Shown here: positions 1-64,000 of the stretch, in pieces
Layout of the letters: the number at the start of each line of letters is the position of its first letter
Position numbering within the stretch: the first letter of the stretch is position 1
Origin: Planctomycetota bacterium
GTDB lineage: Bacteria > Planctomycetota > UBA8742 > UBA2392
Length of the DNA: 64,000 bases
Assembly (NCBI GenBank): GCA_022071975.1
Contig: JAJVIO010000052.1
Span: forward strand, 38,548-102,547
Direction of reading: 5' to 3'
Translations under genes and position numbers: made by a program
The notes under the pieces: model-generated
Told to the model about the DNA's origin: nothing
Databases searched by the model: none
Seen by the model: only the letters and a program-made list of their open reading frames with translations

Positions 1-1
1 G

Positions 2-1327
2 CGCGACGCCGGCGAGATACGCCGCTTCGCGGTGCCGACGCTCGGCATCATGCTGGGCAGCGCGCGGCTGGACCCCAAGCGCGAAGTGCGCCTCACCCGC
101 GTGCTCAGCGTGCGCCCGGGCAGCCCGGCGGCCATGGCCGGCATCCGCCCCGGCGACCGCATCTACCGCGTGCTGCGCGGCGTGACGGAGCAGCAGATCC
201 ACCAGCTGCGCATCGACAGCAGCGGCCTGCCCGACGAAGACAAGCCGTTCCAGACCCTGCCGCTGGACGAGGCGATCAGCCAGTTCCACGGCGCGCTGGG
301 CACCACCGTGGGGCTGAACATCATGCGCGACGGCTGGCTGCTCTCGCGCTGGGTGCACGTCACGCACACCGAGCAGAACCCTGAGGCCGTGCAGCACGAA
401 GCGCTGCCCGGCGGCCTGGGCATGATCCACGTGGCCGAGCTCACGGCCGCGTCACCGGCCCGCGTGAAGGAAGCCCTGGCGGCGCTGAAGGAAGGCGGCG
501 CCAAGGCCGTGATCCTGGACCTGCGCAATTGCGCGGGGGGCAGCATCGAGGCCGCGACGCAGGTCGCGGGCCTGTTCCTGCCCAAGGGCACGCTGGTTAC
601 GTTCAGCAGCGGGCGCAGCGAGGAGGTGGCGCCCACCACGAAGTACGTCACCAGCCACGACGCCCCGGACACCGAGCTGCCGCTGGTGGTGCTGATCAAC
701 GGCGGCACAGCCGACGCGGGCGAAGTGCTGGCCGGCGCGTTGCGCGAGCATAAGCGCGCGAAGACCGCCGGCGCCCGCAGCTTCGGGCGCGCGATCGTGC
801 AGGAGCTGATTCCGCTGCGCGCTGCGGAACTGGAGGAAGACGGCAAGCAGGCGGCGCTGCTGCTTACCGTGGCGCGCTACCGCGGGCCGGTCAGTGAACT
901 GGCCTGGTACGACCGCGGCGTGGAAGTCGACACCGAGCTGAAGCCGCGCATGTTTGAAAGCTGGATCTATGACGCCTTCGAGGAACTGGGCGAGAAGAGC
1001 GTGCTCGGGACGTACCTGAACAAGCTGATGGCCGGTACCGACAAGGAAGCGCTCAAGCAGCTTGCGCGCGGCGACGGCCACAAGACCGAGGGCTACCCCG
1101 GTTTCGACGAGATGTACGCCCAGGCCGCGGAAACGAAGCTGAGCCGCGAGGACGTGCGCTTCCTGCTGCGCCAGGAGCTGCGCCGCAGGCTGATCGCCGA
1201 GGGCGTCGAGATTCCGCAGGTGGACCTGCAGGAAGACACGGTGTTCGTCGGCGCGGTGAAGGAAGCCGCCAAGGCCGCGGGCATCGACCTGTCGGAGATT
1301 CCCGAGTACCGCATGATCAGCAAGTAG
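2..1327 (+). CDS. S41-family (C-terminal processing / tail-specific) peptidase homolog with PDZ domain, 5' partial; catalytic Ser/Lys apparently substituted
   Basis: PDZ-like GIRPGDRI segment, then an S41 core (ILDLRNCAGGS...LVVLINGGTADAGEVLAGAL...SFGRAIVQ). The frame is open to the window edge. The canonical GSASASE/TFGKG catalytic motifs read GTADAGE/SFGRA here. Confidence 0.7.
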   Translation, partial: RDAGEIRRFAVPTLGIMLGSARLDPKREVRLTRVLSVRPGSPAAMAGIRPGDRIYRVLRGVTEQQIHQLRIDSSGLPDEDKPFQTLPLDEAISQFHGALGTTVGLNIMRDGWLLSRWVHVTHTEQNPEAVQHEALPGGLGMIHVAELTAASPARVKEALAALKEGGAKAVILDLRNCAGGSIEAATQVAGLFLPKGTLVTFSSGRSEEVAPTTKYVTSHDAPDTELPLVVLINGGTADAGEVLAGALREHKRAKTAGARSFGRAIVQELIPLRAAELEEDGKQAALLLTVARYRGPVSELAWYDRGVEVDTELKPRMFESWIYDAFEELGEKSVLGTYLNKLMAGTDKEALKQLARGDGHKTEGYPGFDEMYAQAAETKLSREDVRFLLRQELRRRLIAEGVEIPQVDLQEDTVFVGAVKEAAKAAGIDLSEIPEYRMISK

Positions 1328-1390
1328 CATGGCCGTTCCGGCCATGTAGTGTTCACGGCCCTCCGGGCCGTGATTCGGGCCGGAGGCCCG
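1327..1390. terminator. cluster of GC hairpins between convergent genes (CATGGCCG-TTC-CGGCCATG; CGGCCC-TCC-GGGCCG; CGGGCC-GGA-GGCCCG)
   Basis: Perfect short palindromes seen directly downstream of the peptidase stop; they overlap the 3' end of the minus-strand membrane gene. Confidence 0.5.
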
Positions 1391-2399
1391 AAGCTACGCC
1401 ATCGGCGGGGACGCCGATGCTGCTGCCGACCGAAAGCATCCACCCGACCAGCGCGCACAGGCCGAAGCCGAAGGCGTTCAGCGTGCCGTGCCACACGATC
1501 ATCTCTGGCACCGTCTGCGTCGGGTAGCCGCGCCACACGCCCCAGGCGAAGATGATCGCCAGCGTCATGGCCGTGCCCAGCGACAGGTCCGCCACCACCA
1601 GCAGCACGCGCGAGGCGGGCGGCAGGCCCGAGCCCGGCCGCAGCGCGTGGTAAAGCTGCATCCAGCCCAGCACGATTACGCAGCCCGCATAGAAGAAGGC
1701 GCAGCAGGCCTCGAACCACCCGGGCGCGCCCAGGTGCGAGGCCGTGATGCCCGCCGCCACCAGCAGGTTGCCCAGCGAGACGCAGACTCCCACGGCGCCC
1801 GGAATGCGACGCTCGCCGAAGCGGGCGACAACCCGCCACGCCACCACCTGCAGCACCAGCCCGGCGTACAGCTGGTGCACGCCCGCCAGCAGCACGATCA
1901 CTTCCGGGAAGCCGAATGCCTGCCAGCGCAAAGCAGCAGCCCCCGTCCACGCGCCGCTGACCGTGAACAGCACCAGCCCCCAGTCGGCCAGCGCGCCCGC
2001 GCGGCGCAGGCCCAGCGCGATCAACCGCCAGGCGCCCGCCGCTCCGCACAGGCCGGTCAGGGCGATCCAGGGCAGCGCCAGCCAGATGCCGGCCGGCTCG
2101 GCGCTGAAGGCGACCATCAGCAGCAGCGCGGCGGGAAGCTGCGCCCAGGCGGCGAAACCCAGCAGACGAGCGGTGGGGGAGTGGCGGTCTTGACCGGTCA
2201 AGATCATGCCCAGGGCCAGCGGAACATGTACCAGCGCCCCCAGCCACAACAGGCCCAGGGCCCAGCCGGGCTCGAGAGCAAGGTGCGCGGGCAGCCAGAT
2301 GCCGATGCCTGCGAACGCGCGCAGCCACGCGCGCCCCCGGATCAGCGATGCCGAAGCCGGCACTGGTTGGGGGGCATGTGTTATGGCCGGCTCCGACAT
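1353..2399 (-). CDS. polytopic integral membrane protein (about 10 TM), function unknown
   Basis: Long hydrophobic ORF. Internal ATG at 2399 is preceded by an AGGGAG RBS. High GC3. Sits at the end of the minus-strand membrane gene cluster. Confidence 0.6.
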   Translation of the reverse strand: MSEPAITHAPQPVPASASLIRGRAWLRAFAGIGIWLPAHLALEPGWALGLLWLGALVHVPLALGMILTGQDRHSPTARLLGFAAWAQLPAALLLMVAFSAEPAGIWLALPWIALTGLCGAAGAWRLIALGLRRAGALADWGLVLFTVSGAWTGAAALRWQAFGFPEVIVLLAGVHQLYAGLVLQVVAWRVVARFGERRIPGAVGVCVSLGNLLVAAGITASHLGAPGWFEACCAFFYAGCVIVLGWMQLYHALRPGSGLPPASRVLLVVADLSLGTAMTLAIIFAWGVWRGYPTQTVPEMIVWHGTLNAFGFGLCALVGWMLSVGSSIGVPADGVASGLRPESRPGGP

Positions 2400-2480
2400 C
2401 GACTTTGACTCCCTAGAGACGCGCTGCCGCGCGTCCTGACCGCTGAACACCAGCACGTAGGGACACGCGGCAGCGTGTCC

Positions 2481-3101
2481 CTACCCGTAGCGGAACACAA
2501 ACATCACCAGCACGTCCCAGCCCAGGTGCGCGATAAACGCCGCCCAGAACGAGCGGGTCTTGTACGCGATCCAGCCCCAGGCCGAGCCGAACACCACGGC
2601 CGCCACCAGCAGCAGCGGCGGCCCCCAGGGCAGGTGCACCAGCGCGAACGCCAGCCCGCCAAGGGGCACGCCGGCGAGTTTCCACTTGTCCGTGAACGAC
2701 AGCGTGACCGCCAGGCGCCAGACGATTTCCTCGCCGATGATGATCCACACCAGCAGCGGCCATACCCAGAACGCGGGCGCCGTGTCCAGCATCGCGTAGC
2801 TGCCCGCCACCTGCTCGGCCATGCCCGGCCAGACCCGCGCCAGCAGCAGCGAGCCCAGCCAGCCCGCGCCGTAGAGCAACAGTGCGCACACCAGCCCCAG
2901 CCCGATCCAGCGCACGGAGGGCCTGAAGATCGAGCGCCACTCCAGCTTCACGCCCAGCAGCGCCACCGGCACAGCCACCAGGTAGAACGCCGCCATGCGC
3001 TGCCAGACGTTGCCCATGGCCTCGGTCAAAGCCCACATCAGCCCGAGGCCCCCAAAGGTAAGGCCCAGCGCGACAGGCAGGTTGCGGGTGGGTGCGGCCA
3101 T
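2481..3101 (-). CDS. CPBP family intramembrane glutamic endopeptidase (CAAX protease / Abi-like)
   Basis: All three CPBP motifs are present: EEIVWR (EExxxR), FALVH (FxxxH), HLGWD (HxxxD). Multi-TM. Its start overlaps the stop of the upstream gene. Confidence 0.8.
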   Translation of the reverse strand: MAAPTRNLPVALGLTFGGLGLMWALTEAMGNVWQRMAAFYLVAVPVALLGVKLEWRSIFRPSVRWIGLGLVCALLLYGAGWLGSLLLARVWPGMAEQVAGSYAMLDTAPAFWVWPLLVWIIIGEEIVWRLAVTLSFTDKWKLAGVPLGGLAFALVHLPWGPPLLLVAAVVFGSAWGWIAYKTRSFWAAFIAHLGWDVLVMFVFRYG

Positions 3102-3988
3102 CACGCCACCCCCAATCCTGGCAGTACGACCCCACGAAGGAACCAGGGGTGGAACAACAGAGGCAGTGGCGCGATCACCCAGATCACCGCCCAGAGGCGG
3201 GCTTTGAGGGTACCTGCCTTGATCGGCGCCAGCATGGCCGCTCCGTTGAGCGCGAAGTACAGCGTGGGCAGGCCGTAGCCCGCGTTGACCGGCAGGCTGA
3301 TGGCCGCCTCGTGCAGCAGGCCGCTGAACAGGAACACCACCAGCACGCCCGCGCGCCGGCCCCAGCTACGGGTGGCGCGCTGCACGCTCTCCTGGCACAT
3401 CTCGGTGTAGGCCAGGTTCCAGCGCCGCGTCCAGAAATCGGCCAGGCTGCGCGAGGCGAACGGATTGCGAAACAACGGGCCGACCTGAAACCCTGCCAGC
3501 CGCCAGCCCGCCACCAGCAGAGTGAACAGGCCGTAGTGCAGCACCAGGCTGCAGCCAATCAGCGCCGGCGCCGCGAACGCCCACAGGTTGCCGGTTTGCG
3601 CCCAGGTCCAGCGCGCCAGCAGTATGCAGCCGGCGCCGGCCCCGATACTCAGCAGCCCGAGCGCGGCAAGGCTCAGTGCGCCCTTGCGGGCCGCCGCGGG
3701 CGAGAGCGCCCGCGCCATCACCTGCGGCCGCATGCCGGGCCACAGCAGCAGCCAGGCCAGCAGACGGGGAAGCGACGGCAGCCGCTTGCCCGCCAGCCGC
3801 TGCTCCACCAGCACCACGGCCTTCATCCAACCGAACAGTACGCCGATCAACACCAGCATGCGCGTGACCGCGTCCGCCTCCAGCAGCCAATGCACAGCCG
3901 CCACCAGCGGCGGGCCGACTCCCCAGGCCGCGAGCCGCAGCGGTAGGGCCCCGGCGTGTCGTGTCAGGCCGGCCGTGCGGGTGCTCAT
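3101..3988 (-). CDS. MBOAT_2 (wax-synthase-like) membrane-bound O-acyltransferase family protein
   Basis: FWTRRWN...SGLLHE motif pair typical of MBOAT_2/wax-synthase-like acyltransferases; multi-TM. ATGA start/stop overlap with the upstream small TM gene. Confidence 0.65.
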   Translation of the reverse strand: MSTRTAGLTRHAGALPLRLAAWGVGPPLVAAVHWLLEADAVTRMLVLIGVLFGWMKAVVLVEQRLAGKRLPSLPRLLAWLLLWPGMRPQVMARALSPAAARKGALSLAALGLLSIGAGAGCILLARWTWAQTGNLWAFAAPALIGCSLVLHYGLFTLLVAGWRLAGFQVGPLFRNPFASRSLADFWTRRWNLAYTEMCQESVQRATRSWGRRAGVLVVFLFSGLLHEAAISLPVNAGYGLPTLYFALNGAAMLAPIKAGTLKARLWAVIWVIAPLPLLFHPWFLRGVVLPGLGVA

Positions 3989-4423
3989 GGCGCCTCCAGC
4001 AGGTTGAAGGCGGCTGCCCAGCCGAACGCGGCCGAGAAGTACAGGAACAGGGCGAGGAAGCCCCACTCGGCGACCTTGTATTTCAAGCCCTTGGGCGCGT
4101 CGGAGGCGTCGAAGTAAACCAGTTGCAGCACGAAGCGCAGAGCCCAGTACACGCAGATGAAGCCGCTGACGATGGCGGCCAGGGGCGTGCGATCCAGCAG
4201 CAGGCCGGGCGCCGCCACGGCCAGCAGGCCCATCAGCACGTTGATGGCCAGGATGTAGGCGGCCTGGGTGGTGAAGATCTGGCGCGTGAGGGGGCGCAGC
4301 GAAGCCAGCTCAGTTTTCCAGCCCAGCGCCTTGGGCGCTTGCGTGCTGGCCGCGGCCAGGGCGAACAGTCCGAGGCCCGCGACGCGCAACGCCCACGCGA
4401 TCAGTTCCGGGTTCACGGCCGCA
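3985..4423 (-). CDS. small 4-TM membrane protein, function unknown
   Basis: GTG start overlaps the stop of the upstream gene (GTGA). Hydrophobic ~146 aa with coding-like GC3. Translationally coupled within the cluster. Confidence 0.5.
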
Positions 4424-5057
4424 CCTCCATGCGCATGGGGCGCTGCCAGTGGCGCGCGCGGGACCAGCGGCGCTGCTGGCGCCAGAGGGGCTTGATCGCC
4501 CAGCTTGCGACCTCGCTGCCGACCACCGCAAACGGTGCGGCGAACATGGCGTAGACCACGCCGAACATCAGGACCACGAAAACCATGCAGGCGTTCAGGG
4601 TTTCCCACAATGCAACCATGCCCAGCGCCGCGTAGATCAGCATCAGCCCGAGCCATGAGGTGAACATGCGGCGCTCCGCGCTTGCCGCGGGGCCTAGCAC
4701 GGCCGCGCAGGCCAGCACGCCGATGGCGGGTGGCAGGAGCACAGGCACAAGCCAGTCCTCCAGCGCGAGCGCCGCCGCGAACAAAATCCATTCGAGGGTG
4801 ACCGTAGCTACTGCGCAGGTCATTGCCGCAGTCGCGCTGCGGAGGGGACCTGGTTTACGGGTTTGCCTTGCGCCCGGCAGGGGTGAGGCGTAGGGGACGC
4901 GGACGCTCAAGCGCTTGCCGAATGCCCGGGAGGGGAGGTCCGTGGCACGGGGCGCGGTTCTGCGCCATTCGCCGCTGTCTTCGGGCAGGCGTGTGTCGAT
5001 GAGGACGCCGCCCTTGATAATGGTGCTGTAGACCGTCATGGCGCACCCGTCTTTCAT
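4413..5057 (-). CDS. membrane protein with ~90-aa N-terminal soluble region and C-terminal TM helices, function unknown
   Basis: Coding-like codon usage from the ATG at 5057 (alternative ATG at 5039). The operator-like palindrome lies immediately upstream. Confidence 0.5.
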   Translation of the reverse strand: MKDGCAMTVYSTIIKGGVLIDTRLPEDSGEWRRTAPRATDLPSRAFGKRLSVRVPYASPLPGARQTRKPGPLRSATAAMTCAVATVTLEWILFAAALALEDWLVPVLLPPAIGVLACAAVLGPAASAERRMFTSWLGLMLIYAALGMVALWETLNACMVFVVLMFGVVYAMFAAPFAVVGSEVASWAIKPLWRQQRRWSRARHWQRPMRMEVRP

Positions 5058-5065
5058 TTCGCTAT

Positions 5066-5083
5066 CGTCAGAGAAAACTGACG
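5066..5083. promoter_or_regulatory. operator-like inverted repeat CGTCAG-N6-CTGACG upstream of the membrane gene cluster
   Basis: Perfect 6-bp arms with a 6-bp spacer, in an AT-richer stretch just upstream of the first cluster gene. The same motif recurs upstream of the adjacent GbsR-type regulator. Confidence 0.55.
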
Positions 5084-5103
5084 TATAGCGGTCAAACAAA
5101 AAC

Positions 5104-5676
5104 TCAGCCCCGGTCCTTGGGGATCAGCTTGGCTGCCGTGCGGAACACCTTGGCCATGCGGCCGTGGCCGATGGCCAGGAACACGTCTATTAAATCCACG
5201 AACTCGTGGGCGAAGTCGGCGAACTTCTCGATCTTGTCGTGGGCTTCCTCGAGGCGCTTGCGTTCGGCCCCCTTGGCGCCCTTGCCGGCGCCTTCTGCGA
5301 AACCGGCGGCCTCGTGCAGGCGCTCCATGACCGGCACCACCTCGCGGCGGCGGCGCTCGCGGATGGTGGTGTGGAACCAGGTCCAGGGGTCCTGCTCGGC
5401 CTCGAAGAAGGTTTTGCGGTCGCCGGGGCGTGTCACGCGGCGCACCACGCCCCAGGCGATCAGGTCGCGGATGCTGGTGCTGGTGTTGCCGTGGCTGATC
5501 TGCAGGCGCTCGGCGATGCTGTCGATGTCGAGTGGTTCAGGCGAAAGGTACAACAGGGCCTGCACGCGGCCGACGGATTTGTTGACGCCCCAGAGCTGGC
5601 TGATTTCGGACCACACCTCGATGAAGCGGTCCTGCACCTCGCGCAGGGTGTCCCGGTTGTCGGCAGGCTCGTTCAT
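5104..5676 (-). CDS. GbsR/MarR-type HTH transcriptional regulator (choline/betaine-responsive repressor family)
   Basis: 190 aa. The winged-HTH segment LSPEPLDIDSIAERLQISHGNTSTSIRDLIAWGVVRRV is typical of the GbsR/OpcR family. Confidence 0.7.
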   Translation of the reverse strand: MNEPADNRDTLREVQDRFIEVWSEISQLWGVNKSVGRVQALLYLSPEPLDIDSIAERLQISHGNTSTSIRDLIAWGVVRRVTRPGDRKTFFEAEQDPWTWFHTTIRERRRREVVPVMERLHEAAGFAEGAGKGAKGAERKRLEEAHDKIEKFADFAHEFVDLIDVFLAIGHGRMAKVFRTAAKLIPKDRG

Positions 5677-5693
5677 CGCAGCATCCTCTGAAC

Positions 5694-5711
5694 CGTCAGT
5701 CTAAACTGACA
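5694..5711. promoter_or_regulatory. second operator-like inverted repeat CGTCAG-N6-CTGACA in the regulator/pepF divergent region
   Basis: Same half-site and spacer as the site at 5066-5083; lies 18 bp upstream of the regulator start codon. Confidence 0.5.
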
Positions 5712-5901
5712 ATACTGCATGAACCGGCCAGGAGCAAGAAAAACCAGAGCCCGGGGCGCAATCCCCGGGCAAGACGGCATGGATGCGCCGGTAAGGCCCC
5801 GCCCGTCCCAGGGCCCAGGAATTCTTTGAGGATTTGCGGGAGAAACCGGGGCTGGCGACGTGTTAAAGGCAAGTAAAGTAGTCGCCCTGAAAGGAAACGC
5901 C

Positions 5902-7626
5902 ATGCCGACCGACACCCTGGAAACACTGCCACGCCAGTACCCGCGCGAGTTCGTGCCCGCCGAGCTGGAAGTCCGCGGCTTCGACGACGTCGCGCCGCTG
6001 TTCAACCAACTGCTGGCCGCGAAGCTCGATACGCCCGAGGCCCTGGAAACCTGGCTGCGCAACGTCAGCGAGCTGGAGGCCGTGATCGGCGAAGTCGGCT
6101 CGCGCATTCACATCCGCAGCACCGTGGACACCACCAACCCCGAGTACAAGCGCGCGTTCCTGGACTGGGTCGAGCATTTCGAGCCGCGCCTGAAGCCGGT
6201 GATGCACAAGCTGAACGAGAAGTTCCGCGACGCGCCCGCCCGCGCGAAGCTGGACCGCGCGACTTACGGCATCTACGAGCGCGGCGTGCTGACGCGCCTC
6301 GCGCTGTTCCACGACAAGAACGTGCCGCTCGAGACCGAACTCGCCAAGCTGACCAACCAGTACGACGAGATCCAGGGCGCCATCACCATCCCCTTCCAGG
6401 GCGCCGAGCACACGCCCCAGGCCATGGCCAAGTTCCAGCTTGAGCCCGACCGCAACCTGCGCGAGCAGGCCTGGCGCGCCACCGCCGAGCGCCGCCTGGC
6501 CGAGCACGACAAGCTCAACGAGCTGTACGACAAGCAGGTCCGCCTGCGCGAGCAGATCGCCGCCAACCTGGGCCTGCCCGACTACCGCGCCTACGCCTTC
6601 AAGTCGTTCCTGCGCTTCGACTACACCCCCGCCGACTGCGACGCCTTTGCAGACGCCGTCGAGCGCGTGGTGATGCCGGCCGTAAAACGCAGCCTGGAGC
6701 GCCGCCGCAACGACATGAAGCTCGAGAAGTTGCGCCCCTGGGACCTGTCGGTGGACCCGCAGGGCCGCCCGCCGCTGAAGCCGTTCAGCGACGTGGAGCG
6801 CCTGAAGGCCGGCTGCAGCAGGATCTTCCACCAGGTTGACCCTGAGCTCGGCTCGCAGTTCGACAGCATGCGCGAGCTGGGCCTGCTTGACCTGGACAAC
6901 CGCAAGGGCAAGGCCCCCGGCGGCTACCAGAGCACGCTGAACGAAGTGCGCCTGCCGTTCATCTTCATGAACGCGGTCGGTGTTGACAGCGACCTGCGCA
7001 CCCTGCTGCACGAGGGCGGCCATGCCTTCCACGCCTTTGCGGCCGCGGACCAGCCGCTGATCGACTACCGCAGCGCGCCCATGGAGTTCTGCGAGGTGGC
7101 CAGCATGTCGATGGAGCTGCTGGGCCTGCCGCACATGGACGAGTTCTACAAGGGCGAAGAGCTCAAGCGCGCGCGGCAGGAGTTCCTGACCGGCATCATC
7201 GAGTACTTCCCGTTCTTTGCGGTGGTGGACCAGTTCCAGCACTGGGTCTACACGCATCAGGGCTGCACGATTGCGCAGCGCGAACAGAAGTGGCTTGAGC
7301 TGAACGAGCGCTTCGGCGGCGGCGTGGACTGGAGCGGCCTGGAGCCCTATCGCCGCAACGCCTGGCAGCGCATCGGCCACCTGTTCTGGGTGCCCTTCTA
7401 CTACATTGAGTACGCCATCGCGCAGATCGGCGCGCTGCAGGTGTGGCTGAACAGCAGGAAAAATGGCCCGAAGGCCCTGCAACAGTACCGCAACGCGCTG
7501 GCGCTGGGCGGCAGCAAGCCCCTGCCCGAACTGTTCAAGACCGCCGGCGGCAAGTTCGGCATGGACGCCGACACCATCAAGCCGCTGATCGACGCCCTGG
7601 AGTCAGCGCTGGCGGATTCTGAGTGA
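5902..7626 (+). CDS. pepF: M3 family oligoendopeptidase F
   Basis: HEGGH zinc motif (LLHEGGHAFHAF). ~575 aa with the PepF family's typical length. AGGAAA RBS before the ATG at 5902. Confidence 0.85.
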   Translation: MPTDTLETLPRQYPREFVPAELEVRGFDDVAPLFNQLLAAKLDTPEALETWLRNVSELEAVIGEVGSRIHIRSTVDTTNPEYKRAFLDWVEHFEPRLKPVMHKLNEKFRDAPARAKLDRATYGIYERGVLTRLALFHDKNVPLETELAKLTNQYDEIQGAITIPFQGAEHTPQAMAKFQLEPDRNLREQAWRATAERRLAEHDKLNELYDKQVRLREQIAANLGLPDYRAYAFKSFLRFDYTPADCDAFADAVERVVMPAVKRSLERRRNDMKLEKLRPWDLSVDPQGRPPLKPFSDVERLKAGCSRIFHQVDPELGSQFDSMRELGLLDLDNRKGKAPGGYQSTLNEVRLPFIFMNAVGVDSDLRTLLHEGGHAFHAFAAADQPLIDYRSAPMEFCEVASMSMELLGLPHMDEFYKGEELKRARQEFLTGIIEYFPFFAVVDQFQHWVYTHQGCTIAQREQKWLELNERFGGGVDWSGLEPYRRNAWQRIGHLFWVPFYYIEYAIAQIGALQVWLNSRKNGPKALQQYRNALALGGSKPLPELFKTAGGKFGMDADTIKPLIDALESALADSE

Positions 7627-7639
7627 AGTAAGGGCAGGC

Positions 7640-7730
7640 ATCGCGCAGAGAGCGCAGAGTACACAGAAGGACTGACGCTGAAAGGCTCTGTGCTCTCTGC
7701 GAGCTCTGTGCTCTCTGCGAGCTCTGTGCG
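7640..7730. repeat. intergenic hairpin with tandem short-unit arms (CGCAGAG / CTCTGCG units), likely terminator
   Basis: ATCGCGCAGAGAGCGCAGAGTACACAGA ... (CTCTGTGCTCTCTGCGAG)x2. The left arm is near-identical to the element at 55779-55842. Confidence 0.6.
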
Positions 7731-7831
7731 GCGCCGCACTTGCGGTTCTTCCTTATCCTCGTCGATCACACTGCAGTTGCAGTTCTTCGTGTCCTTCGCG
7801 TACCCTTCGCTGCCTTCGCGTAAGGCAGTTC

Positions 7832-8797
7832 ATGGAACGCACGCCGGAACAACAGGCTATTCGCACACGCCGCATCGCCACCGGGGCGCTGTTGTCCGTC
7901 TGCGTGTTCTGGGGCGCGACCTTCCTGTGGATGGAGCAGGGCACCGACGCCCTGCAGCGCATTCACGGCGAGGGCAACCACGCGGCCATCGGCGCGTTCT
8001 TCCTGTTCTGGCGCTTCGTGCTGGCGGCCGCGCTGATGCCGCTGCTGGTGCCGCGCAGCGTGAAACGGCTTGACCGGCGCGCGCTGAAGTGGGGCTTCTG
8101 GCTGAGCGTGCCGTTCGCGCTCGGCTTCCTGCTGCAGATCTTCGGCCTGGCGCAGGCCGACGTGCCGCCGGGGCAATCGGCCTTCCTGACCTCACTGTAT
8201 GTGGTGACTACGCCGCTGCTGGCGGCGCTGGTGTACCGACGCCTGCCTCCGCGCGGCGTGATGCTGGGCGTGGTGCTGGCGGTGATCGGCGCCGCGTTCA
8301 TGAAAGGCCCACCCGAGGGCGGCCTGAGCATCGGCGCCTGGGCCACGATCGGCTGCGCCGTGGTGTTCGGCGCGCACATCCTGCTGACCGACCACGCCAC
8401 CAAGCTGGCCGACCCCATGTCGATCACGCTGGTGATGTTCCTGTGCAGCGTCGGCTGGAACGGTCTCGCCGTGCTGATCGCGCCCGGCGGCGCCGTGATG
8501 TTTCAGCCCGCGCTGCTGGCGCAGGCCTTCACGGACACGGCCTTCGTGACCACCGAGCTGCTGTGCGCCGTGTTCGCCACCGTGATCGCCGTCAGCGTGC
8601 TGAACCGCTGGCAGAAAGAGCTGGCGCCCAGCCGCGCGGCCATCGTCTACACGGCCGAGCCGGTGTTCGCCGCGGCGATCAGCATCATCGCGGGGCGAGA
8701 CCACGTGAACGGCTGGCTGATCTTCGGCGCGGGCATGATCCTGCTGGCGAACCTGAGCGCGGAGTTCCTGCGCAAGCGCACGAAGCTTCCCAGCTGA
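7832..8797 (+). CDS. DMT superfamily (EamA-like) transporter
   Basis: 10-TM protein with two EamA-like halves. Confidence 0.75.
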   Translation: MERTPEQQAIRTRRIATGALLSVCVFWGATFLWMEQGTDALQRIHGEGNHAAIGAFFLFWRFVLAAALMPLLVPRSVKRLDRRALKWGFWLSVPFALGFLLQIFGLAQADVPPGQSAFLTSLYVVTTPLLAALVYRRLPPRGVMLGVVLAVIGAAFMKGPPEGGLSIGAWATIGCAVVFGAHILLTDHATKLADPMSITLVMFLCSVGWNGLAVLIAPGGAVMFQPALLAQAFTDTAFVTTELLCAVFATVIAVSVLNRWQKELAPSRAAIVYTAEPVFAAAISIIAGRDHVNGWLIFGAGMILLANLSAEFLRKRTKLPS

Positions 8798-9181
8798 TCA
8801 ATGCCGCACGTTGTGCAAAGGCCGGTCGTAGACGGGCATGAACGCCACCATCGCGCCCGCGGGCCACAGCACGGCAAAGCCGAACAGCAGCGCCGCCAGC
8901 AGCAGGCCAAGGGTGCGCTGGCCGCGACCGGCACGGGTAACGGCCATCGCCACCAGCCAGGTCACGACCGGCAGGACAAATGCGCCGGTTACCGCGCTGG
9001 CATAGAACTGCGCGAGCACCGGCAACTCCATGCCCAGGCTCTCGGCGGCCTTCAGGTTTTCGCCCACGTGGTACCAGGCAAAGCCGCAGCCGCCCAGGGC
9101 CGCAGCCAGACCCATGGCCAGCAACGTTGCGACACCACCCTGCTGCGGCCGCTGATCGGGAGGAACTTCGGACATGGTCAC
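8798..9181 (-). CDS. small membrane protein, hypothetical
   Basis: 127 aa, 3-4 TM. 4-bp overlap with the radA start suggests co-transcription. Confidence 0.45.
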   Translation of the reverse strand: MTMSEVPPDQRPQQGGVATLLAMGLAAALGGCGFAWYHVGENLKAAESLGMELPVLAQFYASAVTGAFVLPVVTWLVAMAVTRAGRGQRTLGLLLAALLFGFAVLWPAGAMVAFMPVYDRPLHNVRH

Positions 9182-10554
9182 CCCACGAGGTAGAACTTTT
9201 CGAGGCCTTCCCTCAGGTTGTTGATCTGGATCAGGCGGAAGTCGTGGGGCGCGCGCACGTTTTCGCCGCGCAGCCTGGGCACCACCGCCTGCTGGAAGCC
9301 CAGTTTACTTGCCTCGTCCAGCCTTTGCTGCATCTGCGTCACGCTGCGCACCTCGCCGGCCAGGCCCACTTCGCCGATGAACACCGTAGCGGGCGGCAGC
9401 TTCACTTCCTGGGCGCTGCTGGCGATCGCGAAGCAGGTGGCCAGGTCGGCACCCGGCTCATCCACCGTCACGCCGCCCACGATGTTCAGGTACACCTCAA
9501 GTTGGCTGAGCCGCAAGCCGGCCCGGCGTTCCAGCACCGCGAGCAGCATGTGGGCGCGGTTCTGGTCTAAACCCGTGAACCTGCGGCGCGGGCTCGAAAG
9601 CGGGCTGGGGCTCACCAGCGCCTGCACCTCCACCAGCAGTACGCGCGTGCCCTCGGCGGCCGGCAGAATCGCGCAGCCCGAGCGCGAGTTGTCGTACTCG
9701 TCGAGGAACACCCTGCTGGCGTTCTCGACCTCGACCAGGCCTTCCTGGCGCATTTCGAACACGCCCAGCTCGCCGGTGCTGCCGAAGCGGTTTTTGCTCG
9801 CGCGCAGCAGCCGGTAGGCCTGGAATTTCTCGCCCTCGAAGTTCAGCACCGTATCCACCATGTGCTCCAGCGTACGCGGGCCCGCGACCGTGCCTTCCTT
9901 GGTGACGTGGCCAACGAGAATCACCGGCATGTGCAGCGACTTCGCCTGCATGATGATGCCGGCCGCGCACTCGCGCACCTGGCCCACGCTTCCGGGCGCG
10001 CTGGGCAGCTCGGAGTCGTACAGGGTCTGCACGGAGTCGATGATGCACAGGGCCGGCTCGAGCTCCTTGATGTGGTTGCGGATGGCGTCCAGCATGGTCT
10101 CCGCCACGACGAACAGCTCGTTGCCCAGGCAGCCCAGGCGCTCGGCCCGCAGCTTGACTTGCTCGGCCGATTCTTCGCCGGTCACGTACAGCACGGCTTT
10201 GCCGGTCGAGGCCGCGAAGCGCGCGGCCGCCTGCAGCACCAGGGTGCTCTTGCCGATGCCCGGGTCGCCGGCCAGCAAGACGGCCGAGCCGGGCACGAAG
10301 CCGCCGCCGAGCACGCGGTCAAGCTCGCCAATGCCGGTAGGGATGCGTGAGGCCTGCAGCGGCTTCACGTCGGCGATGCGTTGGGGTCTGGTGGGTTCGT
10401 TCAAGGCCGCGCGCCGCGAAGGCCGCACCTTTGACGTGTCAAGTTCCTCGACCAGCGTGTTCCAAGCACCGCAACCAGGGCACTTGCCCAGCCATTTCGG
10501 CGAGTTGTAGCCGCACTCGCGGCAGGCAAACACAAGCTTGGTCTTCTTGGCCAT
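9178..10554 (-). CDS. radA: DNA repair protein RadA/Sms
   Basis: N-terminal C4 zinc ribbon (CRECGYNSPKWLGKCPGCGAW), Walker A GDPGIGKST, KNRFG motif, Lon-like C-terminal domain. Confidence 0.95.
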   Translation of the reverse strand: MAKKTKLVFACRECGYNSPKWLGKCPGCGAWNTLVEELDTSKVRPSRRAALNEPTRPQRIADVKPLQASRIPTGIGELDRVLGGGFVPGSAVLLAGDPGIGKSTLVLQAAARFAASTGKAVLYVTGEESAEQVKLRAERLGCLGNELFVVAETMLDAIRNHIKELEPALCIIDSVQTLYDSELPSAPGSVGQVRECAAGIIMQAKSLHMPVILVGHVTKEGTVAGPRTLEHMVDTVLNFEGEKFQAYRLLRASKNRFGSTGELGVFEMRQEGLVEVENASRVFLDEYDNSRSGCAILPAAEGTRVLLVEVQALVSPSPLSSPRRRFTGLDQNRAHMLLAVLERRAGLRLSQLEVYLNIVGGVTVDEPGADLATCFAIASSAQEVKLPPATVFIGEVGLAGEVRSVTQMQQRLDEASKLGFQQAVVPRLRGENVRAPHDFRLIQINNLREGLEKFYLVG

Positions 10555-10555
10555 A

Positions 10556-10600
10556 GGCGGTCATGGTCGATGGTTAATGGTTGATGGTCAATGGTTCGTG
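10556..10600. repeat. tandem ATGGT(C/T)AATGGTT-type short repeat upstream of radA
   Basis: Seen directly: tcatggtcgatggttaatggttgatggtcaatggttcgtgg. Confidence 0.5.
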
Positions 10601-10603
10601 GCA

Positions 10604-10690
10604 GCGCCCCTACGGGGCGCGATGGGTTGGGCGGATATCATAACCCACGGCTGAAGCCGTGGGCTAAGACCCATGGCCCCTGCGGGGCCG
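10604..10690. repeat. REP-like module (GCGCCCCTACGGGGCGC / CCCACGGCTGAAGCCGTGGG / GGCCCCTGCGGGGCC palindromes)
   Basis: Three perfect palindromes. The same module recurs at 10910-10976 (inverted) and 11445-11531 (direct), flanking the RAYT gene. Confidence 0.7.
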
Positions 10691-10821
10691 AACAGGCGAA
10701 TCCCCGTGGCCTCGATGCGCTGCTAGTCCCCGTGCGCTGCTGGCCGCGATGCTCAGCCAAGCCTCACGCATAGCTGGCCTAGAAGCGCCGGTGGCTATAA
10801 AGGTTGCCGCACCGAGGCCAC

Positions 10822-10917
10822 TTAGCGCCGGAGGGACCGTGCTACTCAGGCCGCTGGCGCCGGAGGCATCGCGGTACTCAGGCCGTTGGCGCCGGAGGCG
10901 CTTTGGTACTTAGCCCA
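10822..10917. repeat. three tandem ~32-bp repeats (TGGCGCCGGAGG...ACTCAGGCCG)
   Basis: Direct tandem repetition seen between REP modules. Confidence 0.55.
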
Positions 10918-10976
10918 CGGCTTCAGCCGTGGGTTTCGGATGCCGTAAACGAATCGCGCCCCGTAGGGGCGCAGCC
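10910..10976. repeat. REP-like module, inverted orientation
   Basis: CTTAGCCCACGGCTTCAGCCGTGGG...GCGCCCCGTAGGGGCGC, the reverse complement of the module at 10604. Confidence 0.65.
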
Positions 10977-11428
10977 TAGTCCCACAAGTAGCGTTCGTCG
11001 TATTCCATTCCGTGACGCTTCAGGAAGTCGATGAGTTCATCCTTGAACCCGCGCTTGAGGTGATGCTCTTCCTGTTCCGCGATGTATCGCTCCACGTTCG
11101 GAATCTTTGATTGACTGACGCTGAACGCGGCGTAGCCGGTCTGCCATGCGAACTTCGTGTCGAGTTTCAGTTCATCGTTCGCCCACCTGGAAGAACTTCC
11201 CTTGATCTGACGCAGGGCGTCGGCAAGCGAGACGGCGGTGCCGAGCCGGCACAGAATGTGTACGTGGTCTTCAACGCCGCCGATGGCGATCAGTTCTCCT
11301 CGAAGTTCTCGAACGATGCCGCCGATGTAGGCGTACAGTCTGGGCTTGGCGTCCGGAGTGATGATCGGCAGCCGATCCTTGGTGCTGAACACGAGGTGAT
11401 AGTTGAGATTGGTGTATGTATGTCCCAT
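10976..11428 (-). CDS. IS200/IS605-like Y1 (HuH) transposase, REP-associated tyrosine transposase (RAYT) type
   Basis: HVHIL HuH motif, catalytic Tyr region YAAFSVS, ~150 aa, start MGHTYTNLNYHLVFSTKDR. Flanked by REP modules. Confidence 0.85.
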   Translation of the reverse strand: MGHTYTNLNYHLVFSTKDRLPIITPDAKPRLYAYIGGIVRELRGELIAIGGVEDHVHILCRLGTAVSLADALRQIKGSSSRWANDELKLDTKFAWQTGYAAFSVSQSKIPNVERYIAEQEEHHLKRGFKDELIDFLKRHGMEYDERYLWD

Positions 11429-11444
11429 GGCGCTCCCTACGGCA

Positions 11445-11531
11445 GCGCCCCTACGGGGCGCGTGTGAATTCGCGACCATGATACCCACGGCTGAAGCCGT
11501 GGGCTAAGTTCTTCGGCCCCTACGGGGCCAA
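11445..11531. repeat. REP-like module, direct orientation (downstream flank of RAYT)
   Basis: GCGCCCCTACGGGGCGC ... CCCACGGCTGAAGCCGTGGGCTAAG ... GGCCCCTACGGGGCC. Confidence 0.65.
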
Positions 11532-11565
11532 TTGCATCGACGGTTCACCCGGATTCGAACCCCGT

Positions 11566-11892
11566 TCAGGAATCCGCGGGATTCTGAATTTCGGGGGTGT
11601 CTCCGCCAGTGAGTTTGTCGTCGTACGGCTGCCAGCCCTGCTCGCCACGGCACGGCGCGCGCTGGGTGAGGCCGCATCCGGGGCAACGCCTGACCTCACA
11701 AAATCCGCCGTGACCGTCTTCGAAGCTTAGGTGAACGACGCCCCAGTCCGCCAGATTACGGGCCTGGCAACGGATACATCGACGTCGCCTTTCGATGATC
11801 GACGTAAGGATCATCGATCCAAGCACCCAGCCGCCGAGAAGCGCGACAAAAGCGAGCAGTCCCCAGAACTTCCAGTCGATCTCAGCCAGCAT
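11566..11892 (-). CDS. small membrane-anchored protein with C4 zinc-ribbon (CIRC...CPGC), hypothetical
   Basis: N-terminal TM helix then a Cys-x2-Cys ... Cys-x2-Cys pattern. Moderate coding signal. Confidence 0.4.
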   Translation of the reverse strand: MLAEIDWKFWGLLAFVALLGGWVLGSMILTSIIERRRRCIRCQARNLADWGVVHLSFEDGHGGFCEVRRCPGCGLTQRAPCRGEQGWQPYDDKLTGGDTPEIQNPADS

Positions 11893-11943
11893 TGCGACAT
11901 TCTATCTCACTCGCTCCGCCACCTGCCGCTCAATCCGTAATCG

Positions 11944-13101
11944 CTATTGTCCCTGGTAGCCCTTCCAGTAGCCGCTGGGGCTGGGGCCTTGCTCGGAGGG
12001 GTAAACTACGCTGCCTTCGATCACCACGTCGGGGCCTACGGTGCGCGTCCGTACATGGTCGAAGGTGATGGCGCGCTCCACGTCCGGCACGCCGGGGCCT
12101 TCCACGGGCGTGGTGGCCGTTTCGCCGCCGAAGATTTTGGGCGCCAGGTAGATCTTCACCCGGTCGATGGCGCGCTCCTGGAAGGCCGTGGCGAACAGGC
12201 CGCCGCCGCCCTCGATGATCACACTGGTGACCTCGCGCTCGCCCAGGTCGCGCAGGATTTCCATCCAGCGCAACTGGCCGTCGCGGCGCGGCAGCAGAAT
12301 CAGGTACACGCCCGCGTCCTCCAGCATGCGCTGCTTCTGTTCGTCGGCGTCCTCGGCGCAGTAGATGAACACCGGGAACTCGCCGGCCGTCTTGATCAGC
12401 TTGCGGTCCATGGCGATGCGCAGGTCGCGGTCGATCACCACGCGCAAGGGCTGACGGCCGACGTCGCCGCGGGCGGTGAGCATGGGGTCGTCGCGCTCCA
12501 CCGTGCCGGTGCCCACGATCAGCGCGCCGGTGCAGCCGCGGTCGTAGTGGACTTCGCGGCGCGAAGCCTCACTGCTGATCCAGCGCGCGTCGCCGGTGCG
12601 GGTGGCGATCTTGCCGTCGAAGGTCATGGCCCACTTGGCGGTCACCAAGGGGCGCCCGCGCTCGACGTGGCTGAAGTAGGCGGCGTTCAGCTCGTGGGCT
12701 TCTTCGTGGCATTCGCCGACCGTCACGTCGATGCCCGCCTCCGCCAGCATCCGCACGCCCTTGCCGGTCACGTTGGGGTGCGGGTCCTGCACGGCCACCA
12801 CCACGCGCTTCAGGCCGGCGCTGACCAGCTGCGGCGCGCAGGGGGGCGTTTTTTTGCCGTCGTAGGCCTCGCAGCAGGGCTCGAGGCTGACATACATGGT
12901 AGCGCCCGCGGCCTTGTCGCCGGCCATGCGCAGGGCGTTGACCTCGGCGTGGGGGCCGCCGAACTCCTCGTGGAAGCCCTCGCCCACGACCTGGCCGTCT
13001 TTCACGATCACCGCGCCAACCATGGGGTTGGGGGCGACGTAGGGCTGGCCTCGACGCGCAAGCTCGAGGGCGCGCCACATGAATCGACGGTCCTGCGCCA
13101 T
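11944..13101 (-). CDS. ribD: bifunctional diaminohydroxyphosphoribosylaminopyrimidine deaminase / 5-amino-6-(5-phosphoribosylamino)uracil reductase
   Basis: CMP/dCMP-deaminase zinc motif (HAE...PCxxC) followed by a RibD C-terminal reductase domain. Confidence 0.9.
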   Translation of the reverse strand: MAQDRRFMWRALELARRGQPYVAPNPMVGAVIVKDGQVVGEGFHEEFGGPHAEVNALRMAGDKAAGATMYVSLEPCCEAYDGKKTPPCAPQLVSAGLKRVVVAVQDPHPNVTGKGVRMLAEAGIDVTVGECHEEAHELNAAYFSHVERGRPLVTAKWAMTFDGKIATRTGDARWISSEASRREVHYDRGCTGALIVGTGTVERDDPMLTARGDVGRQPLRVVIDRDLRIAMDRKLIKTAGEFPVFIYCAEDADEQKQRMLEDAGVYLILLPRRDGQLRWMEILRDLGEREVTSVIIEGGGGLFATAFQERAIDRVKIYLAPKIFGGETATTPVEGPGVPDVERAITFDHVRTRTVGPDVVIEGSVVYPSEQGPSPSGYWKGYQGQ

Positions 13102-13164
13102 GGTGCAATCCTGTTGGGTGCCTCAATGTAGCGTGTTCGGTGGAACGAGCATAGGGCTAGGGGG

Positions 13165-13320
13165 TGCGAGGCGGCAGACGTCAGGCGGCAGGAACTGCGG
13201 TAACAGCGGATGACCAATGACCAAGTGAGAGACGTCGCCGTTTCCCCGGACTTGGGAATCCGCTGTGGTATCTCTGCCGCCTGCTGCCTGCCGCCTGCCG
13301 CCTGCCAACTGCTGCCTCGC
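13165..13320. repeat. long stem-loop whose arms are built from CTGCCGC/GCGGCAG heptamer units, between the MFS gene and ribD
   Basis: Left arm GCGAGGCGGCAGACGTCAGGCGGCAGG, right arm CCTGCCGCCTGCCGCCTGCC...GCTGCCTCGC. The loop contains a GATGACCAATGACCAAG tandem. Confidence 0.5.
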
Positions 13321-13330
13321 GACGCCGCCC

Positions 13331-14728
13331 CTACTCCGTCGTCCGCAACCTTACGAACGTCAGCCCCACCACCCCGCACACCGCCCCGCAAGCGCCGCCG
13401 ATAAAAAACAGTTCGCGCGGGCCGATCCACCCCAGGGCCGCACCCGTGGCCAGCGCACTCAAGGCCGTAAAACCCTGCACCGTGATGGTCACCAGCGCGA
13501 ACACGCGCCCCAGGCGCGCGCGGGGGTAGTGGCGCTGGATCAGCGTGGTGCGGCCGACGGTGATCAGCGGGATGGTCAGGCCGTGGATGAAGATCGCCAC
13601 CAGGAACTGCGGGAACGTTTCGAGCCACAGGAACGGCACGTAGGTAATGCCGTCCATGAACATGCCGATGATCACCAGCTTGCCGGTCTTGATACGCGAG
13701 CCGAAACGCGCGATCAGCACCGTGCCCACGAACCAGCCCGCCGCCAGGGCGGCCTCGAACACGCCATAGGCCCAGGTTTCCAGCCCCAGGTAGCCCTTGA
13801 TCAGGAACATCGCGCCCACGATCGCCGGGCCCATGATGAAGAAGTTGTCCACGGCCGTAAGGAACAGCAGCGCCCGCAGGCGCGAGTCTTTCCGGGCCGT
13901 GGCCAGGCTCTCGCGCAGCTCGTGGAGACTGCTGGGCCGGGGCCCCAGGGGACTGTCCCCGCTTTTGGGGACTGTCCCCGTCGTCGAAGACTCTTGAACG
14001 TCACCACCGGGAGTGCCAGACAAAGCACCCTCAGACTCATGCGACTTCACTGGCCCGACTACGGGGACAGTCCCCAAAGGCGGGGACAGTCCCCTTTGCT
14101 TGATCAGCAGCACGCACACGAAACTGAACGCGAAGCTGGCCGCGTCGGCCGCCAGCAGCCAGGCGATGCCCGTAGGGCCCGGCTTCTCGGCGCCGTAGAG
14201 TTCCGGCCACAGCAGCAGGCCCACCAGCCCGGCGCCCAGCACCACGGCCAGTTGCTGGCTGGTCTGGAAGATGCTGTTCACGCGCAGCAGCTGATAGCCC
14301 TGGGCCAGGTCGGGGATCAGCGCGTCGCGCGCCGGGTTGAACACCGTGGCGAACAGGTAGCTGCCGAAGGCCACGGCCGGCAGCATCCACCACTGCAGCA
14401 GTCCGGCGAAGTAGAGCACGGGGACCAGGCCGACGATCAGCGCGCGGGCGGCGTCGGAGAGCAGCATGATGCCGCGGCGCGAGAAGCGATCGACCAGCAC
14501 GCCGGCGTAAGCGCCGAAAATCAGGAAGGGCAGGGCGTCCATCATGCGCGTAAGGCCGACCTCAAAGCCGGCGTCGCGCCCGAGCATGTAGATGACCAGA
14601 AAGCCGATGCAGGTAGAGAACACCGAATCACCGGTGCCCGAAACAAACTGCGCCAGCCAGAGCAGGAACAGATTCCGCCGCCGATGAGGCGAAGCAGCAA
14701 CCCCAGACTCAGCACCCGCATCAACCAT
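13331..14728 (-). CDS. MFS transporter carrying an in-frame 49-codon repeat-element insertion in its central cytoplasmic loop
   Basis: Typical 12-TM MFS sequence. The TM6-TM7 loop is expanded by the 13948-14094 element (GTVPKSGDSPLGP...). Confidence 0.8.
   Translation of the reverse strand: MVDAGAESGVAASPHRRRNLFLLWLAQFVSGTGDSVFSTCIGFLVIYMLGRDAGFEVGLTRMMDALPFLIFGAYAGVLVDRFSRRGIMLLSDAARALIVGLVPVLYFAGLLQWWMLPAVAFGSYLFATVFNPARDALIPDLAQGYQLLRVNSIFQTSQQLAVVLGAGLVGLLLWPELYGAEKPGPTGIAWLLAADAASFAFSFVCVLLIKQRGLSPPLGTVPVVGPVKSHESEGALSGTPGGDVQESSTTGTVPKSGDSPLGPRPSSLHELRESLATARKDSRLRALLFLTAVDNFFIMGPAIVGAMFLIKGYLGLETWAYGVFEAALAAGWFVGTVLIARFGSRIKTGKLVIIGMFMDGITYVPFLWLETFPQFLVAIFIHGLTIPLITVGRTTLIQRHYPRARLGRVFALVTITVQGFTALSALATGAALGWIGPRELFFIGGACGAVCGVVGLTFVRLRTTE
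13948..14094. mobile_element. 147-bp MITE-like element with 32-bp terminal inverted repeats, each a tandem pair of GGGGAC(T/A)GTCCCC palindromes
   Basis: Left end GGGGACTGTCCCCgcttttGGGGACTGTCCCC; right end GGGGACAGTCCCCaaaggcGGGGACAGTCCCC. Length is exactly 49 codons, inside the MFS CDS. Confidence 0.65.
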
Positions 14729-14774
14729 GGGCCGAAGTGTAGGATCGCGTTTGCCCGCCGCGAGAGGCCATGGA

Positions 14775-16493
14775 TCAGTCGGCGCCGGGATAGAATTCCA
14801 GACTGATGAGTGGCAGGCGGGGTTCGAGTTCCTGCAGCTTTGCGCAGGCCGCCTTGGTCGTCATGCCGATGTAGACGTGTTCCAGACTTGGCGCGCCCGA
14901 CAGCGCGGACAATGCGGAAGCTTCCTGCTCGTTCACCCACAGGGAAAGATCACGCAGCTTTGGCAGCGTTGCGAGCGCCCGCACAGCGGATTCGTCGAGT
15001 CCCTGCGGTGTGAACGCAAGAGATTCCAGAGTCTCGATAGCAGCTAACTCGCGTACGGCCTCTGGAGTGAACCCAGAGTAATTCAGCTTCAGGCTCGTCA
15101 GTTTCAGAGCTGCCAGAAACCGCACGCCCTTGGCAGTTACTTTACTTTCGTCAACCTCCAGTTCGGTGAGCGAGGTGAGTCTGCCCAATGTCTGAAACGT
15201 CGTGTCAGTTAGCTGTTCCGCATCAAAGAGGCGCAGCACGCGCAGATGCTTCAGCGACGCGAGAGCGCTGATCGCGTCGTCATCCAGTTTGTCGGCTCCG
15301 ATTTCCAGCACCTGCAGGCTTTGCACTTTGCACAGCGCCCGCAGCACCTCAGGCGTAACGTAGTCGTAGTACATTCGGAATTCCTGCAACTGCGTGCATG
15401 TGGCGAGATGCACGAGCGCATCCATCTCGACGCCGCAGCAGTAGCTCATGTCCAGCACGCGCAGCCTGGGCAGGCCGCAGATTGCGGCCATTGCGGCGCT
15501 GTCGATTTCCACGTCGTGCGTGAAGTACAACTCTTCGAGCGGCGAATCGTTGCCGAATGCATCGAAGCCGCGTGCATAGATGGTTTCACCGTTCAGGCAG
15601 TAGGCATGTAGGACGCGCAGCTTCGGCAGCAAGGCGAGGTGCCGAATGCCCTCGTCCGTCATCTTCATGCAGTAGCCGATATCGAGGTGTTCGAGGGTCT
15701 TGAACTCTGCCAGCAAGGCGCAGGTTTCGTCATCCAGTTCCGGCGAGCCGCGCAGCACCAGCAGGCGAAGACGCTCCAGCTTCTTGATGTGCTTCAGGCC
15801 GCTGGTCGTCCAGTTGTTCCAGTTCACAGAGGTGAAGCAACTGGGTACGTGGTCCCATGCGTCGAGGCTCAACTCCTCAAGTTTCGGCAGCTTCGCCAGG
15901 TGCTCCAGCGTTGCGTCCGTGAGGTCGCAGCACTCGACCAGCGCGACCCGCGTCAGCGCCGGAAAAGACACCAGCTGGGCGATTTGATCATCCTGCAACT
16001 CGTGGGCGCCGATGAAGGTGATGCTCTGCAGCAGTGGCAGTCTCGCCAGGTGCTTCAGCCCTGCTCCGCTGCCCTGGAACGACCGGATCACCAACTCGCG
16101 CAGGCCAGTGAGCTTAGCCAGCTCACTCAGAGATTCGTCGTTCGCCGTCTCCCAACTGGCCAGCTTAAGCACTTCGAGGCCGCTCAGTTTGGCGAGGTGG
16201 TCGAAGTTCTCGACGCCAACCGCGGCGCCATGCTGAAGCTCCAGCGTTTTCAGGTTCGGCAACTTCGCCAGTGCCGCCCACCCCTTCGCGCTGATCTGCC
16301 AGTCCCAGCAAGTAAGCGACTCCAGCTGTTCGAAGCGGGGAAGCACCTCCAGCTCAGCGTCCGTGAAATCCTGGCCTTCGATCGAGCGTGTGTCCAGCGG
16401 CATTGCCTTAAGGCGCGCCAGCGTCGGGTTGGCGCTCGCGAACAGATAACTGCTCAGGGTGAAAGCAAACAGGATAAGGCACAGGCGCAGCAT
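14775..16493 (-). CDS. secreted leucine-rich-repeat protein (RNI-like LRR)
   Basis: Signal peptide MLRLCLILFAFTLSS, then ~20 LRRs of the LxxLxLxxCxxITD type. Confidence 0.8.
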   Translation of the reverse strand: MLRLCLILFAFTLSSYLFASANPTLARLKAMPLDTRSIEGQDFTDAELEVLPRFEQLESLTCWDWQISAKGWAALAKLPNLKTLELQHGAAVGVENFDHLAKLSGLEVLKLASWETANDESLSELAKLTGLRELVIRSFQGSGAGLKHLARLPLLQSITFIGAHELQDDQIAQLVSFPALTRVALVECCDLTDATLEHLAKLPKLEELSLDAWDHVPSCFTSVNWNNWTTSGLKHIKKLERLRLLVLRGSPELDDETCALLAEFKTLEHLDIGYCMKMTDEGIRHLALLPKLRVLHAYCLNGETIYARGFDAFGNDSPLEELYFTHDVEIDSAAMAAICGLPRLRVLDMSYCCGVEMDALVHLATCTQLQEFRMYYDYVTPEVLRALCKVQSLQVLEIGADKLDDDAISALASLKHLRVLRLFDAEQLTDTTFQTLGRLTSLTELEVDESKVTAKGVRFLAALKLTSLKLNYSGFTPEAVRELAAIETLESLAFTPQGLDESAVRALATLPKLRDLSLWVNEQEASALSALSGAPSLEHVYIGMTTKAACAKLQELEPRLPLISLEFYPGAD

Positions 16494-16573
16494 GCGGCGC
16501 TCCCGGGGTGGGAGAGGGGACCGGCTCATTATTGCTACCCACGCCAACCTTTGCCAGCACAACCTGAAATGGC

Positions 16574-17194
16574 TTGTGGGCTATGCGCCGGGAACTAGCC
16601 TTGCGCGCCATGGCTGACCCTAACATTGAGCGCGCGCGGGTTGCCTTCGGGCGCATGGTGGACGAGCTCTACAAGCGCGGCGCCACCGGGCGGCCGGTGC
16701 TTAACTTTGAGCTCACCGAGGACATGATCGCCGCCACCATCGAGTCCGGCGCGCGCGAACAGCAGGATGCCGAGATCACCGAGGTCAAGCTGCAACTGTT
16801 TGAAGACGCCGCCCTGTTCTCCGCCCGCGTCAAGGTAAGGGGCAAGGCCTGGCCGCCGCGCCCGCCCGTTGACTCGCGCATCGAGCTGGGCGTCCGCGAA
16901 ATCACCCACAGCGAGGCCGGCAAGTCGGGCTCCGTGCTGTTCCGGGTCGAGCGGCCGCTGACTTTTTCCAGCACCTTCGCGGAGCTGCTGGTGGGCATGG
17001 TGGGCAAGCTGCTGAAGAGCGGGCCGGTCAGCCTGGACGCCCTGCGCCACAAGGACGCGCTGGTAACGCTGGATTTCGCCAAGCTGCTGGCCATGTTGCG
17101 CCCGGACCTGGCGGGCAACGCGCAGCAGATGCGGCTCTACCACATGAAGGTAAGCCAGGGGCGCGTGCGTTTTGAGATCGGCTTTGTGAAGTAG
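16574..17194 (+). CDS. hypothetical protein
   Basis: 206-aa ORF with natural (K/E/D-containing) composition; the antisense ORFs are Arg/Ala-rich shadow frames. Possible alternative start at 16610. Confidence 0.45.
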   Translation: MWAMRRELALRAMADPNIERARVAFGRMVDELYKRGATGRPVLNFELTEDMIAATIESGAREQQDAEITEVKLQLFEDAALFSARVKVRGKAWPPRPPVDSRIELGVREITHSEAGKSGSVLFRVERPLTFSSTFAELLVGMVGKLLKSGPVSLDALRHKDALVTLDFAKLLAMLRPDLAGNAQQMRLYHMKVSQGRVRFEIGFVK

Positions 17195-17205
17195 GGGTTG
17201 CCCGC

Positions 17206-18177
17206 GTGGACATCGTCTACATCATCATGCAGCTCGCTTTCGGCGTCGTGGGTTTGCACTTCGGCGCGGAGTGGCTGGTTTCCGGCTCGTCGCGCCTGGC
17301 GCTTTCCTTCGGCGTCAAGCCGCTGATCATCGGCCTGACACTGGTCGCCTTCGGTACCAGCGCGCCGGAGCTGACCGTCAGCATGGCCGGCGCGCTGCAG
17401 GGCGCCGCCGACATCTCGGTCGGCAACGTGGTGGGCAGCAACATCGCCAACATCGGCCTGGTGCTGGGTTTGGCAGCGCTGATCAAGCCGATCAACATCG
17501 ACCCCGAGGTGTTCAAACGCGACCTGCCGGCCATGCTGTTCGCGGCGCTGCTGATTGCAGTGCTGCCGTTCATCGGCGGCCCGGTAGCGGTGGGCGATGG
17601 CGCCGGTTTCATGCTTGAGCGCTGGAAGGGCGTGATCCTGCTGGCGACGCTGGCCTTCATCGTGTTCCTGATGTTCCGCGGCGCGCGCGGCGGCGCGGAG
17701 CCCAGCCAGGCGCACTCAGGCCGCAGGCGCGCTCTGCTGGTGGTGCTGACGGTGCTTGGCCTGGGCGCCCTGGTCGCCGGCGGCAAGCTGTTCGTGGACG
17801 GTTCGGTTGAGGCCGCGCAGATGCTGGGCATCCCGGAGCTGGTGATCGGCCTGACCATCGTGGCGGTGGGTACCAGCCTGCCGGAGCTGGCAACCAGCGT
17901 GGTGGCGATCATCCGCGGCGAGACGGCAATCAGCCTGGGCAACGTGGTGGGCAGCAACATCTTCAACGTCTGCGGCGTGCTGGGGCTGGTGGCGCTGGTC
18001 AGCCCGCTGGTGATTGACGCCCGCGTGATGAAGCTGGACATGATCGTGATGCTGGTCTTCAGCGGCGGCGTCACAGCGCTGGCCTGGCACGGCAAGCGGC
18101 TCGGGCGCGGCAAAGGCGCGCTGCTGCTCAGCGCTTACGCGCTGTACGTCACAAACCTGGTGGTGGGCTGGGTGTGA
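17206..18177 (+). CDS. CaCA family Na+/Ca2+ antiporter (YrbG-like)
   Basis: Two alpha-repeats, GTSAPE and GTSLPE; 10 TM. Confidence 0.85.
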   Translation: MDIVYIIMQLAFGVVGLHFGAEWLVSGSSRLALSFGVKPLIIGLTLVAFGTSAPELTVSMAGALQGAADISVGNVVGSNIANIGLVLGLAALIKPINIDPEVFKRDLPAMLFAALLIAVLPFIGGPVAVGDGAGFMLERWKGVILLATLAFIVFLMFRGARGGAEPSQAHSGRRRALLVVLTVLGLGALVAGGKLFVDGSVEAAQMLGIPELVIGLTIVAVGTSLPELATSVVAIIRGETAISLGNVVGSNIFNVCGVLGLVALVSPLVIDARVMKLDMIVMLVFSGGVTALAWHGKRLGRGKGALLLSAYALYVTNLVVGWV

Positions 18178-18503
18178 GGGATTCTGGATTTTGGATTTTG
18201 GATTGGGTTGGAATGGGCCCCTGCACGACTCAGGCGTTCATTCGTGAAGCACTGCCTCTCGCACGATCTGCGAGTGATGCTCACACAGCAGCCCTTTTTG
18301 TGGCAGTGTCTTTTGTGCTTTCGTGTTTTTGTGGCCCGACAATGTGGTGGCACGCCAGAGATGGCAGCAGTTCTTGGCGCCTTGGCGTCTCCGCGTGAGC
18401 CCTGCAGTTACCGTCCCTTCGCTGAATCTGACCGGGGCAGAATTCACGTAACACTCCAACCCTTACGGCCGTACTTTGTTCGGTGCTTCACCCGGAGAGA
18501 CCG

Positions 18504-19931
18504 ATGAAAGGTTCCACCCTGCTCGCGGGCCTGTTGGCCCTGCTGATTGCCTGCGGCATCTCATTTGGCGCGGGCTACTACGTCGCCAAGGAACAGGGCG
18601 CTGCGCCCGCAACGCGCCCCGTTACCGTTGCCGACGCCAGCATTGACCAGAAGCCCGCCCCCGAGGTCAAGCCGCTGGAAGCCCCTGCCCGGGAGACCTC
18701 CGCCGAGACGCCGCCCGCACCCGAGAATCCCCCCGCGACGACCGGGAAGGTGCCCCCGAAGCCCGCATCAGAAGCGGGCGAAACCCCGGCCAAGTACGAG
18801 CCGACCGTTGAGGCCGAGCAGAACACCCAACCCGGCCCGGCCCAGCCCGCGGACCCCAAGGAACTCGAGGACCAGATCAATGAGCTGAAGGACAAGCTCA
18901 AAGACCTGAAGCTCGACGAGGTTGAAGACTTCGAGAGCATCTTCAACGGCCCCAAGGTCGACTTCACGGCCACGATCTCCGGCCAGGTGATCGACGGCGC
19001 CGGCGTGCCCGTAGCCGGCGCGCGCGTTTATGCCAGCTTCAGCGAGAACTACTCGTCAGACGGCGAGGGCCGCCGCATCGCCTTCGTGCGTTCCAGCGAC
19101 GACAGCGAAAGCGGCGAGCCGATCGCCACCACCGACGGCGCGGGCTTCTTCATGGCCGCGATCAACCGCAAGGTATCGGAAAAAGCCAGCCTGCAGGTCA
19201 GCCTGACAGCAAACGCCGACGGCTACGCCGAGAGCAAGAAGGACAGCTTCAGCCTCAAGAACGGCGACACAAAGGAGAACATCAAGCTCACCCTGCGCGG
19301 TGCCGGTACGGTTTCCGGCCGCGTGGTGGACGCCAACGGCATGGGCGTCGCGGGCGTGACGGTCAGCCTGAACCCGGCCGGCGGCGGCGACTTCATGGGC
19401 GGCGACAATATCGAGATCGACTTCGGCGGTCGCGGCGGCAAGTACAACGCCACCACCGACGGTGCGGGCGAGTTCCTGGTCACAGGCGTGCCGGAGGGGC
19501 GCTACAAGTTCCGGCTCAAGGGCGCGGGCTATCGCCAGGTCAGCGGGCCGACCGAGATCGATGTGAAGTCGGGCGAAAGCGCCCGCGCGGCGGCCGACTT
19601 CCAGGTGGCGATCACCGCCAGCATGGCCGTGAACTTCACGGATGCTGCGGGCAATCCTGTACAGGGCTGGGCCTCGGTCAAGATTACGGGCGAGGGTGGC
19701 AAGGTCGCTAAGCGCATGAACGGGCCGATCGGCAAGGACGGCCTGTTCGAGCAGAACGACCCGCCGGCCGGCAGCTACGAGGTTGAGTTCCAGGTATGGG
19801 GCTACAAGAAGCAGACCGTGCGGGCGAATTTCACGGAAGGCCAGCGCTACGACTTCGGCGCGATCACGCTCGAGCCCGATGCGGAGGGCGGCAGCGGCGG
19901 CAGTATCATCCTTCCCGGCGACGACGAGTAG
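18504..19931 (+). CDS. membrane-anchored protein with three carboxypeptidase-regulatory-like / Cna-B beta-sandwich repeats
   Basis: N-terminal TM, Pro/Ala/Glu-rich linker, then three repeats of the form G.V.D..G.PV.GA.V...(ATTDGAGEF-type). Confidence 0.7.
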   Translation: MKGSTLLAGLLALLIACGISFGAGYYVAKEQGAAPATRPVTVADASIDQKPAPEVKPLEAPARETSAETPPAPENPPATTGKVPPKPASEAGETPAKYEPTVEAEQNTQPGPAQPADPKELEDQINELKDKLKDLKLDEVEDFESIFNGPKVDFTATISGQVIDGAGVPVAGARVYASFSENYSSDGEGRRIAFVRSSDDSESGEPIATTDGAGFFMAAINRKVSEKASLQVSLTANADGYAESKKDSFSLKNGDTKENIKLTLRGAGTVSGRVVDANGMGVAGVTVSLNPAGGGDFMGGDNIEIDFGGRGGKYNATTDGAGEFLVTGVPEGRYKFRLKGAGYRQVSGPTEIDVKSGESARAAADFQVAITASMAVNFTDAAGNPVQGWASVKITGEGGKVAKRMNGPIGKDGLFEQNDPPAGSYEVEFQVWGYKKQTVRANFTEGQRYDFGAITLEPDAEGGSGGSIILPGDDE

Positions 19932-19944
19932 CAACCAGCGCGGA

Positions 19945-19980
19945 CGGGGACAGTCACCTCAGGTGACTGTCCCCTTTTTT
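19945..19980 (+). terminator. rho-independent terminator GGGGACAGTCACC-TCA-GGTGACTGTCCCC followed by a T-run
   Basis: 13-bp perfect stem plus TTTTTT, 14 nt after the stop codon. Confidence 0.8.
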
Positions 19981-20036
19981 CTGGAACCCGGGCATCGGAG
20001 CACGCGTCCTAAGGTCACCCCAACCCGGAGTAGCCG

Positions 20037-21329
20037 ATGACCATTCGACGCCTGTTCCCGTATGCCGCCGTGCTGCTGCTGGGCGTGGCCGCGCAGTTCG
20101 CCGTGCAGGCCCAGGACGAAGTCAACGAAGACGCCAGCGAACGCAAGAGCCCCGCGCGCCGCGGCAGCGCCGAGAAATCGGACGAAGCCAAACGCGACCA
20201 GCCCAGCCTGCCCGCCCTGAAGGTCTACGAGTGGGGCGTGGCCACCATGAACTGGGACGGCAGCGACGAAGGCCCCGACGATGTCCCCGCCTTCTACTAT
20301 GAACCCGGCGAAGTCCCCATGGAGGCGCAACCCGCCGCGCCGCCTCAGCCCGAGCCTGTACCCGAACCCAAGCCGCCGCGCCCGCCGGTCAAGATCCGCA
20401 AGCCGGTGCTGTATTTCGAGTGCGACCGCGACGTGGTGTTCGACCTGGATGTGCGATTCACCAGCGGCAAGATGACCTGGATGTACCCCAAGCCCAACCG
20501 CCTCACCGACGCCTCCACGGCCCAGTGGGACAACATCCAGCTCTACAGCGACAGCGTGGAACGCGACAAGTTCGCCCCGCCCGAGCTGCACGCCGTGGAT
20601 GCCAGCCACTGGGCGGGCTACAGCCGCGACGGCAGCACCGGCAGCATCGTCGTGAACGGCGAGCACGAGCGTTTTCTGTTCTATGAGGGCGCGCGCAACG
20701 GCCTGCCCGAGGCCGATATCTTCATCAACGCCGAGGGCCAGCCGGTGGTCCACAACTACACCGCCCACGAGCTGCTGGACCTGCGCGTGCATGTGGCCGT
20801 CGGCGCGGAGATCTACACCTGCTACGTCGCCCGCGTGCCGGCCGCCAGCGGCGAACAGCCCGGTGAAGTCGTGCTGAAGGACGACGCGCTGGTGGCGCCG
20901 GAGAGCCTGCTGCCCGTCGGCCGCCTGACCAGCGAGACCAGCGCAGCGGGTCTGACCGAAGCCCAGGCCAGGGTGTTCGAGCGCTGCTGGCAGGCCGACA
21001 TGGCGAAAGTCGGCACGATGTCGTGGCGCCGCACCCAGAAGGCGCTGGATGAGCTGATGGAGCTGAAGCTGACCCTGCCCGCCGGCATCGGCAGTGAGGT
21101 CAAGCGCGTGGGCTACGTGCTGGTCAACAACATAGACTTGACACGTCAAGCCGAAATGGAGGCGCTGGTGCAGAAGGCCGCCGAGGGCGACGCCGACGCG
21201 GAAAGCAAGCTGAAGGCCGCCGGCACGGCCGGGGCAGGCGCCCTGCGCCGCGCCATGAGCAACAAGGACATCGGCCTGAAACAGCGCCTGAAGCTCGCCA
21301 AGCTGCTCGGAGAAATGAGCGCTTCGTGA
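20037..21329 (+). CDS. secreted hypothetical protein
   Basis: Signal peptide MTIRRLFPYAAVLLLGVAAQFAVQA; 430 aa; good codon usage; contains an internal CTTGACACGTCAAG palindrome. Confidence 0.7.
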   Translation: MTIRRLFPYAAVLLLGVAAQFAVQAQDEVNEDASERKSPARRGSAEKSDEAKRDQPSLPALKVYEWGVATMNWDGSDEGPDDVPAFYYEPGEVPMEAQPAAPPQPEPVPEPKPPRPPVKIRKPVLYFECDRDVVFDLDVRFTSGKMTWMYPKPNRLTDASTAQWDNIQLYSDSVERDKFAPPELHAVDASHWAGYSRDGSTGSIVVNGEHERFLFYEGARNGLPEADIFINAEGQPVVHNYTAHELLDLRVHVAVGAEIYTCYVARVPAASGEQPGEVVLKDDALVAPESLLPVGRLTSETSAAGLTEAQARVFERCWQADMAKVGTMSWRRTQKALDELMELKLTLPAGIGSEVKRVGYVLVNNIDLTRQAEMEALVQKAAEGDADAESKLKAAGTAGAGALRRAMSNKDIGLKQRLKLAKLLGEMSAS

Positions 21330-21515
21330 GGGCGATGCCCTCGAAGTGCATTTGTCAGGATGGACAGGATGTGAATGGACGCGGACACTTGTGGCGCTCA
21401 ACCTGAACCCGCGTCCTGTTGCTTCCTGTAAGTCCTGACAACTGGAACTGCGGGGAAGCACCAAGAGCAATATCACGGTTCGTTCGCGGCCGTTCTGGCC
21501 CGAAGGGCCCAGCTT

Positions 21516-21665
21516 GGGTAGCCGGGCGCGTAAGCGCCCGGATGCTGGAAACGATCGCTCGCGCGCCCGTAGGGCCGCCGAACCGCGCAGTGCGCCTTTT
21601 GGGCGGCCCTTCGGGCGCCCGGCATCGCGGCTCCAATATCCGGGGGCTGCCGCCCCCGGCTACCC
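21516..21665. repeat. ~150-bp segment bounded by GGGTAGCC/GGCTACCC inverted repeats, orientation A
   Basis: The reverse complement of this segment matches copy 2 (22646-22794) nearly base for base, including the swapped end hairpins CCGGGCGCGTAAGCGCCCGG and CCGGGGGCTGCCGCCCCCGG. Confidence 0.7.
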
Positions 21666-21832
21666 TAGAGCATTTTCATGGTTAGTTTGCAGGCTTCCGC
21701 TTGCGGCGAACTTCGCAGCTCTGCGTCGCGCTACCTCGGCGTGGCCTCCAGCCACGCCTGCGTCCGCGCTCCTTGATCTGCTCGCTCGGCGCTGCGCGGA
21801 ATCTCTGCAAACTAACCATGAAAAAGCTCTAG
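21665..21832. mobile_element. 168-bp MITE-like element with ~28-bp TIRs (CTAGAGCATTTTCATGGTTAGTTTGCAG ... CTGCAAACTAACCATGAAAAAGCTCTAG)
   Basis: Present in repeat copy 1 and absent from copy 2. Internal hairpin GGCGTGGC-CTCCA-GCCACGCC. A homologous element lies at 26163-26332. Confidence 0.65.
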
Positions 21833-22023
21833 CCAGGCCCTTCGGGCCAGTTCGACTGCAAGCGAATCGTGAACGTGTCCTAAGCAGTGCCATGAACGGT
21901 TCAGGTGGCCCTTCGTGGACAACCGCTGTTCGCAGATATCGTGAGACTGTTGAACGGGCTGCCGACTTCGCAACTTCGCGGAATCCTTTACTGGTCGCGA
22001 ATACAGTGTGCTAAACTGCACCC

Positions 22024-22443
22024 ATGCGGCTGATAAGTCTGATCGTATTGATGGTGATTGTTCTGGCCCTCTCCGCCTGTGGCGGTGAGGAGCCCAAGCT
22101 GCAGCCACAGCAACCATCTCCGCCGCCCGCGGCGGCTGAGCCCAAACAAGAGCCGGAACCGGATTCGACAAAGGCCGCCAAGCTTCTGGATCAGCCCAAA
22201 GTAACTCTGAAGCCGGAGAAACCCGTTTCGGCCCGGGTGGATCATATCGCCGAGGCGCGACGCTGCCTCGCGGCAGGCGACACCGAGGGCTACCAGACCG
22301 CGCTGAAGAGCTACAACGAAGTCCTGAAGCGAGACGGTGGAGGACTGACCGTCGTCGCGGTAACAGCCACCTCCGTCACCTGGCGCACGGAAGACGGGCA
22401 AGAGTACACCACCAACCTCTGGCACGACGCCCTGATCGACTAG
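22024..22443 (+). CDS. small lipoprotein, hypothetical
   Basis: Signal peptide with lipobox LALSAC. Lower-GC gene flanked on both sides by the ~400-bp repeat. Confidence 0.6.
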   Translation: MRLISLIVLMVIVLALSACGGEEPKLQPQQPSPPPAAAEPKQEPEPDSTKAAKLLDQPKVTLKPEKPVSARVDHIAEARRCLAAGDTEGYQTALKSYNEVLKRDGGGLTVVAVTATSVTWRTEDGQEYTTNLWHDALID

Positions 22444-22477
22444 GCAAGCTCCACTGACCGCGCACGACGCGAACTAT

Positions 22478-22884
22478 ATTTGTCAGGATGGACAGGATGT
22501 GAATGGACGCGGACACTTGTGGAGCGCTCAAACTGAACCTGCGTCCTGTTGATTCCTGTACATCCTGACAACTGCGACTGCGGGGAACCACCAAGAGCAA
22601 TATCACGGTTCGTTCGCGGCCGTTCTGGCCCGAAGGGCCTGGCTAGGGTAGCCGGGGGCGGCAGCCCCCGGATCTTGGAGCCGCGATGCCGGGCGCCCGA
22701 AGGGCCGCCTAAAAGGTGCACTGCGCGGTTAGGCGGCCCTACGGGCGCGCGAGCGATCTGGTCCAGCTTCCGGGCGCTTACGCGCCCGGCTACCTTAGCG
22801 GGGCCCTTCGGGCCAGTTCGACTGCAAGCGAATCGTGAACGTGCCCTATGGAGTGCCATGAACGGTTCAGGTGGCCCTTCGTGG
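22478..22884. repeat. ~400-bp structured repeat, copy 2 (no MITE; internal segment in orientation B)
   Basis: See copy 1. Confidence 0.75.
22646..22794. repeat. ~150-bp segment bounded by GGGTAGCC/GGCTACC, orientation B (inverted relative to copy 1)
   Basis: Direct base-for-base comparison of the two copies. Confidence 0.7.
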
Positions 22885-22911
22885 TTAACAGCTTTTTACC
22901 GTTGCCAATCA

Positions 22912-22934
22912 CAAAGGCCGCCTCTGGCGGCCTT
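22912..22934. terminator. hairpin AAGGCCGCC-TCTG-GCGGCCTT downstream of thyX
   Basis: Perfect 9-bp stem seen after the thyX stop. Confidence 0.5.
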
Positions 22935-22960
22935 CGCGTTCTTCGCATCTTCGCGTGAAA

Positions 22961-23902
22961 CTAAACCTTGCGGTGGGTGGTGCGGGTGCGTTCGCTGCCG
23001 TCGGGCAGCTTGACGATCTCGTAGTCGCCGAACAGGTTGGGCGCTTCCTTCTTCAGCAGCCGCGCCACGTCGCAGGCCAGGGCCCGGATCTCCGCCTCGG
23101 CGTGGATGTCGCCCCGCAGCTCGATGAAGTGCCGCCACGAGCGCGCGTTGCCCGTCACAAAAATCTTCGTCTCCGTCGCGTTCGGCAGCACCGAGCGCGC
23201 GGCCTCACGAGCCGATTTGCGACGGCCGCGGATGGTCTTCTTCTTGAAGTACTTGGCCACGCCCTCGTTCCTGCCCACCAGCGCCCGCCAGTCGTTGATG
23301 CTGAGCTTGTCGTGGCCTTCAACAGCTTCACCGAAGGTGAACTTTCCGTTTTCGCCCTCGGTGAGCTGTTCTTCCCGCAATGCGAAATCCACCAGGCCCT
23401 CGGGCGTGGCGTACTTCTCGGCGAGTTTCTCGGTCAGTTCCGCGTAGACCTTCAGCGTTGCGTCGCAGTGGTCCTTCAGCAGCTTCTCCAGCTCGGCGTC
23501 GCCCTGCACCGCGGGCGGGATCACGAACTGGGCCTCGGTTTCGTCCACGTAGCGCTGGCTGAGCTGGCTGTACGCGAAGCCGGCGCGGTGGCGCACCAGC
23601 TCGTGCGTCAGGCTGCGGCTCACGCCGGTCAGCAGCAGGCTGAACACCGCGTGCTCCAGCACGCTGCCGTGGCCCACCTGCATGATGTGCCCCAGGTAGC
23701 TGGCGTTGTCTTTGCGGCCCTGCTTGTCGCCGAAGCTCATGTAACAGATGCGCCCCGCCAGCTCAGGGATGCGCTGGGCGGCGTTGTCCGTGTCGGTCTG
23801 CCAGGTGTCGGCTTCGTTCTCGAGGAAGCGCTGCACCTCGGCCTCAGGCATGACCTGCTTGCCGACCAGGTAGATGTTCGCGCGGTTGAAGTACTTTTGC
23901 AT
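22961..23902 (-). CDS. thyX: FAD-dependent thymidylate synthase
   Basis: ThyX signature RHRxxxxxxS...SQRY (HELVRHRAGFAYSQLSQRY); ~313 aa from the MQKYFNRANIYLVG start. Confidence 0.9.
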   Translation of the reverse strand: MQKYFNRANIYLVGKQVMPEAEVQRFLENEADTWQTDTDNAAQRIPELAGRICYMSFGDKQGRKDNASYLGHIMQVGHGSVLEHAVFSLLLTGVSRSLTHELVRHRAGFAYSQLSQRYVDETEAQFVIPPAVQGDAELEKLLKDHCDATLKVYAELTEKLAEKYATPEGLVDFALREEQLTEGENGKFTFGEAVEGHDKLSINDWRALVGRNEGVAKYFKKKTIRGRRKSAREAARSVLPNATETKIFVTGNARSWRHFIELRGDIHAEAEIRALACDVARLLKKEAPNLFGDYEIVKLPDGSERTRTTHRKV

Positions 23903-24018
23903 GGCGGGACGATACACGCTCAAGCCCGCAGGGCAGCACTGTGGATAGGTGTCGGAAAAGCGGCACGGAGCGCGGGCATCTTGCCCGCAAATCCGGCGGC
24001 CGGGACGGCCGCGTTCCG

Positions 24019-24510
24019 TCACATCAACATCGGGTCCACGTCGTCGTGCTCGGGCGCGAGGCCGGTGTCGTCGGCCGGCGCGAGCTCAGCGCCCTCTTCG
24101 GGGCCGTCGGGGATGGTGAAGTCGCGGGTGGCTTTTTCCACCTCGTCGAACTTGTCCAGCGCGGGCTTGGTCTTGGCGGCGTCGTTCGGGTTCATGGCTT
24201 CGAAGAAGCGCACCTGCGCCGCGAAGTCCTGGGCCGCGCGGGCGACTTCACCGACGGCCGTGCCGATGCGCCCGCGCACGTGGCGGATGTCGCCGGCCTC
24301 CAGTGTGCGGTCTTTCTCCAGGCCGCCGTCCAGCTTCTTGAGTGCCGCAAGCGAGCCCTCGAGCTCAGATGCGATCTGCATGAAGTCGGCGGCGAGGCTG
24401 TCGCCGTCCGTGGGCTCGGAGCCCGTGGCGAACGGCTCGGTGATGGACGCGCAAAGCCTGGCGGCCTCAACGCGCTTCTCCAGGAACAGAAGCGTAAGTT
24501 CAGCGGACAT
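24019..24510 (-). CDS. acidic hypothetical protein upstream of thyX
   Basis: 163 aa with natural composition on the same strand as thyX, 116 bp upstream. Confidence 0.55.
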   Translation of the reverse strand: MSAELTLLFLEKRVEAARLCASITEPFATGSEPTDGDSLAADFMQIASELEGSLAALKKLDGGLEKDRTLEAGDIRHVRGRIGTAVGEVARAAQDFAAQVRFFEAMNPNDAAKTKPALDKFDEVEKATRDFTIPDGPEEGAELAPADDTGLAPEHDDVDPMLM

Positions 24511-24639
24511 GCGGTCCCCGTTTTCGTCTGGTGCTGCCGCATGATAACGAAGGTCGCGCGATTGCTGAACCCTGTTTGGCCTGTGGAGAAAATTTGGCTA
24601 ACCGGCCGTCCATGTGGGACAATCTGGGCGGAGGCTCAA

Positions 24640-24975
24640 ATGCCCTACGTGTTCTATGAGCTGCCGGCGGATTCGTCCGAGCTGGAGACCTTCAACGGCT
24701 ACCAGGTCAGCCGCATCGTGACCCGTGCCGAGGGCGGGCCGGTACCGCCAACCGTTGATCCGTTTGAACCCGCGCCGGAGCTGGTGCTGCAGGGCGCGCG
24801 CCGCCCGTGGTTCGAGCCCGTGCTGTCGCGCGCGCCGGCCAAAATGGGCATGGCCCGCCGCGTGCCGACCCGCGCCTGGTGCATGCGCGGCTTCATGACA
24901 CCGCGCGCCGTGGCCAGCTACCTGTCCGTGCCGTCATTGTGCTTCACACTCGTCTGGCTGCTCGGCCGGATATAG
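24640..24975 (+). CDS. possible small hypothetical protein
   Basis: ATG at 24640 inside the 23941-24975 frame; coding-like GC3. Weak support only. Confidence 0.25.
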   Translation: MPYVFYELPADSSELETFNGYQVSRIVTRAEGGPVPPTVDPFEPAPELVLQGARRPWFEPVLSRAPAKMGMARRVPTRAWCMRGFMTPRAVASYLSVPSLCFTLVWLLGRI

Positions 24976-25109
24976 CGGCACAGATGTACTTATCCGTGCC
25001 CGGACGCGCGCCCCAGGCGAGTGTTTCCATGGGCGGGGACACCCATGCCACGCCGGCCCCTGTACTCTGTACGCCGTACCCTGTACTCAGTACTCCCGTG
25101 CCCGACTTC

Positions 25110-26168
25110 ATGCTCAAACGCCACCTGCCGAACCTGGACGTGCCCCACGTTCAGCTCGGTGAGTACCCCACGCCCGTTGAGCATCTGCCGGCGCTGGGAG
25201 ACGTTTGGCTCAAGCGCGAGGACCTGTCCTCGCCGCTCTACGGCGGCAACAAGATCCGCACGCTGGAAACACTGTTCGCGGACGCCCTGGCGCGCGGCTT
25301 CAAGCGGGTCTGGACGCTGGGCGCCTACGGCAGCAACCAGGCCGTCGCCTGCATCCTGCACGCCAGGCGCGTCGGCCTTCAACCCGGCGCCGTGCTATTC
25401 CCCCAGCGCGCCACGCCCACGGCCGCGGAAAACCTGCGCGTAATGGTGACCGCTTGCGACGAAGTTGTCGCACTGCGCAGCCTGCTGACGTTCCCCTGGC
25501 ACTGGCTGAAGCTGAAGCGCTCGCGCGAAATCTACCTGGTGCCGCCCGGCGGCGCCGTGCCCCTGGGCGCGCTGGGCCACGTGGGCGCGGCGCTTGAACT
25601 GGCGGAACAGATCAACGCCGGGGCCATGCCCGCGCCGCGCCACATTGTGCTGGCGATCGGCAGCACCTGCACCACGGCGGGTCTGCTGGTGGGCCTGCCG
25701 CTCGCGCGGCAGCTTGGTTTATGGCCCGGCGAGCTTCCGCTGGTGCACGCCGTGCGCGTGACGCCCTGGCCCGTGACCGCGCGCTTTCAGGTGCTAAGGC
25801 TGGCGCGGGCCACTGCGCGCTACCTGGCGCAGGTCGGCGGGCCCGTTGTGAAGCTGCAACCCGAGCGGCTTGTGCTGAACACGCGCCACTTCGGCTGGGG
25901 CTACGCGCGCATCACCCAGGGCGGGCTCGCGGCCGCGAAGCACTTCGCCGAGCTGATGGCGCCGCCCCTGGACACCACCTACGCGGCGAAGTCCGGCGCG
26001 GCGCTGCTGGAGATGCTCGACACCGGGGACAGTCCCCTGCGGGGACAGTCCCCGGTCCTGTACTGGTGCACCAAATCCAGCGCGCCGCTGCCGCCCGTTG
26101 ACGAAGCAAAGCTCGCGACCGCCCCGGGTTACATCCGGCGCTGGCTGAAGCGCGCGGACAAGCTCTAG
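25110..26168 (+). CDS. PLP-dependent ACC deaminase / D-cysteine desulfhydrase family enzyme
   Basis: YGGNKIRTLE motif (family signature GGNKxRKLE). The C-terminal GDSPLRGQSP is encoded by a GGGGACAGTCCCC repeat pair. Confidence 0.8.
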   Translation: MLKRHLPNLDVPHVQLGEYPTPVEHLPALGDVWLKREDLSSPLYGGNKIRTLETLFADALARGFKRVWTLGAYGSNQAVACILHARRVGLQPGAVLFPQRATPTAAENLRVMVTACDEVVALRSLLTFPWHWLKLKRSREIYLVPPGGAVPLGALGHVGAALELAEQINAGAMPAPRHIVLAIGSTCTTAGLLVGLPLARQLGLWPGELPLVHAVRVTPWPVTARFQVLRLARATARYLAQVGGPVVKLQPERLVLNTRHFGWGYARITQGGLAAAKHFAELMAPPLDTTYAAKSGAALLEMLDTGDSPLRGQSPVLYWCTKSSAPLPPVDEAKLATAPGYIRRWLKRADKL

Positions 26169-26332
26169 AGCATTTTTAGATCGACTGTACCGGCTGCTGC
26201 GCGCGGCGGACTTCGCATCTCTTCGTCGCGCTCCCTCGGCGTGGCCTCCAGCCACGCCTGCGTCCGCGCTTCTTGACCTGCTCGTCCGTCGCTGCGCATC
26301 AGCACGGTCCACTCAATCTAAAAAAGCTCTAA
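26163..26332. mobile_element. second copy of the 168-bp CTAGAG-TIR MITE, in a convergent intergenic region
   Basis: ~85% identical core to 21665-21832 (…CTCGGCGTGGCCTCCAGCCACGCCTGCGTCCGCGCT…). The TIR CTAG motifs supply the TAG stops of both flanking genes. Confidence 0.65.
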
Positions 26333-28431
26333 CGCGGGAACGCGGCCGCGATGCCGCCGTCAATGGGCAGTGTCGCGCCGGTGGTGGGCGTCTGGTTGGT
26401 GGCGAAGAACACCACCGCGTTGCCCACGTGTCGGCCGGTAATGCGCGCGTGCAGCAGGTTGCGGTTGCGGTAATGCTCCTCGAGTTGCTTGTAGTCGATG
26501 CCGTGGGCCTTGGCGCGGTCCGGGCCTACTTCCTGCCACAGGCCGCTGGGGTTCTTCTCGTTGCCGAACACCGCGTCAGGCGCCAGCACGTTCACCCGGA
26601 TGCCGTCCTTGGCCAGCTCCAGCGCCGTTACCTTCGCAAGCTGGTGCACGGCCGCCTTGCTGGCCGAGTACGCGCCGAACTCCGCGCCCGGTGCCATCAC
26701 GTTCTTGCTGCCGATCACGATGATGTGGCCGCCGGTGGCCTGCTGCTTCAGCAGGCGCGCGCCCTCGCGCATCACCAGGAAGTAGCCCTTCAGGTTCACG
26801 TCCATCACGCGCTGCCAGTCGTCGACCTCGAGTTCGTCCAGCGGGCGTGAGTGGGCGATGCCGGCGTTGGGCACCACGATGTCAACACCGCCGTACTGGC
26901 GCGCGACTTCATAGAACAGCGCGCGCACAGAGCGCTCGTCCGTCACGTCGCACACCACGCCGCGGCGGTTGTCCTTGCCGTGCTTCGTGCCCAGCTCAGT
27001 GCAGGTTTCCTCCAGGCGCTCGGCGTTCACGTCGCTCAGCACCACGTGCGCGCCCGCCATGATCAGGCTTTCCGCGACCGCGCTGCCGATCGCGCCGGCA
27101 GCGCCGGTCACCACCGCGACCTGGCCGGCGAGCGGCTTGGGCTTGGATTTGCCCAGCTTGGCCTGCTCCAGCGGCCAGTACTCGACGTCGAACAGGTCGC
27201 TTTCCGGCAGCGCCTCGTATTCGCCGGTGGCGTGAACGAGAGTCTTCACGCGAATGGTGTGCTCGTAAATGTCGGCCGCGATGCGCGCGTCCTTTTTGCT
27301 CGCGCCCCATGCCAGCATGCCGACGCCGGGCACCAGCACCACGCGCGGGAAGTCGTCCAGGCGCACGCGCTTCACGCCCTTCTGGTAGCTCATGCTGCTG
27401 AAGTACACGTCGTAGCCGCGGCGGTAGGCGGTCACCGCGTGGGCCAGCTGCTCGCCGATGTCGTCGAACTCGGGCGCGAACAGCACCAGCGGCATGGACT
27501 TGGTGCGGATCACGTGGTCGGGCGTGAGCGGGCCCGTCAGCGCCAGCGTGGCCAGCTCATGCGAGTTCACGAAATTCAGGATTTCATCCGTGGCGCGCCA
27601 CTCCATCACCATGCGCTTGTACGGCGCGTCGGGCTCGCCGGTGGCTTCCGCCAGCAGGCCGCGCAGCACGGGCGCGAGATCGGCTACCAGGGCTTCGGGT
27701 TCGTCGGGCGCGTCGAAGGAGGGCTTCAGGCGGCGGCCCTTGGAAAGCTCATTGCGCAGCCAGTTCTCGGCCATGCTGACCAGCTCGACGTGGCGCTCGT
27801 AGCTGTCTTTGGCGCTCTCGCCGAAGCTGAACAGCCCGTGCTTCAGCAGCACCAGGCCGACCACGTTCGGGTTGGCCTCGTACACCTCGGCACACACCTT
27901 TGCCAGTTCGAAGCCCGGCATCACGTAGCGCACGATGCCGACCTTGTCGCCGTAGATCTCGCGCACCAGCGCCTCGCCATCCGGCCGGTTGGTGATGGCG
28001 AGGATCGCGTCGGCGTGGCTGTGGTCGATGAACTTGTGGGGCAGAAAGGCGTGCAGCAGCGTCTCGACGCTTGGGTTCGGGCCGCCGGCGTCAAACATGT
28101 GGGTGCGCAGCTGGTTGACCATTTCTTCGTCGGACAGCTCAGGCAGCTCGCGCAGCTTTTTCAGATAGGTCAGGTCAAGGCCGGGCAGGCCGGGAGGTTC
28201 GATGGTGTCGAGGTTCCAGCCGCTGCCTTTGACGAAGATGGCGGGTACGGCCTCGCCCAGGATGTTCTTGAACTCGCCCTTCACGCTGGTGTTGCCGCCG
28301 CCGTGCATCACCAGGTCGGGGTCGCGCCCGATCAGTTGCGAGGTGTAAACGCGCAGGGCGACGTCTTCGCCCGCGGAGGCAAAGCGGTCCACGAACGCGG
28401 CCGCATCTTCATCACGATAAAGGCTCTTCAT
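26329..28431 (-). CDS. bifunctional class II aldolase (rhamnulose-1-phosphate aldolase-like) / short-chain dehydrogenase
   Basis: 700 aa. N-terminal aldolase_II domain and C-terminal SDR domain (TGAAGAIG, YSASK); the typical RhaD-SDR fusion architecture. Confidence 0.85.
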   Translation of the reverse strand: MKSLYRDEDAAAFVDRFASAGEDVALRVYTSQLIGRDPDLVMHGGGNTSVKGEFKNILGEAVPAIFVKGSGWNLDTIEPPGLPGLDLTYLKKLRELPELSDEEMVNQLRTHMFDAGGPNPSVETLLHAFLPHKFIDHSHADAILAITNRPDGEALVREIYGDKVGIVRYVMPGFELAKVCAEVYEANPNVVGLVLLKHGLFSFGESAKDSYERHVELVSMAENWLRNELSKGRRLKPSFDAPDEPEALVADLAPVLRGLLAEATGEPDAPYKRMVMEWRATDEILNFVNSHELATLALTGPLTPDHVIRTKSMPLVLFAPEFDDIGEQLAHAVTAYRRGYDVYFSSMSYQKGVKRVRLDDFPRVVLVPGVGMLAWGASKKDARIAADIYEHTIRVKTLVHATGEYEALPESDLFDVEYWPLEQAKLGKSKPKPLAGQVAVVTGAAGAIGSAVAESLIMAGAHVVLSDVNAERLEETCTELGTKHGKDNRRGVVCDVTDERSVRALFYEVARQYGGVDIVVPNAGIAHSRPLDELEVDDWQRVMDVNLKGYFLVMREGARLLKQQATGGHIIVIGSKNVMAPGAEFGAYSASKAAVHQLAKVTALELAKDGIRVNVLAPDAVFGNEKNPSGLWQEVGPDRAKAHGIDYKQLEEHYRNRNLLHARITGRHVGNAVVFFATNQTPTTGATLPIDGGIAAAFPR

Positions 28432-28472
28432 GCCGCCCTTTTCGGTTTGCGGGCGGCTCGGGGCAAGGGTTC

Positions 28473-28537
28473 AACACGAAGAAACGAAGAAGCGAAGTTC
28501 GTGCGGGCGGTTCTTCGCTTCTTCGTTTCTTCGTGTT
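28473..28537. promoter_or_regulatory. perfect 25-bp inverted repeat with purine-only arm (AACACGAAGAAACGAAGAAGCGAAG ... CTTCGCTTCTTCGTTTCTTCGTGTT) in the divergent promoter region
   Basis: Perfect complementarity with a 15-nt loop, located between the aldolase/SDR start (28431) and the apt start (28562). Confidence 0.6.
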
Positions 28538-28561
28538 ACAAGGCCGCCACAGGAGACTGCC

Positions 28562-29077
28562 ATGGACTCGATCAAGCGGCTGATTCGCGACATCCCGGAC
28601 TTCCCCAAGCCCGGCATCATCTTCAAGGACATCACGCCCATCCTCGGCGACCCGGCCGCCATGGCGCGCATCACCGGCGCCTTCGAGCGCGAGTTCGAGG
28701 CCGCGAAACCCACACGCATCGTGGGCATCGAGTCGCGCGGCTTCATTTTCGGCGCCGTGCTGGCCACTGAACTGGAACTGCCGTTCACGCCCGTGCGCAA
28801 GCCCGGCAAGCTGCCCTACGACACCATCAGCGTCAGCTACACGCTTGAGTACGGCCAGGGCAGCCTCGAGATGCACACGGACGGCGTCACCAGCGACGAC
28901 CGAGTGCTGATCATCGACGACCTGCTGGCCACGGGCGGCACCGCGGCCGCGGCCAGCGAGCTGGTGGAGCGCGTGGGTGCGCAGGTTGTGGGCCTGGGGT
29001 TCGTGGTGGAACTGCTGTTCCTGAACGGGCGAGAGAAGCTGGGCGGGCGCAACGTGCTGAGCCTGGTGACGTACTGA
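28562..29077 (+). CDS. apt: adenine phosphoribosyltransferase
   Basis: PRTase motif VLIIDDLLATGGT; 171 aa. Confidence 0.9.
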   Translation: MDSIKRLIRDIPDFPKPGIIFKDITPILGDPAAMARITGAFEREFEAAKPTRIVGIESRGFIFGAVLATELELPFTPVRKPGKLPYDTISVSYTLEYGQGSLEMHTDGVTSDDRVLIIDDLLATGGTAAAASELVERVGAQVVGLGFVVELLFLNGREKLGGRNVLSLVTY

Positions 29078-29346
29078 TCGAGGCGGCGGGTGGCATCCGC
29101 CTTCGCTGAAGCTACGGCGGACAGGGGCGGGAGAAACAGGAGCCGCAAGCGCCAGCGCGCGGTAGGTTGAACGGAGGTGGAACCACCTCGCACCAGACCG
29201 CTAAACCGCCTGGAGTAAGGGTTTACGGGCATGGAATGGCTGGCGGTTACGGTTCGTTTTTACGGTTGTGGAAACCTTGTTTCGTTGTGAGGAAAGATCC
29301 ACGGGACGGGAATTAACGGCCCCTGAAAAAAAGATTTGCATTGGGG

Positions 29347-29375
29347 CTTGACCCGTAAAAAAAACGCGCTACTTT
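29347..29375 (+). promoter_or_regulatory. candidate rRNA promoter (CTTGAC -17- TACTTT) with upstream A-tract
   Basis: GGGGCTTGACC ... TACTTT with 17-bp spacing, ~620 bp upstream of the 16S gene, preceded by AAAAAAAGATTTGCATT. Confidence 0.4.
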
Positions 29376-29995
29376 TGCGCGCCCCACGGGGGAGTCCGGC
29401 AGGCCGTGAGGCGTGACGGAAGGCCGAAAGCAAGCGGTTCGGCAGAAAAACTTGAAAGCCGGGGGTTGAAGCAGCAAGCAACCTTGGCTAGGATGAGGGG
29501 CCCGACGCTGTCAGGGTGTCGGAGTTCCAACCGGATCTGTGATACGGGAAAGTGGCGCTGAGCGCCTGGGGTCAGAAGACCTCAAGCGCCCGGTGCCTAC
29601 CCGGAAACAGAGCGGATGGGCGCCGGTGTCTTTTTGGGTATTGAGCCAACGGCTTGAATCCTGGAAAGCACTGTTCTTTGAAAACTGAATAGCCATGAAT
29701 TAGAGGATGTGATTGTGGGAGACCGCGATCGCACGATGAGCAAAGCTCCTGGCGGGCGGCCCATGCGGGCCAAGCGTCAGCCACCAATTGAGGTGGGGGT
29801 GCGTAAGCGACTCTTGCGCCCTGGACGACATGCGCCGCAAGGCGAGGGTCGGAAGGGGTAAATCGATCTGTCTGCACCAAGTGCGGACACCGAAGCAAAA
29901 CAATCAGTCACATCTTTGCATTGAAGTAATGAACCCGTAATGAGTTACGGGAGCATTGCCCAATGCCCAGAGAGGTGACCGAGATCAAATTTTTG

Positions 29996-31538
<1,543 letters not shown>

Positions 31539-31688
31539 TACATAGACTTCTATGAGAGGCGACTCTCATAGTCGTAAGGCATATCCTCTTTCATGGCTAT
31601 TCAACATACGCGTGCGCGGGGGCCCTGTCGTCTCGGGGCCCCCTTCGCACCCTTCGCAGTGGAAGACGGGCCGGCAACGGTCTCGGGC

Positions 31689-31765
31689 GCGCCGGTAGCT
31701 CAGCTGGTTAGAGCACACGCCTGATAAGCGTGAGGTCGGCGGTTCGAGTCCGCCCCGGCGCACCA
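31689..31765 (+). tRNA. tRNA-Ile (anticodon GAT)
   Basis: Cloverleaf with acceptor GCGCCGG/CCGGCGC, anticodon loop CTGATAA, encoded CCA. Confidence 0.9.
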
Positions 31766-31787
31766 TTCCACGGCAGCCGGGACGCAA

Positions 31788-31862
31788 GGGCCGGTAGCTC
31801 AGTGGTAGAGCGTCGCCTTTGCAAGGCGAGGGTCAGGGGTTCGACTCCCCTCCGGTCCACCA
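31788..31862 (+). tRNA. tRNA-Ala (anticodon TGC)
   Basis: Acceptor GGGCCGG/CCGGTCC with the G3:U70 identity pair, anticodon loop TTTGCAA, encoded CCA. Confidence 0.9.
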
Positions 31863-32280
31863 GCCTTCGCACTTTGTGCTTCGGCTGTCAGGCCAGGCGG
31901 CGCGCGTATGAGGTCGAGGTTTGGGAATGTGCGCCTGGGCGCATGCTCTCGAGCCCCGACGACGAGTCGGGTTTCGGCTCTTTGACAACAGCATACTGTG
32001 ATAGATCAGAGTGACTAGATTACTCCAGATTAGTGTTATCCTAGTAAGATAACCTATTCGCTAAGCCGCCGCCGGGAGGCGTCGGAAAGCGCGCGTCTGG
32101 AGAAAGTAACCAAGGCATCAACGATGAAACAGCAGCTGACGTCGCGAGACGTCGGGTGCTGACGCTACAACGTGTCTTGAGGCCTCAGCCACGGGATTGG
32201 CCGGGCGGCTTGTATTGTCGGCCCGGTCGGGAACGGAGCGAGAGGAAAGCGCACTCCTGGAGGGATCCAGGGGTTGTTGT

Positions 32281-35240
<2,960 letters not shown>

Positions 35241-35399
35241 CAACAATCTCCGGGTCTCCCGGAGTGTTGCAAAGCAAACGTGTATTAGCGATTCCAAGAC
35301 ACGTCGTTAGCGTCTCACGTGATGCCTTGTCACTAAAATCTATCCAGTATGCTGTTGTCAGCGAGCCGCGCTCGCTTTGAAAACCTTACGAGAATTTTT

Positions 35400-35508
35400 C
35401 TCGGTGCCCTTACCCTCGGGGACACACCCGATCCCATCTCGAACTCGGAAGTTAAGCCCGTGGGGCCGATGATAGTCGAAAGGCGAAAGTAGGTTGGTGC
35501 CGGGATAT
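35400..35508 (+). rRNA. rrf: 5S ribosomal RNA
   Basis: Conserved CCCATCTCGAACTCGGAAGTTAAGC and GCCGATGATAGT blocks. The terminal helix CUCGGUGCC/GGUGCCGGG pairs through G-U wobbles. Confidence 0.8.
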
Positions 35509-35512
35509 AACA

Positions 35513-35546
35513 CGGGCCGCAGCCAAAGCTGCGGCCCGTGTCCGTT
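35513..35546 (+). terminator. rrn operon terminator hairpin ACACGGGCCGCAGC-CAAA-GCTGCGGCCCGTGT
   Basis: 14-bp perfect stem immediately after the 5S gene. Confidence 0.7.
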
Positions 35547-35726
35547 TAACCAGCCCGCCAGAGTTTTCCGGATTACTCCGCAAGCCTCTCGCGTTCCACT
35601 ACTGCCCCGGTTGTTGCCCCCGACCTGGGCCGAAAAGAGGGACTGAGGCCACCCGGCGTCGGTCCCTCTCACTTTTAACTGGAATCCATCTCGCGCGGCT
35701 CAACGTTATCCAGCCGGGAGCGTGAC

Positions 35727-36299
35727 ATGGCCAACATCCTTGCATTCGCCGGCAGCCTGCGCGCCGGCTCATGGAACAAAAAGCTCATCCGCGTGGCCGC
35801 CCAGGGCGCCCGCGAAGCCGGCGCCGAGCTCAACCTGATCGACCTCAAGGACTACCCGCTGCCCCTCTACGACGGCGACCTCGAGGCCGACAAAGGCCTG
35901 CCCGAGAACGTCCACAAGCTCAAGGACGCCTGCAAGCATGCCGACGGCTTCCTGGTTGCCAGCCCTGAATACAACGCCGGCTTTTCCGGAGTGCTCAAGA
36001 ACCTCACCGACTGGCTGTCCCGCCCCCGCGAGGGTGAAAAGCCCTTCGAAATCTTCGCCATGAAGCCGGCAGCAGCCATGGCCGCCAGCCCCGGCGCCCT
36101 GGGCGGCAACCGCATGCTCGCGTCCCTGCGCGGCCACCTGCTGCACCTGCAGATGCTGGTGATCCCGCAGACCTACGGGCTTTCCAAGGCCGCCGAGGCC
36201 TTCGACGCCGAAGGCAACCTGCAGGACCCCAAGGTCGAGGCCAAGGTCAAAGAGCTCGGCAGAATCGTGGCCCAGCTGGCGGCCAAGCTGCGCGGTTGA
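35727..36299 (+). CDS. NAD(P)H-dependent FMN reductase (flavodoxin-like; ChrR/SsuE family)
   Basis: Flavodoxin-like LAFAGSLRAGSWNKKL N-terminus; GGGAG RBS. Confidence 0.8.
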   Translation: MANILAFAGSLRAGSWNKKLIRVAAQGAREAGAELNLIDLKDYPLPLYDGDLEADKGLPENVHKLKDACKHADGFLVASPEYNAGFSGVLKNLTDWLSRPREGEKPFEIFAMKPAAAMAASPGALGGNRMLASLRGHLLHLQMLVIPQTYGLSKAAEAFDAEGNLQDPKVEAKVKELGRIVAQLAAKLRG

Positions 36300-36364
36300 A
36301 GCGCCGCACCGCGGCCGGGAAGATAATTCGATATAGAACTGTTAGGATGGTCAAAGGAGACGTC

Positions 36365-37060
36365 ATGATCACCATCCGCAAAGCAGAAGATCGCGGCCAC
36401 TTCGAGCACGGCTGGCTCGATACCTGGCACACGTTCTCGTTCGCCGACTACCATGACCCCAAGCACGTTCACTTCCGCGGCCTGCGCGTGATGAACGAAG
36501 ACCGCATTGCCGGCGGCCAGGGTTTCGGCATGCACCCGCACCGCGACATGGAAATCGTCACCTATGTCATGGAGGGCGAGCTCGAGCACCGCGACAGCAT
36601 GGGCAACCACGGGCGCATCAAGCCGGGCATCGTGCAGCGCATGAGCGCCGGCACCGGCGTGCTGCACAGCGAGGTCAACCCGGGCCCGGACCCCGTACAC
36701 CTCTACCAGATCTGGATTTTCCCGCGCCAGAAGGGCATCCGTCCCGGCTACGAGGAAAAGGCCCTGCCCGGCCACGCCGAGCAAGGCCGCCTGGTGCTGG
36801 TTGCCTCGCCCGACGGCGCCGAGGGCTCGGTCACGATCAACGCCGACACCCGGCTGTATGCCGCCAGGCTGAAGAAGGGCGGCGAGCTGAGCTACACCCT
36901 GCCGCCCGGCCACGGCGCCTGGCTGCAGGTTACCCGCGGCCGGCTGGCGCTGAATGGGCATGAGCTGGGGACCGCGGACGGCGCTGCGATCGAGGACGTC
37001 GGCGCGGTGAACATCCTCGCCACCGATGATGCCGAATTGCTGCTGTTCGACCTGGCATGA
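36365..37060 (+). CDS. pirin family protein
   Basis: Cupin metal-binding residues HPHRDMEIVTYV...E; AAGGAG RBS before the ATG. Confidence 0.85.
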   Translation: MITIRKAEDRGHFEHGWLDTWHTFSFADYHDPKHVHFRGLRVMNEDRIAGGQGFGMHPHRDMEIVTYVMEGELEHRDSMGNHGRIKPGIVQRMSAGTGVLHSEVNPGPDPVHLYQIWIFPRQKGIRPGYEEKALPGHAEQGRLVLVASPDGAEGSVTINADTRLYAARLKKGGELSYTLPPGHGAWLQVTRGRLALNGHELGTADGAAIEDVGAVNILATDDAELLLFDLA

Positions 37061-37105
37061 CGGAAGGGCCTGTGCCGGGTCCGCGTTCTGACCCGGGAGG
37101 CAACC

Positions 37106-37873
37106 ATGAACAGGCTGAAAGGCAAAGTGGCGCTTATCACCGGCGGCGCCGTGGGCATCGGGCGCTCGACCGCCGTGCTGATGGCGCGCGAAGGCGCCGC
37201 GGTGGCCGTCACGGACATCGACGACGAAGCCGGGCGCGAGGTGGCGCACGAGATCACGACCCACGACGGCCGGGCGCGTTACTGGCACCTGGACGTGTCT
37301 TCGGAAGACCAGGTCAAACGCGTGTTCGCCGAGGTGGAGAAAGAGTTCGGCCCGGTCACGGTGCTGGTGAACAACGCCGGCATCTCGGGCGCGAACAAGC
37401 CCACCCACGAGCTGAGCCTCGAGGAGTGGGAGCATGTCCAGGCGATCAACGTGAAGGGCGTGTTTCTCTGCACCAAGCACGTGATCCCGCAGATGAAGCG
37501 GGCCGGGCACGGCAGCATCATCAACCTGTCCAGCATCTACGGCCTGGTGGGCGCGCCGGACGTGCCGCCCTACCACGCCAGCAAGGGCGCCGTGCGGCTG
37601 ATGACCAAGACCGACGCCCTGCTGTACGCCAGGGACCGCATCCGCGTGAACAGCGTCCACCCCGGCTTCATCTGGACCCCCATGGTCGAGCAGCACCTGC
37701 AAGGTGCGCCAGACCCGGTCGCGGCACGCGAGGCCACTGCGGCGGCCCACCCGCTAGGGCACATGGGCGAGGCTGACGACATCGGCTGGGCCTGCGTCTA
37801 CCTGGCCGCCGACGAGGCCAAGTTCGTGACCGGCAGCGAACTGGTGGTGGACGGCGGCTTCACCTGTCGCTGA
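37106..37873 (+). CDS. SDR family NAD(P)-dependent oxidoreductase
   Basis: TGGAVGIG cofactor motif, NNAG, and the catalytic YxxxK (YHASK). Confidence 0.85.
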   Translation: MNRLKGKVALITGGAVGIGRSTAVLMAREGAAVAVTDIDDEAGREVAHEITTHDGRARYWHLDVSSEDQVKRVFAEVEKEFGPVTVLVNNAGISGANKPTHELSLEEWEHVQAINVKGVFLCTKHVIPQMKRAGHGSIINLSSIYGLVGAPDVPPYHASKGAVRLMTKTDALLYARDRIRVNSVHPGFIWTPMVEQHLQGAPDPVAAREATAAAHPLGHMGEADDIGWACVYLAADEAKFVTGSELVVDGGFTCR

Positions 37874-37893
37874 ATCGAACCCGCTTGCGAGAA

Positions 37894-37920
37894 GGGACAG
37901 GCACCAAAGGTGCCTGTCCC
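37894..37920 (+). terminator. hairpin GGGACAGGCACC-AAA-GGTGCCTGTCCC
   Basis: 12-bp perfect stem after the SDR stop; same family as the hairpins at 19945 and 58015. Confidence 0.7.
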
Positions 37921-37947
37921 TGAGAGTTGCTGCTATAGTCCGCGGCC

Positions 37948-38730
37948 ATGAAGCAGTGGAAGCCGCTGATTGCCTCGCTGGTCGTGATCGCCCTCGCCAT
38001 GGGGGCGCTGGCGGCTTGGAAGTACCTGGGTGGCAAACCCGGCCCGGCGCCGTCCAACGACAACCGCGCGGCGGACAACCCGCCGCCCGCCAACGGCGAG
38101 AACAGCGACCTCAAGTATGAGGCCGTGCCCCTCGAAAAACTGCCTGAGCTCGACCCGCTGGGCCTGTGGCCGCGCGACGGCCAGCGCATGTCCTCGGTCG
38201 AGTTCTGGGTGATGTGGCGGACCACCGGCTTCTCGAAGTGCCGGCTGCTGGCCACCACCGACCGGCGCGACTGGTTTGACCTCGGCAGCACCGGCGGCGA
38301 AGACCACTACCTGCAGGCCAGCCTGGCGTACTTCGGCAGCGCGTTGACCTTCGCGGTCGAGTTCGACGCGGGCGGCACCCGCTACCGCAGCGCGCCGCGC
38401 ACGGTGTACTTCGGCCAGGGCGCGCACTTCACCCGGCGCTCCTTTGAATTCTCCCTGGGCGACGGAAAGAACCAGACTTTTCCCATCGAGGTGTTCGGGC
38501 GCAACCCACGCCGCCTGCCGCTGGACTCGTTCATTGGCGTCTGGTTTCCCGACGACCTGGTCACCTTCGTGGGCCACGGCCGCGAACGCGAAGGCGACGA
38601 CGGCGGCGAAATCGCCTTCGGCGTGCAGGACCCGGACGTGCTGAACGGCCAGGGCTGCATGGGTTTCCTCGAGATGTACGACGTGGTGACGGACACCTAC
38701 GACCGCGCGCAGATCACGTTCCGGCGATAG
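37948..38730 (+). CDS. membrane-anchored hypothetical protein
   Basis: N-terminal TM followed by a 230-aa domain with no recognisable motif. Confidence 0.55.
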   Translation: MKQWKPLIASLVVIALAMGALAAWKYLGGKPGPAPSNDNRAADNPPPANGENSDLKYEAVPLEKLPELDPLGLWPRDGQRMSSVEFWVMWRTTGFSKCRLLATTDRRDWFDLGSTGGEDHYLQASLAYFGSALTFAVEFDAGGTRYRSAPRTVYFGQGAHFTRRSFEFSLGDGKNQTFPIEVFGRNPRRLPLDSFIGVWFPDDLVTFVGHGREREGDDGGEIAFGVQDPDVLNGQGCMGFLEMYDVVTDTYDRAQITFRR

Positions 38731-38742
38731 GCGACCACCGCC

Positions 38743-40437
38743 CTAACTCTTGGGCATGATCTTGGTGGTGCCGAACACCTTCAGCAGGTTCTGGAACGCG
38801 GCCTGTTTCTCGAGGGCGGCAAATGCCGGGTCCATCAGGCGTTTGCGGTCACGGAAGCCGTTCTTGACCGCGCGCTCCAGCAGTTTCAGCCCTTCAAGCG
38901 GGTCCTCGGGCGTAGTCAAAACCGCCAGCCAGAACAACGTCTCCGCGAAACTGGGATTGATCTCAAGGGCCCGCTCCAGCATGCGGCGGGCCTTGTCTTT
39001 CTCGTTGCGGCCGATCAGCAGCACTGCCAGCGCCACGTAGCCGCGCTCGTCGGCGGGCACCAGCTCGATGCACTTTTCGTACTCGCGCTCGGCGGCTTTC
39101 CAGGCGCGACCCTTTTCAAAAATCTTGCCCAGGCTGATGCGCGCCTCCACGTTGTGGGCGTTGAGTTTCAGCGCGTAAGTCAGGTTTTCGCGCGCGCCGG
39201 AAAGGTCGCCGGCCATGCGCTGCAGGCTGCCCAGGAAGCTGCGCCCGCGAGGATCTTCGGGGTTCAGCTTCACGGCCATTTCGTAGTCAGCCAGGGCTTC
39301 TTTCATCTTGCGCTGCTTGCGGTAGATGTGGCCGCGCAGCAGGAACAGCCGCGGATCGTTTGATTTCAGGCGCATGGCCTGCTCGATCTGCTTCAGGGCA
39401 TCATCGTAGCGCGCCACCTTCATGGCGGCCTGGGCGTCCGTGACCGAGTTTTCGACCTGGGTGGTCATCGACAGGATTGCCAGCTCGATGGTCTCATTGC
39501 GATCGAGCTCTTCACTGGCGGCCTCGGCGGCTTGCCGCGCCATGCGATAAATGCCGCTTTCACCGCCGCGCGGCACGCTGACCGTGCGCCGACGCAGGCC
39601 GCGGATCAGCTCCGCGGCAGCCTCCAGGTCTTCGGCCAGTTCCTCGGCGTCCTGGTAGCGGTGGTCCGGGCTCTTGGCCAGCATGCGGTTCACGATGCGC
39701 TCAAGCTCGCGCGGCAGGCCGGGCCGCAGCTCGGACAGCGGCGGGTAGTCGTCCTGCTGGTGCATCAGGATCAGCGCCTGGCTGGTCTCACCCAGGAAGG
39801 GGCGGCGTCCGGTCAGCAGCAGGTAGAGTGTGACGCCCAGGCTGTAGATGTCGCTGCGCCCGTCCACGGGCTCGCCGCGGCACTGCTCGGGGCTCATGTA
39901 GGGCGGGCTGCCCGAGTGGCCGGCGCTGGCGTCGCTGCCCATGGCGGCCGCCACGCCGAAGTCGGAAATCTTCACGCGCCCGTTGTTGAGGATCAGCAGG
40001 TTGTCGGGCTTGATGTCGCGGTGCACCAGCTTGCGCTTATGGGCGTAGCTCAGGCCGCGCGCGCACTGGCCGGCGATGCGCACGGCCAGCAGCGGGTCAA
40101 CGCCCTGGCGCGAAACCAGGCGGCTGACGGGCACGCCGTCCACCAGCTGCATAACGATGTAGGGTTGGCCCTCGTGCTCATCGACGGCGTAGACCGGCGT
40201 GATGTTGGGGTGCTCGAGCTGCCCGGCCATGCGCGCCTCGTTCATGAAGCGCGCGCGCAGGGTGTCATTGCGGGCCAGCTCGCGCGGCAGCACCTTAACG
40301 GCGACGTCTTTGTCGAGGCCGGTGTGCTTGGCCTTGTAGACGTGGCCCATGCCGCCCTGCCCGATGCGCTCGAGCAGGATGCATTTGCCCAGGGTAAGCC
40401 CCTTCAGGTTTTCCGGATCCTCACGGGTGCCCGCCAT
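38743..40437 (-). CDS. Ser/Thr protein kinase with C-terminal TPR repeats
   Basis: GQGGMGHVYKA, VAVK, HRDIKPDN, DFG, APE motifs, then multiple TPR units. Confidence 0.9.
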   Translation of the reverse strand: MAGTREDPENLKGLTLGKCILLERIGQGGMGHVYKAKHTGLDKDVAVKVLPRELARNDTLRARFMNEARMAGQLEHPNITPVYAVDEHEGQPYIVMQLVDGVPVSRLVSRQGVDPLLAVRIAGQCARGLSYAHKRKLVHRDIKPDNLLILNNGRVKISDFGVAAAMGSDASAGHSGSPPYMSPEQCRGEPVDGRSDIYSLGVTLYLLLTGRRPFLGETSQALILMHQQDDYPPLSELRPGLPRELERIVNRMLAKSPDHRYQDAEELAEDLEAAAELIRGLRRRTVSVPRGGESGIYRMARQAAEAASEELDRNETIELAILSMTTQVENSVTDAQAAMKVARYDDALKQIEQAMRLKSNDPRLFLLRGHIYRKQRKMKEALADYEMAVKLNPEDPRGRSFLGSLQRMAGDLSGARENLTYALKLNAHNVEARISLGKIFEKGRAWKAAEREYEKCIELVPADERGYVALAVLLIGRNEKDKARRMLERALEINPSFAETLFWLAVLTTPEDPLEGLKLLERAVKNGFRDRKRLMDPAFAALEKQAAFQNLLKVFGTTKIMPKS

Positions 40438-40494
40438 GGCGGCAGATGATAGCGGTTTGCCGGGCGGATGTCAGGAAGCCGGGAGCGCAAGCCG

Positions 40495-40585
40495 GGTGGG
40501 ACAGGTGAGACAGGTGGGACAAGTGGGACGGGAGAGCGCTTCTGTAGAAGAGTCCCACCTGTCCCACTCGTCCCACATGTCCCAC
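40495..40585. repeat. hairpin with tandem GTGGGACA-unit arms between moaA and the kinase gene
   Basis: GGGTGGGACAGGTGAGACAGGTGGGACAAGTGGGAC ... GTCCCACCTGTCCCACTCGTCCCACATGTCCCAC. Confidence 0.6.
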
Positions 40586-40588
40586 GGA

Positions 40589-41608
40589 TCACCCACCCAG
40601 GTACGACATTTCCGCCTTGGGCAGCCCCGCCGTGTTCTCATTGCGGATTTCGCTGTAGCGGTCTTCGCGGGCCTTCCAGACGCCTTCCACCAGCGCCCGC
40701 AACTCGGCGTCGGTCTTGCCCGCTCGCAGGGGGCCGCGCAGGTCAGTGCCCGTGGCGGCGAACAGGCAGGTGTACAGCTCGCCCCGGGCGCTCAGGCGCG
40801 CGCGGGTGCAGTCGCCGCAGAAAGTATTTGTCACGCTGGAAATCAGGCCGATCTCGCCCTGGCCGTCCGCGTAGCGCCAGCGCCTCGCGACTTCGCCCTG
40901 GTAGTTGGGCTCGGCGCTTTCCAGCGGCCAGCGTTGATTGATCACCCGCCACACCTCGCGCGAGGGCACTACCTTGTCCATGCGCCAGCCGTTGGTGGTG
41001 CCGACGTCCATGAACTCGATGAAACGCAGAATCCGCCCGCTGCCTCGAAAGAACTCCGCCATCGGCAGGATGTCCTGGTCGTTCACCCCGCGCTGCACCA
41101 CCATGTTCACCTTCACCGGCCCCAGCCCCGCCTGCTCCGCAGCCTCGATGCCCGCCAGCACCGGCTTCACGCCGACGCCGCGGCCGTTGAGTTTGCCGAA
41201 GGTTTCGTCGTCAAGGCTGTCCAGGCTGACGGTCACGCGGTTGAGGCCGGCCTGGGCCAGCGGCTTGGCCAGCTTGGGCAGCAGGATGCCGTTGGTGGTC
41301 AGCGCGATATCTTCAATGCCGGGGATGCCCGCCAGCATGGCGATGAAGTCCGGCAGGTCGCGGCGCAGCAGCGGCTCGCCGCCCGTGATGCGCAGCTTGC
41401 TGACGCCCAAGGCCGCAAAAACGCGCGCCAGGCGGGCCAGCTCTTCGTAATCGAGAATCTCGCTGCGCGGCAGGAACTTGTAGTCCGGCCCAAACACCTC
41501 CGCCGGCATGCAGTAGGTGCAGCGCAGGTTGCAGCGGTCGGTGACGGAAATGCGCAGGTCGCGCAGTCTGCGCTTACGGGTGTCAACGGGTGTGTGGTCA
41601 GTCACCAT
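40589..41608 (-). CDS. moaA: GTP 3',8-cyclase (molybdenum cofactor biosynthesis protein A)
   Basis: Radical [13 protein letters not shown] motif plus the second C-terminal Cys cluster. Confidence 0.9.
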
Positions 41609-41713
41609 GGCTTAGTTACAACGCCCTGCAGCCCCTCAATCTGCCGGATTTCAGCCCCCTTGCAACGGAAAAGGACGTGCGGAGTTTCCCCGCCCGTGCT
41701 AAGAAACGCCCCC

Positions 41714-42139
41714 ATGGCAGCCCCGACCGGAAAACAGTACGTCGTAATCCGCGTGCCCAAGCCCGTGGAAGAGGCGGATTTCTTTGCGCGCATCTACGAT
41801 GCCGCCGCCATGGTGGTGGACGAAACCACCCGCCAGCTTGACACCGGCAAGTTCGTGTTGCGCATCACCCGGGCCGAGGGTGAGAAAGACCGCACCCGCG
41901 GCATGCACCTCGAGGTCAGCGTCGACAACGTCAACAAGTTCACTGAAGAGGTCTGGAACCGCGGCGTGAAGTACGCCAGCCGTCCCCAGAACGGCTCCGA
42001 TGGCTTCCGGCGCGTCGGCTTCGTGAGCCCGGGCGACATCCGCGTTGACGGCGTCGGCCCCCTCAAGCTCGACTCAACCGGCGCGTTTCCAGCCTTCCGC
42101 GACAAGAACCGGCCGGAAGGCAAGGGAAAGGCGGAGTAA
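41714..42139 (+). CDS. VOC (glyoxalase/bleomycin-resistance-like) family protein, tentative
   Basis: 141 aa with a beta-alpha-beta-beta-beta-like periodicity. Immediately upstream of queF. Confidence 0.4.
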   Translation: MAAPTGKQYVVIRVPKPVEEADFFARIYDAAAMVVDETTRQLDTGKFVLRITRAEGEKDRTRGMHLEVSVDNVNKFTEEVWNRGVKYASRPQNGSDGFRRVGFVSPGDIRVDGVGPLKLDSTGAFPAFRDKNRPEGKGKAE

Positions 42140-42142
42140 ACC

Positions 42143-42502
42143 ATGGCCGAAGCCCCGAAAGCCGAGTCGCTGGAAACCTTCACCAACCCGAACCCGTCCC
42201 GAGAGTTCGAGGTGCGCATCGAGGCGCCCGAGTTCACCTGCATCTGCCCCAAGACCGGCCACCCGGACTTCGCCAACCTGGTCCTGACCTACATCCCCGA
42301 CAAGCTATGCCTCGAGCTCAAGGCCTACAAGCTCTACATACACGCCTGGCGCAACGTCGGCATCTTCCATGAGGCCGTCACCAACCGCATCGCCGAGGAC
42401 CTGATCTCCGCCCTCAAGCCCCGCTACCTCAAGCTGGTGGGTGCTTTCCACGCCCACGGCGGCATCACCACCACCGTCACGGTCGAGCACAAAGCGCAGT
42501 AA
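42143..42502 (+). CDS. queF: NADPH-dependent 7-cyano-7-deazaguanine reductase (type I)
   Basis: Catalytic Cys motif CPKTGHPDF and QueF motif ELKAYKLYI; 119 aa. Confidence 0.85.
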   Translation: MAEAPKAESLETFTNPNPSREFEVRIEAPEFTCICPKTGHPDFANLVLTYIPDKLCLELKAYKLYIHAWRNVGIFHEAVTNRIAEDLISALKPRYLKLVGAFHAHGGITTTVTVEHKAQ

Positions 42503-42561
42503 CTCTCGCAATCCACCATCCGATTCGTAAAGATACTCCCGGGCGACACAGCGAGGACCAC

Positions 42562-43326
42562 ATGGGTACCAAGCTGCAGGGCAAACGGGTTCTGGTCACC
42601 GGCGGGGGCACCGGCATCGGCCGTGAAATCGCGCAGGTTTTCCTGGGCGAGGGCGCGCGCGTGGTGATCTGCGGGCGGCGTCACGGGCCGCTCAAGGAAA
42701 CCGTCGACGCATTGAAGGGCCTCGGCGAAATCCACTTTGTCGAGTGCGACGTCAGCGACCCCGCGGACGTGGCTGAGCTGGTCACCAGGCTGCACGAGCT
42801 GTGGGGCGGTCTCGACATCCTTGTCAACAACGCCGGCATCTACGAAGGCGGCAGCCTGGAGAAGGTCGGCCTGAAGGAATGGGACCGCGCCATGAACACC
42901 AACCTGCGCGGCGTGTTCATCGTGACCAAGGCCTTTCTGCCTGCCCTGCGCGAGGCAGGGCGCGGCGCCAACGTGCTGAACGTCAGCACCAGCATGGCCG
43001 GCAGCATTGAGCCGCACACCCTGCCCTACGCCGTCAGCAAGGCCGCGTTGGAGACGTTCACGCGCTGCTGCGCGGTGGATTACGCCGAACACGGCATCCG
43101 CTTCAACGCCATCGCGCCCGGCGTGGTGGACACGCCCATGCAGGACTTCAACAAGGGCGAGCTTGGCTACCAGGAGTGGCGCACGGCCATGGAGCACGTG
43201 CACCCGCTGAAGGCCGTCGGCCGGCCCACGGATGTAGCGGCCGCGGCGCTGTTCCTGTGCAGCACCGACGCGGAATGGATCACCGGCGTGATCCTGCCCG
43301 TGGACGGCGGCATCTCAGCGGTCTGA
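42562..43326 (+). CDS. SDR family oxidoreductase
   Basis: TGGGTGIG, NNAG, YAVSK. Confidence 0.85.
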   Translation: MGTKLQGKRVLVTGGGTGIGREIAQVFLGEGARVVICGRRHGPLKETVDALKGLGEIHFVECDVSDPADVAELVTRLHELWGGLDILVNNAGIYEGGSLEKVGLKEWDRAMNTNLRGVFIVTKAFLPALREAGRGANVLNVSTSMAGSIEPHTLPYAVSKAALETFTRCCAVDYAEHGIRFNAIAPGVVDTPMQDFNKGELGYQEWRTAMEHVHPLKAVGRPTDVAAAALFLCSTDAEWITGVILPVDGGISAV

Positions 43327-43340
43327 ACAACCAGGCAACC

Positions 43341-43395
43341 GCGAAGCGCCGCAAAGGACCGCGAAGAACGACGGTCTGTTTCGCGGCCCTTTGCG
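43341..43395. terminator. bidirectional terminator hairpin CCGCAAAGGACCGCGAAG ... TTCGCGGCCCTTTGCGG
   Basis: 17-bp near-perfect stem between convergent genes. Confidence 0.65.
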
Positions 43396-43399
43396 GTTC

Positions 43400-44533
43400 T
43401 TAGCAGTTTCCGACCGCCCAGCGCGCCGCACCCAGCGCCGCCGCGTGGGGCACGAACTCAATCGGCCCCTGCCATACACCCAGCGCATGCAGCAACTCGG
43501 CGGGAACGTACGTCCCGAAATCGCCTGTGGTGACAAGCGGCGCGGGCAGGCCTTGCAGCAGCGCCGTCAGCGCCCGGGCTGCATCGCGGATTGTGTTGAG
43601 CTGCCCCTGCGGCACGCTGATCGGCCGTTCCGCCGTGTAGATTTCTCCGTGTGGGGATTGCGCTTCGCTGTCCGGCGCGACCAGCAGGGCCTCAAGGCCG
43701 CCATCCGCGCGCCGACGTGTGAAGCGCGATTCGGACAATCGCAACGCCGCGTCGCACATGCCGGCCTGCATCAGCGCCAGCACACAGGACATCAGGCCAG
43801 AGGCGCACAGGCCCGCCGGCCTCGCGCCTGCCACGGTGCTGACAATCGTGCGGGTCTTCAGCGGTGACCACGCTACGGACTCGATCGCGCCTGGCAGGTG
43901 CGGCATATCGCCCATGAACGCGCCGGTCGGCGCGGGCTGCATGCGCGTGCCGTTGTCGTCGCACACAACCAGCCGCCCCGCAAAATCCAGCACCGTGCGT
44001 GGGCCGGCCGTGACGTGCCGGGTGCCAAGCGCCAGTGCGGTAGCGTAATCCAGATCGCGCCCCAGCTGGATCGCGCCGGGAGACTCAGGCGGTTGGTCGG
44101 ATTGAAATGCCGCGCCCGCGTCGAACTCGCCCTCGGCTGAAACTTCGTACATCGCGCCGGTGAAGGCGCCCGGGTCGAGCACCTGCAGGGCTTTGCCGCC
44201 GCCGTTGGCGAACCAGCCCTCCAGCGAGGCGCGCTTGATCTCGGCCCCCAGGCCGTGGACCGGAGCGGGCTCGACTACCATCTCGCCCCGCACCTCGCAC
44301 TGGCAGGCCAGGTAGACCGGCTGGTCGCCGCGCTGATGGCGCGGTACGGCCGGCTTGCCCTCGCGTATGGGCGTGCCGCTGTGGATCACCACCCGGCACT
44401 GGTGGCAGCTGCCGTTGCCGCCGCAGGAGCTGTCCAGGTGCAGGCCGTGGCGACGCGCCAGGGTAAGCAGGTTCTCGCCGTCGAGGGCTTCGACAATGCG
44501 GTTGACGCCTTTGAACGTAACGCGATGAGCCAT
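43400..44533 (-). CDS. 2Fe-2S ferredoxin-like / ASKHA-fold (DUF4445, RACo-like) protein
   Basis: N-terminal CGGNGSCHQC 2Fe-2S motif followed by a large ASKHA-like domain. Confidence 0.7.
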   Translation of the reverse strand: MAHRVTFKGVNRIVEALDGENLLTLARRHGLHLDSSCGGNGSCHQCRVVIHSGTPIREGKPAVPRHQRGDQPVYLACQCEVRGEMVVEPAPVHGLGAEIKRASLEGWFANGGGKALQVLDPGAFTGAMYEVSAEGEFDAGAAFQSDQPPESPGAIQLGRDLDYATALALGTRHVTAGPRTVLDFAGRLVVCDDNGTRMQPAPTGAFMGDMPHLPGAIESVAWSPLKTRTIVSTVAGARPAGLCASGLMSCVLALMQAGMCDAALRLSESRFTRRRADGGLEALLVAPDSEAQSPHGEIYTAERPISVPQGQLNTIRDAARALTALLQGLPAPLVTTGDFGTYVPAELLHALGVWQGPIEFVPHAAALGAARWAVGNC

Positions 44534-45254
44534 GGAAGGATTGTGCCAGTCAAAGAGCACGCTTGGAAACCCACTCGCAGCTTGTCTCCCCGTGCGCTCT
44601 CGCTGCAGCTGCGGCGGGTGAGTGCGTTGGCGGTTCCTGCCGCCTGCCTCCTACCTCCTGCTTCCTGCCCCCCCCCCGTCACCCGCCCGTCATGATTCCT
44701 GCAAATTTTCTGTCAGGCGGCCGAACCCGCCGGGACCGCCCTCGTTTGTAGTGGTGTAGCGAGGACAGGAACCGAAGCAGCGGCCCGAGCACGGAAAGCC
44801 TCTTCGACCTCAATCGCCACACTCCCGGGGACAACCGAGAAGCTGCCAGGCGGTTCATTCCGCGAAGGGGCCGGCACGTAACGAGCGGCACCGAGGCAAC
44901 AAGGTTGTACCTGAGAGGGGGGATCCCAAAGAAGCGAGGCCGGGGCGCGGGCATTTCCTGCACCTTAAGAGGCAGCACGAAGCGCCCACGCCCAGGCCCG
45001 CCGATTTATCCAAGCCAACAACCACGGATACAAGCTGCGCAGTGAGCGCGCAGCGCAGGCGAGTCTCTGCCCACACCGCACTCCCTTGCGCCCTGCGTTC
45101 ACGCAGACAGCCATCAAGTTTTGCAGTAAGAGGGGAAGCGCCTCGGTTTCCCCTCGCCCCGGGAGCGGGGCGGGTGTGTAGCCCGCCCCGTTTGTTTTAA
45201 CCGTCGCCTTTTCCACGTTGGCGGGCTTGTCGCGTGCCCTAGTACACTCGCGGC

Positions 45255-48200
45255 ATGGCGATTGAGCTTCTTCGGGTTGGGCTTGGTGATGATGTTTCGG
45301 CGCATGTGGCGGCGCTGTTGCGCGATGCCGCCCGCGCCGCTGAGCCCTTTGCGCCGGCGCCGGTGGTCTACGTTGCCTCGCATGAGCGCCGGGCGCGCGC
45401 CATCAGCCGCCTGGCAGGCGAGCAGTACCCCGAGGGCACACCCGATCGCGTGGCGCGCGAGCTGTTGAAACTGTTCGCGCCGGAAATCCGCCTGCGCGGC
45501 GAGGTCGAGCGCGACTTCGACTTCTTCGGCGCGCTGGGCGAGACACTGCATGAGCTGGGCGAATCACGCCGCGCCGGCCGCGCGCTGGTGGACGAGCTGC
45601 TGGTCGCCTGGAAACGCTTCGCGCAGACCATCCCGCCCGATCAACGCGGCGACGCGCAGCTGGCGGCCTGGCTGCCGAGTCTCGGCCGGCGCGGCGAGTT
45701 GTTCGGCGCCTTGGTGCGCCGCTATGTCGCGCGTTTAAAACAGACCGGGCAGCACGACCCAGAAGACGCCTGCTGGCTGGCGGCGCAGCTTGGCGAGCCT
45801 CTCGCACCCGGGCTGCTGGTAGTGGACGACCTCGACCGCGTCACCCCCGCGCGCGAGGCCCTGCTGGCGGCACTGGCGGCGCGCTCAACCCGCGCATTGT
45901 TCATCCTGCGCGGCAACCGCGAACTGCTGCCATTCCTCGCGCAATCCCATGAGATCTCGCAGCAGCTGATGTTCGCCGGCGAAGGCCGCGTGCTGCCGGA
46001 ACGCCAGTGGCCGCAACGCGCGCTGGCGGGTGCCTGCGAAAACTGGCTGCAGGACGCGCCCGTCAATGACGCCATCGAGGTGCTGCGCCCAGCCAGCCGC
46101 ACGGCCGAAATCCGCGAAGCTGCCCGCGCCGTCAAGCGCGCGCGGCACGACGGCCTATCGCTGTCGGAGATCTGCGTGGCGATGCCCTCCACGGGCAACT
46201 ACCGCGAGTTGATCGAGGAGATTTTTGCCGCCGCCGGCATTCCCTACGACGCGCCCTTTGAGCTGCCCCTGGACGAAACCGCGCCCGTCGCCGCGCTGCT
46301 TGACCTGCTGCGCGCGGCGATCCGCGGGCTGGGGCGCAACGAGCTGCTGGACGCGCTGGCTTCGCCCTTCGTGCCCTTCGAGGCCGCCGATGAGGCCACG
46401 CAGCTTGCCGTGCGCGCAACGCTGGACGAGGTCACGCGTGAATCCTTCATCGTGGGCGGGCGCAACGTCGCGCGCGACTGGCTGCAACGACTACGGGCCA
46501 GTAATCACCCGGCATGGCCCTCCATCAGCGCGCCCGTTGCACACATCCTGGAAGCCTTGGAACCGTTCACCCACGGGCGCCTTGCGGCCGTGAAATTTTT
46601 GAAGTCGCTGGAAGCGCTGGTTGATGCCAGCGGCGCACAGCGCGTAGTCAGCGCCGAGCGCGGCTCCGAGCCCGGGGCCGCCCTGCGCGCCGAGGCCCTG
46701 CACGCCTTCCGCACGCTGCTGCGCGAGATGCGCGAGGAGTTCCGGCGCGGCGGCAACCCCGAGCTGCCAACCGGCGAGCTGCTGCGCGCGCTGGTTGAAC
46801 AGGCACGCACCCGCAGCGTGCGCCCGCCCGAGGCAGCGGCCGAGCGCGTCCGCGTTCTCGGCCTGCGCGAGCTGCGCGGCGTGAGCTTCCAGCGCCTGAT
46901 CGTGCTTGGCCTGACGGACCAGGATCTGCCGCTCAGTGAGGAAGAAACGCTGTTCCTGCCGGCCGCTCGCGAGCAGGCTCTGGCGGAAGTACTGGGGCCG
47001 CGCGTGGCGGCCGAGTTGTGCGCGCCGATTGACGTCACCGCCCAGGCCGACTACCTGTTCGCCCACACGCTGCTGGCGGCGGCCGGGGCGCTGACGCTGA
47101 TGCTGCCAGCCGGCGAGGGCGATACGCCCTTCGTGCCCGCCACGCCATTCGCCCGCCTGCTGCGCTGCATGGGGCTGGGTGAACTCGACAAACTGCCCGC
47201 CTGCAGCGACGGCGAACCGCCGGTTTCGGCCGGGGAGTTGGCCGCACGCGCGGCCTCATTGCTTGCGCCGGCCGAGCGGGACGGCAGGAAGTGCAAAGAA
47301 ACCATCGCGCTGTCCGGGCCGCTGGCGGCGGGCCTTCACGGCCGTTGCATCGAGCTTGCGCGCACGGACCTCGCCTCGCCGCCGGGCGAGTACGAGGGCG
47401 TGGTGGGCGCGCGCCCCGAACTCGCGGCGCGCTTTGCCGCTGAGGGCGAGCAGCGCCACCTGTTCTCGCCCAGCCAGCTCGACAGCTTCGCCGAGTGCCC
47501 GATGCGCTTCTGGTCGCGCTACATCATGGCCGCGCGCGCGCCCGATGAGCCTTCGCTGGACACCAAGCCGCAGGCGATCGGCACCCTGCTGCACGCGGTG
47601 TTCGAGCGCTGGGTGCTGCTGCTGCGCGAGCGCGCGGGCCAGCCGGCCGTGCTGCCTGAGCCGGTGAAGCGCGCGCCGGTAAAGCTGCTTGAGCTCGGTG
47701 CTGACCGGGGCGAGGCGCGGACCATCGGCCTGCAGCTGATGGCCGACGCCTTCGAGCACGCGCTGCAACAGCACCCGACGCAGGGCCCGTTCTGGGAGGG
47801 CGTCAAGAAGCTGGTGGCCTCGGGCCTGCCGGGCTACGCCGAGCTCGGCCTGGGCAGCGGCCTGCTCGCGCGCTTCGTGGAGCAGGAGCTTCAGCGCAAC
47901 GCCGACGGGCTCGGCATCCGCTTCGTCGAGTTTGACTTCGGCAAGAACAACGCGCCTGAGCCCCACCGGCCGGACACCGTGCCCGGCGAAATCGAGCTGG
48001 CGATTCCGGGCGGCGCCATGCGCCTGATGGGCAGCGTGGACCGCGTGGACGAGGGCCCGGAAGGCCTGGTAATCGTGGACTACAAGACCGGCAAGGCCAA
48101 GAGCGCCGCTGAGATCCGCGACGGCAAGGCCTTCCAGCTCGCGGCGTACCTGGCGGCGATTTCGCAGGTGGCGGGCACGCCGCCGCGCGGCATGGCCTAC

Positions 48201-48512
48201 ATGCTGGTGCCGCCCGAGGGAAAGATCGAGGAAAAGGATGTCACCCTGCTGAACAAGAAGCAGGCATTCGACGTTCACGAACTGGTGTTCACCCTCCTGC
48301 CGCAGCGCATGGCGCGCATCCTGGACGCCCTGCGCAACGGGGTGTTCCTGCACCTGCCCTTCCGCCCTTCGGGCAATCCCTGCGGCTACTGCGACTACGC
48401 GGCCGCCTGCGCGCGGCGCGACGACGTGATCGCCGCCCGCCAGCAGCGCCTGGGCGAGTCCGAGACGCCTGAGGTCGCCCACGTCTACCTGCCCGACACG
48501 GAGGAGGCATGA
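45255..48512 (+). CDS. addB: AddB/RexB-like subunit of AddAB-type helicase-nuclease (PD-(D/E)xK nuclease with Fe-S cluster cysteines)
   Basis: C-terminal VIVDYKTGK nuclease motif and CGYCDYAAAC cysteines; 1085 aa. ATGA overlap with the downstream UvrD-like gene. Confidence 0.75.
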   Translation: MAIELLRVGLGDDVSAHVAALLRDAARAAEPFAPAPVVYVASHERRARAISRLAGEQYPEGTPDRVARELLKLFAPEIRLRGEVERDFDFFGALGETLHELGESRRAGRALVDELLVAWKRFAQTIPPDQRGDAQLAAWLPSLGRRGELFGALVRRYVARLKQTGQHDPEDACWLAAQLGEPLAPGLLVVDDLDRVTPAREALLAALAARSTRALFILRGNRELLPFLAQSHEISQQLMFAGEGRVLPERQWPQRALAGACENWLQDAPVNDAIEVLRPASRTAEIREAARAVKRARHDGLSLSEICVAMPSTGNYRELIEEIFAAAGIPYDAPFELPLDETAPVAALLDLLRAAIRGLGRNELLDALASPFVPFEAADEATQLAVRATLDEVTRESFIVGGRNVARDWLQRLRASNHPAWPSISAPVAHILEALEPFTHGRLAAVKFLKSLEALVDASGAQRVVSAERGSEPGAALRAEALHAFRTLLREMREEFRRGGNPELPTGELLRALVEQARTRSVRPPEAAAERVRVLGLRELRGVSFQRLIVLGLTDQDLPLSEEETLFLPAAREQALAEVLGPRVAAELCAPIDVTAQADYLFAHTLLAAAGALTLMLPAGEGDTPFVPATPFARLLRCMGLGELDKLPACSDGEPPVSAGELAARAASLLAPAERDGRKCKETIALSGPLAAGLHGRCIELARTDLASPPGEYEGVVGARPELAARFAAEGEQRHLFSPSQLDSFAECPMRFWSRYIMAARAPDEPSLDTKPQAIGTLLHAVFERWVLLLRERAGQPAVLPEPVKRAPVKLLELGADRGEARTIGLQLMADAFEHALQQHPTQGPFWEGVKKLVASGLPGYAELGLGSGLLARFVEQELQRNADGLGIRFVEFDFGKNNAPEPHRPDTVPGEIELAIPGGAMRLMGSVDRVDEGPEGLVIVDYKTGKAKSAAEIRDGKAFQLAAYLAAISQVAGTPPRGMAYMLVPPEGKIEEKDVTLLNKKQAFDVHELVFTLLPQRMARILDALRNGVFLHLPFRPSGNPCGYCDYAAACARRDDVIAARQQRLGESETPEVAHVYLPDTEEA

Positions 48513-51500
48513 ACACGCCGGCCGCCGCCAGCAGGCTCAACGACGGGCAGCGCGCGGCGCTGGACCTTTCGCGCGACATGCTGGTCAGCGCGGGCGCCGG
48601 CGCGGGCAAGACCCAGGTGCTGGGCCTGCGCTACCTGGCGCTGCTTGAGGAGGGGCTGGCGGCGGTGCCCGACATCGTCGCGTTCACGTTCACGGACAAG
48701 GCCGCCGCCGAGATGCGCGAGCGCGTGCAGCGCCTGCTGCTGGCGCGCATCCTCGAGCTGCAGGGCGGCGACAAGCAGCGGCTGGCGCGCCTGCGCCAGG
48801 CCCAGGCCGAGTTCGCGCGCAACCGCATCAGCACCATGCACGGCTTCTGCCACCGCCTGCTGCGCGACTACGCCTGGGAGGCCGGGCTGGAGCCGCGCGC
48901 GCCGGTGCTGGACGAGCGCGCCCAGGCCCTGTGCCGCGAGCGGGCCATCCGCGCCGTGCTGCTGGCCACGGATGCGAGTGACAACCCGGCACTGGCTGAA
49001 GCGCTGGTGCGGCTGGGCAGTGTGGTGAGGCTGTATTCGCTTTCCGGCTCGCTGTCCGAGATGCTGCGCAAACGCGCCTTCGTGCGCGAGCCGCTGCAAC
49101 GCGCCGCCGAGCTGTGGGCCGACCCGGACGCCGAAGTAACCCGTCGGCGCGAGGCGTGGGAAGGCATGTTCGCCGGGCCGCTGCAGGCGACGCTGGGCGC
49201 GATCAAACGCATCGACCACGCCGCAGCGGCCGGCGCCAAGGACGGCGACAAGCTGAAGCAGCTCGTGTTTGACCTGCGCGAAGCCGCCAAAGCCCGCGAC
49301 GTGTTCAGGCTGCGCGGGCTGCTGTTGACTAACGACGGCACGCCGCGCAAACCCGGCGGCGCCAAGACCGGCTGGAAACACGCGCCCGACGCGCTGGAAA
49401 CCGTGCGCGAACAGGTCAGCACGGCCGCCATGGCACTGGCGCCGGCGGCCGAGGTGCTGGGCTTCCCGTTCGACGAAGCGTTTGAGCGCCGCGCCGGCGC
49501 CGTGGCGCGCGACCTGGCCGTGGTGTTCGAGGCCGTGTGCGCCGCATACACCGAGGAGTGCGCGGGAGGGCTGGACTTCCTTGACCTCGAGCTGCGCGCC
49601 CTGGAGCTGCTGCGCCGCGAGCCCGAGGTGCGCAAACAGGCGATCGAGGCCGCGCGCTACCTGCTGGTGGACGAGTACCAGGACACCAACCCCACGCAGG
49701 CGGAGCTGCTGGCGCTGCTGACCGACGAGGCCGACGCGCCCGGGCGTTTCTTTGCGGTGGGAGATGCGAAGCAGTCAATTTATGCCTTCCGGGGCAGCGA
49801 CGTGCGTGTGTTCAACCAGGCGCTGGAGTGGATCCCGCAGCGCAACGCGAACTCAGGCGCAGGCAAGCGTGGCATGCAGCCCCCATGGGGCTTGACCTGT
49901 CAAGATACGCCCGAGCGCCGGAGCGGCATCGTGCGCTTGGAGCACAACTACCGCACCGTGCAGCCGGTGCTCGAGCTCGGCAACCGGCTGTTCGCCGCGA
50001 TCTTCGGCGCCGGGCCGTACCGCGACTTCGACGCGCGGCCGCAGGACATGCTGTTCGACAAGCATGCCGGCAAGCGGCCGGAGCGCGAGCTTGATAAGCC
50101 GGTCGAGTTTCACCTGCTGCCCGGCGCGAACTCAGCCGAGGAAGCGGAGTACCTGGCGCAACAGGTCGAGCGCCTGCGTGACGAGGGCGTGCAGCTTTCC
50201 GACGTGGCGATCCTGGTGCGCCGCAGTACGCGCAACGCCCAGTACCGCGAGGCCTTCGCGCGGCGCGACCTGCCGCTGCTGGTGATCGGCGAGAGCGGCC
50301 TGTTCACCACGCAGGAGGCGCTTGATTGCATCAACCTGCTGCGCGTGCTGGCCAACCCGGCCGATGACATCGCGATGCTGGGCGTGCTGCGCTCGCCATT
50401 AGGGGGCCTGTCAGATGCCTTCCTGACCGAGCTGGCGCTGGGCAGCAACCGCCACCACACGCTGCTCAAGCGCCTGCAGGACTGGTCGGACAAACCGCCG
50501 GCCGCGCAGAGTTTCCTGGCTGGCTATGAGCGCCTGCGCAGCCGCGCCGGCCGTGACGCCCCGGCGCTGCTGCTGGGCGAAGCGCTGGCAGCCTTCGGCT
50601 ACCAGCTGGCGGTCGGCTGCGGCCCGGACGCCGAGCAGCGCCTGGCCAACGTGAACCGCATGCTTGAGCTGGTGCGCGCCATGCAGCACGAGCTGCCATC
50701 GCTGGCGCCCCTGGTGCGCGAGCTGCGTGAACGCCTCGAGCGCGGCGAAGACGAAACCCAGGGCGTGCCCGACCGCAGCGTCGAGGGCGTGCGGTTGATG
50801 ACCATCCACAAGGCCAAGGGGCTGGAGTTCCCGGTGGTGATCCTGCCCGACCTCGCCGGAGAAGGGGGCGGCGGCGGCCAGGGCATGGTGCGCGAGCTGC
50901 CCGAGCAGGAGGGCGAGCCCTTGGGCATCTACCTCAAGAGCCTCGACGACGACGATCGCGGCGAATACCGCAGCGACTTTGCCGCCTGGCGCGCAAAGTA
51001 CGCGGCGATCGAGCGCGGCCTGGCCGAGGAAAAACGCGTGCTGTACGTGGCCTGGACCCGCGCCTCCGAGCGCTTGCTGTTGCTCGGCAGCCTGAAGCCC
51101 GACAAGGAATTCGACAAGCAGCACTGGGCGCACCAGCTGCTGCGCGCGCTTGAAGTGCGTGACTGGGAAGGCGCAGCGCCGCAGCCATGCGTGCGCATGG
51201 TGTGGCCTGATGCCGTGCAGCCGGGCGAGGCGCGGCCGCACACGCCCGCCATCGAGGCCGCGCGCAAGGCACTGCAGAAAGGCAAGCTGCCGCTACCCGC
51301 GCCGATCGATGCCGCGCTGGTGGCGCCGGTGGGGGAAGCGGCCGCAAAACCGCGCGCCTTCGACCCGGAGGCCGTCGAGTTCGGCACCCTGGTGCACGCC
51401 GGCCTGGAGCGCCGGCTGCGCGGGGCGGAAGTCGGTGTGCTGGACGCCCGCGCGCTCAGCCACGTGCAACGCGCGGCCGAGGCGCTGGCCACGCTGGGCA

Positions 51501-51817
51501 AGGCGCGCCGCGAGTTGCCGGAGTTCGGCTTCATGACGCCGGATGGCCCGCGGCGTCTCGACCTGCTGCGCGAGCTGGCAAACGGCGAGTACGAGATCAT
51601 CGACTACAAGACCGACACTGTGGAAAGCGACCTCGCCGGCCACGCGGAAACCCACCACGGCGAGCAGCTGCGTGGCTATGCGACCGCGTTGCGCGAGTAC
51701 CTGAAAGCGCGCGGGCGTGAGGCGAAACGCGTGCGCCTGTTTGTTTGTTTCACCGCGCCGGATGGCTTGCGGCCCGCGCAGCGGCTGGTTGAAATCGCGC
51801 CAGGGGACAGTCCCTGA
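48509..51817 (+). CDS. addA: AddA/RecB-like UvrD-family helicase with C-terminal PD-(D/E)xK nuclease
   Basis: Walker A AGAGAGKTQ, DEYQDTN, NYRT, and C-terminal EIIDYKTD. The last codons overlap a GGGGACAGTCCCT repeat. Confidence 0.85.
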   Translation: MNTPAAASRLNDGQRAALDLSRDMLVSAGAGAGKTQVLGLRYLALLEEGLAAVPDIVAFTFTDKAAAEMRERVQRLLLARILELQGGDKQRLARLRQAQAEFARNRISTMHGFCHRLLRDYAWEAGLEPRAPVLDERAQALCRERAIRAVLLATDASDNPALAEALVRLGSVVRLYSLSGSLSEMLRKRAFVREPLQRAAELWADPDAEVTRRREAWEGMFAGPLQATLGAIKRIDHAAAAGAKDGDKLKQLVFDLREAAKARDVFRLRGLLLTNDGTPRKPGGAKTGWKHAPDALETVREQVSTAAMALAPAAEVLGFPFDEAFERRAGAVARDLAVVFEAVCAAYTEECAGGLDFLDLELRALELLRREPEVRKQAIEAARYLLVDEYQDTNPTQAELLALLTDEADAPGRFFAVGDAKQSIYAFRGSDVRVFNQALEWIPQRNANSGAGKRGMQPPWGLTCQDTPERRSGIVRLEHNYRTVQPVLELGNRLFAAIFGAGPYRDFDARPQDMLFDKHAGKRPERELDKPVEFHLLPGANSAEEAEYLAQQVERLRDEGVQLSDVAILVRRSTRNAQYREAFARRDLPLLVIGESGLFTTQEALDCINLLRVLANPADDIAMLGVLRSPLGGLSDAFLTELALGSNRHHTLLKRLQDWSDKPPAAQSFLAGYERLRSRAGRDAPALLLGEALAAFGYQLAVGCGPDAEQRLANVNRMLELVRAMQHELPSLAPLVRELRERLERGEDETQGVPDRSVEGVRLMTIHKAKGLEFPVVILPDLAGEGGGGGQGMVRELPEQEGEPLGIYLKSLDDDDRGEYRSDFAAWRAKYAAIERGLAEEKRVLYVAWTRASERLLLLGSLKPDKEFDKQHWAHQLLRALEVRDWEGAAPQPCVRMVWPDAVQPGEARPHTPAIEAARKALQKGKLPLPAPIDAALVAPVGEAAAKPRAFDPEAVEFGTLVHAGLERRLRGAEVGVLDARALSHVQRAAEALATLGKARRELPEFGFMTPDGPRRLDLLRELANGEYEIIDYKTDTVESDLAGHAETHHGEQLRGYATALREYLKARGREAKRVRLFVCFTAPDGLRPAQRLVEIAPGDSP

Positions 51818-51896
51818 AAGGAACTATCCCCGTAGTCGATCCGTGAAGCGGTCTCGTTGGCCGTCACGTGTTGGATGGGTTTCGCCGGCTCGAAGA

Positions 51897-51925
51897 CGGG
51901 GACAGTCCCCTGCGGGGACAGTCCC
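51897..51925. repeat. tandem pair GGGGACAGTCCCC-TGC-GGGGACAGTCCCC, 8 bp upstream of the MATE start
   Basis: Seen directly; the same pair occurs at 26025-26053. Confidence 0.7.
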
Positions 51926-51933
51926 CAACGCTT

Positions 51934-53319
51934 ATGGCTCTGCTGATCAAAGACTCGAACCAGTTGCGGCACGTGCTGTTCTTCGGCATGCCGCTGGTGC
52001 TTGGGCTGGCGTGCCACGCGCTGTTCAACCTGGTGGACACCCTGCTGGTCGGCCAACTGGGCGACATTGAGGGCGCCCGCGCGATCAGCGTGACTGGTTT
52101 GTGCGACCCGATCACCACCTTCCAGACCATCCTGTTCAACGGGCCCATTGCCGGCGCCGGGGTGCTGCTGGCGCGGGGGGTGGGCGCCAAGGATGACGAA
52201 GGCCTGCGCCGTGTGGCCTTGCGCGCCACGAGCGTGGTGATCGCGCTGTCGCTGCTGATGGCCGTGCCCGGGCTGATCTGGGCCGAGGAAATCGCCACCG
52301 CCATGGGCGCCCAGGCCGGCTGGCAGCTCGAGCAGTGCGCCGAATACCTGCGCATCATGCTGGGCGGCGGCATCACGGCCGGCATGTTCCTGTACCTGAC
52401 CACCGTCGAGCGCAGCCTGGGGCGCACCAGCCTGTTCCTGGGCTTTTTCATGTTAAGCAACCTGCTGAACGCGGGGCTGGGCCTGCTGCTGATCTACGGC
52501 GACGGGCCGTACCCGGGCTTCGTGCCCGGTTTCCTGCGCGAGCTGGGCATCCCGCGCATGGGCGTGATCGGCAGCGCGTGGTCCACCGTTGGCGCGCGCG
52601 CGATCGCGGGCGTGATGCTGCTGGGCTTCGGCCTGTGGCGCGGGCACATGCGCGGCAAGCTGACCTGGCTGTGGCCACAGGGCAAGACGGCGCTTGAGCT
52701 GATACGCATCGGGCTGTGGAACAACGGGCAGATCGCCGCGCGCGGCATCGCGGGCGGCGTGATGATCCGCAGCATGCAGGAGGCCGGTGACCGCGACCCC
52801 AGCGTGCTGGGCGGCATTTTCGTGGGGCTGAAGATCGAGCTGCTGCTGATCCTGCTGTCGTTCGGCTGGGGCGCCGCGGCGCAGACCCTGGTCGCCACCA
52901 GCCTCGGCGCCGGCAAGCCCGAGCGCGCGGCACACGAAGAACGGCTGGCTGTGGTGTTCGCGGTGCTGACCGGCATCGCGCTGACCGTGCCGCTGTTCGT
53001 GTTCGCCGAGGAAGTGGCGGCCGTGTTCAACCCCGAGCCCGCGCTGGTGGGCTGGGCCGAGACGTACGTTCAGCTGATGGCCGTGGCGTTCCTGTTCGTG
53101 CCGGTGAACATCGTGATCAGCCAGGCGCTGGTCTCGCGCGACCGGCTGAAGACGCCGGTGCTGATCGACTCCATCGTGCTGCTGGGCGTGATGACGCCCG
53201 CCATGATCATCGCCACCCTGGCAGGCGCGCCTGTGAAAGCGCTGATCATCCTGAACGCGGGCGTGAACATCGCGCTTACGCTGATCTACGTCGCGGTGCG
53301 CTGGCGGATCGGCCGGTAG
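51934..53319 (+). CDS. MATE family efflux transporter
   Basis: 12-TM protein with the MATE N-terminal pattern (FFGMPLVLG...). Confidence 0.85.
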   Translation: MALLIKDSNQLRHVLFFGMPLVLGLACHALFNLVDTLLVGQLGDIEGARAISVTGLCDPITTFQTILFNGPIAGAGVLLARGVGAKDDEGLRRVALRATSVVIALSLLMAVPGLIWAEEIATAMGAQAGWQLEQCAEYLRIMLGGGITAGMFLYLTTVERSLGRTSLFLGFFMLSNLLNAGLGLLLIYGDGPYPGFVPGFLRELGIPRMGVIGSAWSTVGARAIAGVMLLGFGLWRGHMRGKLTWLWPQGKTALELIRIGLWNNGQIAARGIAGGVMIRSMQEAGDRDPSVLGGIFVGLKIELLLILLSFGWGAAAQTLVATSLGAGKPERAAHEERLAVVFAVLTGIALTVPLFVFAEEVAAVFNPEPALVGWAETYVQLMAVAFLFVPVNIVISQALVSRDRLKTPVLIDSIVLLGVMTPAMIIATLAGAPVKALIILNAGVNIALTLIYVAVRWRIGR

Positions 53320-53322
53320 GGT

Positions 53323-54519
53323 TTATGCCCCTGCCATCAGCATCATCATGCAGCCGCCCATCATCAGGATGATCACGCCGATCACCGCCAGCGCGATCCA
53401 CAGCAGCTTGTTCGACGAGCTGCTGCTCGTGGGGTACGCGTGCGGGTAGCCGGGCGCCGGTGAAGCGTGCATGGGCGTGGCGTGCACCGGCGGCTGGGTC
53501 CAGGCCGGCTGGCTGGGCGGCGGGGGCGTCGGCGCGGCGGGCACGTACTGGCTGACCGAGCCGTGCTCGAGCAGATCTTCCAGCGAGTTCAGCCGCACGC
53601 TGCCCACCATCTGCGCCAGCCGGTCGTGCACCTCGCGCGCGCTGGGGCGCTGGGCGGCGTCGCGGCTGGTCATGCTGATCAACAGGTACACGGCGGCGTC
53701 GGGCAGGTGCCCGAACTTCTCGCGCTCGTAGGGCACGTCCTTGTTCACGTGCTGCACGGCGATACTGACCGGCGTAGTGCCGTTGTAGGGCGGCGCGCCG
53801 GTGATCAGGTGCCAGGCCGTGATGCCCAGGCTGTAGATGTCCGAGCGCTGGTCGATCTCCTGGCCGTGGGATTGCTCCGGGCTCATATAATGCGCCGTAC
53901 CGATCGCCGCGCCCGGCATGGTCAGCTCGGTGGTGGCTTCCACGGCGCGCGCGAGGCCGAAGTCGCCCAGTTTCACGCGGCCGTCCTTGGCCACGAAAAT
54001 GTTGTGCGGCTTGATGTCGCGGTGCACGATGCCCTGCGCGTGGGCATGCGCCAGGCCGTCGGCCACCTGCGCGATCACCTTCAGCGCCGCCATGCCGGCC
54101 AGCGGCCCGTGCTTCTTCAGCAGCGCGGAGAGGTCGGTGCCGTCCACGAACTCCATCACGATGTAGGGCGTGCCGTTTTGCTCGGCCACGTCCAGCACGC
54201 GCACGATGTTGGGGTGATCCAGCTTCGCGGCCGTGCGGGCCTCGCGCAGGAAGCGCTGGCGGCCCATGGAGTCGCGGGCCAGGGCCTCGCCCATGGTCTT
54301 GACGGCCACGGGCACGTCGAGGCCCAGGTGCAGGCCCTTGTAGACCTTGCCCATGCCGCCGGCACCCAGCTCGCGGGTGACCTGCACCTGGCCGAAGCGC
54401 AGGTTGAGCTCGGGCTCGGGGGGCGGGTCGGCGGGCTGCTGCGACGTGGCCGAGTCGGAACCGACCTCAAGCAGGGTCTGTTCCTCGACAGGTTTGAATG
54501 CGTGTTTATCGTCAGGCAT
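53323..54519 (-). CDS. Ser/Thr protein kinase with Pro-rich linker and C-terminal TM anchor
   Basis: GAGGMGKVYKG, VAVK, HRDIKPHN, DFG motifs; C-terminal LLWIALAVIGVIILMMGG. Confidence 0.9.
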   Translation of the reverse strand: MPDDKHAFKPVEEQTLLEVGSDSATSQQPADPPPEPELNLRFGQVQVTRELGAGGMGKVYKGLHLGLDVPVAVKTMGEALARDSMGRQRFLREARTAAKLDHPNIVRVLDVAEQNGTPYIVMEFVDGTDLSALLKKHGPLAGMAALKVIAQVADGLAHAHAQGIVHRDIKPHNIFVAKDGRVKLGDFGLARAVEATTELTMPGAAIGTAHYMSPEQSHGQEIDQRSDIYSLGITAWHLITGAPPYNGTTPVSIAVQHVNKDVPYEREKFGHLPDAAVYLLISMTSRDAAQRPSAREVHDRLAQMVGSVRLNSLEDLLEHGSVSQYVPAAPTPPPPSQPAWTQPPVHATPMHASPAPGYPHAYPTSSSSSNKLLWIALAVIGVIILMMGGCMMMLMAGA

Positions 54520-54526
54520 GGAGAGG

Positions 54527-54612
54527 ACAGGTTACAGGTTTCAGGGACCAGGTGTCAGGGAGTGCCGATGATACTTGAAACCTGTTCCCTGAAACCTGGA
54601 ACCTGAAACCTG
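54527..54612. repeat. hairpin with tandem CAGGTTTCAG-unit arms in the divergent region between the kinase and epimerase genes
   Basis: ACAGGTTACAGGTTTCAGGGACCAGGTGTCAGGGAG ... CTTGAAACCTGTTCCCTGAAACCTGGAACCTGAAACCTG. Confidence 0.55.
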
Positions 54613-55602
54613 ATGGCGAAGGCACTGGTAACAGGCGGCACGGGCTTCATCGGCGCGGCGATCGTGCGCGCGCTGCTGGCCAATGGCGAGCAGGTGAAGG
54701 TGTTCCGCCGCGAGGGCAGCCCGCTCACGAACTTACAGGGGCTCGAGGTCGAGTACGCCATCGGCGACCTGCTGGATCGCGACAGCCTGCTGCGTGCCCT
54801 GGACGGCTGCGACCGCATGTACCATTGCGCGGCCCTGTACGCGCTGTCCGGCGGCTACGAGAAATACCTGCAGGCCAACGTGGTGGGCACCCGCAACGCG
54901 CTGGGCGCAGCGTACGAGAAGCGCCTCGAGCGCGTGGTCTACACCAGCACCAACGCCACCATCGGCGGCCCGCGCGACCCGCGGGCGCTGGTGACCGAGG
55001 ACCAGGTCTGGAACTTCGGCCCCCTCAACAACCCCTACATCACCAGCAAGTTCGTGGCCGAGCACGAGGCCCTGAAATGGGGCGCCCGCGGCCTGCCCGT
55101 GGTAATCGTCAACCCGGGCGCGCCGATCGGCCCCGGCGACGTGCGCCCCACGCCCACGGGCGCGATGGTTCTGAACCTGATCAAGGGCCGCTACCCGATG
55201 TGGGTGCCGGTGGAGATCGGTTGCGTGGATGTGGACGACTGCGGCCTGCAACACCGCCTCGCGATGGAAAAGGGCAAACCCGGCGAGCGCTACCTGAGCA
55301 TCGGCGAGACGCTGTCGGTGAAGCAGATGGGCCAACTGCTGCGCGAAACGGTGGGCTCACCTTGGCGGCCGACCGTGCCCGGCCCGCTGCTGAAGCTGAC
55401 CATCTACAGCACCTACCTGCTGCCCCAGTGGATGAATTTTCTCGCGGCCGTGGCGAGGTACCCGCTGCACTCGTTCAGGTACGACACCAGGAAGACACAA
55501 GAAGAACTGGGCATGCAGTTCCGCCCCCTGAAACAAAGCCTCGAATCCGCCGCCCGTTGGTACGCAGAAGACGGCCGCTGCAAACTGCGGAATCCAGTTT
55601 GA
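54613..55602 (+). CDS. NAD-dependent epimerase/dehydratase family protein
   Basis: N-terminal VTGGTGFIGAAIV Rossmann motif; ~330 aa. Confidence 0.85.
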   Translation: MAKALVTGGTGFIGAAIVRALLANGEQVKVFRREGSPLTNLQGLEVEYAIGDLLDRDSLLRALDGCDRMYHCAALYALSGGYEKYLQANVVGTRNALGAAYEKRLERVVYTSTNATIGGPRDPRALVTEDQVWNFGPLNNPYITSKFVAEHEALKWGARGLPVVIVNPGAPIGPGDVRPTPTGAMVLNLIKGRYPMWVPVEIGCVDVDDCGLQHRLAMEKGKPGERYLSIGETLSVKQMGQLLRETVGSPWRPTVPGPLLKLTIYSTYLLPQWMNFLAAVARYPLHSFRYDTRKTQEELGMQFRPLKQSLESAARWYAEDGRCKLRNPV

Positions 55603-55640
55603 CGCGAAGTTCGCGAAGGCCGCGAAGAACTGCAGAAAAT

Positions 55641-55722
55641 GAACCACAGATAAACACGGATGGACACGGATAAACACGGATAAAACGAGGCACCCGTGTT
55701 TATCTGTGTTCACCTGTGGTTT
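55641..55722. repeat. hairpin with tandem ACACGGAT-unit arms
   Basis: GAACCACAGATAAACACGGATGGACACGGATAAACACGGATAAAACGAGG ... CACCCGTGTTTATCTGTGTTCACCTGTGGTTTC. Confidence 0.55.
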
Positions 55723-55778
55723 CCAAACTCACTCGACCTGCAGTTGGGCCGCGAAAACCCGAAGGCATGAAAAGCTTC

Positions 55779-55842
55779 ATCGCGCAGAGAGCGCAGAGGA
55801 CACAGAGAGGTAACTCTGCGATCTCTGCGGCCTCTGCGCGAT
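55779..55842. repeat. hairpin ATCGCGCAGAGAGCGCAGAGGACACAGAGAGG ... CTCTGCGATCTCTGCGGCCTCTGCGCGAT, same family as 7640-7730
   Basis: The first 20 nt are identical to the 7640 element; the ends are perfectly complementary. Confidence 0.6.
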
Positions 55843-56032
55843 GATTGCTTTTCCGTGAGTCTCCGCGAAATCCGTGGCTTGGCGCTTCTTCGCGGTTCCA
55901 TGCGTGGTTCCGGCCCTTGTTTCGTGAAACAATCCCCGCTAGCTTTGCGTTCCAGTGATGGCGCGACGGGCCGTATCCGTCGGGCCGGGTTGTGTGGCGG
56001 TTCGTATCCGTCACCGAAACGGGAGAAAAACC

Positions 56033-58000
56033 ATGATCAGCGTGATGCTGCCGGACGGCAGCGCAAAGCAGTTATCTGACGGCGCCTCAGCCGCGGACCT
56101 CGCCAAATCAATCTCAGACGGACTCGCCCGCGTAGCCGTGGCCGCCAAGGTCAACGACGCCGTCGTAGACCTGCAGCGCCCCCTGCCCGACGGCGCCAAG
56201 GTCCAGATCCTCACCAAGAAAGACGCCGAAGCCCTCGAGGTGCTGCGCCACTCGGCCGCGCATTTGATGGCCGACGCGATCCTGCGCATCTTCCCCAAGG
56301 CGCAGCTCACCATCGGCCCGGTGGTCGAGGACGGCTTCTATTACGACATCTACTACCCCGAGGGCAAAATCACCCCGGACGACTTCCCCAAGATCGAGGC
56401 GGAAATGGCCAAGATCGCGAAGCAGGGGCACGCCTTCGTGCGCTGCGTCAGCGGCTACGATGAAGCCAACGAGCACTACGCGCGCTACAAGGCCATCGAC
56501 GGCGGCCACAACAAGTTCAAGCAGGAACTCGTCGGCGGCATCAAGGAGCGCGGCGAAGAGCTCACTTTCTACAAGCACGGCGATTTCATCGACCTGTGCC
56601 GCGGCCCCCACGTGCCCGACACCGGCTGGTTGAAGCATGTGAAGCTCACCAAGGTCAGCGGCGCTTACTGGCGCGCCGACCAGGCCAAGGAGCAGCTGCA
56701 GCGCGTGTACGGCACCGCGTTCTTCAGCAAGGACGAACTGGAGGCCTACTTCCACAGGCTGGAAGAAGCCCGCAAACGCGACCACCGCCTGATCGGCGAA
56801 CAGCAGGAACTGTTCATGTTCACCGAGGACGCGCCGGGCTTCCCGTTCTATCTGCCCAAGGGCGCGCAGCTCTGGAACACCCTCGCCAACTACGCGCGCA
56901 ACAAGCTGAAGAAGCGCGGCTACTACGAGGTAAAGGGGCCGATCATTCTTTCGGAATCCCTGTGGCACACCAGCGGCCACTACGAGAACTACCTCGAGAA
57001 CATGTTCTTCACCAAGATGAAGATGGCGAATGAAAAGAAGGCCGGCCTGATCGTCGACGTGGAAGAAGACCGGCCGATGGCGGTCAAGCCGATGAACTGC
57101 CCCGGCCACTGCCTGATTTTCAAGCACAAGCTGCGCTCGCACAACGACATGCCGATCCGTTACTCTGAACTCGGCCTGGTGCACCGGCGCGAGCTTTCCG
57201 GTGTGCGCCACGGCCTGTTCCGCGTGCAGGCCTTCACCCAGGACGACGCCCACCACTTCGTGACCCCGGAGCAGATCGTCGGCGAAGTGCAGATGCTGAT
57301 CGACTATTTCAAAGAGGTGTACGCCGACTTCAACATCACCGACTACCACATGGAGCTCAGCACCCGGCCGGAGAAGCGCGTCGGCAGCGACGAGATCTGG
57401 GACCGCGCGGAGAACGGGCTGAAACAGGCGCTCGAGGCCGGCGGCTACAAGTACAAGCTGAACCCGGGCGACGGCGCGTTCTATGGGCCGAAGATCGACT
57501 TTCACATCAAGGACAGCCTGAACCGCACCTGGCAGTGCGGCACCATCCAGCTCGACTTCAGCATGCCTGAACGCTTCGGCCTGCAGTACATCGGCGCCGA
57601 CGGCCAGCGCCACACCCCGGTGATGATCCACCGCGCCGGCCTGGGCTCGCTGGAGAGGTTCATGGGCATGATCATCGAGCATTACGCGGGCGCGTTCCCG
57701 CTGTGGCTGGCGCCGGTACAGGTGCAGGTGATCCCGGTGAGCGAGAAGTTTGTCGAGTACGCCAAGCAGGTGAACGACAGGTTCATCGACTTCGGCCTGC
57801 GCTCAGAGGTGAATTTAAAAGACGACCGCGTTGGTTACAAAATCCGCGAGGCCAGCCTGCAGAAGATTCCCTACGCCATAGTGGTAGGCGAGAAGGAACA
57901 GGAAAACGGCACCATAAACATAAGAAGCCGCGACCAGGGCGAGCTAGGCGAGATGCCGCTGGACAAGTTCCTCGAAAGCCTGAAAGACTGGCGCAAGTAG
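56033..58000 (+). CDS. thrS: threonine--tRNA ligase
   Basis: TGS domain, class II aaRS motifs, and C-terminal anticodon-binding domain. GGGAGAAAAACC RBS context before the ATG at 56033. Confidence 0.95.
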   Translation: MISVMLPDGSAKQLSDGASAADLAKSISDGLARVAVAAKVNDAVVDLQRPLPDGAKVQILTKKDAEALEVLRHSAAHLMADAILRIFPKAQLTIGPVVEDGFYYDIYYPEGKITPDDFPKIEAEMAKIAKQGHAFVRCVSGYDEANEHYARYKAIDGGHNKFKQELVGGIKERGEELTFYKHGDFIDLCRGPHVPDTGWLKHVKLTKVSGAYWRADQAKEQLQRVYGTAFFSKDELEAYFHRLEEARKRDHRLIGEQQELFMFTEDAPGFPFYLPKGAQLWNTLANYARNKLKKRGYYEVKGPIILSESLWHTSGHYENYLENMFFTKMKMANEKKAGLIVDVEEDRPMAVKPMNCPGHCLIFKHKLRSHNDMPIRYSELGLVHRRELSGVRHGLFRVQAFTQDDAHHFVTPEQIVGEVQMLIDYFKEVYADFNITDYHMELSTRPEKRVGSDEIWDRAENGLKQALEAGGYKYKLNPGDGAFYGPKIDFHIKDSLNRTWQCGTIQLDFSMPERFGLQYIGADGQRHTPVMIHRAGLGSLERFMGMIIEHYAGAFPLWLAPVQVQVIPVSEKFVEYAKQVNDRFIDFGLRSEVNLKDDRVGYKIREASLQKIPYAIVVGEKEQENGTINIRSRDQGELGEMPLDKFLESLKDWRK

Positions 58001-58014
58001 ACAGCAAATCCGCC

Positions 58015-58043
58015 GGGGACAGGCACCTTGGTGCCTGTCCCCC
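58015..58043 (+). terminator. terminator hairpin GGGGACAGGCACC-TTG-GTGCCTGTCCCC
   Basis: 13-bp perfect stem 15 nt after the thrS stop. Confidence 0.75.
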
Positions 58044-58119
58044 TTCGTGTTGCAATGCACATGCGCCTCGTCCTTGCACGCCACGCGCTTGCGCTCCGGG
58101 CTCTTGCTTCTTGCTCTCG

Positions 58120-58220
58120 TTGGCTGGTTCTGGCCCGCATAGCGGGCCAGCGAATGTAGCCTTGGGCGCAAGCCCAAGGTTGAATTGTTGCCGCAATCTT
58201 CAAGCCCGCGTAGCGGGCGA
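58120..58220. repeat. REP-like palindromes (GGCCCGCATAGCGGGCC; CCTTGGGCGCAAGCCCAAGG; GCCCGCGTAGCGGGC) upstream of the second RAYT
   Basis: Perfect palindromes seen directly; a different family from the 10604 modules. Confidence 0.6.
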
Positions 58221-58238
58221 CCGACCCGAAGGGAACGC

Positions 58239-58688
58239 ATGGCACAGACTTGGACGAAGCTCCTGTACCACGTCGTTTTTTCAACCAAGGATCGTCGTGA
58301 GCTGATCGTGCCAGCCTTCCAGCCCAAGCTGCACGCCTATATGGGCGGCATTATCAAGCGGCTCAAGGGTACACCCCTGATGATCGGCGGCGTGGCGGAT
58401 CACGTCCACGTCTTCACTTCGATTCCGCCGACGATCGCTGTTTCGGACTTCATGCGGGAGTTGAAAGCCGGCTCCAGCAAGTGGATCAACGAGGAGTCGC
58501 GCTCTGCGGTGCCATTCGAGTGGCAACGAGGGTATGCCGCATTCACAGTTGCACCCTCAGGCCGGGAAGCTTTGGAGCGCTACATCCTGGGGCAAGACGA
58601 GCATCACAACGGGCGTTCGTTCATCGACGAACTGAAGTCGTTGCTTGACGAGTACAGCGTGGACTACGACCCGCAGTACCTCGAATGA
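58239..58688 (+). CDS. IS200/IS605-like Y1 transposase (RAYT), second copy
   Basis: LLYHVVFSTKDR, HuH motif HVHVF, catalytic Tyr region YAAFTVA. ~45% identical to the 10976-11428 protein. Confidence 0.85.
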   Translation: MAQTWTKLLYHVVFSTKDRRELIVPAFQPKLHAYMGGIIKRLKGTPLMIGGVADHVHVFTSIPPTIAVSDFMRELKAGSSKWINEESRSAVPFEWQRGYAAFTVAPSGREALERYILGQDEHHNGRSFIDELKSLLDEYSVDYDPQYLE

Positions 58689-58699
58689 CATGCCGCTAC

Positions 58700-58800
58700 G
58701 CGGCTCGGTCGCCCGCTACGCGGGCTTGCACTCCCGTTGTCACGGGAACCTGGGGCTGGCGCCCCAGGCTATAGTCGTGGCGCCCGCTATGCGGGTGTAG
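58700..58800. repeat. REP-like palindromes downstream of the second RAYT (GCCCGCTACGCGGGC; CCTGGGGCTGGCGCCCCAGG; GCCCGCTATGCGGGTG)
   Basis: Seen directly. Confidence 0.6.
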
Positions 58801-58830
58801 GGCATTTGATGTCGCCTGTCATGTTATGCT

Positions 58831-59889
58831 TTGGGCATGGACGCTTTGCCTTCCATCCATGGTCGTGGGGCCTCTCGCAACCCGGCTAACCGGTTTGAGC
58901 GCATTGAGGTTCAGTACGACCCCCTTGAGTTCGACCCCGACGCGCCGGCGCCCCAAACCGAGTTCTTCTGGGACGACACACGCGAAATCATCTCCTGGAA
59001 TAACTCGCCCGACGTCCCCTTCGACGCGGCCGTGAATCCGTACCGCGGCTGCGAGCACGGCTGCGTCTACTGTTTCGCACGGCCGTTTCATGAGTACCTG
59101 GGCTACTCGGCGGGGCTGGATTTTGAAACCAAGATCCACGTCAAACGCAACGCGGCGGCGCTGCTGCGGCGCGAGTTCATGAAGCCGTCCTGGAAGCCGC
59201 AGACCGTAAGCCTCAGCAGCGTGACGGACGCGTACCAGCCCGTCGAGGCGAAGCTGCGCATCACGCGCGGCGTGCTGGAAGTGTTCGCCGAGTTCCGCAA
59301 CCCGGTGGGGGTGATCACCAAGAACGCGCTGGTCACGCGCGACATCGACCTGCTGAGCGAGCTGGCCAGGCACAACGCGGCCGGCGTCGCGCTCAGCATC
59401 ACCACCCTTGACGAGTCAATAGCCCGCAAGCTGGAGCCGCGCACCAGCACGATCGAAAAACGTTTCCAGGCGGTGAAGCAGCTGTCCGAGGCCGGCGTGC
59501 CGGTGACGGTGATGCTGGCGCCGATCATCCCGGGCCTGACCGACAGCGACATCCCCGGCCTGGTTGAGCGCGCGGCGCAAGCGGGGGCAAAGCGCGCGGT
59601 GATGCTGCCGGTGCGCCTGCCGCACGGGGTTGGCCCGCTGTTCGAGGAATGGCTTTCCGCGCATTTCCCCGGCCACAAGCAGAAGGTGCTGAATCGCATC
59701 CGGGAAATGCGCGGCGGCGAGCTGAACGACGGCCGCTTCAAAAAGCGCATGCAGGGCGAAGGCAAACGCGCCGAGCACCTGCACGCCATGTTCAAGCTGG
59801 CCGTCAAAAAGCACGGCCTGAACACCGAGCGCTTCGAGTACAGCACGGCGGCCTTCCGCCGCCCCGGCGCGACGAAGGCGATGTTCTAA
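58831..59889 (+). CDS. radical SAM protein, SplB-like (COG1533 / PA0069-type) putative DNA-repair photolyase-like enzyme
   Basis: NPYRGCEHGCVYCFARP signature; ~350 aa. Confidence 0.8.
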   Translation: MGMDALPSIHGRGASRNPANRFERIEVQYDPLEFDPDAPAPQTEFFWDDTREIISWNNSPDVPFDAAVNPYRGCEHGCVYCFARPFHEYLGYSAGLDFETKIHVKRNAAALLRREFMKPSWKPQTVSLSSVTDAYQPVEAKLRITRGVLEVFAEFRNPVGVITKNALVTRDIDLLSELARHNAAGVALSITTLDESIARKLEPRTSTIEKRFQAVKQLSEAGVPVTVMLAPIIPGLTDSDIPGLVERAAQAGAKRAVMLPVRLPHGVGPLFEEWLSAHFPGHKQKVLNRIREMRGGELNDGRFKKRMQGEGKRAEHLHAMFKLAVKKHGLNTERFEYSTAAFRRPGATKAMF

Positions 59890-59944
59890 CTTGCCTGCCA
59901 GAACACCGCGGAAACCCCCGGCGGGTTCTTTCCTTGAACTGCAA

Positions 59945-60036
59945 CTGCATGTGAACCACGAAGGAACACGAAGGGCCACGAAGAACTGCATTGTGCAGTG
60001 TGAACTCTTCGTGGCCCTTGGCGGTGCTTCGTGGTT
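59945..60036. terminator. bidirectional hairpin with CACGAAG-unit arms between convergent genes
   Basis: GAACCACGAAGGAACACGAAGGGCCACGAAGAACTGCA ... TGCAGTGTGAACTCTTCGTGGCCCTTGGCGGTGCTTCGTGGTT. Confidence 0.6.
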
Positions 60037-60044
60037 AGTTGTTT

Positions 60045-61010
60045 TCAGCCAGCCAGGCGCGAGCCGCGCAGGCGTGCGCCCAGGCCCAGCGCTGCCAGCA
60101 TGCCGATCAGCAGCAGGCCCAGCCCCGGGGTGCCGCCCGTTGAGCAGCCTCCGTCATCGCCACCGCCGCCTCCTCCGCCGCCGGGCGCGCTGACCGAGAC
60201 GAAGCTGGGCATCACGATGGTCCACGCATAGAACTCTGTCGAGGCAAGGGTGGTGATGATCTTCAGGCGGATCGTGACCGGCCCGCTGCGCGCCGACGTC
60301 GTGAAGTTGCCCTCTTCCTCATAGCCCGTGCCGCTGTTCATGTTCAGCGTGCCCAGCAGGTTCTCCGTGCCGCCGCTCAGCACTTCGTACACCTCTACAG
60401 TGCCGTCCGCAAAGAACGACAGCCCCTGCACCCAGAACGTCGCGGCCTGCGCCATCGTGCCGAAGTCGCACACCACGTCGCGCGTGTAAGTACCGGCCGC
60501 GTTGGTTGTCGTCACGAAGCGCGCCGCGCGGTTGAAGAACACCGTGTAGCCGTCCTGGAACGGCCAGACGGCGCTGCCTGCCAGCACAATCGTGCCGGCC
60601 GTCAGCGTGCTGCATGCGAACGTGCCGGTAAACGGCGACGGCCCGTTGGCGGCGTCGGTCTCGACTTCCACGACAAACTGGTGCACGCCGGAATAGCTGG
60701 GCGTGGTCATGTTCAGCACCACCGGCGTGGTGCCGGCGTTTGATCCGCTGAGGACGCCGTTGGTGGTGCCGTTGGCGGCCAGTTCGTCCAGGTCGATCAG
60801 CGAAATGTCGATCCCCGACGTGCCGCTGGTCGCGCCGATGCTGACGTCAAGCGTCACGCTCTGCGGCGTGCTGCCGAAATCCACCTCGACCAGGTACATG
60901 AAACTGCGGTCGTCCGGCACAGTGCCGGAGAGGTTGATGGACGCCTGCGCAGACAGGCTGTTGCAGAGGATCACGGCCGACAACACGGCCGCCAGGCTGA
61001 AGAATCGCAT
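60045..61010 (-). CDS. secreted protein with Gly-rich linker and Cys-containing hydrophobic/Arg C-terminal tail (MYXO-CTERM-like sorting signal)
   Basis: Signal peptide MRFFSLAAVLSAVILCNSLSAQA; AGGAGATA RBS; C-terminus GGGGGGGGDDGGCSTGGTPGLGLLLIGMLAALGLGARLRGSR. The 294-aa upstream extension of the ORF-track frame is rejected. Confidence 0.65.
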   Translation of the reverse strand: MRFFSLAAVLSAVILCNSLSAQASINLSGTVPDDRSFMYLVEVDFGSTPQSVTLDVSIGATSGTSGIDISLIDLDELAANGTTNGVLSGSNAGTTPVVLNMTTPSYSGVHQFVVEVETDAANGPSPFTGTFACSTLTAGTIVLAGSAVWPFQDGYTVFFNRAARFVTTTNAAGTYTRDVVCDFGTMAQAATFWVQGLSFFADGTVEVYEVLSGGTENLLGTLNMNSGTGYEEEGNFTTSARSGPVTIRLKIITTLASTEFYAWTIVMPSFVSVSAPGGGGGGGGDDGGCSTGGTPGLGLLLIGMLAALGLGARLRGSRLAG

Positions 61011-61115
61011 GGGTATCTCCTGTTCACGGTTGGCCCGAAGAGTTTCCATGATATGCAGAGGCGCTACAGCATGCACGCATTTCACCGGTTTCCGGCCGCG
61101 TGCTAGGCTGCGCCC

Positions 61116-62318
61116 ATGTTCGCCGAGACCGCCTACCTGTTCCGCCATGCCGTGGTGCGCGATGCGGCCTATGGCCTGCAGCCGCCCTCGGAGCGCGCCG
61201 TCCTGCACGGCCTGGCGCTGGACATCCTGGAGGCGCTGCCCGGCATGAGCCCGGAGCCGATCGCACTTGAGCTGGCCCGCCACGCCCGCACCGCCCATGA
61301 AGGCGGCGTCGAGCCGGAGCGCTACGCTGCCGCAGAGCGCCGCTACCTGCGTATGGGAGGCGACTTCGCGCGCTTCAACTATGACTACCCGGCCGCGCTG
61401 GAGTCGATTCAGCGCCTGCACGGCCTGCTGGCCGACGACCTGCCCGCGCGCGCCATTGCCGCCGACATGCTGGCCGACGTGCTGCAGCGCCTGGGGCGCT
61501 GGACCGACTCGCTGCCGTGCTTTGAGGAAGTGCGCGCCCACGCGAGCAACCCCGAAATGGTGGGCCGCGCGCTGGTGCACCTGGCCTGGGCCGGCATCGA
61601 AGGCGGCGAGCCCGTGGACGAGCTGGTGACCGAAGGCCAGGCCATCGCCGAGAAGTGTGACAGCCACCGCCTGCGCATCGCCTTCATGATGGTGCGCGCG
61701 CACCGCATGGCCCACGACGGCGACCACGCCGCGGCCGCGCGCGAGATGCAGGGCGTGATCGACTACGCCGCGCGCACCAGCGACCTCGCGCAGCAGGTGG
61801 TCGGCCATGCCAACGCCGCCCAGTACGAGAGCGAAGCCGGCCACCCGCAGGCCGCCGAGGCTCATCTCGACGCGGCGGAGCGCCTGTGCCAATCACCGAA
61901 AATGCGGCATCACCGGGCGGCGATCGTGAAGGCGCGCGCCCAGGCGGCGATCCGTGGAGGCGACTTCACGACGGCGCTGCGGTTCGCGCGCGAGGCGGCC
62001 GCGATCGGCGCCGACACAGGCGGGCGTGGGCTGCTGGCGGGTTCACTGTGTGAGGCAGCCGTGGCGCTGACCGGCTTGCAACGCCACCTGGAGGCCTTCG
62101 AAACGCTGCAGCAGGCGCGAGAACTGATCGCCGAGACCGCCGACACGCTGCTGGCCGTGTCGTGGCTGCAGGCCTACGCGCGGCTGATGCGCGCCTGGGG
62201 TAAGACTTCGCAGGCCGTGCCGCTGTTCGAGGAAGGACTGCGCGAGCTGCAGGGGCGCGTGCCACAGCAGTCGATGGAAAGCCTGCACGCCGAACTTGCG
62301 AGCCTGCGCAGCGGCTAG
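61116..62318 (+). CDS. all-alpha TPR-like hypothetical protein (resembles the C-terminal sensor/TPR region of STAND/LuxR-type regulators; lacks an NTPase domain)
   Basis: 400 aa, Ala/Leu/Arg-rich helical repeats; no N-terminal ATPase motif. Confidence 0.45.
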   Translation: MFAETAYLFRHAVVRDAAYGLQPPSERAVLHGLALDILEALPGMSPEPIALELARHARTAHEGGVEPERYAAAERRYLRMGGDFARFNYDYPAALESIQRLHGLLADDLPARAIAADMLADVLQRLGRWTDSLPCFEEVRAHASNPEMVGRALVHLAWAGIEGGEPVDELVTEGQAIAEKCDSHRLRIAFMMVRAHRMAHDGDHAAAAREMQGVIDYAARTSDLAQQVVGHANAAQYESEAGHPQAAEAHLDAAERLCQSPKMRHHRAAIVKARAQAAIRGGDFTTALRFAREAAAIGADTGGRGLLAGSLCEAAVALTGLQRHLEAFETLQQARELIAETADTLLAVSWLQAYARLMRAWGKTSQAVPLFEEGLRELQGRVPQQSMESLHAELASLRSG

Positions 62319-62401
62319 CGATTTCGTGAGCCGCGCTTGCGGTTTCGTTTGCCGGTGCCGAATGCGTGGTTAACATCGAAGCCACGTCCCGGAGAGTCAC
62401 C

Positions 62402-64000
62402 GTGTCCAAGGGCCTCAAGTTGCCAATCCTGCTGCTGGCCTGCGGCGCGCTGGTCGTGGCGGGTTTTACCCACGAGCTGTGGCTGCCGTGGGTCAGCGGC
62501 AACTTCGGCGGCAACAAAGCCGGTGCCAACCACAGGCCGCTGACGGCGGTCCAGAACCCCACACTGGACGAAGACGCCTTGGACAGCGAGGGCGTGCACC
62601 GCGACGCGGCGCCATTAAGCGGAGGCGACCGGGAAGCCGAACGTGAAAGTACAGAACTGATCAGGGTGGACGGCGGCGAAGCCGGGGCGACCACCGGCGC
62701 TTCTGGTCCCAATGACGCCAATGCAGGCAAGGCGGGCGCGGGCAGTGACGTGGGCAAGCCCGCAGCCGGAAGCGGCGATGCTGCAAAGGAAACGCCGGCT
62801 GTGGAGCCCGAGCCTGAGCCGCAGCCGATCGAGACGGTGGAGGGCCAGCAGATCAACCCGAACATCGGCGGGGCGCTGGGTGAGGTCAGCAACGCCCGCA
62901 TCAAGGGCTGGCTACAGGACAAGTTCGAGCCCGAGGCCGCCCTGTACGTGGAAATCCTGATCGACGACAAACCGGCCTACGAGCTGCGGGCGGACAAACG
63001 CCAGCAGCACAAGACCCTCGGTGTGATCTGGTGGTTCGAGCAGGAGAACCCGGCCGAGCTGCAGGACGCCGAGAAGCACACCATCCGCGCGCTTGCCTTC
63101 CGCAAAGACCAGCACGGCAAGACCGAGCTGCGCGGCTCCCCGCGCGTGAAAACCGTCGGCAACTACCCGCGCGGCAAGCTGGAAGAAGCCACGCCCGAAA
63201 AGGGCATCAGCGGCTACGCATGGGACCCGGACTCGGCCGACAAGCCGGTCAAGCTGGTGGTGCGGATCGACGGCGAAACGGTCAGCGAACTCACGGCCAA
63301 CGGCAAGAACGAAGAGCTGAAGAAACGCAAAATCGCGCCGACGGAAACCTGCGCCTTCAGCCTGGCGTGGCCGGAAAGCCTCAACGACGGGCTTGAGCAC
63401 ACGGTGCAGGTGTTCGCCGTGGACAACGAGGCCGGCACCGAGCACGAGCTGGACGGCAGCCCGCGGGTGGTGGACTCGCGCAGCGGCCTCGCCAACGCCG
63501 CGCCTTTCGGCGGCTTCGACATCTGCAACAAGGTGGTGCTGGCCGGCTGGGCCTGGGACCCGGATGTCGCCACGGGCAGCATTGACGTCGAGATCTGGAT
63601 CGACAACGAGCTGTTCGCGCAGGTGCCCGCCAACAGCAAGCGCGACACCCTGCGCAACAGCAAGGTCACGCCCGATCCCTACCACGGCTTCGTGACCACC
63701 ACGCCCACGGCGTTGCTGGATGGCGCGACGCACACCGTCCGCGTTTACGCGCTGAACTACCCCAGCGGCGTGAAGGTCGAACTCGAAGGCTCGCCCAAGC
63801 AGTACCGCCTGGAGGAGAATACAGAGCCCATGGGCGGCTTCTGGGCCGCGGACGACAACACCCTGCGCGGCTGGGCCGCCGACCCGGACCTCAACACCGA
63901 GCCCTGCGAAATCGAGATCTACATCGATGGCAAGTTGTGGGAAAAGCGCAAGGCCGACCGCCACGAGAGCTGGCTGATCGGCAGCGGCTTCGCCCCGAAC
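62402..64000 (+). CDS. membrane-anchored repeat-domain protein, 3' partial (not in ORF track because no stop within window)
   Basis: GTG start; N-terminal TM (LPILLLACGALVVAGF); low-complexity Ala/Gly/Pro linker; then at least 4 tandem ~110-aa repeats with consensus GWAWDPD...(V/I)EIxIDG. The frame stays open to 64000 with good GC3; the antisense 62912-63964 ORF is a shadow frame. Confidence 0.6.
   Translation, partial: MSKGLKLPILLLACGALVVAGFTHELWLPWVSGNFGGNKAGANHRPLTAVQNPTLDEDALDSEGVHRDAAPLSGGDREAERESTELIRVDGGEAGATTGASGPNDANAGKAGAGSDVGKPAAGSGDAAKETPAVEPEPEPQPIETVEGQQINPNIGGALGEVSNARIKGWLQDKFEPEAALYVEILIDDKPAYELRADKRQQHKTLGVIWWFEQENPAELQDAEKHTIRALAFRKDQHGKTELRGSPRVKTVGNYPRGKLEEATPEKGISGYAWDPDSADKPVKLVVRIDGETVSELTANGKNEELKKRKIAPTETCAFSLAWPESLNDGLEHTVQVFAVDNEAGTEHELDGSPRVVDSRSGLANAAPFGGFDICNKVVLAGWAWDPDVATGSIDVEIWIDNELFAQVPANSKRDTLRNSKVTPDPYHGFVTTTPTALLDGATHTVRVYALNYPSGVKVELEGSPKQYRLEENTEPMGGFWAADDNTLRGWAADPDLNTEPCEIEIYIDGKLWEKRKADRHESWLIGSGFAPN

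Follow-up and report, generated by a model that had tools for sequence, protein, structure and literature searches.

Among the membrane-bound O-acyltransferases (MBOATs), the enzymes DGAT1, ACAT and plant wax synthase (PF13813) are multi-pass catalytic subunits with an FW.RRWN...SxxxHE core that has an invariant Asn and an invariant His. To our knowledge, the bacterial MBOATs that have been characterised belong to the AlgI/PatA/DltB type, and in these systems (DltB-DltX-DltC-DltD, AlgI-AlgJ-AlgF-AlgX and PatA-PatB) the acyltransferase is accompanied by a dedicated, co-encoded partner, with the genes tightly coupled. The CPBP/Rce1-like proteases (PF02517) include the Abi immunity proteins, MroQ and Mrt, and YndJ (PF14158) is known from its pairing with DUF1990 (PF09348). 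The GbsR family of repressors, which includes GbsR/OpuAR of B. subtilis and staphylococcal CudC and has MJ223 as its archetype, is associated with genes for osmoprotectant uptake or synthesis.

The locus described here lies in a 64-kb window (the whole stretch of DNA that was analysed) from an uncultured planctomycete, and its genes, all on the minus strand, are arranged in the order REG-TM1-tm2-MBOAT_2-CPBP-YndJ-like. A preliminary description had presented it as a regulated, translationally coupled membrane locus of five tightly packed genes, and both the regulation and the coupling are borne out, by the palindromes discussed below and by three start/stop overlaps read from the sequence. Thus, TM1 (4413 to 5039) and tm2 (3985 to 4416) overlap by 4 nt (GTGA), as do tm2 and MBOAT_2 (3101 to 3988; ATGA), while MBOAT_2 and CPBP (2481 to 3101) overlap by 1 nt (TGATG), or by 4 nt (GTGA) if CPBP begins at an alternative GTG start at 3104. 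The packing is looser than described only at the last junction, where CPBP and the YndJ-like gene (1353 to 2399) do not overlap and an 81-nt gap is filled by a hairpin (2414 to 2483, minus strand). Since REG (5104 to 5676) lies 64 nt upstream of TM1 on the same strand, it may be co-transcribed with the operon; a sigma-70 scan detected no promoter. Of the "two small TM proteins" first reported, tm2 (143 aa) fits this label, but TM1 has 208 aa and consists of a soluble N-terminus of ~75 aa with a conserved P-E/Q-D-S-G-E-W motif, followed, according to hydropathy, by about four poorly conserved TM segments. The start of TM1 is placed at the ATG at 5039 rather than at 4823 because the N-terminal segment (MTVYSTII...RLPEDSGEW) is conserved in an alignment with the related loci L009, L011-L014 and L016; between L001, a strain variant, and the window, this segment carries an in-frame 21-nt indel. 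TM1 has no match in Pfam, NCBIfam or PADLOC.

REG (190 aa) is a winged-helix repressor that belongs to the GbsR/MJ223 type within the MarR superfamily. It matches Pfam MarR_2 with 35 bits against a gathering cut-off of 27 (the measure applied to each Pfam model, which all matches in the operon exceed), and its nearest solved structure is MJ223 (1ku9, E = 8e-18), so that the regulator first recognised in the sequence as GbsR/MarR-like is upheld. Its score of 64 bits against the NCBIfam CudC model (E = 1e-17) falls below the cut-off of 218, which makes it a relative of CudC and not an equivalog. As in the GbsR family, REG adjoins its presumed target genes and has candidate palindromic operators, one of them upstream of REG itself; however, these presumed targets are membrane enzymes instead of osmoprotectant genes. 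The palindrome, GTCAG-N6-CTGAC, occurs at two sites in the 64 kb (5067-5082 and 5695-5710) where 0.07 would be expected, and two copies were reached in 0 of 100 shuffles. One site (5694 to 5711, CGTCAG-N6-CTGACA on the plus strand) lies 17 nt upstream of the REG ATG, and the other (5066 to 5083, CGTCAG-N6-CTGACG) precedes the TM1 ATG by 26 nt, inside the 64-nt gap.

The claim that the palindrome precedes both the regulator and the first cluster gene extends to the relatives, since both sites keep their position in every related locus bearing REG. At the position matching the first site, L009, L011-L014 and L016 carry TATTGTCAGTTTAGACTGAC, and L046 has a variant upstream of its REG; the REG of L003 is 87% identical to that of the window. 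Every one of the seven relatives that carry the full cluster has a palindrome directly ahead of TM1 (7/7), L009 included, although this locus has an extra gene between REG and the second site. Among the ~80 loci without REG, the palindrome was found in only two. A REG dimer would most likely bind both 16-bp palindromes as operators, so that REG would regulate its own synthesis and gate TM1-tm2-MBOAT_2-CPBP-YndJ until a small molecule releases it.

The conserved core of the locus is tm2 plus MBOAT_2, a widespread two-part membrane acyltransferase. A genome scan found tm2 in 124 species, and of the 80 loci that were kept, which represent 8 phyla, 79 have MBOAT_2 as the next gene downstream; the remaining locus is truncated by the end of its contig. 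When loci were reached from the MBOAT_2 side, tm2 was upstream in 4/4, and a fifth such locus has an unannotated 153-aa gene at that place. The tm2/MBOAT_2 junction is a 4-nt overlap (ATGA or GTGA) in 57 of 84 cases. Furthermore, natural fusions in both orders account for 21 of the best 150 of 1,483 family representatives (17 MBOAT_2-tm2, 3 tm2-MBOAT_2 and 1 MBOAT_2-tm2-tm2). The adjacency, the conserved overlaps and the fusions together identify tm2 as the only constant partner of MBOAT_2 across phyla, one that is needed or at least always present. Outside the lineage of the window, the neighbourhood survey found no recurrent neighbour of the pair except a tm2 paralogue, and in ~70 loci from 8 phyla, the pair occurs without CPBP or TM1.

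Neither Pfam nor NCBIfam has a model for the tm2 family. The AF2 model of tm2 (pLDDT 93.6) has four TM helices, a short helix and no extracytoplasmic domain; the structure prediction thus gave a confident model for tm2, but a search of the PDB returned no fold match, and these searches turned up no counterpart. Its invariant residues are R45, Q46, W91, R94 and Q98, together with a loop motif, YFD(R)SDAPxG. Two polar motifs are conserved, LRPLTRQ and YFDxSDAPxG, and the predicted topology places both on the cytoplasmic side, where an acyl-CoA donor would bind. The protein could provide the donor site or the acceptor site, or it could act as a scaffold.

MBOAT_2 itself (295 aa) matches PF13813 with 41.6 bits against 25 (E = 1.6e-10), and N191 (FW.RRWN) and H226 (SGLLHE) are among the family invariants. 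When the family profile was run against PDB sequences, DGAT1 was the sole match (E = 1.7e-5), with the match confined to ~90 residues of the catalytic core across the WN...SxxxHE region, a core that all MBOATs, protein- and polysaccharide-acylating enzymes among them, have in common to some extent. The chain of a DGAT1 His-to-Ala mutant scores lower. DGAT1 is longer (~500 aa vs 295 aa), and the enzyme of the window is bacterial and comes with the separate four-TM partner. No gene for lipid synthesis (fatty acyl reductase, sterol, hopanoid or carotenoid) recurs beside the pair in the neighbourhood survey, and thus the acceptor is unconstrained. Nevertheless, a common lipid is favoured, given that the catalytic region resembles that of DGAT1 and that the pair usually stands alone.

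The remaining genes are more changeable. CPBP (206 aa) matches PF02517 with 57.3 bits against 22.4 (E = 2e-15), and all three catalytic motifs, EExxxR (EEIVWR), FxxxH (FALVH) and HxxxD (HLGWD), are intact in the translation; the calls of both enzymes withstood the profile searches. None of the named CPBP subfamilies in NCBIfam includes the protein as an equivalog (MrtJ, 15.8 vs 75; ABC_perm_CPBP, 36 vs 435), and unlike in the Mrt and Abi systems, no CTERM-sorting substrate or bacteriocin gene is nearby. The fifth gene was described only as a 10-TM protein and counted with TM1 and tm2 as uncharacterised, but it belongs to the YndJ family (348 aa; PF14158, 106 bits vs 27, E = 2.6e-30). Its AF2 model (pLDDT 91.6, pTM 0.89) does have 10 helices, and H175, E230, R264 and H304 are invariant. 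The hairpin before it has a predicted RNA fold of -53.2 kcal/mol (z = -5.4; 0 of 200 shuffles as stable) and is the sole copy in the window; its arms are conserved, with changes on both arms, in L014 and L094, and it is absent from L009, L011-L013 and L016.

Synteny of the five genes plus REG is found in one planctomycete lineage only, and there the flanking genes are shared as well, so that conservation of the full cluster says little about function. Among tm2 loci, CPBP is confined to this lineage. In L094, a near-identical strain whose YndJ is 99% identical to that of the window, the order is REG-TM1-CPBP-YndJ without tm2 or MBOAT_2; L095 has YndJ alone; and L046, from another lineage, has REG-tm2-MBOAT_2 without CPBP. 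Elsewhere, YndJ is mostly paired with DUF1990, which is missing from the window, where CPBP precedes YndJ instead, or with a tm2-like protein. In L005, the order is DUF1990-YndJ-tm2-MBOAT_2, with a 4-nt overlap at every junction. The distant locus L100 has tm2-like-CPBP-YndJ, so that CPBP adjoins YndJ there as well as in L094, a pairing not found in the literature searches, and tm2-like-YndJ occurs in four further loci. The tm2-like proteins beside YndJ group with a second tm2 paralogue that is located upstream of some tm2-MBOAT_2 pairs. REG, TM1, CPBP and YndJ are thus lineage-specific additions that recombine freely, and the five genes do not make up a single fixed system.

Given these variants, each lacking one half of the operon, the halves may be functionally independent and merely co-regulated. 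In its strongest form, this reading holds that unrelated neighbours have accreted in one lineage under a single stress-responsive repressor, the acyltransferase and CPBP/YndJ having no common substrate. The confinement of the full cluster to a lineage that also shares the flanks and the usual pairing of YndJ with DUF1990 agree with it. However, YndJ joined tm2-MBOAT_2 independently in L005, YndJ is immediately preceded by a tm2-family protein in five other lineages (in one of them with CPBP in between), and at four distant loci REG-like genes are neighbours of YndJ; this recurrent recombination of the same few families argues for a functional network, and we consider the strong form unlikely. 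At the other extreme, the preliminary description had taken the protease and the acyltransferase as the defining pair, acting on one substrate, a proposal that their separation in L094 and L046 does not support. It would be realised if CPBP cleaved a membrane protein, with TM1 as the obvious candidate, which MBOAT_2 then O-acylated. HHAT, PORCN and GOAT are eukaryotic MBOATs that acylate proteins, the CPBP motifs are intact, and TM1, with its short, strongly conserved N-terminal motif and fast-evolving membrane part, always comes first behind the second palindrome and stays with CPBP in L094. Yet L094 has no acyltransferase, the many pairs without CPBP and TM1 have the tm2 paralogue as the only conserved small ORF nearby, and the sole structural match of MBOAT_2 is a lipid enzyme, making such maturation quite unlikely.

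It is likewise improbable that the pair O-acetylates or O-acylates an envelope glycan, in the manner of the characterised bacterial MBOATs, by moving an acyl group through the membrane and onto polysaccharide, peptidoglycan or a teichoic-acid-like polymer, with tm2 as a small DltX-like helper. JGI annotates many of the homologues as AlgI, a few also match PF03062, and NCBIfam DltB matches weakly (E = 0.008) at the FW.RRWN motif, but with a score of 15 against a cut-off of 375. DltB structures are present in the PDB, yet the profile matched DGAT1 instead. In addition, neither a carrier protein nor a periplasmic transferase (of the SGNH, AlgJ/AlgX or PatB type) recurs beside the pair, and the modelled tm2, unlike the partners in those systems, would lie wholly in the membrane. 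An immunity or self-protection role, with CPBP as an Abi-type bacteriocin immunity protein aided by the other membrane proteins, or else a part in anti-phage defence, had also been raised. CPBP/Abi proteins are bacteriocin immunity factors in Firmicutes, and small, variable hydrophobic ORFs are inserted in the relatives' loci. However, PADLOC gives only a weak wHTH match, for REG, the neighbourhood has no toxin, bacteriocin precursor or export gene, and the conserved core lacks CPBP; this role has very little probability.

That the combination fits no known pathway has held up, with no equivalog in NCBIfam, nothing further from PADLOC, and literature searches that returned no biochemical or genetic data for any member of the operon. 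The explanation that we prefer, with a probability of about 0.5, is that the operon encodes a heteromeric lipid O-acyltransferase that depends on acyl-CoA, along with an accessory CPBP/YndJ module, both under the control of a GbsR/MJ223-type repressor. In this model, the locus would be one regulated transcription unit assembled from modules that also exist separately. MBOAT_2 would provide a DGAT1/wax-synthase-type active site (N191, H226), and tm2 would be its stoichiometric partner, produced by translational coupling. The most likely reaction would be an O-acylation with acyl-CoA as the donor, in which the acceptor is a hydrophobic molecule with a hydroxyl group (a lipid, a fatty alcohol, a polyprenoid or a pigment, for example) that reaches the enzyme from the membrane; it would yield an envelope lipid that is neutral or remodelled. 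CPBP and YndJ, together with TM1, would then form a second, lineage-specific module recruited under REG, which may serve to process a membrane protein or may share its lipid pool with the acyltransferase.

The minus strand of the window, from an uncultured planctomycete of G+C ~68-70%, carries six genes between 5711 and 1353. These encode a GbsR/MJ223-type regulator (REG, 5676-5104, 190 aa), a first membrane protein (TM1, 5039-4413, 208 aa), a small membrane protein (tm2, 4416-3985, 143 aa), an MBOAT_2 acyltransferase (3988-3101, 295 aa), a Rce1-like CPBP membrane protease (3101/3104-2481, 206 aa), and a YndJ-like protein (2399-1353, 348 aa). On the plus strand, an S41 peptidase gene (32-1327) lies beyond the YndJ-like gene and is convergent with it, and an M3 peptidase gene (from 5860) is divergent from REG. 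Three of the junctions overlap (GTGA, ATGA, and TGATG); the CPBP/YndJ-like junction does not, the two genes being separated by 81 nt. Within this gap, RNA folding predicts a hairpin of ~30 bp (2414-2483, minus strand; -53 kcal/mol, z = -5.4) that occurs once in the window. Two related loci (L014 and L094) share the hairpin, with changes in both arms, and five other relatives lack it. It could serve as a processing or stability element, or else be a small palindrome that was inserted there. All of the proposed family assignments exceed their Pfam cut-offs, and none of the six proteins is matched by an NCBIfam equivalog model. The preliminary description of a tightly packed, regulated run of five membrane genes is thus upheld as an observation, with two small corrections that concern the length of TM1 and the CPBP/YndJ-like gap.

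The first of these corrections bears on the interval downstream of REG. The possibility that this interval holds a riboswitch or a leader RNA was considered and rejected, since it codes for the N terminus of TM1. Relatives keep an N-terminal segment, 'MT.YSTII...RLPEDSGEW', and the closest relative lacks the upstream ATG and retains the 'MTVYST' start; an Rfam search (E <= 1, window 1-9000) returned nothing relevant in the interval. Compared with a strain contig (L001, ~1016-1036), the TM1 N-terminal region also differs by a 21-nt in-frame indel (window ~4993) bordered by a GACAC direct repeat. Since the stretch from REG to the ATG at 4823 is coding rather than leader, TM1 is a 208-aa protein in which a soluble head is followed by about four poorly conserved transmembrane segments. 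Structured RNAs found in the window are a complete rRNA operon at 29996-35505 (16S, tRNA-Ile, tRNA-Ala, 23S, and 5S) and two copies of the Acido-Lenti-1 motif (11484-11529 and 22770-22815), which score 41.4 and 38.5 bits (gathering score, 37).

The tm2-MBOAT_2 pair is found far beyond this locus. When one genome per species was scanned with the tm2 alignment, 124 species proved to have relatives, and 80 loci were kept, which belong to Planctomycetota, Acidobacteriota, Gemmatimonadota, Myxococcota, Chloroflexota, Bacteroidota, Armatimonadota, and a few Proteobacteria. With custom HMMs, MBOAT_2 is found immediately downstream of tm2 in 79 of the 80, and the one exception ends at a contig edge. 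Viewed from the MBOAT_2 side, tm2 lies upstream in four of four loci, including those of Lignipirellula cremea and Mucilaginibacter terrenus; a fifth locus has an unannotated 153-aa gene upstream. Of 84 junctions, 57 have a 4-nt overlap between the tm2 stop and the MBOAT_2 start, and in ~75 the two are <=10 nt apart. When the ORFs within 5 kb of ~75 such pairs were clustered, the only family to recur outside the window's lineage was a second, divergent tm2 paralogue. Furthermore, an exhaustive HMMER search yielded 1,483 tm2-family clusters at E <= 1e-3, and the architectures of the best 150 of these include 17 MBOAT_2-tm2 fusions, 3 tm2-MBOAT_2 fusions, 1 MBOAT_2-tm2-tm2 protein, and 4 tandem tm2-tm2 proteins. 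In the fusions Pfam sees solely the MBOAT_2 part. Taken together, the adjacency, the coupling, the absence of other partners, and the fusions provide strong comparative evidence for tm2 as a dedicated subunit or domain of the MBOAT_2 enzyme.

Another way to account for this pairing is that tm2 is simply the detached N terminus of a split MBOAT. Such an origin is judged unlikely, given that the two parts are fused in both orders and that tm2 also occurs in tandem copies. One protein from the family search, P0060, resembles a tm2-MBOAT_2 fusion but was set aside, as it has just two thirds of tm2 and may reflect a frameshift; the clean fusions come from the representative search. Two other tm2-family representatives, P0329 (566 aa) and P0274 (220 aa), also contain a DCC1-like thiol-disulfide oxidoreductase domain (PF04134), in one of them as a fusion to MBOAT_2-tm2 and in the other after tm2. 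The recurrence of this association may point to redox chemistry or to a substrate with a thiol group.

What kind of MBOAT this is can be approached through its catalytic residues. The window protein matches MBOAT_2 (PF13813) with 41.6 bits (cut-off, 25; E = 1.6e-10), and both the MBOAT histidine (H226, in SGLLHE) and the upstream asparagine (N191, in FW.RRWN) are invariant in 31 homologues, aligning to the HE and WN positions of DGAT1. Searched as a single sequence, the protein has no match in the PDB; its family profile, run against all PDB sequences, retrieves only DGAT1 (E = 1.7e-5). This match covers the catalytic core alone (profile positions 165-253), falling exactly across the N191/H226 motifs, and a deposited DGAT1 His-to-Ala mutant scores lower with the same profile. 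An enzyme of the AlgI/PatA/DltB type would be the alternative. However, DltB is present in the PDB and is not matched by the profile, and the NCBIfam DltB model gives a negligible 15.4 bits against a cut-off of 375. Enzymes of that type would be expected to have an extracytoplasmic transferase or carrier partner encoded alongside, whereas no AlgJ/AlgX/PatB/DltD/DltC-type gene recurs as a neighbor in ~75 loci.

Structure prediction for tm2 (AF2, pLDDT 93.6) gives four transmembrane helices plus a short helix, a fold for which the PDB holds no structural match with E < 1. By the positive-inside rule, its two polar, conserved motifs LRPLTRQ and YFDxSDAPxG should face the cytoplasm, and it is from this side that enzymes of the DGAT1 type receive acyl-CoA. 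These likely cytoplasmic motifs and the DGAT1-only profile match favor a reaction in which a tm2-MBOAT_2 heteromer would carry out acyl-CoA-dependent O-acylation of a membrane-resident hydroxyl acceptor. No neighboring gene constrains the acceptor.

In the window, the pair appears to be under the control of REG. This protein matches MarR_2 in Pfam at 35 bits (cut-off, 27), and its closest solved structure is the winged-helix homologue MJ223 (1ku9, E = 8e-18), which typifies the GbsR group structurally. REG does not qualify as an equivalog of CudC, the choline regulator (64 bits; NCBIfam cut-off, 218). The 64 kb contain exactly two copies of the palindrome GTCAG-N6-CTGAC (5067-5082 and 5695-5710), compared with a chance expectation of 0.07, and two sites were seen in 0 of 100 shuffles. 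The distance to the start codon downstream is 17 nt for the site at 5695-5710 (candidate operator 1), which precedes REG, and 26 nt for the other (candidate operator 2), which precedes TM1. Seven of seven related full clusters have both sites at the same positions, and in one of these, L009, where an extra gene separates REG from TM1, the second palindrome is still directly upstream of TM1. Among ~80 loci without REG, there are only two chance matches. Given this conservation and the resemblance of REG to MJ223, the palindromes are candidate operators through which REG would repress both its own gene and the genes downstream, with a ligand relieving the repression. A sigma-70 promoter scan found no promoter. 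The region between the divergent REG and M3-peptidase genes has, immediately upstream of operator 1, a terminator-like GC-rich hairpin followed by a T-run (5749-5770, minus strand; -22 kcal/mol, z = -3.8), and upstream of it on the minus strand there is no gene to terminate.

The two remaining proteins, CPBP and YndJ-like, are both members of their Pfam families. CPBP (PF02517) scores 57.3 bits against a cut-off of 22.4 and retains all three motifs (EExxxR, FxxxH, and HxxxN/D) intact in the translation as EEIVWR, FALVH, and HLGWD; a sequence search against the PDB gave no match. TM1 is a candidate CPBP substrate. The YndJ-like protein is a full-length member of PF14158 (106 bits against 27, model positions 2-258 of 258), and its AF2 model has ten transmembrane helices (pLDDT 91.6, pTM 0.89). 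The family invariants include H175, E230, R264, and H304, with the two invariant histidines and one invariant glutamate in even-numbered helices, where they may form a site for a metal or cofactor. Geometrically, the PDB structures closest to the model are heme-copper oxidase subunit I (6adq_F, TMq 0.57, E 0.4) and NorB (3o0r_B, TMq 0.54, E 1.8), a resemblance between predicted and solved structures that, with E-values that are not significant, is a lead only. Sequence searches of the PDB with the YndJ profile and with DUF1990 found no match. Literature searches on YndJ, PF13813/MBOAT_2, DUF1990, and bacterial wax synthase/MBOAT gave nothing relevant: the name 'YndJ' turned up solely for a PCR marker in Bacillus, and 'MBOAT_2' led to human MBOAT2.

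REG, TM1, CPBP, and YndJ join tm2-MBOAT_2 only in the window's lineage (loci L009, L011-L014, and L016). Because the wider neighborhood (Thy1, PALP, S41, and P-type ATPase genes) is also common to this lineage, synteny of the full cluster says little alone. Rearrangements that arose independently tell more. One locus (L046) has REG-tm2-MBOAT_2 only, and another (L005) has DUF1990-YndJ-tm2-MBOAT_2 with 4-nt overlaps throughout. A third (L094) has REG-TM1-CPBP-YndJ, with a TM1 of 338 aa and a YndJ that is 99% identical, and is missing the segment corresponding to window 4446-3088, that is, tm2 and MBOAT_2. In a fourth (L095:5149-9363), a YndJ gene whose product is 85% identical adjoins the S41 peptidase gene, and REG, TM1, tm2, MBOAT_2, and CPBP are all absent. 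As these arrangements show, each half, acyltransferase and CPBP/YndJ, can occur without the other.

Some of these loci have further peculiarities. The L094 contig (1-4211, equivalent to window 5880-748) comes from a near-identical strain, with 96% nucleotide identity across CPBP-YndJ; its REG/TM1 part is just 87% identical, and thus the contig is recombinant or a chimeric assembly. Upstream of YndJ in L095, the opposite strand has an ORF with weak similarity to Coq4 (E = 0.0024). Extra small hydrophobic ORFs of 140-156 aa are inserted at REG/TM1, TM1/tm2, or MBOAT_2/CPBP in three loci (L003:9414-9875, L009:5628-6083, and L010:6106-6576 and 7936-8358); the last of these is a second tm2 paralogue, and no relatives could be detected for the others.

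A metagenome scan for YndJ recovered 61 loci. DUF1990 is directly upstream of YndJ in 28 of them, a tm2-like gene without MBOAT_2 takes that position in 4, a REG-like gene accompanies YndJ in 4, and one (L100) has tm2-like-CPBP-YndJ. The YndJ-associated tm2-like proteins cluster with the extra tm2 paralogue that precedes certain tm2-MBOAT_2 pairs and not with the MBOAT-coupled subfamily. That the same few families recombine again and again speaks for a functional network, with tm2-type proteins as probable partners of both MBOAT_2 and YndJ.

How, then, should the locus be understood? A defence system was considered and rejected: in PADLOC the five membrane proteins match no defence model, and REG has only a weak winged-helix match to Csa3. 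The earlier interpretation, a membrane protease paired with an acyltransferase, holds in that the locus is real and regulated, but it misplaces the essence. This appears instead to be a widespread, two-subunit, DGAT1-like MBOAT that one planctomycete lineage has put under a GbsR-type repressor, in an operon shared with a CPBP-YndJ module and the lineage-specific TM1. Its mechanism would have three parts: repression relieved by a ligand, O-acylation of a lipid by the heteromer, and accessory processing by CPBP and YndJ. In the fullest version of this reading, to which we give roughly one chance in four, tm2 is a new class of partner subunit that makes the enzymes heteromeric, one subfamily always accompanying or fused to a DGAT1-like MBOAT_2 and a sister subfamily accompanying YndJ; the acyltransferase, CPBP, and YndJ would act sequentially on one substrate, an envelope lipid or lipoprotein-like molecule, in a ligand-inducible pathway.

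If that reading is true, bacteria of at least 8 phyla would possess a new route of lipid modification. To our knowledge, MBOATs of the DGAT1/wax-synthase type are seen as lipid enzymes of eukaryotes, whereas those studied to date in bacteria acylate cell-wall polymers. The bacterial DGAT1/wax-synthase-type branch occurs in at least 124 species, always with the small four-helix partner, whose family comprises ~1,500 sequence clusters and has no Pfam or NCBIfam model. Its function is testable, given cultured carriers (Lignipirellula cremea, Novipirellula sp. SH528, Mucilaginibacter terrenus, and Emticicia sp. BO119), natural deletion variants, and an operator/repressor pair that offers a handle for induction. 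Should the product be a neutral or modified lipid, the pair would represent a new enzyme class in bacterial lipid biosynthesis, perhaps one that makes wax or ester lipids by a new route, and would provide the first functional context for YndJ, the DUF1990-associated proteins, and many orphan CPBP proteases.

Follow-up and report, generated by a model that had tools for sequence, protein, structure and literature searches.

An in-frame palindromic repeat cluster, probably REPIN-like, in the TM6-TM7 loop of a planctomycete MFS transporter gene

The 64-kb stretch of planctomycete DNA analysed here (the window) carries on its minus strand, at 13331-14728, a gene for a DHA3-like MFS transporter of 465 amino acids with 12 predicted helices, and its product matches MFS_1 at E = 7e-22 and MFS_3 at E = 5e-10. 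Within this gene lies a 147-bp element (13948-14094, minus strand), equivalent to 49 codons, in which two inverted tandem pairs of a short palindrome enclose an 83-bp centre. The original prediction of an in-frame, 49-codon insertion in the TM6-TM7 loop agrees with the intact open reading frame and with the position of the insert, which comprises residues from about 212 to 261, between the sixth helix (184-211) and the helices from residue 267 on. An AlphaFold2 model of the protein (mean pLDDT 85.6) also places the insert after the sixth helix, and residues 217-259, with pLDDT below 50, are predicted by this model to form a disordered loop between TM6 and TM7.

The element has the coordinates, size and repeat organisation first proposed for it, the two pairs consisting of four exact 13-mers of the form GGGGAC(W)GTCCCC. 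Arm 1 (13948-13979, minus strand) reads GGGGACTGTCCCC-GCTTTT-GGGGACTGTCCCC on the plus strand, with its palindromes at 13948 and 13967, and runs on as GTCGTCG up to 13986; arm 2 (14063-14094, plus strand) reads GGGGACAGTCCCC-AAAGGC-GGGGACAGTCCCC, with palindromes at 14063 and 14082, and is preceded by CGACTAC from 14056. The inverted-repeat arms reach 40 nt (13947-13986 and 14056-14095) at 95% complementarity. Each 13-mer GGGGACAGTCCCC is one oriented head, GGGGACAG, fused to its own complement. The head occurs once per palindrome, its orientation fixed by the central A/T, and it is read on the minus strand in arm 1 and on the plus strand in arm 2. A hairpin is formed by a single tandem pair alone, and two inverted pairs form the long hairpin of the 147-bp element, the element strand folding with predicted energies of -110.4 kcal/mol as RNA (z = -9.4) and -53.4 kcal/mol as DNA (z = -9.9).

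That the element is built from a palindrome dispersed through the window held up when copies were counted against 100 shuffles: eight exact copies are present (0.00 expected), and 11 when up to one mismatch is allowed (0.04 expected). A scan of the whole window with the covariance models of Rfam 15 gave no match at gathering score, either at 13948-14094 or at any other palindrome locus, and searches of the full-text literature for the exact 12- and 13-mers returned unrelated eukaryotic primers only.

The palindrome is free of stop codons in all six frames, encoding GDSP, GTVP and GQS on one strand and GDCP, GTVP and GLS on the other, so that the residues contributed are Gly, Pro, Ser, Thr, Asp, Gln, Cys, Leu or Val. 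Among element-bearing MFS genes dN/dS is 0.07-0.09, indicating that the host gene is still under purifying selection, and transporter function would appear to be kept despite the insert. The intact frame and these ratios uphold the earlier view that the insertion is tolerated.

Alignment with orthologs argues that the 49 codons are indeed an insertion. At the position of the insert the loop is short, about 12 residues, in 20 of 27 aligned orthologs (locus L204, for instance, has APRKTLAEADS), and inserts with GTVP, GDSP or GQSP motifs are found in the window protein and in P0002, P0003, P0005 and P0007; no palindrome-free ortholog had an equally long and similar loop. At the DNA level, the element is intact in the window, its left arm has decayed in L005 and L006, its centre is deleted in L004, and L203 has the same position and arms with a different centre, while L204 provides a clean empty site. 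A further locus, L003 (metagenome-assembled genome FR_29), was considered as an empty site and rejected, having a 43-nt GGGGTCAGGC hairpin in place of the element and being nested among element-bearing genes (dS 0.12 to L005). This replacement points to turnover at the MFS site. Presence, absence and replacement of the element thus differ among strains that are 92-94% identical. In a neighbour-joining tree of the orthologs the element-bearing genes fall into three separate clades, and these clades and the differing centre of L203 fit one ancient insertion as well as several into the same loop.

The centre (13980-14062, minus strand) behaves differently from the palindromes. It is 85% identical to the orthologous site in L005 and L006, a divergence close to the synonymous rate, and among the window and about 200 loci it has no match other than this orthologous site in the sister strains. 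Between the window and L005, the palindromes differ at one of 39 positions and the remainder at 13 of 89 (Fisher p = 0.06), which is suggestive of better conservation of the palindromes than of the centre. It is possible, if rather doubtful, that the structure is a composite similar to a BIME, in which two pairs with about 8 nt of sub-terminal sequence arrived separately and in inverted orientation to bracket older loop sequence, the 147 bp never having been mobile as a whole. The restriction of the centre to one orthologous site is consistent with this, as are the existence of solo pairs (below), the ability of a single pair to fold unaided, and the centres of other four-palindrome structures, which are wholly different in sequence and range in length from about 20 to about 100 nt. 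However, the arm complementarity extends beyond the palindromes, and the centre has no similarity to the ancestral loop APRKTLAEADS. Moreover, the sub-terminal motifs PP-GTAGTCG and TCGA(A/C)GAC-PP recur in the window (two copies) and in L010, L084 and L203, and the joint recurrence of GTAGTCG and TCGAMGAC in several four-palindrome structures of different genomes suggests a paired unit.

Other copies in the window and the lineage show where such repeats settle. A second intragenic copy (26025-26053, plus strand) is a single tandem pair, GGGGACAGTCCCC-TGC-GGGGACAGTCCCC, lying in frame in a PLP-dependent D-cysteine desulfhydrase-like gene (a PALP enzyme, about 25100-26168), with a net gain of six amino acids relative to element-free orthologs. 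A 124-bp sister element (51803-51926, plus strand) has the architecture of the 147-bp element, with a degenerate left pair and an exact right pair, and shares with it the sub-terminal motifs CCCCGTAGTCGA and TCGAAGAC-GGGG; a UvrD/AddA-like helicase gene ends inside this sister element, drawing its final codons and TGA stop (51815-51817) from it, and MatE starts at 51935, 8 bp beyond the element. In FR_29, palindrome pairs occur at no fewer than six loci, with further intragenic copies in KsgA-like and TrpE genes. Palindrome pairs are often intragenic in this planctomycete lineage, and the copies there lie in the genes of the MFS transporter, the PLP enzyme, KsgA and TrpE, and at the end of the helicase gene. 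Exact pairs are found in at least 14 phyla.

Related hairpins also occur in the window. A head-to-head hairpin at 19946-19974 (plus strand), GGGGACAGTCACC-TCA-GGTGACTGTCCCC followed by TTTTTT, is terminator-like and lies 15 bp past the stop of the open reading frame at 18483-19931, and a second at 58015-58042 (plus strand), GGGGACAGGCACC-TT-GGTGCCTGTCCCC, has the head type GGGGACAGGC. Many actinobacterial and Omnitrophota pairs lie directly 3' of stop codons with A/T runs alongside. Given these terminator positions, and the palindrome conservation beyond neutral expectation suggested by the comparison with L005, one might propose that the palindromes are host-selected sites, serving as binding sites of a dimeric protein or as terminator or RNA-stability hairpins, that were amplified by selection, the MFS copy being a by-product. 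We regard this as very unlikely: the copies in the unrelated coding regions of MFS, PALP enzyme, KsgA and TrpE genes have no plausible common regulatory role, the variation among strains 92-94% identical does not suit such sites, and the pairs are tightly tied to transposase genes.

This tie is seen in L029, which encodes a 210-aa Y1_Tnp protein with the motifs NHFH, WQ and YVERNP, the top NCBIfam match of which is 'REP-associated tyrosine transposase' (REP_Tyr_transpos, 67.6 bits, below the curated cut-off of 80). The gene is flanked by two copies of GGGGACTGTCCCC on one side and three of GGGGACAGTCCCC on the other. Inverted palindrome pairs bracket TIRYT-like genes in four independent loci (L029, L180, L169 and L206/L207), and the only genes found flanked by these palindromes are Y1/HUH transposases of the RAYT/TIRYT type. 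In the transposase alignment NHFH, WQ and YVERNP show little or no variation and the tail is about 70 aa; Pfam searches with the L029-type transposase found Y1_Tnp only, and no C-terminal HTH domain. More broadly, 49 of 63 relatives examined have flanking inverted repeats that start with a GGGGAC/GGGGTC or GGGAC head, in agreement with the published GGGGWSAS motif, the commonest being GGGGACAGGC (the head type of the hairpin at 58015-58042, also seen beside many TIRYT genes), GGGGACATTC and GGGGTCAGGC. The exact palindrome is present on both sides of the gene in only 2 of 80 metagenomic TIRYT loci, and anywhere in six. L029 and L205-L208 have the gene order A2M - TIRYT - DUF202 in common, and this synteny suggests vertical inheritance between relatives. 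A single clade of palindrome-flanked TIRYTs, by which horizontal transfer would account for the spread across phyla, is without support in the neighbour-joining tree of the transposases; they occupy four separate branches, so the self-complementary form appears to have arisen repeatedly.

The insertion had initially been described as a textbook MITE tolerated inside a coding region. Tolerance stands, as described above, but the MITE label does not, since no direct repeat or target-site duplication flanks any of the three copies in the window. With its terminal inverted repeats of 32-40 nt, its small size and its lack of coding capacity of its own, the element does resemble a deletion derivative of an insertion sequence with a DDE transposase, moved through its terminal repeats. 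That origin is nonetheless extremely improbable: the genes that the pairs bracket are Y1/HUH and not DDE, an all-against-all BLASTP of the neighbours of 116 palindrome loci gave no shared mobile-element gene, DDE or other (the largest cluster being ABC ATPases), and a search of the window and about 200 loci found the centre at the orthologous site of the sister strains only. REPIN-like or TIR-repeat cluster is the better label.

The 64-kb window itself lacks a TIRYT gene of the L029 type. The window does contain two Y1_Tnp genes of the IS200 type, at 10976-11428 and 58185-58688, within 3 kb and 44 kb of the element, and L004 and L203 have both the ribD-radA Y1 gene and the MFS element, which might suggest that these transposases mobilised it. 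We rejected them as mobilisers and consider their involvement highly improbable: they are flanked by unrelated hairpins of the GCGCCCCTACGGGGCGC / CCCACGGCTGAAGCCGTGGG / GGCCCCTACGGGGCC and GCCCGCGTAGCGGGC types, none with GGGGACWGTCCCC, and their presence does not track that of the element, L204 having the Y1 gene and an empty MFS site, and L005 and L006 the element and no Y1 gene there.

The closest published systems are TIRtrons/TIRYT and the TIR repeat families (Di Nocera et al. 2013, PMC3733652), which correspond roughly to TnpA-REP subclass 2.1 (Quentin et al. 2018, PMC6006769). Their inverted repeats share a GGGGWSAS motif (PMC3733652; PMC6006769), which the palindrome head GGGGACAG fits. 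In both cases a Y1/HUH transposase with Y---NP is flanked by inverted repeats of the GGGGWSAS type (here in other genomes), the repeats are scattered singly, in dimers and in groups, and some published TIRs are likewise self-complementary or 'double palindromic'. What differs here is the minimal 13-bp palindrome in tandem pairs, frequently intragenic and in frame, whereas the published intragenic cases are GTAG and CGTC REPs and not TIR repeats; the transposase has YVERNP where subclass 2.1 has YIELNP or Y[IV]HLNP, and the HTH tail was undetected.

Similarities to other families are more partial. As in the REPIN-RAYT system (Bertels & Rainey 2011, PMC3116915; Nunvar et al. 2010, PMC2817692), two inverted repeats form one non-autonomous hairpin, and a single-copy Y1 transposase gene has the same repeats as its flanks. 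However, classical REPs are extragenic, imperfect palindromes of 20-40 nt with a 5' GTAG tag, whereas the tag here is GGGGACAG, GTAG appears in the element family only beside the inner palindrome of one arm, and several copies, this one included, lie inside genes. Rickettsia palindromic elements (RPE) and the intragenic REP dimers of Opitutus terrae (per PMC3733652) are also in-frame palindromic repeats that add 20-50 residues to tolerant regions of functional genes, but RPEs belong to another repeat family, with a CGTC tag at their ends, and are without an associated transposase. Bacterial MITEs such as Correia/NEMIS, RUP, Nezha and ERIC are similarly small, non-coding hairpins with terminal inverted repeats that are sometimes intragenic, yet theirs are target-site duplications and DDE-type parent insertion sequences, neither of which is seen here.

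Taken together, the 147-bp structure is probably a non-autonomous, REPIN-like TIR/REP repeat cluster of the TIRYT/RAYT class, associated with Y1 (HUH) tyrosine transposases. By analogy with IS200/IS608 TnpA and TnpA-REP, mobilisation would have occurred in trans in the source genome by a single-stranded DNA mechanism: a TIRYT encoded elsewhere in the genome would recognise the heads or hairpins on single-stranded DNA, and would cut and rejoin them in a manner that leaves no target-site duplication. One copy would then have landed in the DNA encoding the disordered TM6-TM7 loop of the MFS transporter, where it can survive because its length is a multiple of three, the palindrome frames are free of stops, and the loop tolerates extra residues. 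More tentatively, and with more doubt than conviction, we suggest that GGGGACAGTCCCC pairs may be a minimal, pan-bacterial TIRYT substrate, and that in this lineage such pairs may routinely colonise the loops of housekeeping proteins (MFS, PLP enzyme, KsgA, TrpE and the helicase C-terminus), where they are kept or replaced at the DNA level amid drift.

Selfish palindromic DNA inside genes is already known, and the 147-bp element is a clear but fairly ordinary example of it. What it adds is a multi-strain view of such DNA in a functional gene, with intact, decaying, centre-deleted and replaced stages in relatives 92-94% identical, and a link between a 13-bp palindrome that had no name and the little-studied TIRYT branch of the HUH transposases. 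We know of no biochemical work on TIRYT transposases, and the link to the palindrome suggests a very small and defined DNA substrate on which these enzymes could be tested. To annotators the element is a warning that, in Planctomycetota proteins, loop insertions rich in Gly/Pro/Ser/Thr (GTVP, GDSP, GQSP) can stem from repeats, and that such repeats can provide the stop codons and 5' leaders of adjoining genes. If the reading of these pairs as a pan-bacterial substrate were true, the site would be a hot-spot of repeated insertion that steadily furnishes proteins with new disordered linkers.

The 147-bp structure at 13948-14094 proved to be an in-frame element bounded by inverted palindrome pairs, with the coordinates and repeat structure of the original prediction. 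It holds four exact 13-bp palindromes, two copies of GGGGACTGTCCCC (13948 and 13967) and two of GGGGACAGTCCCC (14063 and 14082), arranged as two tandem pairs that are mutually inverted, and the complementarity of its arms reaches 40 nt (13947-13986 with 14056-14095) at 95%. Exact palindromes number eight in the window, against 0.00 expected from 100 shuffles. The predicted fold of the 147 nt is a single long hairpin (RNA, -110.4 kcal/mol, z = -9.4), and the DNA fold gave -53.4 kcal/mol (z = -9.9). Since GGGGACAG is present exactly once per palindrome, the orientation of each palindrome is set by its central A/T.

The element contributes 49 codons, in frame, to a minus-strand ORF (13331-14728) encoding a DHA3-like MFS transporter of 465 aa (MFS_1 E = 7e-22; MFS_3 E = 5e-10), the annotated source of the protein being a Planctomycetes MAG. 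An AlphaFold2 model calculated from 28 input sequences (mean pLDDT 85.6) has six helices to residue 211, a disordered segment at 217-259 (pLDDT < 50) and more helices from 267, so that on this model the residues encoded by the element form the middle part of the TM6-TM7 loop, which, from general MFS topology, we take to be on the cytoplasmic side. Among element-bearing MFS genes dN/dS outside the loop is 0.07-0.09, indicating that the transporter is still under purifying selection.

In another Planctomycetota MAG (locus L029) a 210-aa gene lies tightly between two copies of GGGGACTGTCCCC and three of GGGGACAGTCCCC. Its product is a Y1/HUH transposase (Pfam Y1_Tnp E = 8e-15; motifs NHFH, WQ and YVERNP), for which the top NCBIfam model, "REP-associated tyrosine transposase", scored 67.6 bits, under the 80-bit cut-off. 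The protein has 3593 homologs, and when the flanks of its relatives in 80 metagenomic loci were inspected, the same palindrome pairs were found to bracket those in L180 and L169, and partly those in L156 and L152. The palindrome order in L029 and L180, T T - gene - A A, is also that of the MFS element, T T - centre - A A. Flanking inverted repeats starting with a GGGGAC/GGGGTC or GGGAC head were present in 49 of 63 relatives examined, where GGGGACAGGC, GGGGACATTC and GGGGTCAGGC were the commonest heads. Within the L029 clade, P0123 (85% identical) has palindrome pairs in its flanks, among them an 89-nt structure of four palindromes; the flanks of P0129 (77%) and P0130 (75%) carry AAAAGGGGACATCCCCCTTTT, and those of P0133 (64%) carry GGGGACATTCTGC dimers. 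The gene order A2M - transposase - DUF202, common to L029, L205, L206/L207 and L208, suggests that the transposase of this clade is single-copy and vertically inherited. The palindrome-flanked transposases fell on four separate branches of a rough NJ tree, next to relatives with non-palindromic heads, which suggests, without being decisive, that the self-complementary form of the repeat arose more than once.

GGGGWSAS-type heads inverted about a Y1 transposase, as in L029 and its relatives, are the likeness to TIRtrons, in which RAYT-like "TIRYT" genes lie between inverted repeats sharing GGGGWSAS (Di Nocera et al. 2013, PMC3733652). TIRtron repeats form moderately abundant families, are found singly, as dimers or in groups, and are in some cases self-complementary (PMC3733652), and most TIRYTs have been equated with TnpA-REP subclass 2.1 (Quentin et al. 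2018, PMC6006769). Given this match, the element belongs to an already known kind: it is best read as a REPIN-like cluster of TIR repeats of the published TIRYT/RAYT class. The original prediction of a selfish inverted-repeat element, in frame and tolerated within a gene, is correct in substance, and it is the label "textbook MITE" that has to be replaced. The classic case of in-frame intragenic palindromic repeats is that of the RPEs. REP dimers also lie in frame inside genes of Opitutus terrae and Rickettsia conorii, where they encode 20-30 residues (PMC3733652).

Further copies occur in the window. A tandem pair, LDTGDSPLRGQSP, lies in frame at 26025-26053 in a PLP-dependent D-cysteine-desulfhydrase-like gene; the loop is six residues shorter in orthologs that lack the element. 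The pair is also found in one ortholog at 80% identity, and one at 90% differs there. A 124-bp element at 51803-51926 has the architecture of the 147-bp element and shares with it the sub-terminal motifs CCCCGTAGTCGA and TCGAAGAC-GGGG. Its degenerate first palindrome (51803-51817) supplies the last codons (...GDSP*) and TGA stop of a gene for a 1102-aa UvrD/AddA-like helicase-nuclease (48509-51817), so that the repeat has remodelled the helicase C-terminus, and the MatE start codon lies 8 bp past the end of the element. Two related head-to-head hairpins are intergenic, one at 19946-19974, which precedes a T-run and has a terminator-like score, and one at 58015-58042. In the MAG FR_29, palindrome pairs are also present inside KsgA-like and TrpE genes.

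When 185,579 species genomes were scanned for the tandem pair, at least 116 loci were found; with 26 bases specified, the chance expectation is about 0.002 matches. By record title these loci span at least 14 phyla, with Planctomycetota, Actinomycetota, Omnitrophota, Pseudomonadota, Myxococcota, WOR-3, Acidobacteriota and Patescibacteria among the matches listed. The flanks of the pairs are wholly different from lineage to lineage, and no common neighbouring gene was found around the 116 loci listed. We found no description in the literature of the minimal 13-bp tandem-pair form, of its frequent intragenic location in this planctomycete lineage, or of its spread across phyla. An Allosphingosinicella MAG (L060, 1529-1684), and also L120, carries nine head-to-tail palindromes with an 18-bp period (GGGGACAGTCCCC+GGTAG/GGCGG); two frames of this array are open and, if coding, would encode the hexapeptide repeat GTVPGR or GQSPVG. 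In a Candidatus Kuenenia MAG (L009, L072, L082, L087, L101, L115) the pairs form part of a longer repeat whose right flank (GAGCGTCCGGCGAGATGGCACGGGCAACCCC) is conserved; this repeat looks like a larger lineage-specific element built on the same palindrome.

Among 27 aligned MFS orthologs, 20 have a short loop at the element site, and inserts rich in GTVP, GDSP and GQSP, the three frames of the palindrome, are present in the window protein, P0002, P0003, P0005 and P0007. L204, whose protein (P0006) is 78% identical to the window's, has a clean short loop, APRKTLAEADS. The same element as in the window occurs in L005/L006 (P0002, 92%), gapless over 128 nt with 14 differences, its outer left palindrome broken and its outer right palindrome carrying a mismatch. 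In L004 (P0003, 92%) all four palindromes are kept and the centre is reduced to about 20 nt, and in L203 (P0005, 77%; MAG HKST-UBA88) palindromes occupy the same position around an unrelated centre. In L003 (P0004, 87%; FR_29) a different 43-nt hairpin, AGGGGTCAGGCACAATT...AATTGAGCCAGACCCCT (3630-3685; DNA fold z = -5), replaces the 147-bp element. Given that the L003 gene is nested among element-bearing genes (dS 0.12 to L005 versus 0.2 to the window), its state represents replacement or loss and is not ancestral. The 43-nt hairpin has a head of the GGGGTCAGGC type, as do the repeats flanking L123, whose transposase is nearer to that of L029 than any other in the comparison. At this one MFS-loop site, one repeat type appears to be exchanged for the other. 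In the comparison of the window with L005, differences number 1 in 39 positions within the palindromes and 13 in 89 outside them (Fisher p = 0.06), the non-palindromic part diverging at about the synonymous rate. Element-bearing MFS genes fell in three separate clades of an NJ tree; the history of the site may be one ancient insertion with several losses, or the site may be a hot-spot of repeated insertion. The 83-bp centre was matched at the orthologous site only, among the window and about 200 loci compared, so that the 147 bp, instead of being one transposed unit, may be composed of two arms.

No TIRYT of the L029 type was found within the 64-kb window, whose two Y1 transposases are IS200-type with flanking hairpins unrelated to the 13-bp palindrome. 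The first (10976-11428, minus strand; motifs DHVH, WQ and YIAEQEEHH) lies between two inverted copies of a three-hairpin module, GCGCCCCTACGGGGCGC / CCCACGGCTGAAGCCGTGGG / GGCCCCTACGGGGCC (region 10600-11531), with a third copy at 10600-10692; the same gene lies between ribD and radA in L004, L203 and L204 and is absent from L001-L003 and L005/L006. An Rfam "Acido-Lenti-1 RNA" match at 11484-11529 overlaps two hairpins of the module, so the "sRNA" motif here appears to be a REP-type repeat belonging to a Y1 transposase. A second match (22770-22815, 38.5 bits), located among successive GC-rich hairpins and without an adjoining transposase gene, is possibly a copy of the same module on its own. 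The second Y1 gene (58185-58688, plus strand) has several flanking hairpins with GTAG/CTAC loops, such as GCCCGCGTAGCGGGC and CGCCCGCTACGCGGGC (region 58100-58800), another distinct repeat set in the same 64 kb. Short GC-rich repeats lie in the 230-bp spacer from the MFS stop to the ribD start (region 13150-13320): CTGCCGC runs occupy about 13275-13320, and their inverted partner is near 13165-13200. No FMN riboswitch was reported for the spacer by Rfam. The stretch of low GC and high GC skew in the composition profile is explained by a complete rRNA operon (29996-35505; 16S, two spacer tRNAs, 23S, 5S).

By analogy with IS200/IS608 TnpA and TnpA-REP, the element was most likely mobilised in trans, by a TIRYT that acts on single-stranded DNA hairpins, a mechanism that would explain the missing target-site duplication, no flanking direct repeat being found at 13948-14094, 26025-26053 or 51803-51926. 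Its persistence in the MFS gene would be due to a length that is a multiple of three, to the palindrome's six frames, all stop-free and encoding small or flexible residues, and to the disordered host loop. Given that both the class of element and intragenic repeats of like type are known, the finding is of modest interest.

Follow-up and report, generated by a model that had tools for sequence, protein, structure and literature searches.

In the 64,000-nucleotide stretch of planctomycete DNA analysed here (the window), a whole intergenic element occurs twice, on either side of a small lipoprotein gene, and the 162-bp core of the downstream copy is inverted relative to the upstream copy and to the orthologous elements of related genomes. 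The exchange points lie in 15-bp perfect inverted repeats made by two small hairpin modules (hairpin 2) of a long palindrome. Our reading of the whole, to which we give about an even chance, is that a REPIN-like palindrome core underwent a rare, neutral inversion at short inverted repeats and that it does not act as a switch.

Two copies of an intergenic element flank an old lipoprotein gene

A first-pass annotation made from the letters alone had described near-identical repeat copies bracketing the lipoprotein gene. Pairwise comparison within the window bears this out: 21342-21930 and 22470-22896 are co-linear at 91% identity, with 160/176 identical positions in the left flanks (90.9%) and 89/98 in the right (90.8%). 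What was supposed to be a single repeat family is the whole intergenic region (element E), twice in the genome, and each copy contains a ~236-bp palindromic element of the REP/BIME/REPIN kind. The features of the locus are as follows.

21342..21930, no strand: element E copy 1, the derived copy, comprising hp1, the long palindrome and a 3' tail, interrupted by a MITE
21349..21444, no strand: hp1, an imperfect hairpin with 36-nt arms on the 5' side of E (equivalent in copy 2, 22480-22571)
21473..21872, no strand: REPIN-like long palindrome of copy 1, 236 bp without the MITE, core in orientation A
21665..21832, no strand: MITE, 168 bp, at the CTAG of the right linker
22024..22443, + strand: lipoprotein gene, 139 aa, signal peptide then Cys, ancestral at the locus
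22470..22896, no strand: element E copy 2, at the ancestral position in the lipoprotein gene/thyX interval
22603..22838, no strand: REPIN-like long palindrome of copy 2, 236 bp
22961..23902, - strand: thyX, FAD-dependent thymidylate synthase (Pfam Thy1, 191.8 bits), convergent with the lipoprotein gene

At this locus the lipoprotein gene is of long standing. Relatives whose protein is as little as 57% identical have it at the corresponding syntenic position, among conserved neighbours that run Na_Ca_ex, CarboxypepD_reg, a 430-aa protein, the lipoprotein, Thy1, two small proteins (163-188 aa and 111-116 aa, neither with a Pfam match), PALP and ECH; exact-protein look-ups with the upstream 430-aa protein and ThyX gave no match. 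At the position of copy 1, the related loci L232 and L241 carry an unrelated sequence of 380-400 nt, and because the upstream spacer is different there, copy 1 rather than the lipoprotein gene is the derived insertion. The orthologous loci show copy 2 to be the ancestral copy, one that normally has its core in the copy-1 orientation.

These comparisons divide the earlier idea that the gene is a cassette mobilised between the repeats. The presence/absence polymorphism is real, as locus L056 has one repeat and lacks the lipoprotein gene; the mobilised gene is contradicted by synteny down to 57% identity and by the derived state of copy 1. A recently mobilised low-GC cassette is likewise rejected, given the old synteny and a composition only slightly poorer in GC (0.56-0.64 against 0.62-0.71).

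Identity between the window and L241 changes stepwise at the repeats, being 87.6%, then 98.6%, then 93.3%. Copy 1 may have taken the place of another upstream spacer; unequal recombination between two diverged haplotypes, at a short motif that both share (GGCCCTTCGTGG...), is the probable route. Recombination between copies 1 and 2 could delete the lipoprotein gene, as in L056. The repeats emerge here as recombination break points at which a spacer is duplicated or a small gene is deleted or exchanged. Further away, hp1 is kept in the distant relative L243 (4967-5061, 87%), where the palindromic element is absent from the orthologous intergenic position; as that position holds another palindromic repeat (CACGAAGG type), L243 documents absence of the element rather than a clean empty site.

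The 168-bp MITE that the first-pass annotation placed in copy 1 has all the marks of one: 28-nt terminal inverted repeats (96%), a duplication of CTAG (or TA) at the insertion, and a MITE-free site with a single CTAG in both L056 and L232. A second copy lies in the window at 26165-26331 (78%), and further copies occur in L091 and, in identical form, in L001.

The core of copy 2 is inverted between 15-bp repeats

On realignment, 21516-21665 and 22646-22794 match at 141/150 positions (94%) as reverse complements and at 116/155 (75%) directly, confirming the opposite orientation of the inner segment that had been noticed at first sight. As each inner segment is only 75-76% self-complementary, the reverse-complement match is no by-product of palindromy. 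The limits first drawn were too narrow: the 7-nt linkers on both sides of GGTAGCC...GGCTACC belong to the inverted block, which measures 162 bp (22640-22801). Reverse-complementing the left linker of copy 2, TGGCTAG, gives exactly the right linker CTAGCCA that copy 1 and L056 have, and when flipped the copy-2 block is identical to the L232 allele at 153/161 positions and to copy 1 at 151/162.

21510..21668, no strand: copy 1 core, orientation A (left linker CAGCTTG, GGTAGCC-REP ... REP'-GGCTACC, CTAG)
21833-21835: remainder of the copy-1 right linker, CCA, beyond the MITE
22625..22639: left 15-bp perfect inverted repeat CTGGCCCGAAGGGCC (hairpin 2), left break-point zone
22640..22801, no strand: inverted block of copy 2, orientation B, 162 bp (TGGCTAG linker, GGTAGCC, REP hairpin b, hairpin 3, centre, hairpin 3', REP hairpin a, GGCTACC, TTAGCGG linker)
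22802..22816: right 15-bp perfect inverted repeat GGCCCTTCGGGCCAG (hairpin 2'), right break-point zone

The outer arms (TCACGGTTCG... / ...CGAATCGTGA) are not inverted. Since they are co-linear between the copies, the break points lie in or at the inverted repeats at 22625-22639 and 22802-22816, in agreement with the inverted-repeat borders suggested earlier.

Palindromes and inverted repeats can confuse assemblers, and the flip might be an artefact of the source genome. The perfect inverted repeats are only 15 bp long, shorter than usual assembly k-mers, and the flipped block has substitutions of its own. Moreover, the copy-2-type left junction recurs, identical over 54 nt, in the independent contig L241 (ENA ERZ15185972; 1.1x coverage, with a 110-nt deletion), so the flip does not stem from the source assembly, and we regard an artefact as exceedingly improbable.

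At the orthologous element, orientation A is found in copy 1 of the window, in L056 (158/162), in L232, L233, L234 and L238 (146-147/161) and, over a partial match of 112/113, in L001, a short and possibly chimeric metagenome contig; orientation B is found in copy 2 of the window and in L241. Family copies with distinguishable arms align better directly (0.77-0.93) than as reverse complements (0.70-0.78), a pairwise measure that resolves only closely related copies; because these keep core and arms co-linear, the flip is exceptional. A 4-nt polarity marker beside hairpin 3 (GCGCGCCCG versus GGGCGCCCG) proved too labile for scoring flips, which is why the pairwise identities were used instead.

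Could the core instead be an independent mobile unit that inserted in opposite directions into palindromic centres, or could the copy-2 core have been replaced by an ectopic copy? The proposed target, hairpin 2 to hairpin 2', would look alike on both strands, elements of the REPIN type are mobile (PMC3116915), and L243 lacks the element at this intergenic position. Against this, when turned round the copy-2 core matches both copy 1 and L232 at 93-95%, linkers included, so that core identity equals or exceeds that of the surrounding DNA, whereas other family copies reach only 70-80%; the outer arms and the core also travel together in other genomes. Outer arms lacking a core were absent from the 230 loci obtained with the REP pattern, a pattern that by design picks up core-bearing sites. 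An independent core is very improbable.

A REPIN-like palindrome related to Y1 transposase elements

The arms of the copy-2 palindrome span 22594-22712 and 22729-22847 and, as single-stranded DNA, fold into one long hairpin of -100.9 kcal/mol (z = -10.3, with 0/200 shuffles as stable). From the outside inwards, each arm consists of an outer arm (CACGGTTCG...), the small hairpin 2 (GGCCCGAAGGGCC), a 7-nt linker, GGTAGCC followed by a REP hairpin with an 8-bp stem, a spacer and hairpin 3. The two REP ends read GGTAGCC plus a CCGGGCGC-GTAA-GCGCCCGG hairpin, and CCGGGGGC-TGCC-GCCCCCGG plus GGCTACC. A GTAG-tagged REP hairpin thus stands in inverted orientation at both ends of both copies, and the two inverted REPs fold together as a long hairpin, as in REPs, BIMEs and REPINs.

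In full-length relatives, the gene of an IS200-like Y1 (HUH) transposase sits between the two hairpin-3 modules, and the window element is a gene-less derivative of these. Given that matching architecture flanks IS200-like Y1 genes, we are fairly sure that the block is a REPIN-like, non-autonomous derivative of a Y1 transposase element. Scans with the REP pattern found at least 230 loci, many of those listed being doublets of ~145-165 bp that share the architecture; retrieved with the REP pattern alone from planctomycete MAGs and metagenomes, at least ~20 loci among the matches listed carry a Y1 gene placed precisely between two REPs (L032 5904-6515, L084 and L144 are examples). Full-architecture matches among those listed come from MAGs labelled Planctomycetota, Phycisphaerae and Verrucomicrobiales, and related MAGs have several REP loci each among the matches listed, with two copies of this REP class in the 64-kb window. 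The outer-arm 20-mer CAATATCACGGTTCGTTCGC found no match in a contig scan of representative genomes.

The first-pass annotation saw no recombinase nearby. The window in fact encodes two Y1 HUH transposases with similar hairpin-module flanks.

10979..11428, - strand: Y1 IS200-like transposase gene 1, with inverted Acido-Lenti-1-type modules around it
10642-10689 (+), 10888-10935 (reverse complement) and 11480-11531 (+): modules at Y1 gene 1
58239..58688, + strand: Y1 IS200-like transposase gene 2, with mirror-image hairpin modules around it
58131-58220: left flank of Y1 gene 2 (hairpin 2, linker, GTAGCC-REP, hairpin 3)
58700-58800: right flank of Y1 gene 2, mirror image of the left flank

Both proteins belong to the IS200-like group, matching Pfam Y1_Tnp (92.7 bits) and NCBIfam NF033573 (IS200/IS605; 69.9-72.7 bits against a cut-off of 55) and conserving the HUH motif (DHVH) and the catalytic Tyr (Y115). 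Their Y-motifs, YIAEQEEHH and YILGQDEHH, follow the signature Y---Q--HH; the RAYT motif Y---NP (PMC6006769) is absent from the Y1 proteins examined. Three proteins scored 23.2, 18.4 and 22.5 bits against the curated RAYT model NCBIfam NF047646, far below its cut-off of 80, and the Y1 protein of L032 had no match to this model at E <= 0.01. Nor do the genes look like ordinary IS200/IS605 insertion sequences, which have non-inverted ends, a single active strand and several near-identical copies: the flanks here are mirror images, and the two genes are 46% identical to each other. Their REP hairpins (CCCACGGC.., CCTTGGGC../CCTGGGGC..) differ from those of the inverted element (CCGGGCGC../CCGGGGGC..); the architecture is shared.

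The Acido-Lenti-1 motif matches an arm segment of the repeat

One segment of each arm, running from the REP hairpin through CTAC and the linker to hairpin 2, corresponds to the Rfam motif Acido-Lenti-1.

22770..22815, + strand: Acido-Lenti-1 match over REP hairpin, CTAC, linker and hairpin 2; 38.5 bits (gathering score 37)
22626-22671 (-), 21496-21541 (-) and 21640-21674 (+, cut by the MITE): Acido-Lenti-1 mirror matches, 34.5, 33.7 and 23.9 bits

Mirror pairs of this motif mark both ends of both copies and also surround both Y1 genes of the window, scoring 41.4 bits at 11484-11529 beside gene 1, above the gathering score of 37, and 24.8-26 bits at gene 2. Because its matches pair up in inverted orientation, on both strands, and sit beside transposase genes, the motif behaves as a DNA repeat. 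The annotated Stockholm alignment of the motif contains no gene labels for context; it does show clustered hairpin repeats in Lentisphaera.

This bears on the alternative, raised from the start, that the repeat is a structured RNA with an internal module that works in either orientation; this could be a small Acido-Lenti-1 RNA or something larger. The match to an Rfam motif stands, at or near the gathering score; the REP stem shows compensatory changes (GGGCGC/GCGCCC, GGGGGC/GCCCCC, CTTGGGC/GCCCAAG), and the motif was rated likely RNA (Rfam RF01687; Weinberg et al. 2010, PMC2864571). What finds no support is an RNA with a reversible module, because the inverted pairs flank transposase genes: the matches are mirror pairs on both strands and terminal modules of such genes, copies occur in any orientation relative to genes, and reverse complementation preserves neither an RNA's sequence nor its G-U pairs. 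Hairpin covariation is equally expected for the single-stranded-DNA substrates of HUH enzymes. We consider the RNA reading very unlikely.

The inversion is very probably not a programmed switch

The suggestion of a phase-variation switch in the first-pass annotation is not supported. In its favour are a short segment bounded by inverted repeats that occurs in both orientations among close relatives, and several short-read contigs that end at or inside the element, where contig ends are expected anyway at multi-copy palindromes. However, copy 2 lies between the convergent 3' ends of the lipoprotein gene (+) and thyX (-); a consensus scan of 21250-23000, with a consensus that may not fit planctomycetes, gave no sigma-70-like promoter, and an intrinsic terminator scan of the same interval returned no sites. 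Pfam labels reveal no serine or tyrosine invertase in the conserved neighbourhood, and the L232-L238 assemblies, which come from several samples, agree in orientation. The element is also mirror-symmetric, so that both orientations give one hairpin architecture and a flip changes nothing obvious. As both orientations recreate this architecture and neither copy can carry a gene-directed promoter, there is no programmed switch; we hold this conclusion with high confidence, and a phase-variable control of the lipoprotein gene or thyX has next to no probability. No new regulatory switch is indicated.

How the core may have flipped

The flip would be a rare, essentially neutral structural mutation, most likely produced where the short inverted repeats lie close together, by host-mediated recombination between them or by template switching during replication. 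We give a host-mediated inversion about an even chance and a transposase-mediated one clearly less, and the sequence itself fits either route; a 15-bp repeat is short for RecA-dependent exchange, which counts against host recombination.

A distinctly less probable reading keeps the REPIN-like element and has the flip catalysed by a Y1 HUH transposase. The enzyme might cleave single strands near the REP modules, on either strand, and excise the core as a circle that is then re-joined, on the opposite strand, to the re-sealed palindromic donor site; alternatively, it might exchange strands between two mirror sites. The window has two Y1 genes with the shared module architecture, and the inverted unit ends exactly at the boundary between linker and hairpin 2 on both sides. 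There is precedent in E. coli, where TnpA-REP binds GTAG-REPs and catalyses strand transfer, cleaves both strands of BIMEs at C/T dinucleotides (the slash marking the cut) in inverted REPs (iREPs) and linkers, and where excision and re-integration have been put forward as a source of BIME diversity (PMC3333891). Hairpin 2, read on the iREP strand, is GGCCC/TTCGGGCC, and the C/T at its stem-loop junction may be relevant to such cleavage. Several points weigh against catalysis by a Y1 enzyme: the window holds no cognate transposase for this REP class; related copies keep core and arms co-linear, so re-insertion in random orientation is no regular outcome; excision must be followed by re-insertion at the identical site; and the Y1 proteins, which are of the IS200-like type and not canonical RAYTs, would have a putative activity at most on substrates of this kind.

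In its most specific form, the flip would be a Y1 footprint on a REPIN, left by single-strand cuts at the hairpin-2 modules on either strand and a core re-joined in reverse. We consider this doubtful. If true, it would be the first in vivo evidence for the excision-reintegration route of REP/BIME diversification, would locate the cleavage sites of an uncharacterized IS200-like REP system of the subclass 1.2 type, and would make Acido-Lenti-1 the recognition module of that system.

The locus offers a clean natural case of a palindrome core inverted between 15-bp inverted repeats. With ancestral and derived alleles both in hand, it is possible to weigh host- against transposase-mediated rearrangement of REPINs by experiment.

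Comparison with known systems

Invertible DNA switches such as fimS/FimBE and hin/gin share with the block described here a short segment bounded by inverted repeats and found in two orientations. They differ in that the segment in the window is mirror-symmetric and comes without an invertase gene, an internal promoter or a switchable gene.

IS608 and ISDra2 are IS200/IS605 insertion sequences, and PATEs are gene-less palindromic derivatives. The likeness to this group lies in the protein family (NCBIfam IS200/IS605 at 71 bits, Pfam Y1_Tnp), in subterminal hairpins at the ends and in the single-stranded-DNA chemistry that would be expected; the mirror-image flanks of the window genes and their 46% identity, with no identical IS copies, set them apart.

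The closest parallel is with the REP/BIME/REPIN sequences of E. coli and Pseudomonas and their RAYT/TnpA-REP transposases (PMC3333891, PMC3116915, PMC3337134). Both have a GTAG (CTAC on the opposite strand) at the 5' foot of a short imperfect palindrome, inverted REP pairs that form a long hairpin, REPs that flank a single-copy Y1 HUH gene, and gene-less doublets dispersed between genes. The planctomycete transposases, however, are IS200-like (Y---Q--HH rather than Y---NP) and fall below the curated RAYT cut-off. The arms are compound (outer arm, hairpin 2, REP, hairpin 3), the host is a planctomycete, and the unit of ~236 bp is longer than the REP doublets of P. fluorescens SBW25, for which the part of PMC3337134 available to us gives inter-REP distances of 18-112 bp. 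In the REPIN literature searched, we found no report of flipped or inverted REPINs or of in-place core inversion.

Among TnpA-Y1 families, subclass 1.2 of Quentin et al. 2018 (PMC6006769) shares the Y---Q--HH signature, on which our comparison is based (a short core and a specific C-terminal domain also define the subclass), and low copy number. Its members are generally without terminal secondary structures and come mostly from Cyanobacteria and Bacteroidetes (PMC6006769), whereas the window genes have elaborate GTAG-tagged hairpin flanks and lie in Planctomycetota. Our findings connect GTAG-tagged REPs and REPIN-like derivatives with Y---Q--HH IS200-like proteins, a group whose earlier description had them lacking terminal structures.

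GTAG repeats have been noted in Planctomycetes and Verrucomicrobia by Di Nocera et al. 2013 (PMC3733652), who also describe Y1 genes whose flanking inverted repeats (TIRYT) are able to give rise to families of repeats, as in Koribacter versatilis. The combination of GTAG repeats and Y1 genes with inverted-repeat flanks is the same here; the specific family, its three-hairpin arms and the connection to Acido-Lenti-1 do not appear in the portion of that paper we could consult.

Finally, the two-hairpin motif of RF01687, with its conserved GCUA linker, matches the arm segment of the window (41.4 and 38.5 bits against 37). In Rfam it is classed as an sRNA gene, of unknown function, from Acidobacteria and Lentisphaerae, whereas in the window it is a terminal module, in mirror pairs, of a planctomycete unit of DNA repeat and transposase. 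The analysis explains this orphan 'sRNA' motif of Rfam as a REP/transposase terminal module, a reassignment that should aid the annotation of genomes of Planctomycetota, Acidobacteria and Lentisphaerae.

Inverted core of a duplicated element

The intergenic region beside the lipoprotein gene (22024..22443, +) is present twice, upstream as copy 1 (21342-21930) and downstream as copy 2 (22470-22896) of what we call element E. Pairwise alignment shows the copies to be co-linear outside an internal block, with 160/176 identical positions in the left flanks and 89/98 in the right (~91% each). The first-pass annotation had claimed that an internal segment lies in opposite orientation in the two copies, and realignment, which would have revealed co-linear segments, bears this out: 21516-21665 matches 22646-22794 at 141/150 positions (94%) as the reverse complement, whereas a direct alignment gives only 116/155 (75%). 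As either segment is only 75-76% self-complementary, this match is not a by-product of palindromy.

The inverted block spans 162 bp (22640-22801) and takes in the 7-nt linkers outside GGTAGCC...GGCTACC. The left linker of copy 2, TGGCTAG, reads on the other strand exactly as CTAGCCA, the right linker in copy 1 and in a related contig, L056; likewise, its right linker, TTAGCGG, reads on the other strand as (C)CGCTAA, the left linker in the allele of another relative, L232. Once flipped, the copy-2 block is identical to L232 at 153/161 positions and to copy 1 at 151/162. Directly outside it stand two perfect inverted repeats, either of which by itself forms a small hairpin (hairpin 2):

22625-22639, left 15-bp perfect inverted repeat, CTGGCCCGAAGGGCC
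22802-22816, right 15-bp perfect inverted repeat, GGCCCTTCGGGCCAG

The outer arms (TCACGGTTCGTTCGCGGCCGTTC... and ...GTTCGACTGCAAGCGAATCGTGA) can pair with one another imperfectly and are co-linear in copies 1 and 2, which places the exchange points within or at the 15-bp repeats. The inversion thus exists, with its end points within these repeats. As single-stranded DNA, the 236-bp unit 22603-22838 folds into one long hairpin (-100.9 kcal/mol, z = -10.3).

Copy 1 also carries a MITE, as had been reported from the sequence:

21665-21832, 168-bp insertion in copy 1, with 28-nt terminal inverted repeats and duplicated CTAG

In two relatives (L056 and L232) the orthologous site is empty and has a single CTAG, and further copies occur in the window at 26165-26331 (78%) and in another contig, L091. 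The copy at 26165-26331 went into the extreme end of ORF 24807-26168, and the insertion junction coincides with that frame's TAG stop codon.

A palindrome family associated with Y1 transposases

Both core ends are GTAG-tagged palindromes, GGTAGCC plus CCGGGCGC-GTAA-GCGCCCGG on the left and, inverted relative to it, CCGGGGGC-TGCC-GCCCCCGG plus GGCTACC on the right. Such a palindrome is the defining form of a REP and an inverted pair constitutes a BIME or REPIN (PMC3333891, PMC3337134), which the core's two ends resemble. All four core ends match the Rfam family Acido-Lenti-1 (RF01687), each match directed outward:

21496-21541, -, Acido-Lenti-1 match, 34.5 bits
21640-21674, +, Acido-Lenti-1 match interrupted by the MITE, 23.9 bits
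22626-22671, -, Acido-Lenti-1 match, 33.7 bits
22770-22815, +, Acido-Lenti-1 match, 38.5 bits

The motif corresponds to REP hairpin, CTAC, linker and hairpin 2. It was described from 89 instances, graded as likely RNA only, in Acidobacteria and Lentisphaerae, at times near group II introns (Weinberg et al. 2010, PMC2864571).

The top Rfam match in the window, Acido-Lenti-1 at 11484-11529 (41.4 bits), pointed to the first of two HUH tyrosine (Y1) transposase genes. The earlier statement that no recombinase is encoded nearby therefore needs correcting, though neither gene encodes an invertase:

10979-11428, -, Y1 gene 1, IS200-like HUH transposase (Pfam Y1_Tnp 92.7 bits; NCBIfam IS200/IS605 71.4 bits)
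58239-58688, +, Y1 gene 2, IS200-like, found by tblastn, 46% identical to Y1 gene 1

Inverted copies of the two-hairpin module (REP hairpin and hairpin 2) flank gene 1. Gene 2 has hairpin 2, linker, GTAGCC-REP and hairpin 3 on its left and the mirror image on its right (flanks 58131-58800), with weak Acido-Lenti-1 matches on either side. Compared with the REP of the palindrome, its right REP, CCTGGGGCTGGCGCCCCAGGCTAT, has one compensated stem pair and one loop base changed, and its tag ends in a different base (CTAT versus CTAC). The surroundings of gene 1 (10600-11540) form a REPtron-like cluster of three tandem 32-nt units (10825-10920), GCGCCCCTACGGGGCGC hairpins (10604-10620, 10958-10975 and 11443-11461) and three copies of a CCCACGGCTGAAGCCGTGGGCTAAG module. 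A separate palindromic repeat family, built on GGGGACAGTCCCC, occurs at 13947-14095, 19936-19974, 26015-26053 and 51888-51926.

The Y1 proteins contain DHVH and Y(I/V)xxQxxHH motifs. Y---Q--HH is the signature of TnpA-Y1 subclass 1.2, whose members are related to IS200, have low copy number and generally lack terminal hairpins (Quentin et al. 2018, PMC6006769), yet the genes here are flanked by hairpin modules. With the curated RAYT (REP-associated tyrosine transposase) model the proteins reach 18-23 bits, far below the cut-off of 80, so the system is REPIN/RAYT-like in its working and not a canonical RAYT.

A pattern scan with GGTAGCCGGGNGCNNNNGCNCCCGG of metagenome contigs and one genome per species returned at least 230 loci, some of which, such as those in Streptomyces, match by chance in GC-rich coding DNA. 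A large share of the matches listed have the full layout of hairpin 2, ~7-nt linker, GGTAGCC-REP, hairpin 3, centre and mirror image, with a total core length of 141-164 bp. In the subfamily nearest the window among these matches, ~45 nt of outer arm are conserved too, which indicates that the mobile unit comprises arms and core, not the core alone. At about 20 loci among the matches listed, a Y1 gene lies exactly between two REPs (for example, L032 5904-6515, L084 602-1193 and L144 3051-3661). The full-architecture loci listed belong to MAGs that carry the labels Planctomycetota, Phycisphaerales, Phycisphaerae and Verrucomicrobiales, and the window's nearest relatives are planctomycete MAGs. 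The palindrome belongs to this Y1-transposase-associated family. Because its core is what remains once the gene is taken out of a REP-Y1-REP unit, we regard it with good confidence as a REPIN-like non-autonomous derivative; a cognate transposase for its REP class turned up in other genomes and not in the 64 kb analysed here.

History of the locus

Orientation of the core in related loci (A, as in window copy 1; B, as in window copy 2)
L056: A, 158/162
L001, downstream copy: A, 112/113, partial; contig may be chimeric
L232, L233, L234, L238: A, 146-147/161; contigs up to 151 kb, several samples
L235, L239, L240: A (weak), copy-1-type REP, first 32 nt only
L241: B, left junction the same over 54 nt, then a ~110-nt deletion; coverage 1.1x

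By this census A is the ancestral orientation at the downstream position, and the flip is a recent event in the lineage giving copy 2. The deletion in L241 (1795-1810) takes out the core's centre and right half from an otherwise copy-2-type element; it could reflect genuine loss from the palindrome, or the 1.1x coverage could have produced it artefactually.

The first-pass suggestion that the lipoprotein gene is a mobilized cassette fares poorly. Contigs with its three homologues (97, 88 and 57% identity) all share the order Na/Ca exchanger, CarboxypepD_reg protein, 430-aa protein, lipoprotein and, on the opposite strand, thyX, which marks the gene as an old resident rather than a cassette captured of late. 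Among the 88% relatives (L232-L238), and also in L241, element E with its palindrome occupies the spacer downstream of the gene; the upstream spacer is an unrelated sequence of 380-400 nt ending in the same motif as E, GGCCCTTCGTGGACAACCGCTGTTCGCAG, so that copy 1 in the window is derived. This upstream spacer, which copy 1 replaces in the window, is filled by a GCGCAGAGAGCGCAGAGG-type palindromic repeat (L232 3750-3830; L241 890-960; also window 55777-55844). The most distant relative, L243, has the 5' hairpin of E and the end motif and lacks the palindrome at this position; a CACGAAGG-type palindromic repeat (L243 5060-5150; also window 59954-60036) stands at its site. The shared end motif of both spacers, GGCCCTTCGTGG, looks like a remnant of a CACGAAGG-type repeat.

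Across window 20700-24982, identity to L241 is 87.6% in the upstream gene, rises to 98.6% over 21905-22698 and falls to 93.3% on the thyX side; identity to L001, possibly a chimeric metagenome contig, steps from 100% to 99.6% and 93.8%. From these steps, the repeats coincide with recombination break points, and diverged lineages seem to have swapped a ~0.8-kb lipoprotein segment by recombination. L056 (98.8 kb, 92-94% identical to the window) has a single E, with a left flank like copy 1 and a right flank like copy 2, and neither lipoprotein gene nor MITE. The simplest reading is that a gene-less haplotype (U-E-thyX) would have recombined unequally with a gene-bearing one at the short shared motif; alternatively, the order may have been the reverse, in which case the duplication came earlier and the deletion in L056 followed when copies 1 and 2 recombined.

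Elsewhere, the window holds a complete rRNA operon (29996-35505: 16S, two tRNAs, 23S and 5S), with an expansion in the 23S alignment near 32560-32635, and paralogous gene segments 14 kb apart (39809-40356 and 53798-54360; 71-76% identity).

Cause and consequence of the flip

The core had been likened to a phase-variation switch, a role we consider very improbable. Copy 2 is bordered on both sides by the 3' ends of convergent genes, both orientations yield the same hairpin architecture, a scan with an E. coli-type consensus found no promoter-like site at the locus, and its conserved neighbourhood contains no invertase gene. These features, and the position of copy 1 upstream of a spacer conserved in relatives without copy 1, suggest that the inversion is neutral. 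That spacer probably holds the lipoprotein promoter.

RecA-independent inverted-repeat recombination occurs in hosts, and the core could have been turned by host-mediated exchange, or by template switching during replication, at the short inverted repeats that lie close together in this hairpin-forming palindrome; we give this route an even chance. That a Y1 transposase made the inversion is a tentative alternative: E. coli TnpA-REP cuts BIMEs on both strands, at C|T sites that lie within linkers and inverted REPs, and transfers strands, and BIME excision and re-integration have been proposed for it (PMC3333891). It is unlikely that cores inserted separately or that an ectopic copy took the place of the original: the flipped core shares 93-95% identity with its allelic partners, against 70-80% for other family copies. 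Closely related family members with distinguishable arms are always co-linear (0.77-0.93 direct versus 0.70-0.78 as reverse complement), so flipping is rare and not a routine outcome of transposition. A possible second flip, at L044 3265-3413, gives a weak signal (0.70 direct versus 0.75-0.76 as reverse complement to members of the same arm type).

Relation to known systems

REPIN/RAYT systems are well studied, and the REPIN literature we searched makes no mention of flips or inversions. GTAG-tagged REPs are known from Planctomycetes and Verrucomicrobia, and the same source also describes Y1 genes with inverted-repeat flanks (PMC3733652). Across the sources searched, three things seem to be undescribed: Acido-Lenti-1 as the terminal module of a REP/transposase system, the occurrence of GTAG-REPs and REPIN-like derivatives together with IS200-like proteins of the Y---Q--HH type, and the in-place inversion of a REPIN core with both the ancestral and the derived allele in hand.
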